A stretch of 56,325 nt of DNA, filler included, from Sphacelaria rigidula (Eukaryota): NCBI GenBank assembly GCA_964200075.2. It is 6 parts of 6 records of this genome, joined end to end, with 100 filler letters (N's around TTAATTAATTAA, not from the genome) between each part and the next. Parts side by side here need not be neighbours in the genome. Positions count along the whole stretch, not along the records: positions 47,023 to 56,325 come from CAXNAA020008800.1; 5 more parts are not named here. The stretch is one strand, 5' to 3'. The translations under genes were made by a program, and so were the position numbers. Positions 1-56,325 of the stretch are shown here, piece by piece (positions within the stretch are counted from its first letter, which is position 1; every line of letters starts with the position of its first letter). A model generated the notes under the pieces. The model was not told the DNA's origin and made no database searches. It saw only the letters and a program-made list of their open reading frames with translations.

Positions 1-44
1 CAGAAGGTTACGAGGTTACCAACTGAGCCACCGGGGCGACCGGC
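1..44 (-). mobile_element. 5' head fragment of a tRNA-derived SINE
   Basis: Reverse complement GCCGGTCGCCCCGGTGGCTCAGTTGGTAACCTCGTAACCTTCTG contains a Pol III box A (TGGCTCAGTTGG) and is identical to 18837-18880. Confidence 0.7.
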
Positions 45-45
45 T

Positions 46-702
46 TGATGTAGTAAGCAGTATGTGTCGCCGTACAATAGAGAGCTTTCAACAGGATGCG
101 GCGACCGGCGGGTCGCTCACCACTTGTGGCTTTGGATTATATTATTGTCCCCATCACCTTTCCACACAGCCCTTTGTGGTCGTGGTAGGCCGCCATTTCC
201 CTCCTTATTGCAAGCGGCAAATTATCTTGGAAGGATACGGGCATTGCGGTCCACATACATACAGTACAGTACAAAACAGTGTAGTACGCCTCTCCGAATG
301 CAGCAGCAGCTACCGCTGCATACTCCTTTGCACGTTCTGGGCAGTTTTCACCGACGGAGATCAGCAGCCTATACACAGCTTGTTCATCCCCGTCCAATAC
401 ATACATGTCAACAGTGTTCTGGAAGTCATCGGCAGAGGGATGAGCAGAAATCATGACGGTAGCTCCTCTTGTCTTTCAATGGCCCACCTGGGTTTAGTGC
501 CTCGTGAAAATGACCACATTGTGACATGTACACTCCTTCCCGGTCATTCCCACTCCGCCCTGTGTTAGTGTAACTACTACGTTTTAGCGTAGGCTGGCGA
601 CCCAAAAAAACTCCTTGGAAATCCCGGGAACGCTATACTGAATGCAATAAATACGATAAGCCATGCTCCGAGCATCCTGGTTTTAATAACCTGGGAAGAC
701 TT
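46..702 (+). mobile_element. Internal fragment of the non-autonomous piggyBac-like element
   Basis: Collinear and similar to ~23489-24145 of the complete copy at 23304-24343; truncated at both ends. Confidence 0.75.
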
Positions 703-761
703 CATACGTCGGACAAGTACGAGCGTGTCTTGTAGGAAATGAGGCCATGAAAATTAATGAG

Positions 762-965
762 GCAAGCACTCGAGTCATTGCTCGTTGCGGAAACAGTTAA
801 TAGGGCGAACACTCGAGTCATTGCTCGTTGTGGGAAAAAATCAATAGGGCGAGCACTCGAGTCATCGCTCGTTGTGGGAAAAAATAATAGGGCAAGCACT
901 CGAGTGATTGCTCGTTGTGGAAAAAATAACAGGGCGGGCACTCGAGTCATGGTCGTTGTGTTTTG
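762..965. repeat. Tandem minisatellite, about 5 units of ~43 bp
   Basis: Unit approximately GCACTCGAGTCATTGCTCGTTGTGGGAAAAAATCAATAGGGCGA, repeated head-to-tail without unique spacers. Confidence 0.85.
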
Positions 966-3900
966 GGAAAACACCCACGAGTGCACTCGTCTAAACGAGT
1001 GATGAATCGTCCGACCTGTGAAAAATTCTAACATTGGCGTGAAATCGGGCAGTTTTTGAACAGTGCTGTCGAAAACGCGTTGCGTGAAAGACGCGGCGTT
1101 GGACGTTTACATGGTCATCAGAGCGGGTCAGGTCTCTAGATGCAAACGTGTGCCTAACATTTCACGGAACGCAGTGTCGCGTATATGCACCCACCAAAGC
1201 ACGCGTACACATTCGCAGATAGCCTGAATACACTTGAATGCAGAATGCCTTCATCGAGTGCGTCTGGCTCCGTGCTGGGCAAGCATTAACAATGTGCGCA
1301 AACTATCAGAGTCTTTTTCCGCCTCAAAGTGCTCAGTTTTGGGACCGTTTGTACTGTGTGGTTCTGTGGAAATAGCCATTGCAGCCTCATTTTTTGACGA
1401 ATCAAATACTTGAAACGCACATCATCCATGATTGAGTAACGGCGGCTATGAGGGCTATCGAAGCCTGTTTGGTAGGCGTGCATCCTCTCGGTTGGGAATT
1501 GACCTCCGTGGATCGGCGCGGCTCGTCATCTGTTCGTCGATACGGCCCCGAACCCAGCAGATATCTGAAGCAATTTCGCTGCCTCTGCCTGATCCACGTG
1601 CAACATCGTAATCGAAAATCGAATGCGATATCGACGTTTTTGCATCAAGCCACGCTCTAAGACACAATCATACCACGAACATCACATGACGGATACTTGT
1701 AGCTAATTTGCATGAGGATGGTCGCCGAAAATATTCCGAAATTAACCATGGCAGCGAGTACTGTAGTCGATCCCCGCGGTGCATGTCGTGTAGTGTTCTG
1801 CACATGATACCGAGCAAAGCGGTCCGACCGTAAAGCATGTCATGAATAAACCAAGCACGGTATCGGCAGTACGGACCATTAAAGCAGTTGCTGTGCTCTA
1901 CTCTACCCTTCTGCCTCCCTAGCTTAGCAACGACCTTAGTCCTTACTCCGTACGGCTTGCCTGAGCGACAAAATCGAGGCAAGACGTCGGATGTGAAGGC
2001 GATCGTTTCGTCCACTCGGCGGCCTTCAAGCGAAGAACACATCTCCCACAAAATGATGACAACAACACAAGAGCAACGAGAAGTAACGCCTGCATAATCG
2101 CACTCACATTCCCACGAAGCAAAATCTCCCTAGGCACCTTAGGACTGATGGGATCCTCCCGCCCTGTTACTCCGGGTGGCATGCCCGGATTCTCATCCAG
2201 AGTGAGAGTGCCCCATTTCGTCATCTCCATAGCGCCTTTTCTGTTCCTGCTCTGACTCCTTTGACTAGTTCTCCCACCACTCATCAGCGGAGACTCCAGC
2301 CGCAAGTTTCGGTACGTCTCTAACCAGCGATGGGATCAGCGTATCTTAGCAAATGGCAAGGGTGATTAAAGATTGGTGTGTAGCGGGCCGCGCGAAGCTG
2401 CGGGGTGCCGTAGAGACTGGCTTCCGCGTACTCAATGCCGTGTGCCCCGCTCCTTCTCTGCCTGAACCAAATCTGAACCGCAAGCTTCCTCTAATCTTCT
2501 TACCAAAGGCAATGGACCGTTAACACGAAATTTGGATATACTACAGCAGAATGAGGTTCCATGTATTGTACGCTGTAAACCCCGAGAGAGCAGAGTACAC
2601 CCTAAAAGTATCGCCGTAGAGGGTGCAGCACTGAGGAGTATTCAAATTTGCAAATCTGCGCTTCTACTGTACAGTAAGTCATACGCTAATTCAATATCTT
2701 GTCAGTCATTTTCCAGCGCGATCCAAAATAGAAAACCGTCCCAGTTGTCTCATGGTTGTCTCACGGCTTCGCGAGCTTGTTTCGTGATCACTGTAATTGC
2801 TTTACTGCATGCACCTGCGTACTTCTTTCAAGAACAGAAGGTCGATACAGATACCGCCACTCTCGGATCTCAGCTGAATACCATCATAATGTGGCTCTAA
2901 TCCAGTGTTCTACAATGCGCTGTCACCGAGCAGCCGCGACTGCACGAGCAAGTGGTACCGCATTACTTGCAATTGGTCATGGTGGTGTCCCCGAGCCAAC
3001 GCACGCTTTCAGGGTATTCGGTCCAACAACGGCTGCGTCTACCGCTGCGGGGTGTGGAAACCTAAGACCACGGGGATCCCTCCTGAGTACAAGGGTGGGT
3101 GTGTAGAGTCGTTCCTGAGTAACGGTCGACGGCTTCCGGCAGCCCGTTTCCAACGCGGGAGACGTGACATGCCAAACCCTCACGTGCCGAGCCCCACTTT
3201 AAGTACTATGGAGGAAAAAAGCATGCAGTGTAGGGTACGCGATTTTCAGCTCGAGGTCAGAAATTCTGAGGAGACGTGTGAATCGACCAACTCATGGCCG
3301 TTTCACGGGAATCATGGTTATTCTTTAAATGAAGTCTTGGCGACTGACGCTGCAGCCTTCAGCGAAAGTGTTCTCAGCCGAGACAGTACAATCAACATCG
3401 GTGATCGACAACAATCGTCGCAAAGTAAGATGCCTGACTGCAGTAACGAGAGATATGGAATAGCGTCGGTAGAAAGCCGTCCTTACGCGTCCCCCTTGTC
3501 GATATGCACACAACACTTACATAGCCCGAATCTGTTGAGCATTACTATCGGAGAACCGAACACGTGTAATCGCTTATATATCAAATGAAAATGGTGCCGA
3601 TTCAACGGATCCACCATCCCCTGTCCGGCGGCTGACGCCGCAGTGCTCAGCGCTTAGCATGAGCGTTGTCCACCAGTGAGCAGTGATTCATCATTGCTGG
3701 TTGACAAAGATTGCATCGGATGTCAGCCAGGGTGCAATGAGTAGAAGAACAGGTATGGTTCAACAAACGTTTTTACGCATCCCACGTTTCGGTGTACACA
3801 CACTATTCTTAGCTCACGTGTTGAGGCACTCGAACCGAGCATACAGTTGACTCAATCATTTGTCAGATGCAAGTGGTTCCGATTTAACAGGTGACCCAGT

Positions 3901-4259
3901 ACCCTCGGTGACAGGGTTGAGGGGACCCCCCGTGTACAGTACAGAGGATACGGTTGCAAGACCAAGTAAAACACGTACAATAGATGAACCAACACCCCTC
4001 GGTGAAAGTATTCATAGAAAAAAAAAATATATATGCACCCCGCGCAAGAATGAAAGGCCAAACATGAGTGGATACACATCCATTGGAGGGTCAGGAGGGA
4101 AAACCATGGAGCATATTTGGACTCGTACGGGACAAACATACACGCAACACTCATAGCCCACGTCTGTTGAATACTATACCATCGGAGAGAACCGGACACC
4201 TACGTGATTCATTGATCGAATGGAAATGATGCTGATCCAGACTATGAACCACCAACCCC

Positions 4260-4700
4260 CGGGGGAAGGGTTCAACTATTAACGTGAGAAGAGACGAGTC
4301 TTTCTACGATACCCCCCCCCAAAAAAAAAAAAAAACGGAGGCCAACACTTTCACGGAGGAAATTTGGTTACTGTATTTACACTTGATGTAGTNNNNNNNN
4401 NNATTATTACGCACCAACACGCGGGAGAAGGGTTAAACTATTAACGTTAGAAGAGAAGAGTTTTTCTAATATACCTCTCTAAAAAAAAAAAAAAAAAACG
4501 TAGTCCAACACTATCACGAAGAAAATCGTGATACAGCACTTCCTGTGGGCGACATTGGCGAAAACGAACCCGAGCGTGTGAACTCTTAGCTGCGTGTTGT
4601 GCTCGGCCTTTTCTTTTCGTTATCTATATAGATCTTGCCTCACGAAACCAGACACTTTCTTTTTTGGGGGGGGTATCGTAGAAAGCGTCGGACACCCCTC
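4260..4700. repeat. Repeat cluster around an internal 10-N gap
   Basis: GAAGGGTT(C/A)AACTATTAACGT...TTTCTA...polyA...CCAACACT occurs at ~4265-4360 and ~4426-4520; a partial inverted copy (GGGGGGTATCGTAGAAAG) is at ~4667-4686. Confidence 0.6.
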
Positions 4701-4957
4701 GTACGAGTGAAAGGTCGAACATGATTGGAGATACCGCAAAAAATGGTAAGACGCGACAAACTATGGAGCACATTTGGAGTGGTGCGGGGGATGTAAAGTA
4801 CTGCCATTTGAGCGCAAACATCGCAAAGCGGGGACGAAAAAATCATTCGACAACGAAGTTTGGCTGCTAAAGCTGTAGAGGGCTGAAAGGACAGCATGGC
4901 AAAAAATTCGAGCTCTCGACCGCTGAGAGGTGCGAGCCTTGCACTGTCGTCAAACCT

Positions 4958-5120
4958 CCATCTGGGATATGGACGTCTATCTGGGATATCCACCTGTGAT
5001 ATCAGATCCATCTGGTTATCTATCTGGGATGTGGATGGTTTCCTGCGTTGTGGACGTCCATCCGGGATATGGATATCCATCTGAGATATCTCCAGATTGA
5101 CATCCCTCTGGGATGTCGAT
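4958..5120. repeat. Low-complexity array of CATCTGGGATAT-like motifs
   Basis: Recurrent ATCTGGGATAT / ATCCATCTG units. Confidence 0.55.
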
Positions 5121-8100
5121 GCCCATGATGAATGTTCTAGATGAATGCCCACATCCCAGGTGGGGGTTGCACGGTAAGGCAAGACGGTGTAAGAGGCCGG
5201 CATTCTAAGCGTTTGATCCCTAAAGCTCTGACAGCGCTGCATTGTGATTTTTGTGGGAAAAATTGGAAATCTTGAATTTCTCTCCGCAAATGACGCCATG
5301 TGGGATCAAACTTAATTTCTATATGTCTATACTGCTAGAGTTAAGTCGACTCGATTGAATATCCGAAGAAAGGCCGTCTTTGTATCCGGGTTAAAGGGCT
5401 ATCTGGTAAACATGCACCACACGCACATGACATATTACGCGCGGTGCCGCACGTGTGCTGCTGCAAGTATACACTGCGTCAGCCGCTACCGCAAGCGTTT
5501 CCGTTATACTGTACTCAACCTGCCGAGGGTGTTTTAGCAGGACAGTGTTGCAGATGCCGTCGTGCCATCATCATCGCCGAGGGAACAGTGTGGCAGCGAG
5601 TGCAGACCACTGTATAATTACGAGATCGGTACAGTCTCTGTGGGCAAAAATGTTCGACGAACAAGAGATGAGTATGTCCACCAGTTTCACTACCAACGCC
5701 ACTCTTCGAAGGAAAATATTCGGCCCATCTGCGTTGAAAAGTTGACTTCTTGATTCCTTTGAACAGGGCAAATCTTTCCCGTGAGAGAAGTAAGGAGCAG
5801 CACGTTTCAACGGTCGAATTAGTGTGATATCGTGCTTCGTACTACCTGCGCTGCACCTTGACCCATGACCGACATACTTTGCCAAGAAGGACACGTGCAC
5901 TTCGGTATTGACCATTTTCGTTATGAGCCTCAAGACCGACTGCTAACTCAAGTCGATCAGTTCAAAAGGTATCTCGATGACATCCCGTGCTGACGAGTGG
6001 GCTGGTAAACAAGCACACTAACATCTTACGCACCCGGCTTGCCCTGGGACCTCGATGGCTATTTTCATCAAATGGTTCGGCGATGATTCCTTAACTTACC
6101 AAGATCGCAAGACGATACGTACAGGGTGTGTTTTCACAACCTGGGCGCCCCGTTGCATGCGGTGAGCAAAGGAGCTGGAACGAGAAATGCTCTGAACGGA
6201 TAAACCTTTTTCATGAACCTAAGCGTACTAAAGTCAATACTGCCAGCGCATGGAGCGTAGTTGAGAGTGACCCATCCACCTACGATTGCTCTGTCGTTTC
6301 ACCCGTGTCCGTGTCATGTGTGTATGGGCACAGGCCGAATATGCTCGTCCGGCGGCAGCGCTATATCGCGACTCGTTTCTGACAGCGTTTCAAGCCAGAG
6401 ATGGTGCTGAATTTCTACAGCATTCACGGCGTACGAGGATGCGCTCCACTGCGTATTTGAACGCTCGCAAAGATCTTTGTCGAGCCTCTCCGGTGAGATA
6501 GTGTTCTTGTTGTTGGCGTATCCAGTTGGTCCACATCGCGTATGGTGACACGTATGATCCGGGAGAGGGTGGTCCCATGGAGATGTACTCTTGATCTTTC
6601 ATGCCGTAGTCATCTGACCATTGACCTCGCATCCCTACAAAGCCGAGATGGAGCATGCCGGGTTCCCGCCGGACCAGGCTATGAGGATGTCGAAGTTAAT
6701 CACAACAGACCATACAGACCCACTCGAAAAATTGGGAGTTGTGGGGAAATTGCATGTCACATCACCTGACATAAGGCACAAGAATCGTTGTGTGCGGGAT
6801 TAAACCTTGCTTGTTTGAGGCAGCTTGTCAACTTGCTGTATTCTGTTCCCCCGTTTTCACGTGTGACTACCCTTATATCTTGGAACAATGCTCTAGACCC
6901 TCGTTCCGCAGGATCCACGGCTGATTAATTTCTAAACTTTGTTGGAATCAACAGGTACGCAGAAACCCGCGTGGGGTGAGAAAAACAAGTAATACTATCG
7001 TCCGCCTGTGTGTATTGTCCGATGAGATGGGAACAACATCCGGCCGGTTTCGATTCGCGTTGCCTTGCTTCTTACCGGCAATGTCCGATGGCTCTTTCGT
7101 CGACAGACTGGCGACGGCGAAAAACCAACGGAGACAAGCGGCGAGACGTTGCGGAGCGTGTGCGACGGAGCGCTCGACGGGGTCGGAAATGGCTTCGGAT
7201 GGCTTCGAGAGTTTGGGAACGGCAAAACGGACGCTACCGGGCTGATCTTGTCCACAGTCCTCTTGATGACAATGGTGGCTCCAGTCACGGGGTATGCTAC
7301 GTTTTACCAGCAGGAAATATGCAATTCTGTCACAGTCCACACCGCTTACCTTAGTGGTGATGCTATTCAAGTAAGCGGGTAGATGCAGATGTACATCGTG
7401 TGGGCTCAGGCGGAAGCTTGATATTTTCTCCGGTCGAGCCATTTCGGAACCCATGCGTAGGCCCGAATCATACGTCGTGTCACATTTCACGTACCAAACT
7501 TCATCATGTTCAGAAAAAGCGCCCTGAAGTTTTTCTTCCTCGACTCACGTCTTTCTGGCGAAATGACGTGTGCGTGCAACACACAGTGTGGCTGCTGATA
7601 TACCTGATCCGGCCGGAGGAATCCCTACAACAAGAAAATCAGTGCTACAAATGCAGAGTCACGACGTCCGAGATTCGCAGCCGCAACGTGACAGCGGAGA
7701 AGCGGTAGTGCGAGTTGCGACTGTCAACGAAGGCGATGCCACCAGACCTAGGCGTGTGGGGCGTGCGGAGGCCTTGCACTTCAGGGCACCAGTTAGGATC
7801 TCGCCAGTTGTGGATACTGGCCAGGTGCTCCCCGGGCAAAGCGCACATGGCTCTATAAATCAGGCAAGACGTTTGCTGCATCGGAGGTACTGTTTTCCCC
7901 CCCGGAGAACCCGCTTTTTCCGGATGTCGGTCGAAGAGCACAAGAAAATATGTATAGCCGGCCCACGAACATACAGTGTACACGCGAGGAAACAGCACAA
8001 TCGCTCGGGAAATAGAGCAAATGCGAACAGTTTCTTCCCGGCGACGATATTCCGCCCACTGCTTTGGTGCTTTCGCAGATGGGCTTACAGCAGTCGGGAC

Positions 8101-9305
8101 CTACTTCCAAATTAATTGGCAGAACGGCCGCGACGGTACGGGATTGGGGAGGGGGCATTGTAGACAGAGCTATGGACATCGCAACTCGTCGATCATCACG
8201 AGAGAGGTACGTGTACGAGTCTCGCGTAGCTGCGATGAACGTCGAGTGCATCCGCGCGGGACGCGCTCTCGCGCAGTTCCTCGTGTTTGACAAGAAGGAA
8301 GGGGGCTGGGGGCTCGGGGGCTCGGAGGTTCCTCCGCAGGTTGACAGAGTTGGCAGCGCTTTCGTGTTTCCCATGCACTCTGCTGATTGTCTTGCCACAA
8401 TTACGCAAGTGTCTGGTTTTCGACGCCGTTGGCGCTGTCTCTACCAGTAGTTCAGGCCGGGGATTTATTGGACATGCTCTATTAAATCCTGATTTGGCGC
8501 GTGTTGTTCCGGAAGGCGACATGTGCATGTGAGTTTACAGAAGATCACGCAGCACATTTCCGGATGATTTTGTATGCTAGATATCAAAATACTGTCGGAT
8601 CTATAGCGGACTGTAGATACTGAGAACACTGGAGATTGCGAGATGTAGGTCGACACTCACCATTTGCGTTGCCCCACGCTGGTTAAATTTCTTTTTTGGT
8701 TCCTCCATCTCTTGGACGAGTTTTTGTTTCGTTTTGATTATGATCACCACTACGTTGACTATGGACCCATTGCTCAGGAAGCAAAAAGTTTACCTATTGA
8801 ACCCGTGAGCGTTCACAGTTCACATTTAAAATTCCACCTACACTCGATCGTCTGGAGACTCGAATTCCCGACCTCTTGTTTCACAAGCGGACATCTGACC
8901 ATTGAACAAGTGAGCGCTCACTAGCTCAATTGGTAAACTGTTCACTTCCTGAACATCCATGACCGTATGGAAGTGACGTCCTCTGCCAAGATGCGAAGAA
9001 CTTGACATCATCGAAGAGTAATTATGTGATACGGGAGGGGGGGGGGTGATAGGACGAAAAACAGGGGCTCGTATGTGTATCAGACGACCTATCACACTCG
9101 GGGTTCGCTTCATTTGGATGACACCGGTATCAAGCAGTATGGATTCGTGTTTCTCATTTGTTTTTGATGCGTTCGAATATAAGTTGCTGCTTTCAACGGC
9201 GATATTGCGGGGTATTTTCGCGTAAAAAATGACCCAAATCCCCTCCCCCGCGGTCTCGCCCATCACCCCCGCGCTCCGGCCCACCCTCTGCATTGGTGAT
9301 AGATT

Positions 9306-9405
9306 NNNNNNNNNNNNNNNNNNNNNNNNNNNNNNNNNNNNNNNNNNNNTTAATTAATTAANNNNNNNNNNNNNNNNNNNNNNNNNNNNNNNNNNNNNNN
9401 NNNNN
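9306..9405. other. Artificial scaffold-joining spacer (N44-TTAATTAATTAA-N44)
   Basis: 100-bp linker with stop codons in all six frames. The same linker is at 18711-18810, 28115-28214, 37519-37618 and 46923-47022. Confidence 0.97.
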
Positions 9406-12022
9406 ACCTCTGGTGTCACTCAGCAACACGTACCACTTGTGGTACACTTTCCTTGATCGACAAACAGAACGTCCTCGGGTTCACGTCTTGAATACGCAGC
9501 CCTCTCCAGCATTGCGGCCCCGCTAGAGTAACATCTACCCCCAAAGTCATTATCCAGCGGTCACCTTGACCGAGAATCATCATCCAACGGCCAAGTTCTC
9601 TTCCCTGCGGCCGCTAGAACAAGTGATATGCGCAAACTCCTCGGTTTTGGGCTGCTCGGATTAAGGTCAGCATCGGGGTGGTGAAGTTACCGTCCAATTC
9701 CATGTTCTGGTACAGAAATAGGGAGAAACCGGTTTGTGGACACCATTTTTCGATTTTCCTCATTCCCGACCACCCCTGAGGGGGGGAAGGCGGGTGTAAA
9801 CCGTCCCCAAGTCTGTAAGGCCCCTTGCAACTCTAAATATTGGCCGGTGAATGGAACGTTCAGTGACGGGATCAGAAGACATTCGGAACAGCATTTTGCA
9901 AGCCACTTACCGGCCCACGTTTGGTGTTTGTGTATTTCAACTTTGTGTGGGCCGTGGCTAGGGCATAATTGACGAAACAAAGTGGGTCAGGTTGATTTTT
10001 TTTCCCCACTGGTTGAGGGCTTTTTTGTATGGAAACCACCATTTTTTTATGAGAAGGCCCGAAACTCTCCCCCCACAAAAAATTGAGGTGACCATTTTTT
10101 TTTTATCCAGCATACCTTTGTGGTTCTTTATCCTGAGTTTCGTATCACAGTTGTAAAAATTTGGCTAAAAATTGAGAAAGCAGTGTTCATTTCTCCTCAA
10201 AACTGCCCCAACAACCCGATCCCAAACGAAAAAAACGAGAAAATTGCAAAAAGCTGTTTTTTCAAGGTCCATTAGTCACCAGCGGTTCTCCATACGAAAT
10301 TTCATAGCGTAAGTCTCAAAACCGGAGTCGTGATATCCAGGTTTAGTTCATCTAGTGCCTCTGCTCGTAATGTACTGGTTTTAGTATGAAGAGTTATGTG
10401 CGCCATATCTCGGGATAGATTACAAATTAGGTGAAGGTGAGGGTGTCTATCGTCTTCCCGTGCTCCAGGGAATGTCCACACCAACATTCGCCGTTATCAA
10501 CTGAATGCATCGATCGGGGGTTTCATGAAGATTTTAGTACCGACGCTATCTCCGGTAGGTATAGGAATTACTCGACATGGGGTTTAATCAACGAGGAAAT
10601 ATGGGCCCAAACTTTTGAGCAGATGGGCACCTTCCCCTTGGTTGGACGATTCATACAATATGCAGATCACGGCCCATCTCGTCTGTGTCGATGAGATACT
10701 GCTTTGAGAGCTTAAATCCGTGTCCAGGCTGGCCCAGCTCGTAAATAATGTGCTGTCTACACGTTACTGCTGCACGAGTATTTTGTCGGAACTTTGTTGT
10801 ATTATATTTTTGATGCCTTGATGTCACTGTCTGGCGCGCTGCATCGCTCATCCTCTACTGCACGGCATGTTTTCATCGTGTAACTGCACATGCAAAGTTC
10901 ATGTGCACAGTGCAGTCGACGACCCATGAGACCTGCAGACCTCGCTTTGCTCATGACTAATGGACAAAAACAGTGTTTGCAGGTACGAGCTGGTTCAGAT
11001 TGAACGCCCAAAATTTACACCCCAGGGATTCCTCACGCCATTTTTTGGAGTTTGACCACGAAATTTTGCACACATATTCTGGAAGGCATTATCTAAAACT
11101 CGAAGAGGGGGGTTTCTCGATTTGGGGTTTTGCTGTCGAGATAGCCAGAGTTTGACCCCCCCCCGGGCAAGTACTCCAGCAAGGACCCCGAATAACCGGC
11201 CACCACGACAAAAAATAAAAATAAAAACTCTTCGAGTTGTAGATACGGTCTTCGAGAATGGGTGTGCGAAGTTTCGTGGTCAAACTCGAAAAAATGGCGT
11301 GAGGAAATTGCAAAACGTGCGAAGAAGTACAAAAATGTCTGCGCGCCCCCCTAATTACTTGAAGTACCAAACGGCTATTTTGGTGCTTCTTGAGGGCTTA
11401 AATGAACCGTTCTACCGCGCATGGTCGAGTTTGGTCGTGAAAATTTATACACATGCTGAATGAATCCCAAGAATGATGTTTTTTTTTTGTGAACATTGCC
11501 TTTTGACCGGTTTCACGGGGTCCCGAAACAGGGTAATCTGTTTCCATCGCCAGGCGCAGGCGATCATTTGAGACAGCACGCGCCGAGAGCACCAATCTTG
11601 CGAATCCGGCCATGAAAAATCTTGGGGGCGTTCATTTGAATCCCCCGGTGTGCGCTTTCATGGTGAACCTTTGCTCCTGACCGGTTTCCTGGGGCCACGC
11701 AGCAGAGGACACCTCTGCAGCGCGAGAAACGAGCGATCACTTTGCAGAACAGCCTGACGCCATCAGTTTCGCCAAGGAACTTGTGTATTAACAAGAGGTT
11801 GGTACGATGTAAAATCTGCGGAACTCTCTGTTGCTGCATCCCAATCGAAACATTTTCTTGGTTCCTGGTCTACTTTCGCTTCGCCCCCCTCCCCCCCTCC
11901 CCCTTCTCCCGCCTGCCCACACCGGCGCAAAAAAGTACTTGGAACAAAGACCAAAAAGACGGAATCATATCCGAACACACCCACACCCACGAACAACCTA
12001 CAACGCCCGACATCGACTTCAC

Positions 12023-15000
12023 CTATTCGCTGTTGAGAAACGTTACTTCCATGTCCACAATATTGCGGTGCGTCTTGCACGCGGCGCACATTTTCTCGAT
12101 GAGCTTGTACCCCTCCGCCCCCCCGTGCGCACTCTTGAACTCCTCCAAATCATCACCCTTACTCGCCAACAAGGGGTAGGTACGACGGTAATCCCTGGTG
12201 CGCCGCGCAAATCTACGAACCCGCTCGAGTGTAAGAATACCGTCCGTGCTCAGTACCTTGAGAACGTTTTCTTTGAGATGCTTGGGGTCCTCGTCGTTGA
12301 TCTTTCGCCGGAAGTCTAGTTTACTTTTGCCCCAAGAGTACTCGACCCCGACCCCTGCCAACTCAGGATGTGCCCGCGGCTCTCTACCAAGTGCTGCAGT
12401 GCGGATTTTTCCGCTCTGTAGTCAGAGCAATTGCCTAGAACCGGGTAACAGTTTTTCCCCGTCTTGGGGTCGGCGCTACCGGTCATTCCTTCTTCCCACA
12501 GCCCCCTTTCCCACAACATCTGCCGAATGCCCTTTGGTTTCCCCTCGTATCCGATCGTGGGTTCATATACCCACCTATTCTTGCCCTTGCCTGTGCTTTT
12601 TTCCTTCCGGCCTCTTTTTCTGCTCCTGGGTTCGGCCTCAAGGTCGTAGAGCGGGGGAGGATCTCCAGCCTGAAAGGTGGCATGCTGAACATCGCCTGGC
12701 TTGAGCTTACAATCGCACTTCTTGCCATTCCACACCACCGTCGCAGGGTTAGGCCCTAGGCATGCAGCCGTCACCTTCGTATCGCGTATCCCCCCCCCCT
12801 TCTTGCCGCCCCATTTCACGTTCAAGTTGTCAACATGCAAACCGTCCTCCCTGTACTTGGCATGCCCGCTAGAGTGGTCCACCTCCATCACCAACTGCCA
12901 CGCCGGGTACAACACCTCGAAACAGTCCATGATGTCAATACACTGCTCGGCAAACATGTCGTAGTTCCAGTACCCGTCCTTGTTCTTACCGTACTCCAAA
13001 AACCTAGTCCCCGGGGTATCCTTCAGCGCCGGGTGACCATGGACAGAGCGAAAAGCATTTACTCGCGCTAGCTCCTCGCCGGTCATCCTAAAACCAAACC
13101 CCCGAATTTCATCCTGGAATGCCGAGACCATGATGCCTGAACCCTATGTATTTTTTCTGAGGCTACGCACACCTGCGACTACCCGCCCCTTCCCCTCCCG
13201 AAGGTACGCCTTGAAGATGCACTCGTCTTGCCCCATGTGCCATGCCGGCAGATGGCAAAAGCAGACGCCCTCATGTCCTGCACGGCATGAAGAGTCCGCC
13301 TCGGCCCTGAAGCGCACGCTGAAGTTTCCCCCATTTTCGGACTTCTTCCTCACGATGTCGAAAGCACCCCTGTCTGTAGAGGTTCCTTTTCCACCGGCCT
13401 CCCCCTCTCGTCCGAGTCTGTCCACGTGAAACTCGATGAAGTCCACCCCCTGGCGCACATACTTGTATACTTCGCAGGGCAAACCGTTGTGCTCGATTGT
13501 CTCGAGAGCCTCGGTGGGCACGTCGGCTAGGGGTATCTGCACCCACACCGGCTGCCGGAGGGAAAGGCGCCGTAGTTTCGCCAAATACACCAAGCGATCT
13601 GCGATCACTTCCGGCTTGTTGTGGCCGTCGGTGTAGTACGTTTGAGTGGCGCGGTCGAACACCCAGTCCATCTTCTGCAGCCACGAGTGCACCAGCCCTC
13701 GCGAAACGGGCTTGACGATCACGTAAACGTCCTTCATCTTGGCCTCGTCCATGCTTGTGTGTTCTATCGTGAGAAGCTTGTCGTTGATGAACGCCACCAC
13801 CTTCGAGACGGTAAGGCGTTTCTCCTTCTTCATGTGTTGCAGCAAGACGAACAAGAGGTCGTCCTCGCTCAAGATCCACTCCTTCAGCCCGGCGCCCCTT
13901 TCGTCCAGCTTGAAGTAGCCGTTGGCGTCGTGTTGGTTGAACCAGGCAAGAACCGTTTGGGCGCTGATGTTGCCGTGGCGGTTCGCGGCCTCGGCCGCGA
14001 TCATGGGCATGAAGCCTCTCAGGCGCAGCTCTGCCATGTTGTTCAACCCCGCCTCGAGTGCAGAGTTCACACCATCGCCATCGGGCACCAAGACTTCGGC
14101 GGCTTCCAAGGCAGCTCTCCCGATGCGCGCCTCCCCCCTGTCGCGATGCGCCAGGGCCTCGTAGATCTTCATCGTCGTCAAGCCCTGTTCGCCCGCACGC
14201 GCAATTTGCTTGGCGGTGCAGTCGCTGTAAGACGCCTCCCCTGCCGCGTGGTTGTTGATTGCGGCCTCGGCGAACGTCCTCGTGGTGTCCGCCGAGTTGG
14301 CGGCTGGTGAGCCGTCGTCCTGCGCTAGGGCGAAGGTCGCAATGTCGTACTCCTCCCACGCCGCGCGCTCCTTGCTTTCCGCCTCCTTCACGTCTCCTAG
14401 CAGTGCATCCTCGATCGCGGCGGTCACGTGGAGGTTAGTCTGGGCCTCATGTAGTTCCGCTTGCGCTTCCAGGTATCGCGCGCTCGCAGGGTCGTCCTCA
14501 GCTGCGCCCATAGAGATCGACGGCCCTGCAGCCTTGAGAACCGGTACCCACTTCGAACGAGCCTTGGCGAGGGTTGTTCTATCGGCGTCGGCATCCTGAC
14601 GAGCTGCTGTCCATTTCGCTTGCGCTTCGGAAGTGCGGTCCATCGCGATGGAATACGCCTTCGCGGCGGCCACGTGCCGAGGGTCGGACACACAGGGCTC
14701 CCTCGGCGCTTCGGTCGACGCGGGGGGCGGCTGCTGAATCTTCTCCAACAGGTCCACCTAACGACCGTGGGCGATCGCGGAGAAAATATCCGCCGCCGCC
14801 TTCTCCCGTTTTGCCGCCCGTAGCTGTAGCTCCTCTACCCTCCGCTCCAAGCCTCGCCGCCGGTACTCAATGGTCCGATCTTGGGGTGCTTTCTTTCGCC
14901 ACCTCGCCATCCCACGCCCCAACCCCAAGTTGCGCAGCGTGCTGCAGCGCAGACGCCAGTCCCTCTTCAAGTCGGCGCGGATTCCTCGCAGCGAAGCAGC

Positions 15001-15189
15001 ACGGGCGACCTTGCGCTTGACTCCACAGGGAGAGGCCGTCTCGGAGGACGGTGTGCGTTCTGCGTTTTTTTGTTGTGAGCGGAATTTGGGAGTCGGGAGC
15101 GCGTTTGAGTTTGGCATATTTCCTGTTCTTCGCTCGTGGACCGTCAACCGCTGAAAAAGTCGATGCGCTCCTGTACGTTGATGAGCCAT
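12023..15189 (-). pseudogene. Decayed DDE transposase (~1050 codons when joined)
   Basis: ORFs 14758-15189, 13144-14757 and 12316-13131 are one frame broken by TAG stops at 14758-14760 and 13144-13146; a small deletion near 12370 shifts into ORF 12023-12361. Motifs: HMGQDECIF (D1), YGKNKDGYW, MEVDHSSGH (D2), KGIRQMLWERGLW, HPELAGVGVEYSWGKSK (E) and C-terminal CKTHRN. Confidence 0.85.
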
Positions 15190-15845
15190 GGGGCCACCAC
15201 GTTATGCCAAATACTTGCAAAACGTGCAGCAGCAGCACCTGCTGCACGCGTATGTTCCCCTGAGGCAACCATACTGAAGTACCACGCGTTCCATTTCCGA
15301 ACGTTGCGACGCGCTCTCGTTCCAATCAGCAGCATGGCCGCACATGCCATCAAGCAAAAATCAGCGTCCCCGCCGATCTCTAAAATGTACATGGGCATGG
15401 TGTTTCTACTGCTGATGTTCAACGTGTGTAACAAGAGCGCACCCCCCGATGTTTCTGCGAGTCGCTGACACATCCAGGACAGATACAACACACGGCTGTG
15501 ACCGGAACAGCAGCGCTACAAAACAAAATCAAACGAGAAACAAAACAAACCGTGGCTTCCGCAGGTTTTTGTTTTTTACACACTTTTTTGGCTGATGACT
15601 GCTGCTGTAAACAGGCTCTTGCTGTGAGCCGGGCTATTGCACAAACTTCACCCATGCCGCCTTTTCGCCGGAGTGTCGTCATGGCGATTTTTTACCGGTG
15701 TGTCGAAAACGGTTGCCTTCCTGGGTGCAAAATTACGTGCAACCACGAATCAAGCCAAAACAAACTGCTGTTGTTTGTTTGCAGACCGCTGCTGCATACG
15801 AAGTATTTGCGGATAGACTGCTGTTTACTTCCAGACTGCTGTAAA

Positions 15846-16341
15846 CTACACCGCAGACTGCTGTGCAGATCTTGCACTTGAGTTCCGCCTCGATTTCAAC
15901 AGGGGTTCTTCGGCAGTGCACCGCCCTCGCGGTGCTGCTGTTCGCCAAAAACATGACACACGGGTGGTTTCATCTAACTTTCTCCCCACGCGTTGCACAA
16001 ACGTACAACCAACGCGCACCGCACCTACACACATGTACAGCAGCAAATGTAAAACTACAGCGTCGCTTGACATTGCACAACACACTCACCAGGTGAGAAG
16101 CTTGTTCGTCTCCTCTTCCGCTCCAGGTCTGCTACGACGTTGTCGATGTCTGCCTCTGCTTCCGCCCTCGTGTCGTAGACGTAGCTTGTCTCCCTCCGCT
16201 CACCCGTCGGTCCCTTGCGGGCGTGTACCAAGCACCGCAATTTCCACTCCTTGTCCGCACATGCTGCATCACTTTGACTACGGACACTTTACGCTTCGGC
16301 GCGAGTGTGTTGACATCCACGGGTTGCAGTGGTGTTGCCAT
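15846..16341 (-). pseudogene. Small two-exon accessory ORF in the transposon, possible AP2/arm-type DNA-binding domain
   Basis: ATG at 16341 and one frameshift near 16270. Donor CCTG|GTGAGT (intron 16089-15938) and acceptor GAACAG| are both phase 1. Peptide includes KEWKLRCLVHARKGPTGERRETSYVYDTRAEAEADIDNVVADLERKRRR. Confidence 0.4.
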
Positions 16342-16797
16342 GGCGCTTCTAGTTGCGTACCACTGCTATGTTGGCGTGCAGGTTTGTTGCTGAGAAGAAA
16401 ATGAAGCAATCCTAACGGCTGCGCCACATTTTAAAATTCAGCGGCGACATTACAAAAATGCGGCGGAACTGGCCTTTTTTCAAGGCTTCTGATTGGCTGA
16501 TACTTATTTTCGCCCATAGCGCTAAGCCCACGGCCGAACTCGAAAATCTGGGAAAGTCACCCTCTCTGTCTTGTCCTGGGCTTTCCTACGACACCAAATT
16601 TGTGCGCATTAGTAAAGAATTGCGTTCGGGAATCCCCGGGGTGTATATTTTGTGTTTTCAATCTGAACCAGCCTGTACTCCATGGAGAGAGAACGTACGC
16701 TGTGACGGGCAGGGCTTCTCACGATGAAACGGAGCGGGACGGAGCGCAATGAGATTCCGTGCAGTCCCCACAGAAGTCATCGAAGACCACCCCTTGA

Positions 16798-18710
16798 CCC
16801 TTTTGGGACCGGACCCCAACCAACACAGGGTTGACCCTGTGTCAGTGGAATAACAAAAAACAAGTCTTCGAGCAACCTGCCCAATCACGGCGAGGCGAAA
16901 TTTATCGACCTGATCCGAACGACCAGCGCGGGGTTGTCGAGTGTGATGCCACTGCAAAGATCGTGTGGGGGCCCTATCCCTGGCCTAGATAAGCCTCCCC
17001 AGGTTTTTAAGTGCAGGGTGGTCGCAGCTTGTTTTTATGGCATTACCTGCACTTAGTATGGCGTTCCTAAGTTTTTCCGGAGTGTTTTTTGGGTCCCAAT
17101 TCTATACTGAAACGCAGTACTTTATACTAACACAGGGTGGACCGGAAAAACCGGGAAGAAGTGTACATGCTACAGTGTGGTCATTTTCACAAGGCACTAA
17201 ACCCAGGTGGACCGTGGAAAGATAAATGAGCTACCGTCATTCTGCGTATCCCTGTGCCGATGACTCACAGTGTACAGTTAACATGTATGTACGAGCTGGT
17301 TCAGATTGAACGCCCAAAATTCATTCCTCGAGATTTCCTCACGCCGTTTTTTCGAGTTAGACCACGAAAATTTGCACACATGTTTTTGAAGGCACTATCT
17401 AAAACTCGAAGACCGTTTTTTTGTTTTTTTTGGTGTCGAGATAGTCGCGATCTAACCCCTGCCCCGGTCGAGTAGGTTACCTGCGACCTTGGATAAAAAG
17501 CCACCAACAACAAGAAATGAAAAAAAAAACGGTCTTCGAGTTTTAGATAGTACCCTCAAGAACATGTGTGCAAATTTTTGTGGTCTAACTCGAATAAACG
17601 GCGTGAGGAAATGCCACAACGTGCGCTGAATTATAATAAACAAGTATGTAACGACTTGATTAATGCACCGAATCGCCCTTTTTGGGGGTTGGTTTCACGG
17701 TAAAAGACCCAGCCGAGTCATTTTTTTTAGTTGAGCAGCGAAAATTGGTACACATGTTCCTTGGGATACCACCTAATCCTGAGATGTAAAAAAATTGGAG
17801 TTGGGGCATTCTGTACCGGTTTCCTGTGGTCTTTATGCTGGGAGCCCCGGAAGCCGGTAGAGAACGGAGGAACTTTGAAATCTTGCCAGTAGCATAGTTT
17901 TTCCATTTTGAGCATCAATACCTACGGAACTGCCAAGTTTGAGGATGATCTGAGCCTTTTTCCCACAGATAAAAGGGAAATCGTCTCGAGGCTCCGTGGG
18001 TCTTTTGTTCGTGTCATGAGAAGATTTTAGACGACTCCAAAGCTCCACATCACCGAAACATTACGGTTTTGGGCAGAATTCGACCCCGTTAGAACCGTTT
18101 TCAAATCTGTTTCTCCCGTTAGATTCCCAAGCTGATGACGGTTACTACGATTTGAACCATGTGGAGATTCGATGGAAATTGGGCTTGGAACTCGTGTTTT
18201 CAATTTCGGAACAATTTCAAAGGCGCTGATTGGTCGAGACACGTTTCTGTCCATAGCGCCACCGCTTTAGCCTTGAACGAAAATCCGGCTATGTCACCCT
18301 TTTCGTCTGTTCATTGCGGTCAGTATGATACCACATTTGTGCATATTGGCGGGGTATTGCGTTCGTCATTAGCCGGGGAATAAATTTTGGGTATTCAATC
18401 TCAGCCAGCTTGTAGTAGGCGGGGATAAAGAAGCGGGAGATAGGCACTTGATATCGGTGGCTGAGAACTGCCTAGAACGTGCAAGGGAGTATGCAACGGT
18501 AGCTGCTGCTGCGGTCGGGGAGGCGTACTGCACTGTACTTGTACTGTACTACACTGTATGTATGCGCGCCGCAAAGCTGATATACCCTTCGAAGAGAATT
18601 TGCCGCATGCAACAAAGGGGGAAACGGCAGCCCACCCCGACCACAAAGGGCTGTGTGGCAAGGTGATGGGGACAAAAATACCATCCAAAGCCACAAGTGG
18701 CGGGCGGCCC
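16798..18710 (-). mobile_element. Non-autonomous piggyBac-like element, interrupted by a MITE and cut by the scaffold end
   Basis: TTGA|CCCTTTTGGGACCGGACCCC terminus; the body is the reverse complement of ~23540-24343. Confidence 0.8.
17292..18412. mobile_element. Non-autonomous relative (1.12 kb) of the 10986-16675 transposon
   Basis: TA|CGAGCTGGTTCAGATTGAACGCCCAAAATT ... AAATTTTGGGTATTCAATCTCAGCCAGCTTG|TA. The paralogous empty site at ~23838 has a single TA. Confidence 0.92.
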
Positions 18711-18810
18711 NNNNNNNNNNNNNNNNNNNNNNNNNNNNNNNNNNNNNNNNNNNNTTAATTAATTAANNNNNNNNNNNNNNNNNNNNNNNNNNNNNNNNNN
18801 NNNNNNNNNN

Positions 18811-18880
18811 GGAAGCGAACCCCACTACTCAACCGTCAGAAGGTTACGAGGTTACCAACTGAGCCACCGGGGCGACCGGC
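18811..18880 (-). mobile_element. tRNA-Gln(CTG)-like SINE head
   Basis: Box A TGGCTCAGTTGG, anticodon-like arm AACC-TTCTGAC-GGTT and box B-like GGTTCGCTTCC; cut by the scaffold start. Confidence 0.7.
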
Positions 18881-19077
18881 CACCGGCCAATTGGAGTACC
18901 CTGTTGAATCGTGTATTTATGCAGTCAGCTGCGTGGATTATTTTACGTCACGCGCATTTGATTGCACGGGCCGGGCCGGGCATGAGAGTTATCATGAATA
19001 ACGACACTGCATTCCCGTGCTCTGGAAGCCGGCCTCATCCCGGGATCAATTGGTATCCGCACAATTGCCTCACTGCT

Positions 19078-19652
19078 CATGTACCCGCGTGTCTTGTGAC
19101 TGCATATTTGTACCCAGTGAAGGGTTTGTAGGGTACGGTTACGGGTATCTAGGAGTGTCGGTACCCTGGTTCCCTGGGATTGCTCTCTTGTGTTGAGGCA
19201 GTCGGTATCTTGGGTATACCCTGGGATACAGGGTACTGAAGAGACCTCGGAATACTGGGGTACGGTGGAGCACTCGGTACTGTGAGAATGCTGACAACTA
19301 GGGTACCCTGGGGTACCGGTGTTTCGCAGTCCACAATCAGGGTACCCAAATGTATCGTTACTATGAAGATGCAAAACCAGGGGATCCTGGGGTACGCGGT
19401 ACTGCAAGACCTTGATACTGCAAAAACCCTGAAGGCCAGGGTACCCTATGGCAGTCGGTCCTCTGAAGTTGCTGGAAAATCAGGATACCCTACGGTATCA
19501 ATACTTCAAAGGTGATGAAAAAAACTTTCATGCGGTACCCTGAGGTATGCGGTACTTTACAGATGCTGGAAAACCGGGGTACCCTTCTGTTGCAGTACAA
19601 CGAGGATTTTGAAAACCACGGCACCCCGGGGGGACCGGACTGTGGGTACGGA
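19078..19652. repeat. GGGTACC/GGTAC-rich degenerate repeat region
   Basis: Dense recurrence of GGGTAC, GTACCC and GGTAT motifs; probably a non-autonomous transposon body. Confidence 0.6.
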
Positions 19653-20729
19653 ACTCCACGTCATCTGTCTCTATATTTTGCGCTCAATATGTTCATGTAC
19701 CGCCGCGGCCCGGTGGCCGAATGGATTGTGAAATGACATCAGATTGGGCGAAGTTGGCGGGTTGGACTTCGGGAAGTAGATAATTTTTCGCTTTTGTGTT
19801 TTTTGCCCCCTGGATTTCTTTCGTTCAAGAATCGACGAGATACGAGATGGCGATACGAAAAAATGAGAGAATGTTGATGAGATTTGGTACCGCAGACGAT
19901 CCCTGAGACAGGGGAGCCTGACCCTTGGAGCACCCATATGGATACCTGGTGCCCATTCAACAGATGGGGAACACATGGATGGATTGTCAAAAAGGGTTGA
20001 GCGTACGACAGAAGTATATTTCACATCAGTCGATGGAAGCGTCTTGTGTCTTGGTCTTGGAAGGGTGTTTTGTTTTACGTACAGAATATGCCGTGAGGAT
20101 CGTGCACCCTCCCCCTCTGGAAGTATTTTCCCACAAATGAATGAGCAATATTTGGACCGTTTTTTACGGTTCGAATTTTTCGGGGTCGCGTTTTCCACTT
20201 TTGGGACGTTTGATGCGGTTTCTGGCCCCCAAACAGGAATTATCGCCCCACCGAGAGGAATCTAGCCCACTTTTTAGATTCGTTTGACTCCGAGGTTTCG
20301 GTAACGGCCTCTGAATAAAAATCCGGCTGGGGAAAAAAATAGCGTGTCCGTAGGTACTTTCGCGCGGAGTTGGGCTCCTCTCGGTGGGGCGGTGCGAAGT
20401 GTCCAGGACGTGTGTTGGCGATATTCCCTGTTTGGGCGCCAAAAAAACGTGTCACAGGTCCCAAAAGTGGAAAATACAACCCCAAAAAATATGAGCCATA
20501 AGAAACGATCTTTTCTACGTCACTTTTCTGTTGCAGCCATCTTGCTGGCTTGAAAAATAACCTCTCCACCACATCTGCCCGTCGTGTGTCGTCCTTTTTT
20601 TTTCACTCTTTTTGTCTGTTGCTTCTTGCCCGTCCGTGTTGGAAACGTCCCACCGCGCTGCCCTCCTCGCGAAACAAACCCCCTGGATGTATGTGTATGT
20701 TATGGATGATGACTCAATGAATGGTGAAG

Positions 20730-20804
20730 GTTCGAGAGTACTTCGGTGGGAAGGGTGGCGGAAGCCCAGCGTTTCTGGAGGATATTAATCTCGACAATCC
20801 ATTG
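20730..20804 (+). CDS. Ubiquitin-specific protease (USP4/11/15-like), internal exon a
   Basis: AG|GTT...TTG|GTGAGA; encodes VREYFGGKGGGSPAFLEDINLDNPL, the segment following the USP Cys box. Confidence 0.85.
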
Positions 20805-21541
20805 GTGAGAGGGACACGCACCGTCGACATTCAATGTGGCGTGTTGGTGTGTGTCGCCGCGTCATGTCTCGGGGGAAACGTGAGGGCGTATGGTGTGTTT
20901 AACGCGTGACTCTTTCCGATTCAGATGGGGAGTCTTGTGGTCTTCCTTATACACATCCTTTTGATCGCCTAGGGTGGGTAATCGGGATCTTACACTCGTT
21001 TTTCGAGCATAAGTGATATGCCGGTTCAAATAGATGAAAACACCTCTGACGGCAAGTGAAAGGATTCTCTTGCGTGCAAGTCGGCGGTCAACTTGCTCGA
21101 TATTAATGATTTGAAAGTTAACCTCTGGGCCGCGAGGTTAATCCATCTGGATCATGCATACTTTCTTCAAGTGAAATTGAAGCCGAATCAACATTTGACC
21201 TATGCTCGCCGACAAACGGTCAACTCTTTTGACTACTACGGTAGGTCATCTGTTAAATCGGCGTCATGTTCACTTGAAAATCAAGGTGAATAATGGCGAT
21301 TGAACAGATCGCCTACGATTTGCCCCTTGACGGCGAGCATGGGTCATCTGTTGAATCGGCCTCATTTTCACTTGCACAATGTATCCACGAATCGTAGATT
21401 TGGTGATTCGAATAAGCGTTGATCCGTCCTACTCTTGTAATCTTTTCGTCTTGGTGATGTATTAGCATATCCCTGGAAACACACGGATGAGCAGAAATTC
21501 GTGAATACTGTACTTTTGTTGTGACCCTCAATGATCGGTAG

Positions 21542-21687
21542 GGCACGCAAGGAGAGCTCGCAAAGGCCTTCGGGGATCTGGTGAAGCGGATCTGGGAGGG
21601 TAGAGATAGCTACATTTTCCCCCGAGACTTTCGAGAAGTCCTCTGCAATCATGCACAACAATTTTTGGGCTACGATCAGCACGACAG
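21542..21687 (+). CDS. Ubiquitin-specific protease, internal exon b
   Basis: TAG|GGC...GACAG|GTGATG; encodes GTQGELAKAFGDLVKRIWEGRDSYIFPRDFREVLCNHAQQFLGYDQHD. Phase 0 in and phase 2 out, compatible with both neighbours. Confidence 0.92.
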
Positions 21688-23153
21688 GTGATGGTGCTGA
21701 TGATGACTGTGTTGTTGTTTTTAGTGTTAGTGTCAGTGTTATTTTCGTTGTTGAGCGGATGAATAAAACTACGTAAGGCGCGGCTGAAAAAGTGACTTTT
21801 TCTGATACTTTGAAACAAGATGGCATGTATACGGTTTCATTTTTCACGTTATGACGGTGATTACTGTTGTTGGTGTTGGTGTTAGTGCTGGTGCTCCTTT
21901 CTGATAGACTTCGTCAAATGATGCATGACTTTCCAAAAGCAATCAGTCAAGATGTTCATTTTTTTGTCCACTAATCACTATTTCACTAATATTGATGTCG
22001 GATGACGAGTATGTCGGAAGAGCAGAACTCGTCCGCCCGTCAGCAAGGTTTGTTTTGTGATGCTCACTTTGTTTCAACGTAATTGAAAGAGAAATATTTC
22101 ATTGGAACAAGTCGTTTTTGCGGAAGTGCTGATTCTAATTCTGCTGGGTGGTAGTCAAATGCAAGGTGGGTACATGTGACATGACGGTCGGTGACGGCTT
22201 AGTTGATCCCTGGTAGTACAAACTTGACCCGTCCCGAGAAACGGGGTGGATTACTTGATTTACACGACAGAAAAAAATGAAAAATTTATGTGCTCGGCGA
22301 AAAGGAACAGAAAAAATGATGAGCTCGGCAGGAGAAAAAAATATTACTTCGGCAAAAAAAAGAGAAAAACAATGGGCTCGGCAAACAAAAAAAAAGGAAG
22401 AGATTGGCAGAGAAAAAAATTCATCACTTGTTCGTGGAAATGCAAACGTTATTGCTCAAAAATGCCTAGTTTCAGCCCTTCGGCAGCGTTTTTCGTTCAA
22501 TGAAGAGTAAAGACGGTCAGGCAGATAATTATCACCTCGGAAAGACTTGCTTGCTCTTCTGCGTGAGGGAAATCTGGCACACGTTGGTGACTGCTTAATG
22601 CGCGCAGTTTGAGTTCTGGCCGGAAAATGGTATCGCGCATGCGTCCCAAGGGCGTGTCCAGTAGAGTATACCCGATATTGTGGGTTTTTGAAGAGTGGAG
22701 ACCCGACCCATGCCCATGCCCACAGCAGCAGCCAGTTCAGCAGTGCTCTTATTTCCCTCTCGAAAGTCGATACGAATCATCGTGACTGACTTGGGCAATT
22801 GGTGTGCGACTATGCAAAGCACCAAAATATTGGATATACCCTATCCGACCTACCCTTGATATCTTGCGCATTCCACACCCTGGACAAAAGAATACACAGT
22901 CAAAACGTGTACTGCGTACAGTATCGACTATTGCGTCTATTGCGGCAGACAACGAATTCCATACGATACGCAGTACTTTTTCTTACAATATAATCTTTTG
23001 TACAGGGTGTTGGCGCATTCGCAATATAGACCGTCTCGGGGGGTCACTTCTGCGAGTTTGCAGGGATTGCGTAATTTACTGTTATCCGGATAAAGCTTGA
23101 ACTACGTGAACCAGAGATCATCGAAGTGAAGCGGAATTCTCTGACCCTGTAAA

Positions 23154-24560
23154 GCCGGCCTATCCGGTGGCTCAGTCGATAACCTCGATTTTTTCTGACG
23201 GTTGGGTCATGGGTTCGAATCTCGGAGCGATCTGGGATTTTTTCTCACACAATTCCCAACAGTGGAAAGCGACTACGTCGTGGGTACACAAAACTCGACT
23301 TAGCCCTTTCGGGACCGGGCCTCCAGAACGATCAATGACGCTGGTTAGGAATGACGTGTCTGGCGTCTGCACGAAACGGTAGCGTGTTGCTGAAAATCCG
23401 CGTATGTAACCGAAGGGTTATGAGGAAGACCGAAAGTTTTATCCAATCTATTTTCAGGTGCAGGGTGCGCATTAGGTAATGTACATCTGATGTAGCAAGC
23501 CGTATGGGTCGCGGTGGAGAGCTTCCAACAGGATGCGGCGATCGGTGGACCGCGCGCCACTTGTGGCTTCGGATGATATTATTGTTCCCATCACCTTGTC
23601 ACACAGCCCTTTGTGGTCGGGGTGGGCCGCGATTTCCCTCTTTGTTCCATGCGGCAAATTCTCTTCGAAGGGTGTCAGCGTTGGGGCGCCCATACATACA
23701 ATATAGTACAGTACAGTGCAGTCCGCCTCTCCGACTGCAGCAGCTGCCGCTGCCGCTGCATACTCCCTTGCACGTTCTGGGTAATTCTCAGTTACTGAGT
23801 TCAACGGCCCATATACCGCTTCTTCATCCCCGTCCTCTACATACATGTTGACTGCACACTGCAAGTCACCGGCAGAGGGATCAGCAAAATTCATGACGGT
23901 AGCTCCTTTTGTCTTTCCACGGCCCACCTGGGTTTAATGCCTCGTGAAAATGACCACCACATTGTAGCATGTACACTCCTTCCCGTTTTTTTGCGCTCCA
24001 CCCTGTCTTAGTATAATTACTATGTTTCAGTATAGAATTGCGACTGCAAAAACTCCCCGGAAAATCTCGGGAACGCTGTACTAAGTGCAAGTAATACCAT
24101 AAATCCAAGCTTCGATCACCCGGGGTTTGGAAACCTGGGAAGGCTTATCTGGGCCGGGGATAGGGTCCCCACACGATCTTTGCAGTGGCATCGCACTCGC
24201 CAACAATTCCAGCGCTGGTCGTTCGGGTCTGGTCGATAAATTTCGCCTCGCCGTGATTGGGCAGGTCGCTCGAAGACTTATTTTTTATTATTCCACTAAC
24301 ACGGGGTCAATCCTGTGATAGTGGGGGGTCGGTACCAAAAGGGTTAACGGTCGACAAGGAAAAGGGGTCGCTGAACCCCTCTCGCGATAAAAAAATAAAT
24401 CAAGCACCGCAGAAGGAAGGTGGAGAACAAAAATAAATAAAAAATACAAAAGATCCTGTGTAGGCCTTTCTCCTGCGTGACCCCGGCTGGTGCGCCCACA
24501 TATACCGAAAGGTGTAAACCGACATCCAGAATAAATGGGGTGACAACGCACAGAACACAG
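23154..24560 (+). mobile_element. tRNA-derived SINE split by a piggyBac-like insertion
   Basis: Head at 23154-23299 (TGGCTCAGTCG box A, GGTTCGAATC box B) and tail at 24348-24560 rejoin into the uninterrupted copy at 27390-27702 (-). Confidence 0.8.
23304..24343 (+). mobile_element. Complete non-autonomous piggyBac-like element (1040 bp)
   Basis: TTAG|CCCTTTCGGGACCGG ... TCGGTACCAAAAGGG|TTAA: CCC/GGG termini, short TIR and a TTAA-type target with one mismatch. No transposase recognised. Confidence 0.8.
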
Positions 24561-25837
24561 TAGAGCAAGCCATTCCGAGGTGATGTTATCTGCTTGCCAG
24601 TGTTCTTCACGCGAAAGACGCTGTCGTAGGATCTGAAGAGGCGCACTTTGGAGCTAGGACTTTTTCATTCCCGCAAGAAGTGGTCCAAGCGCCGCAAAAG
24701 CCCCGTGCGTATTGAAATATATCACACCGACAATGGTATAAACTTCACGCAGTACATTTTTGCCTATTGCAACTCTTGACAACAGTATGTTGTCCAGGAG
24801 GTGATTTATATCGAGACAAGAGCGTACCACAACCTGAGTTCTGTTTGTCGTTCTATTGGCCGGACGACATATTTATGTACACATTTTTTTTTCTTTGTTG
24901 CTTTGCTTCCTTCTCATTCCAGTTTCGTCTGTTTTCCTCCTCCTCTTTTTTGTGTTCTGTTTTCTTGTTCTCCCTTTTTTTCAAGACTTCCCTTCCGGCA
25001 AATATGTTCGTTTGTCCATATCGCTCTTAGACATAGATATACCTCTAATATTAATTGTGGCGGGATCGTAATTCGTCGATTAATTATTTGAGGGGCGTCG
25101 ATCAATCAATTTATCAGGGGCTGTCTTCTAATAAGAAAAAAAGGCTAGCAAGAACACGTTAAATTATACCTATTCATTGCACTACAGCCGAAAAACTGTG
25201 TTTCATGGTTAACAACACCCTCCTGATAAACAGGGTATTTGCTCGTATCGCCCGAACACAACAACTAACACTGACTTGGGCACTGTTTTTCGAGGATGAC
25301 CTATTTGTTGTACCAAAATCTGCCGACGCTGGCAATTTCGGGTTCTATCGAAGAGTAGTACGCGAGGAAAACCCTAAAACACCCCTGAATCGCTAGACCG
25401 CCCACTACTGTAGTTCTCAATCGGTCTTGAAATGAAGAAGCGTCCGTCTGCCTGTATCCGAACGTCTGCCTCAGTCTAACTGATGGTTCTGTGGGGGAAA
25501 ACAAAGCGACCAACTTTGACGTATAATACTGTTGCTCGGCCAATCTCGCACCAACGTCACTTGAAGATGTAGCCCCATATGGCCGTGGACTATAGCTGTT
25601 TCAGGAGGTGCCAAGCATTTAGCGTGAGAGTAGATGGCGAGGACATGTCCTGAAACCTTGAGCACACGTTTCAAGCGGCTGCTCATTACAATCATTGGGC
25701 AAAACATGAACTTTTTCTTATTGGCACGTGTTTTGTTTGCGCCGCATTTTTTTAGCTGAAAAAGCCAAGAGTTTCATTTTGTTGGCCCTCCGGTCGCGAG
25801 CGAAGAATGATGTAAAAAATTATATGAAGCGATATAG

Positions 25838-26749
<912 letters not shown>

Positions 26750-27389
26750 TAGAAAAGAGGCGCTTTCTTTAGATAGGTTGGGGAGTAGGGGGTGCCTTTT
26801 TTTACAAGCTTCAATGCAGCAAATAATCTACGAATTGCATGCGAGAACTCAACGCTACTCGCGGAAGCCATCCGTGCTGCTGTGACTCTGTGTCGACCCA
26901 TTCCCCCTCCCCGCTCGAGCGTGGTTCTGGATCATGACCCTATTTGGTTCATTTCACTATTCTCGTGTCCACCTACATCTTCCTCGACTTTTATACTGTA
27001 GTGGAAGCGTGTGTGGTCACGTGGGCGGTTCATCAGTGGTACTCACTGTAGATTTGGATGCGAGTGTGAATATGAATATTGTTGTTTGTAGTGGAGGTGG
27101 TGGTATAATAGTTCACGGTTCGGACGAATCATCGCCGGTTCGAATCACCAAATCCACGATTTCTTAGGCCTGATTGCTCAAGGGTGAGAAAAAAGTCGAC
27201 CGTTGATCACACAAATTTTGCGCCATTTCACGTGCCTGGGCTGCGCGTACCTGAGTTGCAACGCTGAAAACGAAGCCCAAAGATTGATTCGTACGGTACG
27301 AATCAAGTACACTAGAGTCAAGTAATTTCCAGACGAATCAATAATTCGTCCGACCTTTGCAATACCGGTGGTGGTAGTGGCGATCAGAT

Positions 27390-27702
27390 AATGTGTGTGT
27401 TGTGCATGTGTAACCATGAGGCGGTCTACACCTTTCGGCATATGTGGGCGCATCAGTCGGGGTCATACAGGAGGAAGGTCAGCACAGAAGTTTATCTTAT
27501 GTGGCTTTAGCACTCCACCTTCCTTCTGCGGTGCTTGCCTTTATTTTTACATCGCGAGAGAGGTTCGTCGGTCCCTTTTCCTCGTCGACAGTAACGTCGA
27601 ATTTGGTGTGCCCCCGACGTGAACGCTCTCTACTGTTGGGCACGATGTGGGATAAATCCCAGATCGTGTGACTACACCGAGATTCGAACCCTCCTCCCAA
27701 CC
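27390..27702 (-). mobile_element. tRNA-derived SINE, 5'-truncated, uninterrupted
   Basis: Box B GGTTCGAATCTCGG, body GATCTGGGATTT...CCCAACAGT and tail GCACCGCAGAAGGAAGGTGGAG...CCGAAAGGTGTAGACCG...ACAACACACAC. Confidence 0.8.
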
Positions 27703-28018
27703 ATGTACCTTAGGAATGTCAAAATGGAGAGGTACATGCATGAGGTTCTTGTGCAGAGGCAACTTTAGACCAAATGTTGACGATAGTGTCAAGCATGCTT
27801 TGCGAGCTACCAAAATCAACTCGTGCACGGTAGGCTGCTCAAGAAATCGAACGGGATGCTGGATTTGAATTCTAGGTGACTGGCACCATGCCATAGTAGC
27901 AGCAGAATATTCTCGCAGGGAAGCGGTTCTGCAGTAGAGGGGCACATTTTTTTTTTCTCAAGTCCTGCACTTCAGGAGCTTCTCGGTGACAAACATCTGG
28001 GCCTTAGTTTGCACCCTG

Positions 28019-28105
28019 TGACGGTTTACGAGACAACCAACTAGACTACTGACAAGTCAGCGCTGACTGATCAGTAGTGTAGTTGGTTGTCTCTATAAAG
28101 CGTCA
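28019..28105. repeat. Near-perfect ~87-bp palindrome
   Basis: TGACGGTTTACGAGACAACCAACTAGACTACTGACAAGTCAGC followed directly by its near reverse complement. Confidence 0.9.
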
Positions 28106-28214
28106 AAAAAGTGANNNNNNNNNNNNNNNNNNNNNNNNNNNNNNNNNNNNNNNNNNNNTTAATTAATTAANNNNNNNNNNNNNNNNNNNNNNNNNNNNNN
28201 NNNNNNNNNNNNNN

Positions 28215-28700
28215 CGTTCACGCTACGTTTTGGCCGAAACGTAACGTGAACGTTAATTTTTTTCACGTGATGAACGTAACGTGAACGTAACGTTAAGTTC
28301 TCAAACGTAACGTTAACGTAACATTTTTTTTTGACGTGATGAACGTAACGTTAACGTAACGTGAATTTTTCAAATGTAATGTTAACGTAACGTTATATTT
28401 CTTTCACGTGACACAATTCACGTAACGTGAACGTTATTTTTTTTTTACGTGATGAACGTAACCTGAACGTGAACGTGTACATGTATAGCCAGGCCTATAC
28501 ATGTTACACGTGCCATAGCGTTACACGTTACGTTCACGTGACGTTTTGGCCGAAACGTAACGTGAACGTTAAATTTTTCAAATGTAACGTTAACGTTACG
28601 TTATTTTTTTTCACGTGACACACGTCACGTAACGTGAGCGTTAATTTTTTTTACGCGATGAACGTAACGTGAACGTGAACGTGTAACGTGTATAGCCCTG
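28215..28700. mobile_element. Two tandem AACGT-rich MITEs with hAT-like termini
   Basis: Copy 28490-28700 has CAGGCCTATACATGTTACACGT ... ACGTGTAACGTGTATAGCCCTG TIRs. The preceding copy ends in ATGTATAGC. Bodies are AACGT(A/G/T) arrays. Confidence 0.7.
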
Positions 28701-29236
28701 ATGTTTTCGATAGTGTGTAGACAGCACTACGTGCCGGCTACAATTTCGAACAGAGCGGAATACAACAACGATAGAGTAGCTGAGGTGAACTCCGGCGCAG
28801 ATTAAACCGTGTTCGCAGGGTTCGAACGCAGCATATTGCAGTGTCGGCTACAGCAGAGGAGTGGCGGATGAGCAAAAAGCGCCTTGTTTGTTACGGAAGA
28901 CACGGCATCCAACAAACACATGATGGCATTGTTGACTTTGACAAGACAGCACAGCGGTCCGACTCTAAATATTTTATTATTGTAGAGAGTGAAACACAAC
29001 AACAGTGTACCGCTCGTCCTGGATACAGCTCACCGTAGGTGTGATGCATTGGTGCGGGTTGTCAGTGGTGTGGGTGGGGTGGCCAGATGGGTTTAGCGCC
29101 CAAGACTTGAAAAAAAAAAAACATGAGCTAAAAATGACAGCACCTGTCTGAACTGAACCCAGTTGTGACAGGTTTCTGTAAATTATGTCTCGTGTTGTTT
29201 TCGAGATAAAGCATATCGATGATTTCCTGTCCCATA

Positions 29237-30229
29237 CAGGCTGGCTCACGCGCATGTGCCAAAATTCATTCATTCGCAAATACTCACGTCGATTGTTGGA
29301 GTGAGACTCCGAAATTTTGCGCTCATATACTGCGAAACATCACAGCACGTTCGAAGACCGGTGTTTTCGTCCTGTATCTGTCGCCAGGTATCGGGATTCC
29401 CAGGATTTCGGGGGTTTGGGGGGGCTCACATGCCCATCTGTGACCCCGGATAGATAGCGATGAAAAGTGATAAAAACACCGAACTTCGAAAGTTTCAGTA
29501 TACGATCGACAATTCGGTTACGTTTAGCGGTAAAGCGATTCCATGACATCATATTTTCAGTTCCGATACAAAGCTTTTTACAGGTGTTCCCTGGATTACC
29601 CCAAGACGCATAACTTTTTCGTCCTATGGTACTTTTTACCGGCCTCTGAGGGTCTTCCCGAGGGACTCCTGGAAGCCGGCAAAAAGCGGAAAACCTATGG
29701 AATACACTACTAAATACATCTTCCATTTGAAGCACCAATACCTACTGAATTAACAAGTTTGAGGGCCATCGGAACCTTTTCACGACGGATATAGGCGAAA
29801 CCCTTGTGAGACTTTCTGGGTCTTTGTGGCGTATCACCAGAAGGAATCCGACAACGTCAAACTCCACATCACCGAAATGTCACGGTTTGGGGTATGATTC
29901 GACCCCATAGGAAGTGATTCGATTATTTTCGTGATATTCCCGAGCTGATCGTTACTACTATTTGAAGGATGTGGAGATTTGGTAGAAATTAGGTCGGGAA
30001 TTCGTGCTTTGATTCCAGACTCATTCAAAGGGGGCGCAGGTTGGTCGAGACACATTTTCGCCCGCAGCGCCACTGCTATGGCCTTGAACAAAAATCTGGC
30101 CATGTCTCACACTCTCCTGTTAGTTGTCCATAGCGATCAGTATGATACCGTGTATGCGGCTGTTGAGTAGGTATTTCGAAAGGTATTCGCTGATTAGTGA
30201 ACGTCGGGCCAAACCCGTGAACCAGCGCG
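29237..30229. mobile_element. Diverged non-autonomous member of the TA-flanked TIR family
   Basis: TA|CAGGCTGGCTCACG ... CGTGAACCAGCGCG|TA; 29700-30180 is collinear with 17890-18360. Confidence 0.8.
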
Positions 30230-30425
30230 TAATCGACGTGATCATTTCGAGGCGTCAGAGACCCCTGAATAACCCAGGAATTTGGTCCACAACTTCCCAC
30301 AATAGTTCAACAGTTGGACTAACAAAAAAAGTACATGATTTTGGAGAGAGCTACCCTGGTGTAGTCCTCCTCTCGTTCACCCCCAGCACACCTGCCTCCA
30401 CCGGCCCCATCAACGCCAAACTCAC

Positions 30426-31469
30426 CTTCATAGCATCGAACACCTCGTGCCTCTCGCTATCTAGTAGCGCTCGAATCTCCCTGCGGACATACTTGCAGAC
30501 GACGTCAACCGTAACCGTTCTCCGCACAATCTCATCACGCTCCTCGGTGGCGGTCGCACTCGCCGTACAAGCCGCCGTCGTGCACCTGCTCTCCTTCTCG
30601 ACAAGTGTCACACGGTACTCGGGCGCGATCTCAAAAACCACCTCCACCGCACGGCCAGTAAAATCGCCCAAACGATCTTCTGGGTCTAGTGTTGCAACAA
30701 TGCTCCACTCGTACTCCATACCCTCGACAGGATCCACCACAACGAGCGTTGTAACTCTGAAGGGTTCCACGAGCACTCTCCCCTCCAACCAGGGATATCC
30801 GTGCCCCACGACATCCCCTCGCCGTGCGTAGTCGTTCAAAGCAACAAAGATCAGCACTCCCTCACCCCCTCCTTCCACTTCTGTAGGTTGCTTTTGTTGC
30901 GGATGCTCCTGTTGCTTATTGACGGCGCTGCTTCCCGAATGATGAGGCGCGGTCGCGGCAGAAGGCGAGGATGGCATAAGGTGATTACGATGCTCCTTGC
31001 CATCCCAAGTGAAAATGTCGATCTTGTGACGATCCTCTGTTGTCGTAATCTTGCCGCTGCTTTCGTCGCTACCAAGCGTGTCGCTATCCGTCCCCACCCC
31101 CGCAAACAGTCCATTCGGACTAGTAATGATGGCGCTATCCTCAACCTCGTTCGACCGGAGAGAGTGATGTTGGTTCTGCCGCAGCGAAAATGCCACAAGG
31201 TGCATCACCGCAAACATCGCCGTCAAACATGTGGCCGCCGCCGTCAAGCCGATACCCCAGGTCACCCAGCCGGCATGTCGCCGACCACGGTAGCCGCCGC
31301 CACCACCACTGCTGCTGCTTGTAACATGTCCTGAGTCAAGATCTTGATCCCCCTGTCCGCTACCCTCTATCTGAAACGTGTTGCTGTGCGGTGTACCCGG
31401 GGAGTGGGTATCTACGTTGTCATCGCAACCGATGGAACCATACTCGTAGTAGAATCCTCTTCGCGGCAT
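30426..31469 (-). CDS. First coding exon of a membrane-anchored tyrosinase-like (di-copper) protein
   Basis: 348-codon open exon from ATG 31469 to AAG|GTGAGT. It has one hydrophobic segment (WGIGLTAAATCLTAMFAVMHLVAFSL) and ends CKYVRREIRALLDSERHEVFDAMK, typical of the start of tyrosinase domains. No copper-binding exons were found. Confidence 0.7.
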
Positions 31470-32799
31470 CTTTCTGGTGTCGTCACGCTCCAACTACTAC
31501 TGTAATACTGCAAGTCAGCTTTACCCTCCGCGGGAGCGCGAGCCCGTCGCTGCTTAAATCTTTTTACCCCCAGGGCCGGTGTGCGCGCTGAAATCGCAGA
31601 ATCGTAGGTGGTGTTGCTCTGCCCAGTTGTGTCGACCAGCGACGTGTGAAGAGGATGCCCGATGTGGAGGAAGACCACTGTCAATATTAAGTGGCACTCA
31701 ACTGAATATCCACCGCCTTGCTGTCCCGAAAAGCCGTCGAGATTGCGATACAGCAGCAATGATACAGTACAGAATATTCAGCCAATGGATGTGAGTCAAG
31801 CACACCTTGTTGTAGTAATACGAACGAGCTAGGTGAAGCTATTCCTCCCTGGGATGTGATGGCATGGTCTTACTAGTGACACTGTGAGATGTGCTGGACT
31901 GTCTGTGGCAAGTATTTGGGCAGGACATCATTGGGCAGAGTCATACCAACGACATGAAGGTCGTGTGGGGAATAAAAAAAGGATCTTCTCCGGAACGAAG
32001 CCATGAACTTTGACACTAACCCCCAACCCAAGGAATGCGTGAGCCCTCAGGCAAAGGAGTTGGAAAGGGTCCTCGAGGCAAGGTATGCGCTCGTGGAACT
32101 CAAATCAGCGGGTGCCGATTTGGACAGCAACATGTTCTCTGCAAAATTTGGGGGCACTCGCGGGACTGTCAACCCCTTCAAAGATATCAATCTTGGTATA
32201 AACACTACGATCATCAACTATTTTAGAGACAAATGCGTTAGCTCCACGTTGGCGTACCTTCAACGGACAGTGGTTTCGAAGAGTGAAGAGTGTAAGTAAT
32301 TGATCAATACAGGGTACTGAAGTTGTTCGATGCATGTATTAACAGCAGTGAATGATGACGAGGCGGGGTGGCGCCTTCCCGTTCGCTTGTTGGGCCAATA
32401 AATTCCTGCTGTATCTTCTATAATTTGCCCACACTCCCGCTCCATTTTATTCCCGGCAGCTCTCCACCTCAGCAGCGATCCTTGGCTGTTCGGCGATGAT
32501 TTGCCGGAAAATCAGCGGTAAGATCGATGCCGCTTGGCATGTGTTGATTGATTGATTGATTGATTGTCGCACTTTAACTGACCCCCCGGGGGTCTAGCCG
32601 TGCTCACATGATAGACGTACTCGTGTACACGGCAATGAGTGAGAGAGGCTGTCCACGACCTAAACCATCACAGGTTCGATCATTCCACGGCAAAAATACG
32701 TCAAGATGTTTGATTATTTTTTCGTGTGCACACAGGTCACAGGTTCGAGTTGGAAGCGATTCCCTTCTTCACAACCTGCTGTGCAAAATCAGTTCAGCC

Positions 32800-33700
32800 T
32801 GAGCCGACCAAGACGCGAATTTGTGATTTGCAGGCTCCGTCTCACCTCAATTTTGCGAGTTATTAGGCCTCGAAATTTGGTGCGGAGGAAGAATAGGGCA
32901 TGCTAAAACGCTGTCGCTCGGGACGAGCAGCTTTTTTTTTCGTGAGTTGATGGCAATAATCAGTATCTAGCTACTATGAGGAAATACCGTGAACAAACGA
33001 AGAAAAACTCTCGTCCCAAGCGACAGCGTTTCACGACTAAACATGGACTAATCTTGCTCCGTACCGAATTTCGGAGTCTAAAACAAAATCGCAAAATTGA
33101 GGTGAGACGGGGCGGTTTAGAAACCGGACCGGGTGAAATTCGGAACAACGTTTTCCGCGCCATATACCGGGCCAGGTTTGATAATTGTGTTTTGAATATT
33201 TTTCTTGTTGTGTGGGACCTCGCTAGGCCATTACTAACCAGAAAAGTGGGAATTATTGATGATATAGATTCTATATATATATATATATACACATTCAAGG
33301 CTGTATACATCACTTGCTCAGGACGTTTTGGCATAGTAAAGACTATATTTTCATGAGAAGGCCCGTATCTCTCTGAAAAAAAGTGCTGAAGGGGCCATTT
33401 TTTTTCTTCGGTTTGCCTTTGCAATTCTCCATGATAAGGTGCAAATCTCAATTCTGAAAATTGAGCTGAAAAACTGATAATAGATCCGAGAGCATTGTTC
33501 ATTTCCTCTTAAAACTCTGCTGAAGAAAACAAAAAATGAACAAAAAAAATGAACAAAAAATGAAAGACGATGTTTTTTTCATTAGAGTCTACCCATTGCA
33601 GAGAGCGCTCACTGGTTGAATGGGTAAACTGCTCGCTTCCTGAACAAAAGATTTGAACGGGGGAAAATCGGGGGAGATGCGGGAGTGTCCCAATTTGAGC
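32800..33700. mobile_element. Dispersed repeat with a long internal inverted repeat
   Basis: ~32835-32945 pairs with ~32997-33112. Related pieces lie at ~48140-48290, ~9960-10260 and ~8905-8955. Confidence 0.6.
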
Positions 33701-36700
33701 AGAGAGGTGATGTATCAAAAGTCGAAGTCCGGAAAATCGGAGAATTGATGTGGTTTTCTCTCAGCTAGGGCGGTTTTCAGGCTGGCCCCGTACGTGTGGA
33801 ATTTTATGAGTGCCGCCCTGAGGGATTTCGAGTTGTTCGACGCCTGAGCATACTGAAATAATATTGCTGGTAAACTGTTTATATCATATATGTACTACAT
33901 TCTTCGAAGTATATAGTTGTTCTTCCATCCACTAAGCATCATCAGAGAGATGCACTCCCTGTTCTGTCGTCGAAACTTAGTCCCTCGGTAACATCATGTC
34001 TCCTACCGGCAGAATAGGGAAATCGATGCCTTCCTTGGTCTCGATTGATATCCTAAGTTGCGCTACTTATTAGCATCTCCCCCTCCCCCCCCGGCGATAC
34101 CAGAAAATAAAGCAACTCGTTGCAGGCTGTCATCCAAATGCAAGATAATCAGTAGGCTTCCGGCCGAACAATCTTAATCTTAGCAGGAGGATGCAGCTCA
34201 CCCTTCATGCGACTCGCTCAACGCACCGCTTCGCGCTTGGTGATTGAGTGCGAGCCTGTGCGTGGTCATTGGTCACACGACTAAGGCAAGCAACAAATGA
34301 GTACGCCCCCCCCCCCCCCCCGGCACTGATTTTGCCGGGGAAAGTATGGACTTCTCGCAGTTGTCTGTAGCTCAAGTACGGATTGCCCACAGCAGCTTTC
34401 AGCCCAACACGTTCAAAGAGTCCAGACAGCGCCCAGGCATCATATATATGATATGTACATTTTTCCGGGGAAAATATGGAGTTCGCAGAGAGTTGTTTCC
34501 GACCCAAATACGCATTTCTCCTAGCTGAGGGAGCGTCCGGGCATTTCGGTGGAGAATAACACAGGAGCATGCGTAGCACCCCTCATCCCATCCCCCCGTC
34601 CCCGCTCCTGTTTTTTCCCCAAATGGAAGTATTGGAGACTCGGCTGCTGGAAAATGACGCAATGTTCCCCTTGATATTTTTTTCTCGTACAGTACTATTA
34701 TCGCTTTCGCCTTCCTCAAGAATCACCCCACCCCCAAGCCGTGAATACACGGCCGATGAGATGGCACTAGGAAGTTGATGAACATTGCAGTACTACTTAC
34801 TGACCACACCAGGCGTCAAGTCTATGTTATTTTATTTTGTACAACTGGAATTGCTCCCCAACATGCCCTGGCTTCCCAACGTGGATTGTTTTGGCCCACC
34901 AGTTAGACCGTGGGGAGTGTTCATGATCTTGCATGCCGTAATCGTATCGCCAATGACCTCGCATCGCTACCGAGTCGGGGACAGAGCACGCCAGGTTATC
35001 GCCGAACCAGGCTCGAGGGGGGGGCGTAGGGGGGGGGGGGCACATAAATTTCATTTTTGTCAAATTCCGTGTCATGCCACGGTGGGGGTAGCACGTTTGG
35101 GCTCAGATGATTTTCATTGAGGGGCTCCTAAAGTTAGGCGGTACACGAAATTATGGGTCAGGACATTCCCTTTTTGAAATCCATTCGAGACATCCCTGTG
35201 TTCTTCAGGTGAGATAAAGGACTCCAAACAGTTCAAACCTCGGAAATACTTTGTGCGCGCCTACCGTAGCATGACCCTTTCCTCGAAACACAGCCGCGCT
35301 TGCCAGCACCTACAGAGAGCACCCGAGCGTACGTGATCTAGCATGCAGCTCAAGGCTGACTATCTACTGTGCAAAGCCGGGGCTGTGTACAAGAAACGAA
35401 ATCATCGCGGTGAGAAATGACATACTTTCCGACATTGAAATACTGGAAACAGCTTCAGCCGTTGACACTGAAAGGCTGGCTGCTTATTTACTACACGGGT
35501 ACAGTAAAAACGCTGCATGAGCACATCGCCGTCCCCAAAACGGGGGTACGCCTCGCGTTCTTGTCTCTTGTCGCCAGAGACTTTCCCTTGTTGACCTTGA
35601 AGCGCGCGATGAACACCCAACTTCGGAAACCTCGTCGAGCCCTTGGCGTGTGCGCAACATTGTTTCGCAATCAGAAACCCTGAAATGGTTGATAAATGAA
35701 CTTGACGTCAAATTTGTGAACAGGCATGCAGCTAGACACCGCATGCGTCAAGAATTTTATCCCTCAGCACCAAATTTCGCGTGCCTCTCCGCGAACGTGG
35801 GAAACTTCACCTCCACGACTCACAACCGTCACCTACTTTAACATTTTTTGTCAGGAGTCCACGGTCCTCCATCCAAAGCAAAAGTTCGAATTGATGAACC
35901 CGCGTCGCTTTACCGTAATTTGACATCTACGCGGTGCTTCGACCGCTCAAGCAGGCATAGGAAAAGACAGCGACAAAACGACACGAGTCAACACAACAAA
36001 AACGCCGCGTTATCAACTACTGGTAAATCGACAAACGCCCCCCCCCCCCTCCACCTACCCCGTCCCCCGCCCCTCAAATCTCAACAAATAAAAGCCGAAA
36101 CCAGCATACTAAAACAAAAAATCAACCTCCGACGTTTGTGCCGTCTAAACAACATTATTACACGCCAAATTTCAAGCAGGAAACGATAAACCAATATTAC
36201 TGACCAAGCCGGGGCTCGAGGTGTATCATTCTGGAATCAAAGCCGACAACTTGACCTTGGCCCCATAGAGGGGCCACACACACCGGGGGGCAATAGGGGA
36301 GGAAGGGCGCGCGGGGGGGGGGGGGGGGGTATCTTGATATCGCACACCTTGATAACTAGCGAAATATTAGCCCATACATGAAGGAAACGTTTGACGCGCT
36401 TGGCACGGAGGCGGGTCTCCCCCAGCTCATCTCCTCAGATCTATAGTGTGTCAAGCATTACTTGTCGTTGAACCGTACAAGTCACCGCAACAGCTAGCCA
36501 AAATCCAACCAAGAGCAGCTCGAGAACCCGAGCATTCACAGCGCTTATTACAGCAGTGAGCTCAATGTGCATTACGGTAAATCGCGGCACTCGGCTCCAA
36601 GCCGTTGAGCGAAACTGCCTGCTGCACACGCGAGGGAATGCCTGGGAAATATAGCCCCCCCCCTAGGATTCAAGTATCGTTGTCTGCAATGCAACCATGT

Positions 36701-37106
36701 GTGAAATCATGGTTTTGGGGGTAAGGCACATCGGCCGCGGTACGATGGCACCATGTGACCCGCGAGACCGGTGAAAAAAAACAGGGGCACGAACGCTCTC
36801 AGCCCTCTTCGCCGGCGACGTTTAGTACCCGCAACTAATTTGAGTCTTTCATTTATTTTTGCCGGCCCGTTTTGATATGCGACTTAACGTGGCAATCTAA
36901 ACAACTGCTCCTGTGCTCCTTGTTGAAGCACCCCAAGAAAACACTTCTCGCCGTCAGAGGTGTTTCTCAGCCCTCAGACAACGAGAGCAGGTTATCTGCT
37001 GAATCGGCATCCATTTCACTTCATAAAAGTATTCGCGATCCAGGTGGACTACCCTCGCGGTCTAAGGGTGAACAAAACACAAGACCTCGTGTTTGTCTTG
37101 CTTCTC

Positions 37107-37268
37107 TCATGAACGATAGTCCGCGTTGATGTGTACGTACTCCGCCGTAAGATCGCTTCCCACAACGGTCGAACATCCTGTCCCGGCCCCAATGTCAATC
37201 TCGATGGGAACCTTCCTGAAGTGCGGAGGGTACGGTAGGTGGTCCCCCTCGGAGATCATCTCGGCGTG
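37107..37268 (-). CDS. argJ: Last exon of ornithine/glutamate acetyltransferase (ArgJ family)
   Basis: CTAAC branch site and CAG| acceptor; encodes [53 protein letters not shown], matching the ArgJ C-terminal DLTxEYVxINADYRS signature. Confidence 0.88.
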
Positions 37269-37875
37269 CTGGCAGTCCATCGTTAGACACAAGCGGTTTC
37301 GGACCGTACCCGCGGCGGATGGTACCGTTCGCAAACGACGAGGCATTGAGCCGTGTGTTGCGATGACGGAGGACGCGCGCGGTTGGGGATAAACGGGGGA
37401 GGTAATTGAGCAAATGATTGTCTTCTTGTTGGGGGGGGGGGGGGGGGGGGGGGGGGAAACCCCCAACCCCCCCCCCCCCCCCCCCCCCCCACTTAGTGCA
37501 AGAGAGTGGTGAGGGGGGNNNNNNNNNNNNNNNNNNNNNNNNNNNNNNNNNNNNNNNNNNNNTTAATTAATTAANNNNNNNNNNNNNNNNNNNNNNNNNN
37601 NNNNNNNNNNNNNNNNNNAGTAGAGGTGGTGCCCCCCGTGCCAAAGAAATGGCGATTTAATGTGTAAACCACCGGTGGGGGAAAAAAAGAGATTTCCCCC
37701 CCCCCCCCCCCCCCAAGCGTCATTGCTTGCTTTGGAGTGTGTTTTGCTATTAACCTACCCAGCCTTTGAAGATGATGCACCACAACCTCCACCTGTTATT
37801 GGCGTCTTTGGTTGAAATTTTAACTTCTCTTCATCTGTGAACCTCAATTTCTCCGTATTTCACTGAACTGTGCAG

Positions 37876-37991
37876 GTGTGGGATGAGTGCGTTGACACAT
37901 CGGTGGAAGCGGACTTTGTATATTTCGGGTGCGGCTATCACATCTTGCAGCTACACCCGTCAAGGCCTGTCACCGACATGAGGGTGGATAG
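37876..37991 (+). CDS. Putative exon, unknown protein
   Basis: TGCAG|GTG...GATAG|GTGACC; open frame VWDECVDTSVEADFVYFGCGYHILQLHPSRPVTDMRVD; phase 2 matches the next exon. Confidence 0.4.
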
Positions 37992-38557
37992 GTGACCCTT
38001 TACATGGTTTGGTATGAAGACTAAGAGCACACACGATCTGAGCAAGGAAGCACGATTTGAAAGCTGAGCTGTAGTGAAAGACGTTTTGAATCCCATTTTT
38101 GTGTGTTTGTGTGATCGAGGGAGGCGAGTTACGTTTGTCACAAGTGCCATGCTAGCAGTGATGTTGTTGTAACCACCACAAGGAACATCACGACTCCATG
38201 TTACATGCTATGCAGCATGGAAAGCACTGCAGAAAGGTTGGGCACCTCATGAATTTCGCCGAACCTCGCGTTTCCTGTACTCGTCCATCGTGCATGCACG
38301 CGGCACTGCATGCCGTGCGGCTTGAGTGATGCTACTACTGACGACAGGACCATGCTGTGTCTAGATAATGCCGATGGTCTACAAGGTATCGCAGGTTGTC
38401 ACTGATTTCTTGCGCGTAACCCCCTGTTATTCTGCTGGTGCTAAATGTAGTGTTGCTGGCCCTAGCCCCAAGGCTGTCTATCCCGACAAAGGCCGTGTTT
38501 AGTTGATGAACCCTTTGTTTCGTACATGCCCGATGTCGAACTCCAATCTGTCCACAG

Positions 38558-38756
38558 CTGGATCCACTATGAACGGAAGTTAGAGGAAGCCGTGCTGACG
38601 TACCGTGCTATCAAAGACAGACGGAAGACGTATTTGGGGGAGGCGTTCATGACGACGAACGCTTTTTTGGAGAGTAAGCTTGTGGATCCGATGCTCACTC
38701 AAATCCACCAGTACACACAAAACGACAGAGCTGTTGTGGATGCATGCCGTCTAAAG
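38558..38756 (+). CDS. Putative exon, unknown protein
   Basis: CCACAG|C TGG...AAG|GTGAGA; open frame SWIHYERKLEEAVLTYRAIKDRRKTYLGEAF...VVDACRLK. Confidence 0.45.
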
Positions 38757-39027
38757 GTGAGATCTGGGGGTGAGAGCGGGGCGAAATCTCATTTTTTTCC
38801 TTCTAGTCTATAATAATACGGCGGTTATGCTTGTTCATGTCGACTGCGATATTACGACAGTGATGCACATTTAACACCTTGCTTGTGAGCAATACGTCGG
38901 CTTCAAGTCATGACATTCATGTCACCGTCTCACCGTCTCATGATCTACGACACTTTGGAGTTTATCGGGGGTGTTCGGGCATGGGAACGCCACCATCATG
39001 TTTGCCTTTTGTACGATACATTTGCCA

Positions 39028-40922
39028 CACAGTTATGGGCGCGCCTGATCCCCCAAACTGGGCAAAAACAGTGTCACCGACCAATATCACGAAAAGACAC
39101 AAACACATCGACTTTTGGGGCTTATTCAGACTCGTCGGGTGAAATATGACTAACGTCATCGGAAGAGAACGACATGGATCCAAAATTAATATAGAGAACC
39201 CTACCGATACTTTCGTTGTTGTTCCACATATATTGCATGCCACTGCGTAGCTTTTCTTCCATGCTTGCGATAGGCTGGAATGCCAGGAGGCTAGTAGGGT
39301 TGATCCAACCCAACGCACGCCGAGAACCCTCGGGCAAGGGCGGTACATACATTCTTTGAACAAAGTGAGGCCGTGGTAGACCCCAAATCTGCGCCTGTGG
39401 CGCCAATTTCAACGAAAACACATTCTGCTCACACGAGGAGCCCACGGGACTGTCAGTGCTACTTGAAATCCGATTCTTGTTCTACACATTCAAACCAAGT
39501 GATATCAACCATGAACATTTGTAGCCCAACGCCTGAAACAGGAACGCTGAACCGTTTATATTTGCAAAATCATATGCTCAACATGCGACAGAACCACATG
39601 TACTGATGAACTACGACGAGGACGGCCCTTACACAGACGAGTGGAGTATAGTCGCCGGGTGTGTTATGTAGGCTGGGCGGATGTTGGTCGACTTCATAGT
39701 CATGTTCATCGTTCTACAATTTTAGCGGATGAATGACTCGCCCTTTGCAAGCGTATTTGTTGTTCCGTGGGTATGCCTTTTCATTTCATGAATATGCATG
39801 ACTTCCATCCGACTCCTAGGATATCGTGTTCCAAGAGGGAATGAAAACAAACCGTCGGTCGTCACCCACCACTGCCGATACAACGAACGCGTGTCTTAGG
39901 ACGGGTTGGTGCACTGAAAGACATGAATGGGGCTCCGGTGGCATGTGGCTTGAGCAAAAGTGGACTGACGACTTTATGCTGTCTTCTGTGTCGCCTTGAC
40001 GCAGTATAGCTGACCATTCGGGAGGGGAAGTTGATCCATCTTGATTTTATTGTGAACACCGAAATCCGGATTTTTTCATGGGAGCTGTGCTTCTAGCATG
40101 CTCTGTGGCTTTCTTTTCTCCTTCAGTTCAGAGTTTGTTCACACTTGCCGCCAGTTGAGATTAGATACAAAGCTACGGTATCGATGGTGGTGTGGTGATG
40201 GCACCGGGTGCAGGACAACGAATGCTACTCTTGCCACTATCACAAGCGATGCACAAATGGGGGTAAATATCCGCAGACACGGAAACCTCTAGGGGTTCGG
40301 TCAAAGGTTCAAATTCTACACCTGCCGAACATTCCACACATGCGATATATCAACCATCTGCAGTATCAAGAGTCATTCATGGGTGTAATCTATTCTGAGG
40401 CCGTTGGACAGGGGTGACGTTTTCGCATGTCTTGAAAACTGGCGAGGGTTAGAGGTGCAGGTTTGCACCCGTAACCCAAACGGTTGCCCCCATTACTCAT
40501 CGCCAAGGCGATCGATTGGGATGCGATTTTTTGCATCATCTGCGCCAAGACGGCAGCTACAAATTCGGTGGTCGATTTTTTTAATCTCATCGGGATTCGA
40601 GTTTTATATCAAATTAAGTGGAAAAAACACGTTTGTTTTGCCGTTTTCTCGATCACCATAACTCCTTTGGTTCTACAATGTTTCCAGATTGTAGCTTGGA
40701 CAAATACACGCTGGTAAGTAGCCTAGGCACGCCGTGGTTCGTAGCACAGGACAACGAAAATAGGAAATCATCGAGTGGAAACCCCACTCAAAGCACGAGT
40801 ACTTGGGGGGATTTTACGGCATGCATAATCAGGGGATGAACGAGATTTCCGGTCTGTTCGTGCTTTTGGTCGCTGACACGTTTTTGGCTCATTTTGGGGG
40901 GTCAGGCGCGCCCATGACAGTG
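39028..40922. mobile_element. TIR element (1.9 kb), superfamily unresolved
   Basis: Left end CACAGTTATGGGCGCGCCTGATCCCCCAAACTGGGCAAAAACAGTGTCACCGACCAA; the right end is its ~60-70-bp imperfect reverse complement. No clear TSD. Confidence 0.75.
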
Positions 40923-43900
40923 GAGAAGACATGAGTTGCCAGTGAAACAAACCTCGATATTTCTACCGCCGGGTTTCGCGTTCCGGTTGTTCTCGAATGT
41001 TCAGTCGAGCTGCTTTTGTCTTTCAGCATGAATGCACCCCCTGTAGTGACATGGGTTGGGGGCCAACAGCGAGTTTCGGAAACCTTCTTTCCGCACTTGA
41101 GGATTTTCGCACTTGGGGTTAGGGAGCAAGGAAGAAAAGCCTGTAACGACACGTTTTCGATCCCGAAGTAAAGTTCAAAACGGATCTTTCGTAATCAGAG
41201 TCCTGCTTGAGACCTTCGTGCTGAAGCATGAAGTCGCGCTTTAGAACTCAGGATGGCAACGAAGGACACGAAGCGCACCCACCGTCACCACCGTCACGGC
41301 CAGTTCGCAGTTCACGATCAACACACCCATTACAAGCAACGTGGGGCATCCATCGGGCATCCATCGCGGCTGCCATCCTTATCACAATAGACCGTTCGCG
41401 ACGTAGCAACGCTTGACACCGCCGACAAGCGATCTCCCTGCGCCACCATGCATGGAGTCTCGGGAAAAAATGTTGCTAGACCGGGTGGAGCCAACCTCGT
41501 CCAATTTGGATAAGTACGTTTCAGAAAATCCGAACGTTGAACTAGTATTTTGTCTCCCGTTGATGAGTTCATCCCCGGACAGGCTGCAGTAATCACCAAG
41601 GCTTTGATGGAGGGGTTGGCGCCGGAAACGATTGAGCAAGCCGTGCTTGTCAAGTTGCAGAACGAGGCAAATTGGAAGACCTACCCTACCTGGTAATGGA
41701 CACCGTCGTGGCCGAGGCCAAGGAGTGGCGGAAGATGGAGGTGTTCGGCCAGTCGTCCACCTCCACGCCGAGGGCTTTGCGCCACCACGGCTCGAAATCG
41801 GCCGGCCGCGCCACGACCGTCCCTTGCCACCGCTATGGCCAGGTTGGCCATTACGCGCGCGATTGCCCAACGTCTTCCGATGGGGAGTCTGAATAGTCTC
41901 ATGCCGTGCGCCATCAGCATCGTCAGCACAAGGGCAAATGATGAGGTACTCGTTGTGGCGGCGGCGGCCGATCCTCCGGCGGTGGAGGGTCGTAGTCGAG
42001 TTCTCAGTAGTAGCAACAGCAGTAGGGGCAGCAGCGTCAGCATGGGTCTGGTTCTAGATCCGGCGCCGCCGTAGGTGCTGCTGCTCGCCAACGGGCGTTG
42101 CAGGTGATACCGACTTGTACAGTGTCGAACACTGCGCCGCTACCGGTGGTGGCACCCGTGGCGACGCCGGCCGCAGCGCCAGGCGCAACGCCTGCTGATG
42201 CGCTGTTTGGTGTTTCGCCAATTTTTTTGTCTCCTGGCTGGGCGTCATACCCGCCGGCGATGCTGTTTGAACCTGCCGGGGCGTCTTCGCCTGCGCAGCC
42301 TGCGCAGCCGTGGCGTCACGTGGGATCAGCGGCGCATCGACTGGCGGCGGATGAAGTCTCGGTGGCATTTGTGTACAAGTACGTTTCTGCAGAGCTGTGG
42401 TTTCAAAATCAACCGGAGCGTGGAGCCATTGTGGTTCGGGCTGTGTTAGATTCTGGCGCCCATTTCACGAGTCATGTGAGTCTGTCGGTGTAGATTGTAG
42501 AGATGTTGGAGCGTCTTCTCCCGGGTGTGCTGCTGCGCATTCCGTTTCGCTCGGGGTGTGGCAGGCCGTCACCGCGTCGGGTCAGCATGTTTGCCTCACG
42601 GAGCGTACTGTTCCGCTGCAGCTGGCTTCCACGACGTCCTGGGGGCCGCCGCCGTTGCCTCTGATCTCGTTTGCGATCATGCCGGGGTCGGATGGCGTCA
42701 TCCTTCTGGGGTTGCCGACGCTTCAGGATCTCTGAGTCGACCCGTATGCGCGGTTGTGGGACTCCATGAAGACGCGGATGTCTCCGCCTGGTTCGCGCGT
42801 AGAGACGCCCGCCTTTTTGCGCAGTCGTCGCATGATCTCGTCGGTGTATGCTCTTCAGGAGGCTGGGGGGCAGATGGCCGAGGAGCGGGATAAGGCGGTG
42901 GAATGCTTGGTGGAGCGCGGCCCGGAGATGGTCATGGATCCGGCGAAAGAGGAGTTCGCTCGAAAGGTTGCGCTGGAGAAAAGCGTGACGGATGCTGTTG
43001 CGAAAGGATTGAGCGTCTCAAAAGCGAGGCGCCTGCGCGGCATCTTGCATCTTGCATCGCCGTGTCAACGCGTTTTGTCGTGCGCTGCGGGGTGATCCCC
43101 CTGTTCGAGGGGAGCCCATGCGTGTTCAGCTAAAACCTGGGGCGTCTGCGGTGAAGACGAAGCCGCGGTGGTACGATCCGGTGAAGTCAAGTTGGTTAGC
43201 GTCGTGCATGGTAGCTATTTTGGCGCCGGGGTTGGTGTTCCGGAACTTGCAGGCGGTGTGGTCCAGTCTGGCTATGGCGGTTCGGGAGAAGGACTCTTTT
43301 TGCCTGGTAAGCGACTACAAGACCGTAAATGAGCGGGTTGAAAAGTCGCGGGGTGTGATGCTCAACCAAAAGTCGGACATGCGTGATGTGTTGAGTGCTC
43401 GGTTTTTGGGCAAGTTGGACCTTCTCCAAGGTTTACTGGCAGATGACGTTGGAGGCGGAGGCGCAGGAGATTTTTACAATCACGACTCCGTTTGGATTGT
43501 TTACCCCGAAGCGAGTGCCGCAAGGTGTGCTGAATGCCACGACATATCTTGAAGGCATCATAACAGGACTTCTCGTCGGCTTAGAATACAAGATGTGGGT
43601 GGATGGTGTGTTTTTTTTTCGCGGGCACGGAGGGCGAACTTTTAGACACGCTTGATGCTGTCTTGGTTCGTTTAGAGGATGTTGGTCTGTTTGCGGCTGC
43701 GCACGAGTGTACCTTTTTTGCTTGTGAATCGTGTGGTGTGGGAACGTGTACTCACACGGGCGCATACCTCTTGACCTTGTCAGATTGCAAGGCTTGTCTG
43801 ACATGCGTGCCCGGAGACGGCCGCAGAATGCAATCAATTCTCTCAGACCGTGAATTGGGTGCGTACCTCGTTGCCGCGTATGGCAGAAGTCGTAGCTCCC

Positions 43901-46150
43901 TTGCGTTGTTCCCTCGAAGAACTCATGGCGGGTGCTGCGAGGCGGACGAAGCTTGTGGCAAAAAAACGCGCTACTCCGCCTGCATCGTGGATGGAGGGCA
44001 GGTTGCAGCCGTGAACAGCAGCGAAGGATCTGGTGGCTCATTCCGTGACGCTTTTTCCTCCTCGTCCTGATTGTCGGGTGTTGATGTTGCCGGATGCATC
44101 TGAGTGCCATTGGGGTAGTTTTGTCACGCAGGTGCCTGAAGTTGAAATGCAACGGCGCTTGCCGGTCGAGAATATGACGCATGAACCGCTGGCTTTTCTC
44201 AGTGGTAGTTTCAAGGGTTCACAGTTGCGTTGGGCCACAAGTGACAAGAAAGGTTTTGCTATCGTGAGCACTTCACGTCGTTTGGAGCATTTTTTATGGG
44301 ATGACGTGCACGTTTTCACGGATCACCGAACTCTCATGTATATTTTCAACCCGGAAGCGTGCGTTACGTCTGTGTCGAAGGGGTTGGCACAACGTTTGGA
44401 GCGTTGGAAAGGTGTTACTGGCCAGTATCGTTACTCGATTTGTCATATTTCTGGTGACCGTAACGCGTGGGGTGACTTGCTCTCGCGTTGGGTGAATATT
44501 CCGGCTCTGCCTGTGCGCGCTGTGGCCGTGTATGGTCCGTGTGAAGCTGATGACTCGATGCCGTCCAAATCCGTTGTCCGCCAAGCGCAACGGAAAGACC
44601 TTGGGGCCGAAGATGCGGGTGTGCAATCTTTCGAGTCGGACGCCGGTACTGCTATCTTGGACAATGAAGGTATGTTTCGTGTGCATGTGCGTGGCCGAAA
44701 CGTTTTGTGGATTCCGAGTTGCGAGAAGCAGTTGCAGATAAGTCTGATGATTTGCGCGCACATGCGCGATGCGGGGCATCGTGGTATGGCTGCGAAGCTC
44801 GTGCGTTTGCAAAAGTTTGGTGTCTGGCAGGGGATAGAAGCACATGTGCGCGAATTTGTCCGCCAGTGTCTTCACTGTGCTGACTCGAGGGCGGGCGATG
44901 TTGCTCCCCGCCCGCTTTGTGAAGCGGTCCATGGGACCATGCCGAATATAGTCACTGTGCTGACTCGAGGGCGGGCGATGTTGCTCCTCGCCCGCTTTGT
45001 GAAGCGGTCCATGGGACCATGCCGAATAAAGTCGTTCATCTTGACTTCTGGTACGTGGGCGAAAATAGCCCGTTAGCTTCCCAAGGTTTGTCGGAGGATG
45101 CTGGGTCTCGATACATTTTGATGTATGATTTGAGCAACTTCGTGTCTCTGAAACCGGTAGCAGTGTGTACTGCTGAATCGACTGCTACATCTTTGCTCAA
45201 CTGATGCAAAACTCTGAGGGTGCCACGTTTGTGCGTGAGTGATACCGCTACGCATTTCAAGAATGCGATCTTGGCCCGATTGCAATAGGCTTTGAACGTT
45301 GATCACCAGTTTACGGTGGCGCAGTCCCCGTGGTCTAACGGCACGTGCTGATGCATGTCCAAGGAAGTAGTTCGTGCTCTTCGCTCTATTCTTTTCGAGC
45401 AGCGTGAAGCGGTTCCCGAGTGGGTGCACGTGTTGCCTGCGGTGCAAGGGGCGCTCAGTACAGCGTATCGTCGTCGTTACGATAGTACACTGTACCGCGT
45501 GATGTTCGGTCGTGCTCCTCGGACGTCCTTCTCGGTGTTAGCGTCTTCGTCGGTGGAGGCATGGAATCGTGATGTCTTGGATGATGGTCCAATTAAGCGT
45601 GCATTGCAAGGAATCTTGGATTTGCAAGAACTTTTCCACGTTCAAGTGCAGGATTGTGTTGCCGCTGATTGTACCCGTACACGTGAGGGGTCCTCGTCGG
45701 GGCTGGAACTGCCGAGTTAGACAACTATATCTTGTATGCACGCGCGCATCATCTGGGCGTTACGCCCAAGTTGATGGCGACGTGGACTGGTCCGTGGAGA
45801 GTGGTTGGTGCTCACCATCCGCACGTATTTGAGATCCGGAACATTGTTTCGGGTCGTGGTCAGACCGCCCATGTAGCTCGTTTGCGTTTTTATGCAGACT
45901 CGCAGCTTAATGTTTCGGCTGCCGTTAAGGGCGTGTTCCAGCACGCTTTCAGTCAGGGGCAATTCCAGATGGCTGGTATTGTCCGGGTGGTAGAAGCAGA
46001 CGATCGTTCGTTGATCGCGTTGGTCGACTGGGTTGGTTTCGAAGTTGAGGAGCGTACGTAGGAGCCTTTCAAGTATATGTAAGGCTACTCCGGGATTTCT
46101 CGCGAAGCTTTGGGGGTGCTGTAACGAAATTACGCGGTTATGCTGAGTTG
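40923..46150 (+). mobile_element. Decayed Ty3/Gypsy LTR retrotransposon with chromodomain
   Basis: Order: gag zinc-knuckle remnant CHRYGQVGHYARDC (~41825), protease VLDSGA (~42445), RT (KLDLL, FTITTPFGLF, VPQG; ~43050-43900), RNase H (DASECHWG, FTDHRTL), integrase (H..GH..C..C, SD.ATHF, PWSNG) and chromodomain LVDWVGFEVEERT*EP. Possible LTR edges GTGACA|TGG (41051) and GGGGGTGC|TGTAAC (46120). Many stops and frameshifts. Confidence 0.92.
44873..45028 (+). repeat. 80-bp tandem duplication frameshifting the integrase
   Basis: CACTGTGCTGACTCGAGGGCGGGCGATG...CATGCCGAATA at 44873 and again at 44953. Confidence 0.9.
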
Positions 46151-46586
46151 GTAGTGATATGGATACTGACCGGGGGCACGGGGATTCTGCAGGATTCTGG
46201 CAGGATTCTGGATAATGATCGGGGGCACGAGGATGACATCCTGCGGGCCTATGAGGCTGTGCTTGCAAGGGCACTCCGGGTAATGAAATATTATAAAAGC
46301 TGGCAACTGGAACTGAGGCCAGTGATACTGGGAAGCCCCCCAAACAGCGGTGATCCAGCCGTTTTCTCCTGGCTGGCGTCGCAGTGCACATTGTAGCCTG
46401 ATTATCACATACGTTTGTCAATACATATATGCTACCACAGCCTGGGCCAGATTTGAGCACACGACAATACTGCACTTCATTGTACTGCACTGAACTGTAA
46501 TGTGCTAAATTTCACTGCACTGCGTACTGCACTGTAGTGTAGTGTGGTGCATTTCTGTACGGTACGGCACAAAAATTATTGTAATG

Positions 46587-46922
46587 TACTGTTATGGGTG
46601 CGCCTGACCCCCCAAACTGGGCAAAAAAAGTGTCACCGACCAAAATCACGAAAAGACACGAACATATCGACTTTTGGGGCTTATTTAGGCTCGTCGGGTA
46701 AAATATGCCCAACGTCATACGAAGAGAACGACATGGATCCAAAATTCATATAGAGAACCCTACCGTTATTTCCGTTGTTGTTCCACATATGCTGGATGCC
46801 ACTGCGTAGCTTTTCGTCCATGCTCACGATACGCTGGAATGCCAGGAGGCTAGTTGGGTTGATCCAACCCAACGCACACCGAGAACCCTCGGGCAAGGGC
46901 GGTACATACATTCTTTGAACAA
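46587..46922 (+). mobile_element. Left end of a second copy of the 39028-40922 TIR element, cut by the scaffold end
   Basis: Collinear with 39028-39363. Confidence 0.85.
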
Positions 46923-47022
46923 NNNNNNNNNNNNNNNNNNNNNNNNNNNNNNNNNNNNNNNNNNNNTTAATTAATTAANNNNNNNNNNNNNNNNNNNNNN
47001 NNNNNNNNNNNNNNNNNNNNNN

Positions 47023-47788
47023 ATTTGTATACCTCCACCAGGGTTTCGAGTTTTATGTTTGGCGTGTTTCAACAGCCCACAGTCCCGTAGGTGTCTCGTG
47101 TGTTGTGGCGTGATGTAGTGATGTAGCGTCACTGCCGCAGAGAGGTCATCACCACCCCACTAACACCAGTGCCGGTTCTTTCGAGCACATAAGTAAGCGA
47201 CCATGCCCCCCTCGTTCTTGCTAGAGTTGAATCCTTCATCGAAGGATCGCAGAACTACCCGCCAGACAGCGTCAGTCCGCATCACTACTCTCTCAACGTT
47301 TTTGCAATGCTTTTACTAGGAGACCGACGAACAAGGCGTATCGTTTTTTTGTCTCGTATGCGCGAAGCGGGCTCCATGGCGCATCGGCTGCGGCATGTGA
47401 TTTCATGATTTGTATACCTCCACCAGGGTTTCGAGTTTTATGTTTGGCGTGTTTCAACAGCCCACAGTCCCGTAGGTGTCTCGTGTGTTGTGGCGTGATG
47501 TAGTGATGTAGCGTCACTGCCGCAGAGAGGTCATTACCACCCCACTAACACCAGTGCCGGTTCTTTCGAGCACATAAGTAAGCGACCATGCCCCCCTCGT
47601 TCTTGCTAAAGTTGAGTCCTTCATCGAAGGATCGCAGAACTACCCGCCAGACAGCGACAGTCCGCATCACATGTCTACTCTCTCAACGTTTTTGCAAGCT
47701 TTTACTAGGAGACCGACGAACAAGGCGTATCGTTTTTTGTCTCGTATGCGCGAAGCGGGCTCCATGGCGCATCGGCTGCGGCATGTGG
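47023..47788. repeat. Tandem duplication, ~385-bp unit, two copies
   Basis: ATTTGTATACCTCCACCAGGG starts at 47023 and 47408; the units are nearly identical. Confidence 0.9.
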
Positions 47789-49229
47789 TTGCTTCGTGTG
47801 TTGTTGGTTGTTGTCGACAGGATCACTCACAAAGGCGCAGCCAGCACGCCGGAACATCCAAGAAAAACGCGGCGTGACCCCATTATGACGGTCTGCCGGA
47901 CAAAACGCAAACATCCATTTGCAAAAATCTGTGCTTGCCGACCCCCGCCAGTTTGCACAAAATTCTGTGAGACTCGGGCCCCGAATCTTGGCCACGGATT
48001 TTTTCACTCAAAATGTCGATAAATCTGTACCCATGAGATGGGTGTCACACGAATTTTGAAGATCCGGGGCCGAAGATCTGTTGCCATAGCATCGGGCCTA
48101 ATGTCAATAATCGGTACCTAGATATCAGGAAATTGCCGTTTACTCACGAGAAGAAAGAATCTGCTCGTCCCGACTAACAGCTTTTCAACATGCCCTATTC
48201 TTCCTCCGTACCAAATTTCAAAGTCTAACTCGCAATATTGAGGTAAGGCGGCAGAAGACGGGGCAATTTAGAAACCGGGCTGGGCAGGCGAAAATCAGAG
48301 GCGAACAACCAACAACCCTCATACAACTCATGCAAAAAAAAGCCGAAAAAAATCGCACAGTACCCTGTCCGGTGTACAAAAATTATGTGCTTCTCATCTG
48401 CTACCGAGCCACCCGCCCGCCACCTGGTGAAACAACCCGAGAATATGGTACTGCTATCCTAAGAATGGAGAGATTATTTGCTCTGGTTCATCGCGCGCCC
48501 TGCTGTACGAAGCGGCACGTCCCCACTCCTCGTCCAGGCGAGTGACACTGGAACTTACCCGTAGGCCCCCCTTTGTTGCACTTGAGGAGCGTGGCGGCTA
48601 CTAATCGATCGCTGTTAGAAGTCCGTTGGCGTCCATTCGTGCAACACCTCAGTCTAGGCGAGGCTCGTTTCATGACCGTCGACGACGGCTTGATGAATAC
48701 TACGTCCATTAGAGAGTTTCGGAAAATATTTTTTCCCATCTTCGAGTCAGAGTGGAAGGAAGAATAGCCGGTAACGGTGCACATTCCACTCTGATTTGTT
48801 TCTTTAGAGCGATTTTATCAGAGTGCCGTTTGCACCTCTTGACCCTGAAAACCGTTGTTCCTCTTCAGAGTTCATAGCGGAATGAAAAAGAACCACGCCC
48901 ACCTTCACCACCATGGTCACGTCCAGCCCAAAGCCAATACACCCTGACAAGCAAAGTGGCACATTTATCATCCGTCACAACTGCAATGCTCATCACAATG
49001 GGCCAATGACTAAGTAGAAGAGCTTGGCATCGCAATCAGAAGACCTCCCTGACGCCGCCATGGTCTCAGCATTCGCTTGGTTGTGTTGCGTGAAAATTTA
49101 AATGCTCGACAGGTGCAATGTTGCCTCAGGTGCAGTTCCCCACTCTTGCCAGCTTCCGCTGGAAGAAGACGGTGGGAACGATTCGTAGTCTAGACTTCGA
49201 AAAACGACTTCGACCTCCGTCGGACCCCC

Positions 49230-50150
49230 GAAAAACGGTGAAAAACTCAAGAAGTAAAAAAAACATCGTCCGTAGAAAGTCGATTAATACACAGCATAGT
49301 TATGCAAAGTTTCAGGATCTAACTCCTAATGACGGCGTGAAAGTTTGCGCGTTTGTGGAGGACGTGGGCTTGAAACGTGCAACTCCCAACTACTTGGTTT
49401 TAGTATGGAAACTTCTTTTGGGGTGAATTTGACGTCAAGGCAAGAAAAACTGTGTGAGGTTTTCGAGTTTCTCCACCAAACTTTGTACATGAATTCCTTG
49501 GACTCTCCCGGGACGCATCATTTCATTATTTTTCTTCTATGGCATTCTGTATCGACTTCCGGGAGTCTTCATGCTGAGACCCCCAGAAGCCGGTAGAGAA
49601 CGGAGAAAACATGATATATTGTCAAGAATACAATTTTTCCATTTTGATCATCAATACCTACGGAACTGCCGAGTTTGAGGGCGATCTGAGCTTTCCTACA
49701 ACATATATAGGGGACACCGTCACGAGACTCCCTGGGTCTTTCGTGCGTATCATCAGTGAAAATTAGACGACGCCAACACCCGACATCACCGAAACATCAA
49801 GGCTACGGGTATAATTCGACCCCCGTAGAAACCGTTTTGAAAATATATTTTTCTCGTTAGATTCCCGTGTCGATGGCGGTTACTACGATTTGAAGCATGT
49901 AGAGATTGGGTGAAAATTGGGCTTGGTATTCGTAATTTCGATTTCGGAACAGTTTGAAGGGCGCTGATTGGCTGAGACACATTTTCGTCCATAGCGCCAC
50001 CGCTACGGCCTTAAACAAAGCTTCGGCTATGTCACCCTCTTCGTTTCTTTATTGCGGTCAGTATGATACCATATATGCGACTATTGGGTGCGTATTGCGG
50101 AAGGCATTTGTTGATGACACAATTTTGGGTGATCACCGTGAACCAGCCTG
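49230..50150. mobile_element. Left-truncated member of the TA-flanked TIR family
   Basis: Right end AATTTTGGGTGATCACCGTGAACCAGCCTG|TA; 49570-50100 is collinear with 17835-18362. The left boundary is approximate. Confidence 0.8.
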
Positions 50151-53100
50151 TAGTTCACCACGGTTTACCACTGTTGTAGGGTTCTGTATTGCACTTTCGT
50201 TACTGCAGTCTGTATCCCACGCTGCAGAGCACTACAGCACTACAATGTCCTGTTGTGCACCCTGGTGGATTGAGGTACAGCAGGTGCAGTGAAGAAGCGT
50301 AGTGTACGGTGCGTACAGTGCCGCAGTGTACGGTAAAGTCAGTGTTGTGCTGGCCTACAGATAGCGACAGATGTTAAAAAACTCTTATTTGGAGCGAGGC
50401 CCGGGTTCTTATTTCCTCTCCGATTGCTGCAGAAATGCTCAAATCCAAATTCTTATCGTTCGAAGAGGTGCGAAACGCCAAATGCCTGATTTTGAATTTC
50501 TTATTTTGCACAGGCATCCAATACGGCATTTCTTTTCCTTGAGCGCTTGTCAAGAATCATGTTTGGCACATTGCATCCATCACGCATACTGCGTTCCACC
50601 AGATTTTCATTATATGACGAAGCTCTCTAGGACTGTAGGGGTGAATTTCATGTTGACCACCGCCGACGACTACAAAACTACTGTAGCACTGTTGTAGTAC
50701 TGTAGCCAGAAGAGCCACCCAGTCGACATGGTCTATATTACACACGTTGGGCGTTAATACTCTCCCCCTGCTACTGACTGCCGGTTTTTTCGGGCCTGTT
50801 TCTGGATCTCCGCGCTGGCTGTTCTGCAGATTCTTACCCGTCGACCCTTTTGCAACTCCCCAGTTTCTAATTCTTATTTTCCCCTTTGGGTTCAGCACAG
50901 ATGCTTACCCGTAAATTCTTATTAAAACAAAAACGAGGCTGAGATTCTTAACTATGCAATTCTTAACATCTGACGCTATCCGTGTGCACTTTCGAACTGG
51001 ACGCTGGTCGATCGTATATCTGTCGGGGCAACCTGCGGCCCATCACTGCGACAAAAAAAGTCACGTCAAGCCACGTCACACCAGCTTCCGCTATGAACTT
51101 TTTAACGTCCACTCTGAAGTTTCGAAGCTTCCACTCTGCTGCACTCTGACTCTATGAAAAAAAAAAACATATTCCGAAACTCTCTGTGTATCACCACGCT
51201 GCACATCCCGGTCGGGAGTAACTGTTGCCATGCCAAAATGAAGAGAAAAAAAGTGGTTCTCGGCATCTGATTCGCGGGTGGCGAGGAGGTAGCAGCCCCT
51301 CTCATATCCTGAATCCCTCAAGTTTATCTTCGGTGACGAACGGAAATAATCCGAAGCAAACCAATAATCACAGTCGTGTGCATCCTGCGCTCCGTTGTGA
51401 TGTGCGCTGCTCGATCAGTACTGTATGCCTGTATTTGCGTCCTACATCCACTTCTTCCTCGCCTGCCCCCCGTGGTCCCGCAGTCCAGCCTGCAACGCGC
51501 CAGCACGTCAGCGCTTTTTCGAATTGGGAGCATGAGCAGCACGTGAGGCGCGCAGGAAAAGTCATTATCCGATACTGCCCGCTACTGCAATGTGATACGA
51601 GTATGATACATACATACTAATTAATTTATTTAACTTAATTCAAGACTGTAAGAGGATGGATGTTGGGGTGGATTATTAATTTTTAGGGAAAAGGAAACAC
51701 AAAATGGATAAGATATGAAATTTTCTCCAGTACATGGAAACACACTGTGGGGGTGGGAAAGTGCGTGCATTTTACGCGCCTGAGGGCGGAAATGTGCGAA
51801 TTATGCGAATCGAATAGTAAGCATGCGAGGGCGGGGCGTACCGCTGGGACGCTCGTGCCTTTAGAAATGGTGTTCATGGAGAGAGTAATGGACTCACAAC
51901 AAAAGTGTTTTGTCGCAAATTTGAACTGCATGTATCCATTTGTCGCTATTTCGGCCCTGGTACACGGCGGTGTCTATGGCGCCTGCACCGACCCCCCCCG
52001 TTATCGTTGATGGTGGCAACGACGACGTTGTTCCCATTCATGTACGTACGGGTGTTGCTGTGCCTGCTGCTGTGCCTGTCGCTGGTGCTATGTCTGCACC
52101 CGATACTGCAGACACGGTAGCGGTTACCACAGCAGGCGCAGGAATAGATGTAACCGCTCCCAAACCAACAACGGGAATGATGGGCACATTGTTGACCCTT
52201 TTGATCACCCGGGCGGGTCATGACATGAATAAGCATTATTTTCACTTGAATAATGAACCGAAGACCCAGATGACACACCCTAGCGATCGAATGGCTGAAC
52301 CCTATGCCTCGTGGCAGTGAGGCGGTCGCCTACTTGTTCGTCACTAGAAACAACTTCATTTCATGTGACTTCGATCGCGGCCATACTGCTTGTACTTTGC
52401 AGCAAGAATCAATCGGCAGAGAGAATATATCGGCGTGTCCTTTTTCTCCAAGGTTGGTGCGACAACACCGCGGGCTCGTGTCAACTTTTGCGTTCCACGT
52501 TGCGTTCCGTTTGGCAGGGCACCACAATGTTACGGCTTTTTTATGGCACATGTTCAGACCATACTACGTAAACGTTTCCGGTTCAATATTGCAGCCAATC
52601 GTCAATGAACATATATTGGCGCACAGTGTGCAAGCAAGCATGGCCGCTCCCCGTTCTGCGGCCGGTTGGTACGTTCGTAAACCACGGTACTGCGTGATCG
52701 GTAGATTGATCGATTGATCGACTGTCGTACATGAAGTGATCATTATCCACAAGAGGGACCCAACTGTGGTCGCTATCCACAAGACAGACGTGCCCATGGT
52801 GAACAAAATGGAACTGCTCGTCAATGAAAAAAGAAAAGCGAAAGTAGAAATAGAAACAAGATAAAAACAACCGGAGTAAACTGAAGAGCGATTGTCGTCC
52901 TACATGTCGTTCAACTTAGCTGTATATTGACACCGCGTATCGGCATTTCGCTCTCTCGTCACATGATCCCGAGAGAGCACGGCTGGAAGGGGGTACCGCC
53001 CAGAGCAAGCAAGCAGGGTTTGCCTTTACTATTGTAGCATAACATATTAACTCGTTGACAGCCAACTTCATCTCAAGAAAGTATCGCCAGGGTTTTGCCA

Positions 53101-53960
53101 TGGGGGAGGGGGGGGACCTTTTCCCCTCAGAAAGTGTGCGATTTTCTAAAGGAAGCCGATCAGTATGTTATCTCCCTCCACTGCAGACAAACAGTCAACT
53201 GTACTGTACGCTGTTTCCAAGGGCACCTTAAAATCAAGTATGGGTGTCAAAAGTTCCACATATGCAAAGAGTCCGTCGTCTCTAGTCATGCGACTCGAGC
53301 CACACGGGTCATGATGCAAAAATTACGACGAGTCTACGTCCAGCCATGCTTGCCATGTCGGGAAAATGAGGCCGAATTTGAATCGACTCATGCTGCAAAT
53401 AAATCGCTTGCGCGAGCGTAAGACTACGCGCGGCACAGGGAGAGGTCAGGCGGATTTCCTGCTACTGCTGGAGCCTGCTGTCGTAGTCCGATTGCCGACG
53501 GGCACTCGGAAACTCGGCATATTCTCGATATTTTATTTTAAGCCTCTGAGTGACCCCCGGGCTTGGTTACTCAGTCTTTTGGGCTCTCGATCCTGTGTCA
53601 TTCCGTCTATCTAGGCTATGGGGAATGTAACACGGACACGCTAGAGTACCTCAGGCCCTCCCGCGGATACCGTTGGTGGACCAGCATTCGTCTGTCACTG
53701 GTTCGTGTCTCCCTTGTTTTGCGCGTGTGTACAGTTAATGAATCATTCAGGTTCTTGAATCTGTCTCACCGAAGTTTAAGTCATGTCGGACCAAGCCCAC
53801 GACTGACTCACCGAGTGCGCGTTTCACGATGAAGACTCGTGCGTCGTCGGGCGTTTGCATAGTTTGGTATTTCCGCTCCGCCAGGGCGGAGAGAGAGGGG
53901 GAGGGTGGGCGACCGTGACTCCAATCGGTATCTTCTTTCGATCGCACACTGCTCACGCAG

Positions 53961-54050
53961 GTGGCTGGGGTATTCACCAACTTGTTCGGCGGTTTGGCTG
54001 GGAACAAGTACGGACTGCGATGCACTCTTCTCTCGTCACTCTTTCTACAG
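53961..54050 (+). CDS. arsJ: ArsJ-like organoarsenical efflux MFS transporter, exon a
   Basis: CGCAG|GTG...CAG|GTCAGT; encodes VAGVFTNLFGGLAGNKYGLRCTLLSSLFLQ. Confidence 0.88.
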
Positions 54051-54533
54051 GTCAGTCCTTCTTTCCGAGATGGAGTCTTCATTCCTCGTTTACTCTATGC
54101 ATGTAACAGTGCTGCGTATATACCGATAGGTCGGGCTTGCAACCACACACGTGTGGAAGGTGTATGTTAACAGCGCCACATTCTGATCGATTGACGTCGA
54201 TTAACTCTAGCTGGTGAATGGCTCTCCAAACGCCCCCCCCCTCCCCCCCTCCCTCCCCCTTATGGTCTCTTATGGTGTCATGACTATGGCATGCATGGCC
54301 ATGAGTACACCCTCCCCCTCATGGAGGGCCGACGCCAAAAACGACCGGTAACATGCGCTCACCCGTAGACTATCTGTGTCACACCTGTACGGCCACGCCA
54401 TAACACACGGAGAGGTGAGGAATACCTCATACAAGCAAACTTTGTGACCACGCTGAGGCCACCGCCGCTCCAAGGACCGGAATTCGCACACAAAACACCG
54501 ATCGAACCCCTTACTGCCGTTTGTTTTGCGCAG

Positions 54534-54662
54534 ATAGCGTGCCTGGTGGGGTTGACGCAACTGGAAAGGGCAACGGGAAACCTGGACAATGCCGCCGGCA
54601 CGACCCGGTTGGAGGCAACGATCTACATCACCGCGTGGCAAGCGTTGGCCGGTGTCGCGAAG
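54534..54662 (+). CDS. arsJ: ArsJ-like MFS transporter, exon b
   Basis: GCGCAG|ATA...AAG|GTGATT; encodes IACLVGLTQLERATGNLDNAAGTTRLEATIYITAWQALAGVAK. Confidence 0.88.
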
Positions 54663-54850
54663 GTGATTATAGACGCAACAAACCGCGGGGTCACGAACAC
54701 GCTCCTCCGACCTCAAGCCAATCCGGGGCTTGCATCGGCCATTCGGTCGCGTGACTAGATCATGATATCGTCTCCATTCTCTCTAACCGTCGTTTTTCTA
54801 CCCGCGTCCTGTGACACGCGCGGGCTCCCCCCCCACGATAACGTATGCAG

Positions 54851-54966
54851 GACCTCATGAAGATAACGGGGAAGAGCACCCCCAAGCTGGTCACGAAGAA
54901 GGGGGCAGAGGGACGACTGTTCCAGCTCGTGGCCTGGCTGACGGGCATGAAGAACGCACTGAAGGG
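54851..54966 (+). CDS. arsJ: ArsJ-like MFS transporter, exon c
   Basis: TGCAG|GAC...AAG GG|GTACGT; encodes DLMKITGKSTPKLVTKKGAEGRLFQLVAWLTGMKNALKG. Absent from the ORF track. Confidence 0.92.
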
Positions 54967-55951
54967 GTACGTCCTGTCCGAATAATCGAATAGTGGATAT
55001 CTGATTGCGCTCTTGGGTCTCTGCTGTGTAGTATCCCATTTTTGTGAAGCGGCTTCCCCGCTGGATACGTTTTCCCGACTACTTTTGAACGGTGGAATAA
55101 TTGCCTCACATTAGCTGATACGCCGCGAACCCAGTCGGGATCACGAGATAGGAATACTGAAGGTAAATGACTGAGAAAAGTCGTTGTGTCGTATCGATTT
55201 TCTTGTCATCTTTCACGACGGATGGAACACAGTTACAGTGAAATAAAAAGGTGGCGTACGGACGTCCAAAATTCAGTTTTTTGATTGCTGAAGGTTGACA
55301 TATCGAGCAGTTTTTTCGCTGTGGAATCATGTGTCCAAAAGCACATGCCGTCGCAGCTGCAGTAACTATTCGCGTTAGACAGCGTGTATGTACAACCTTA
55401 TTGTGACAAAGCAGGACGAGTGCATTTACACATCCTATCATTTTTCTACAGCTAGAAAACGAACACAATGACCCCTTGCGGCGAATATATCGTTTTCGGT
55501 GCACCTGGTGTCACGTTGGAATTTGGTCAACGAAGAGTAAATACCACCGTCCTTTTCCACGTGTATGGGTAGACCGCACGCGCGTTTTGCTTACATAGTA
55601 CTGTAAGCGTTTTTATTTTGTAACCGCCGCTCTTCTGAAATTAGCCAGGCATTGTGGAGGGCGTTTTCAAAGACGTGCCGCCGACAGAACCGAGTGACAG
55701 AAAAAGGGGTTGAAATCGAAACTCTCAGACGGTTCACAGCGTCAATTCCGAAAAATAAAACTGATGAGAACACATTGATTTGTAACAAATATCAGAATTC
55801 TCACGGTGACAACCCGCCAATACCCCCACAGAAGAAATACAGAGGAAAATATATGACCTCTCAGGCATCAAGAACGGCTGAATTTAGAAGTCGCAGTATG
55901 TGCCTTCACCCCGAACCCTCCATTTACTTTGTCTTATCCCGAATGTTGCAG

Positions 55952-56068
55952 ACTTGGCACCTTCCTGGGGTCGTTGTTGGTGGATGTGATTGGCTACGAG
56001 TGGAGCCTCGTGGTTCTCGTCGTGATTTGCGTCATTTTCGTCCCTGTTGGGATGTTTGGCATGGACAG
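55952..56068 (+). CDS. arsJ: ArsJ-like MFS transporter, exon d
   Basis: TTGCAG|A CTT...GAC AG|GTGAGC; phase 2 matches exon c; encodes LGTFLGSLLVDVIGYEWSLVVLVVICVIFVPVGMFGMD. Confidence 0.88.
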
Positions 56069-56104
56069 GTGAGCGGTCATTTCACAGTGTCCCGTGTACT
56101 GCGT

Positions 56105-56240
56105 ACGTCAACGAAAAGGCGAAGAAAAACTCCTGTGTTCGCCTTACTGCTGTGTGACCCCGGCTGCTACGCCCAGATATACCAAAACGTGTAGACTGGC
56201 GTCCAAAATAGATGGGATGACAAGACACAACACTCACACG
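56105..56240 (+). mobile_element. 3' tail fragment of the tRNA-derived SINE family
   Basis: CCTGTGT...GTGACCCCGGCTG...GCCCAGATATACC...GTGTAGAC...ACAACACTCACAC, similar to 24450-24560. Confidence 0.7.
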
Positions 56241-56325
56241 GAACTCGAGAGTGCAGTAAAGGGATACCATACGAGCTGGGCCAGCCTAGAGGCGGATTTG
56301 AAGTTTGCAGGCCCATGCTCTTTTA

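What the first reader, a model, noticed from the sequence alone, without database searches (positions are those of the whole stretch)
53961..56068. Spliced eukaryotic homologue of the bacterial arsenic exporter ArsJ
Seen: four exons with canonical GT-AG sites and consistent phases (0,0,2) join into a stop-free ~150-aa hydrophobic peptide containing GVFTNLFGG, QALAGVAKDLMK..GKS..KLV, G.LF..VA.LTGMKNALKGLGTFLG. Known: these match the signature of the ArsJ MFS family (QALSGIAKDLNKMSAKS, LTGSKNALKG.GFFLG), which exports 1-arseno-3-phosphoglycerate made by GAPDH; ArsJ-like genes have also been described in green algae. Inference: an intron-bearing nuclear gene rather than contamination, and a candidate arsenate-detoxification route in a probable brown alga, a group known for arsenic accumulation. 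The N-terminal exon(s) (TDGALRM motif) were not found in the 6.9 kb upstream.
Basis: partly seen in the sequence, partly recalled or inferred. Interest (0 to 1): 0.8.

Follow-up and report, generated by a model that had tools for sequence, protein, structure and literature searches.

The report
Partial brown-algal ArsJ-like transporter gene
This is a real, intron-containing middle piece of a brown-alga gene for an ArsJ-type membrane transporter, a family already tied to arsenate tolerance in green algae, so it is a sound but fairly ordinary find.

Summary
Four GT-AG exons (53961-54050, 54534-54662, 54851-54966, 55952-56068; phases 0,0,2) join into a stop-free 150-aa peptide. It is letter for letter a public partial gene model, "unnamed protein product, partial [Sphacelaria rigidula]", on a 9303-nt contig.

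The 152-aa model scores 116 bits (E 1.7e-33) on NCBIfam NF033734 ArsJ, profile positions 47-179 of 392. Full-length brown-algal orthologues score 371-384 bits over the whole profile, just under the 400-bit equivalog cut-off.

The window is six ~9.3-kb contigs joined by N spacers. The gene therefore sits on a 9303-nt contig, 47023-56325. Its missing 5' and 3' exons are best explained by a fragmented assembly that breaks in repeats, not by a pseudogene.

In a tree the fragment is sister to the other brown algae, inside a stramenopile clade and a eukaryote group set apart from the sampled bacteria. That fits vertical inheritance, not contamination.

ArsJ-like genes in eukaryotes are already published. 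Green algae have them, with an arsenate-sensitive Chlamydomonas mutant (PMC7826186), and so do Cyanidiales (PMC9812998).

Export of 1-arseno-3-phosphoglycerate is inferred from homology only. No GAPDH or PGK neighbour is visible. New member of a known kind; modest interest.

The parts
46923..47022 (.). Artificial spacer (N44 - TTAATTAATTAA - N44) between two concatenated contigs. Everything to its left is unrelated to this gene's locus.
   Evidence: The same spacer recurs every ~9404 bases: 9306, 18711, 28115, 37519, 46923.
47023..56325 (+). The 9303-nt contig that actually carries the gene fragment.
   Evidence: N runs.
47023..51140 (.). Repeat-rich upstream DNA. It has no ArsJ-like exon and no Pfam-detectable ORF.
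   Evidence: many short contigs, summed word depth 10^3-10^5 in DNA run X1, and many joints and loose ends..
51141..53960 (.). Unique upstream DNA, either intron or intergenic. No N-terminal exon was detectable.
   Evidence: one 3168-letter X1 contig, 0 differences, word depth 70.6..
53961..54050 (+). Exon 1 of the fragment (30 aa). ArsJ profile positions 48-76. Carries GVFTNLFGG and an MFS loop 2-3 type motif.
   Evidence: E 2.1e-4; E 5.3e-14.
54051..54533 (+). Intron 1 (483 nt, GT..AG). Contains a C-rich low-complexity or repeated stretch around 54232-54312.
54534..54662 (+). Exon 2 (43 aa). A hydrophobic segment, then a stramenopile-type loop insertion, then the conserved QALAGVAK.
   Evidence: (E 1.1e-15). 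(insertion relative to bacteria, green algae, fungi and hemichordates). No single-exon NCBIfam hit.
54663..54850 (+). Intron 2 (188 nt, GT..AG).
   Evidence: A 151-letter contig of run X8 stops matching exactly at this intron's acceptor (record 24).
54851..54966 (+). Exon 3 (38 aa plus 2 nt). The most conserved block, DLMK..GKS..KLV ... LTGMKNALKG. ArsJ profile positions 108-145.
   Evidence: E 4.1e-8; E 5.5e-23.
54967..55951 (+). Intron 3 (985 nt, GT..AG).
55952..56068 (+). Exon 4 (117 nt). Two hydrophobic segments. ArsJ profile positions 148-178. Ends in phase 2 at the same ...GMD|R boundary where several brown-algal models have an exon border.
   Evidence: (E 0.057), (E 7.9e-13).
56069..56325 (+). 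Start of intron 4. The contig ends in a high-copy repeat from about 56270, so the remaining ~55% of the coding sequence lies off the contig.
   Evidence: summed depth 1.9e5 in the last bin and many loose ends at 56269/56270; no further exon.

Best explanation
The four exons are the middle part of the single-copy nuclear orthologue, in a brown alga, of the ArsJ family of major-facilitator transporters. The alga is Sphacelaria rigidula, judged by an identical public protein. The exons cover about residues 47-179 of a ~390-residue core, roughly the end of TM2 through TM6.

The gene looks truncated only because it lies on a 9.3-kb contig of a fragmented assembly. That contig starts and ends in repeats.

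By homology, the full protein most likely sits in a membrane and exports 1-arseno-3-phosphoglycerate. That is the unstable product GAPDH makes when arsenate replaces phosphate, and exporting it removes arsenate taken up through phosphate transporters.

Shown here: exon structure, family assignment, orthology with brown-algal and other stramenopile proteins, and separation from the sampled bacterial ArsJ. Inferred: substrate, direction of transport, membrane location, a GAPDH partner, and any link to arsenic handling in brown seaweeds.
For: **Structure.** All sites are GT-AG and there is no stop in 150 codons. The same junctions appear in public model P0003, an exact match when translated from 53958-54050 + E2 + E3 + 55952-56069.

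**Family.**
- NF033734 ArsJ is the only NCBIfam hit for 3 of 4 exons, at collinear positions.
- P0003 scores 116.4 bits, E 1.7e-33, on profile positions 47-179.
- Five full-length relatives score 371-384 bits over positions 5-392, E 1e-111 to 1e-114. The next family scores 22 bits or less.
- P0003 is 45% identical over 110 residues to a bacterial protein named ArsJ, P0100.
- 28 columns within the fragment are invariant across 9 sequences from stramenopiles, a green alga, a chytrid, a hemichordate and bacteria.

**Descent.** The fragment is sister to 6 brown-algal rows (SH-aLRT 97*). That group lies inside Ochrophyta (98*), then with labyrinthulomycetes (100*). The eukaryotes are separated from the 10 sampled bacterial rows by a branch of length 1.62 (100*).

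**Truncation by assembly.**
- Spacers show the window is made of concatenated contigs.
- Two long contigs of DNA run X1 cover 51141-56218 with 0 and 3 differences, at equal word depth of about 71.
- Both contig ends are covered by many short high-depth pieces with joints and loose ends.

**Possible transcript (weak).** In run X8, whose kind is only guessed to be RNA, a 151-letter contig lies with 98 letters on 54849-54946 and stops matching at the exon-3 acceptor. The depth of 0.43 in bin 54487-54797 equals its other 53 letters at depth 2.5, which is what an E2-E3 spliced molecule would give. The joint itself was not among the rows printed.

**Function precedent.** In Chlamydomonas an insertion mutant of the ArsJ-like gene is arsenate-sensitive, and the bacterial GAPDH-ArsJ mechanism is summarised in the same paper (PMC7826186, passages read).
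Against: - No 5' exon (about 47 conserved residues plus a variable N-terminus) turns up in the 6.9 kb upstream or anywhere else in the window. No 3' exons turn up either.
- No other Sphacelaria-named fragment appears among the 120 listed of 824 short homologues. So a complete gene has not been demonstrated.
- The full-length orthologues fall just below NCBI's 400-bit equivalog cut-off.
- No GAPDH or PGK exon was found. 0 of 107 ORFs of 50 aa or more on the contig hit any Pfam family at E <= 0.01. Only 6.9 kb on one side could be examined.
- Nothing here tests substrate or arsenate response.
- The family is also present in chytrids, Glomeromycota and hemichordates. That breadth would also fit a housekeeping substrate.
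Confidence: 0.65

Rival explanations
1. It is the same gene and the same family, but in brown algae and other eukaryotes the protein carries a normal metabolite across a membrane, for example a phosphorylated three-carbon acid or another small anion. Arsenate protection would then be absent or only a side effect.
For: - The family is spread over very different eukaryotes: stramenopiles, green algae, chytrids, Glomeromycota, hemichordates.
- The eukaryote group is separated from the sampled bacterial ArsJ by a long branch of 1.62.
- The orthologues fall under the equivalog cut-off.
- The stramenopile proteins have a loop insertion of their own.
- No GAPDH or PGK neighbour was seen.
Against: - The one eukaryotic member tested genetically, in Chlamydomonas, gives an arsenate-sensitive mutant (PMC7826186).
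- The blocks conserved between bacteria and eukaryotes are intact in the fragment. 28 columns are invariant.
- Absence of a neighbour within 6.9 kb says little in a genome with long introns and spacers.
Confidence: 0.25
2. The four exons are a dead relic, either a truncated duplicate or the remains of a gene broken by repeat insertions. No functional ArsJ-like gene would then exist at this locus.
For: - The conserved N-terminal exon is missing from the 6.9 kb upstream, and 4.1 kb of that is repeat-like.
- No second Sphacelaria fragment appears among the 120 listed short homologues.
- Any transcript evidence is a single low-depth contig in a run whose kind is only guessed.
Against: - 150 codons are open and all six internal splice sites plus the outer acceptor and donor are canonical.
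- The fragment is 75-82% identical to orthologues and keeps all family-invariant columns.
- Its end branch of 0.32 is ordinary against a median of 0.28.
- The contig simply ends 257 nt after exon 4, inside a repeat.
- Other brown algae sequenced to short contigs give similarly partial models, such as P0004 on 8431 nt and P0126 on 7959 nt.
Confidence: 0.08
3. It is bacterial contamination or a very recent bacterial transfer, misread as spliced.
For: The family is mainly bacterial. 6,144 homologues were found at E <= 1e-10, many from metagenomes.
Against: - Unspliced, the reading frames end in stops within a few codons of each boundary.
- The best relatives are brown-algal nuclear gene products at 75-88% identity, against 45% or less for bacteria.
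- The tree mirrors stramenopile relationships.
Confidence: 0.01

Closest known systems
Brown-algal orthologues annotated without function, e.g. Ectocarpus siliculosus 'putative membrane transporter (ISS)' (P0013), and Scytosiphon, Ascophyllum and Pylaiella 'unnamed protein product'
   Same: Same gene. The fragment is 75-88% identical to them, has the same loop insertion in exon 2 and the same exon border after ...GMD. The Sphacelaria rigidula partial model P0003 is identical to the joined exons.
   Different: Only about 150 of 430-610 residues are present here. None of these records is named ArsJ by its source.
Green-algal ARSJ of the ArsJ-GAPDH3-PGK3/4 neighbourhood (Chlamydomonas Cre07.g354150; Foflonker & Blaby-Haas 2020, PMC7826186, passages read)
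   Same: A eukaryotic, intron-bearing member of the same family. It groups with the stramenopile proteins, apart from the sampled bacteria. A close relative from Chlamydomonas incerta (P0092) is 39% identical to the fragment in the nine-sequence alignment.
   Different: In green algae the gene sits beside GAPDH3 and a PGK-like gene, and a mutant is arsenate-sensitive. Here no neighbour is visible and nothing functional is known.
Bacterial ArsJ (NCBIfam NF033734; Pseudomonas aeruginosa GAPDH-ArsJ system, Chen et al. 2016, seen only as cited in PMC7826186)
   Same: The full-length orthologues match the profile collinearly (positions 5-392) and the conserved blocks are shared.
   Different: - 42-46% identity.
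- Scores of 371-384 bits are below the 400-bit equivalog cut-off.
- Introns, long N- and C-terminal extensions and a loop insertion.
- No operon partner.
arsJ of Cyanidiales red algae (PMC9812998, one passage read)
   Same: A eukaryotic arsJ that stands alone, without the GAPDH-PGK cluster. The paper says it is monophyletic with Viridiplantae and other eukaryotes.
   Different: A different lineage. I did not have its sequences in the tree.

Membership tests
ArsJ family (NCBIfam NF033734, organoarsenical efflux MFS transporter) | A specific, collinear match to the ArsJ profile with no competing family | tested here: met
   The exons hit profile positions 48-76, 108-145 and 148-178. P0003 scores 116.4 bits, E 1.7e-33, on positions 47-179. 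The orthologues cover positions 5-392, and the next family scores 22 bits or less.
ArsJ family (NCBIfam NF033734, organoarsenical efflux MFS transporter) | A score at or above NCBI's curated equivalog cut-off of 400 bits, meaning the same function is presumed | tested here: not met
   5 of 5 full-length brown-algal or Chrysoparadoxa proteins score 371.3-383.6 bits. The 152-aa fragment cannot reach the cut-off and scores 116.4. I therefore file it as ArsJ-like (the eukaryotic branch), not as an equivalog.
ArsJ family (NCBIfam NF033734, organoarsenical efflux MFS transporter) | Genetic linkage with a GAPDH gene (the bacterial gapdh-arsJ pair; the green-algal ArsJ-GAPDH3-PGK neighbourhood) | tested here: inconclusive
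   0 of 107 ORFs of 50 aa or more on the 9.3-kb contig hit any Pfam family at E <= 0.01. Only 6.9 kb upstream and 0.26 kb downstream exist, and no whole genome is held.
ArsJ family (NCBIfam NF033734, organoarsenical efflux MFS transporter) | Confers arsenate resistance together with GAPDH by exporting 1-arseno-3-phosphoglycerate | not testable with these tools
   This needs expression, knock-out and transport assays. The precedent is known only from PMC7826186.
Major facilitator superfamily (Pfam PF07690 MFS_1) | An MFS_1 domain and about 12 hydrophobic segments in the full protein | tested here: met
   PF07690 is precomputed for 14 of the 16 proteins listed, P0003 among them, and for all 120 rows. 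Single exons stay below Pfam thresholds; exon 4 gives MFS_1 at E 0.16. A crude hydropathy scan shows segments matching those of bacterial ArsJ. No membrane-topology predictor was run.
Eukaryotic ArsJ-like clade (as in PMC7826186 and PMC9812998) | Groups with green-algal and other eukaryotic sequences, apart from bacterial ArsJ | tested here: met
   27 eukaryotic rows lie on one side of a 100* branch against 10 bacterial rows. One caveat: I picked 37 rows out of about 136 available, and 8 of the 'bacterial' rows are unnamed and were called bacterial by my guess.

The most novel reading that the evidence does not exclude
The GAPDH/ArsJ arsenate-extrusion route is not a green-algal speciality. 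It would be an old, vertically inherited eukaryotic pathway present throughout stramenopiles (brown algae, Chrysoparadoxa, Tribonema, labyrinthulomycetes), where it works without gene clustering. In brown seaweeds it would be a so far unnamed arm of arsenic handling: it exports arsenate that enters through phosphate uptake, alongside the better-known conversion to arsenosugars. That could bear on why some brown seaweeds hold much inorganic arsenic. My searches found no paper naming ArsJ in brown algae. In some searches I saw listings only, and one search printed only the top 15 of 85. The brown-algal genome preprint has 0 occurrences of 'arsen' in its main text.
Probability: 0.4. Interest if true: 0.5.

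Novelty: new member of a known kind. Interest (0 to 1): 0.3.

Why it matters
Brown seaweeds accumulate arsenic, and some are eaten, so a named candidate exporter for arsenate-derived 1-arseno-3-phosphoglycerate gives a concrete gene to test in Ectocarpus or kelps.

The data gathered here also show that the ArsJ-like family is conserved across stramenopiles and other eukaryotes, in a pattern that follows organismal relationships. That widens the published green- and red-algal picture.

For this window itself the result is mostly a correct annotation. It is a partial gene on a short contig, already present as an unnamed protein in public records.

Tried and rejected
- **Whole-genome search for the missing exons and for GAPDH/PGK.** No genome is held for this window. 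One search failed on the accession format.
- **N-terminal and C-terminal exons elsewhere in the window.** tblastn with 6 proteins and a profile search of 2,796 ORFs found only the four exons.
  - The best other tblastn hit, P0018 residues 247-298 on 18492-18653 (E 0.004, 31% identity), lies on a different contig piece. It shares a motif with a second weak hit at 23669-23604 and was not found by the profile. I take it as a repeat or chance match.
  - The weak N-terminal hit at 41665-41802 (E 1.4-7.3) is also on another contig and I reject it.
- **Other annotated pieces of the gene in the same species.** Only P0003 is named Sphacelaria among the 120 listed of 824 short homologues. Fragments under about 100 aa could sit below the listed part.
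- **RNA evidence.** No RNA holder is listed. Runs X8-X10 are only guessed to be RNA, and most of the gene has no cover in them. That is not evidence on expression.
- **Extending the contig.** The Logan contigs of DNA run X1 do not extend it. They break at the same repeats.
- **Pfam on single exons.** Nothing reached threshold.
- **Solved structures.** 0 sequence matches at E <= 1 for orthologue P0011, so no structure-based argument was attempted.
- **Not run.** No structure prediction, complex prediction or atlas search was run, because the family assignment was already unambiguous.
- **Earlier notes of this scan.** There are none for this genome.
- **Supplements.** Supplementary figures and tables of PMC7826186 and PMC9812998 (the arsJ trees and phylogenetic profiles) could not be seen. 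They may already include stramenopile sequences.
Full report
**1. What the window is**

The 56,325-base window is not one stretch of genome. It holds N runs at 9306-9405, 18711-18810, 28115-28214, 37519-37618 and 46923-47022. The one I read, at 46923-47022, is N44 - TTAATTAATTAA - N44, a stop-in-all-frames spacer, and the other four have the same coordinate layout.

So six contigs of about 9.3 kb each have been joined end to end. The finding lies in the last one, 47023-56325 (9303 nt). The other 47 kb are no context for this gene.

**2. The observation**

Reading the sequence and translating it confirms four exons:
- E1 53961-54050
- E2 54534-54662
- E3 54851-54966
- E4 55952-56068

Each is preceded by AG and followed by GT. 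The introns are 483, 188 and 985 nt. Phases are 0, 0, 2, and the gene leaves E4 in phase 2. The joined 452 nt give 150 codons without a stop. Unspliced, each frame runs into stops shortly after the boundaries.

**3. Is it more than chance, and what family is it?**

Taken singly, 3 of the 4 exons hit one and the same NCBIfam model, NF033734 (organoarsenical efflux MFS transporter ArsJ), at collinear profile positions:

| Exon | E-value | Profile positions |
|---|---|---|
| E1 | 2.1e-4 | 48-76 |
| E2 | no hit | - |
| E3 | 4.1e-8 | 108-145 |
| E4 | 0.057 | 148-178 |

Pfam gave nothing above threshold for single exons.

A search with exon 3, extended by a few in-frame intron codons to reach the 40-aa minimum, returned 16 proteins among 19 candidates. 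Ten carry organism names: nine brown-algal and one from Chrysoparadoxa.

The top hit, P0003, is 'unnamed protein product, partial [Sphacelaria rigidula]', 152 aa, on a contig of 9303 nt. It is exactly the translation of 53958-54050 + E2 + E3 + 55952-56069.

P0003 scores 116.4 bits (E 1.7e-33) on NF033734 positions 47-179 of 392. Five full-length relatives (Ascophyllum, Scytosiphon, two EukProt entries, Chrysoparadoxa) score 371.3-383.6 bits over positions 5-392. No other family exceeds 22 bits. All five fall just below NCBI's 400-bit equivalog cut-off.

A profile built from 13 of these proteins, searched against all 2,796 ORFs of the window, found the four exons (E 5.5e-23 to 7.9e-13) and nothing else. 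The next best E was 2.4.

Against a bacterial protein named ArsJ (P0100, Sneathiella) the fragment is 45% identical over 110 residues. In a nine-sequence alignment across stramenopiles, a green alga, a chytrid, a hemichordate and two bacteria, 28 columns inside the fragment are invariant.

Exon 2 fails the single-exon test because it carries a 9-12-residue loop insertion. That insertion is shared by the brown algae, Chrysoparadoxa and a labyrinthulomycete, and is absent from the other six sequences.

**4. Why the gene is incomplete**

The conserved N-terminal block of the orthologues and everything after ...GMD|R are absent from the window.

Laying Logan contigs of DNA run X1 on the contig shows two long contigs, of 3168 and 1950 letters with 0 and 3 differences. 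They cover 51141-56218 at the same word depth of about 71. In contrast, 47023-51140, part of intron 1 and the last ~55 bases are covered by many short pieces, with summed depths of 10^3-10^5 and many joints and loose ends.

I read this, as an inference, as unique DNA flanked by repeats at which the assembly broke. Exon 4 ends only 257 nt before the contig end.

Similar partial models exist for other brown algae assembled into short contigs: P0004 on 8431 nt and P0126 on 7959 nt. Among the 120 listed of 824 short homologues, no second Sphacelaria piece appears. The remainder of the gene is therefore not recovered, and a relic gene cannot be formally excluded. The open frame, the canonical sites, the conserved invariant columns and an ordinary branch length (0.32 against a median of 0.28) argue against a relic.

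**5. Transcript evidence**

No run on record as RNA holds the stretch.

In run X8, whose kind is only guessed to be RNA, one 151-letter contig at depth 2.5 matches 54849-54946 with 98 letters and stops matching exactly at the exon-3 acceptor. The X8 depth of 0.43 in bin 54487-54797 equals the remaining 53 letters at depth 2.5. That is what a contig spliced from exon 2 to exon 3 would give.

The joint was not among the 15 rows printed, with 30 more not shown. This is a hint, not proof.

**6. Descent**

I built a tree of 37 rows chosen from the proteins fetched. I kept all rows with organism names that I judged informative, plus 8 unnamed rows that I guessed to be bacterial. The other rows were left out.

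The tree places the fragment as sister to six brown-algal rows (97*). That group lies within Ochrophyta with Chrysoparadoxa and Tribonema (98*), then with labyrinthulomycetes (100*). All 27 eukaryotic rows lie on one side of a long 100* branch against the 10 bacterial rows.

The order inside stramenopiles follows accepted relationships (my own knowledge). That fits vertical inheritance and rules out contamination. Bacterial sampling was narrow, so eukaryote monophyly is not rigorously tested.

**7. Mechanism**

In bacteria, GAPDH arsenylates glyceraldehyde-3-phosphate to 1-arseno-3-phosphoglycerate, and ArsJ extrudes it. I saw this as summarised in PMC7826186 (passages read). The original paper, Chen et al. 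2016, I saw only as a citation.

In green algae, ArsJ-like, GAPDH3 and PGK-like genes are neighbours, and Chlamydomonas arsJ and pgk3 insertion mutants are arsenate-sensitive (PMC7826186). Cyanidiales have a stand-alone arsJ said to group with other eukaryotes (PMC9812998, one passage).

By homology, the brown-algal protein most likely does the same job. Nothing here tests that.

On the contig, 0 of 107 ORFs of 50 aa or more hit any Pfam family at E <= 0.01. No GAPDH or PGK neighbour is visible, but only 6.9 kb on one side exists.

The breadth of the family (chytrids, Glomeromycota and hemichordates as well), the long branch to bacteria and the sub-cut-off scores leave room for a different physiological substrate.

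**8. Novelty**

Eukaryotic ArsJ is in print, with genetics.

I found no paper that names ArsJ in brown algae. The searches were:
- 'arsj' + 'algae': 17 papers, 15 listed
- 'arsj' + 'brown': 85 papers, 15 listed, mostly human arylsulfatase J
- 'arsj' + 'eukaryot': 54 papers, 20 listed
- a looser search

The brown-algal genome preprint has 0 occurrences of 'arsen' in its main text.

So this is a new, partial member of a known kind. It is correct and useful as annotation, and of modest interest.

Noticed in passing
window 9306-9405, 18711-18810, 28115-28214, 37519-37618, 46923-47022 (also N10 at 4393-4402): The window is six ~9.3-kb contigs concatenated with N44-TTAATTAATTAA-N44 spacers. Features must not be linked across these points. 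A 10-N gap also lies inside the first piece.
   Followed up: yes
window 44015-45073 (+): A 353-aa open frame with RT-RNase H and integrase zinc-binding domains (Pfam E 7.8e-13 and 6e-7). It is a Ty3/gypsy-type retrotransposon pol fragment, in the GC-rich, strongly skewed part of contig piece 5.
   Followed up: partly
window 13147-14757 (-), with 12319-13143 (-): A 537-aa and an adjoining 275-aa open frame in a GC-rich (0.57-0.58), skewed region of contig piece 2. Neither has a Pfam match at E <= 0.001. Not identified.
   Followed up: partly
window 47023-51140, about 54176-54486, 56270-56325: Stretches covered in DNA run X1 by many short contigs at very high summed depth, with many joints and loose ends. 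They look like high-copy repeats. Runs X8-X10 also cover them. No protein domain was found in them.
   Followed up: partly
proteins P0055, P0090, P0125 (hemichordates) in the tree: Three hemichordate ArsJ-like proteins form a 100* group nested among green-algal sequences (91 support, next to the Chlorophyceae). This could be a transfer from a green alga, or an artefact of sampling or contamination.
   Followed up: no
proteins P0013, P0016, P0017, P0008, P0004 (alignment): Five brown-algal gene models lack the same 39-residue segment directly after ...GMD. That is the exon border where the window's exon 4 ends. This is probably a skipped exon in those annotations.
   Followed up: no
protein P0045: A 672-aa record named rRNA biogenesis protein RRP5 combines S1-type domains with the ArsJ-like MFS domain. 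It is probably a merged gene model.
   Followed up: no
window 54564-54620 (exon 2) and alignment A2: A loop insertion of about 9-12 residues between two hydrophobic segments. It is shared by brown algae, Chrysoparadoxa and a labyrinthulomycete, and is absent from the green-algal, fungal, hemichordate and bacterial sequences.
   Followed up: partly
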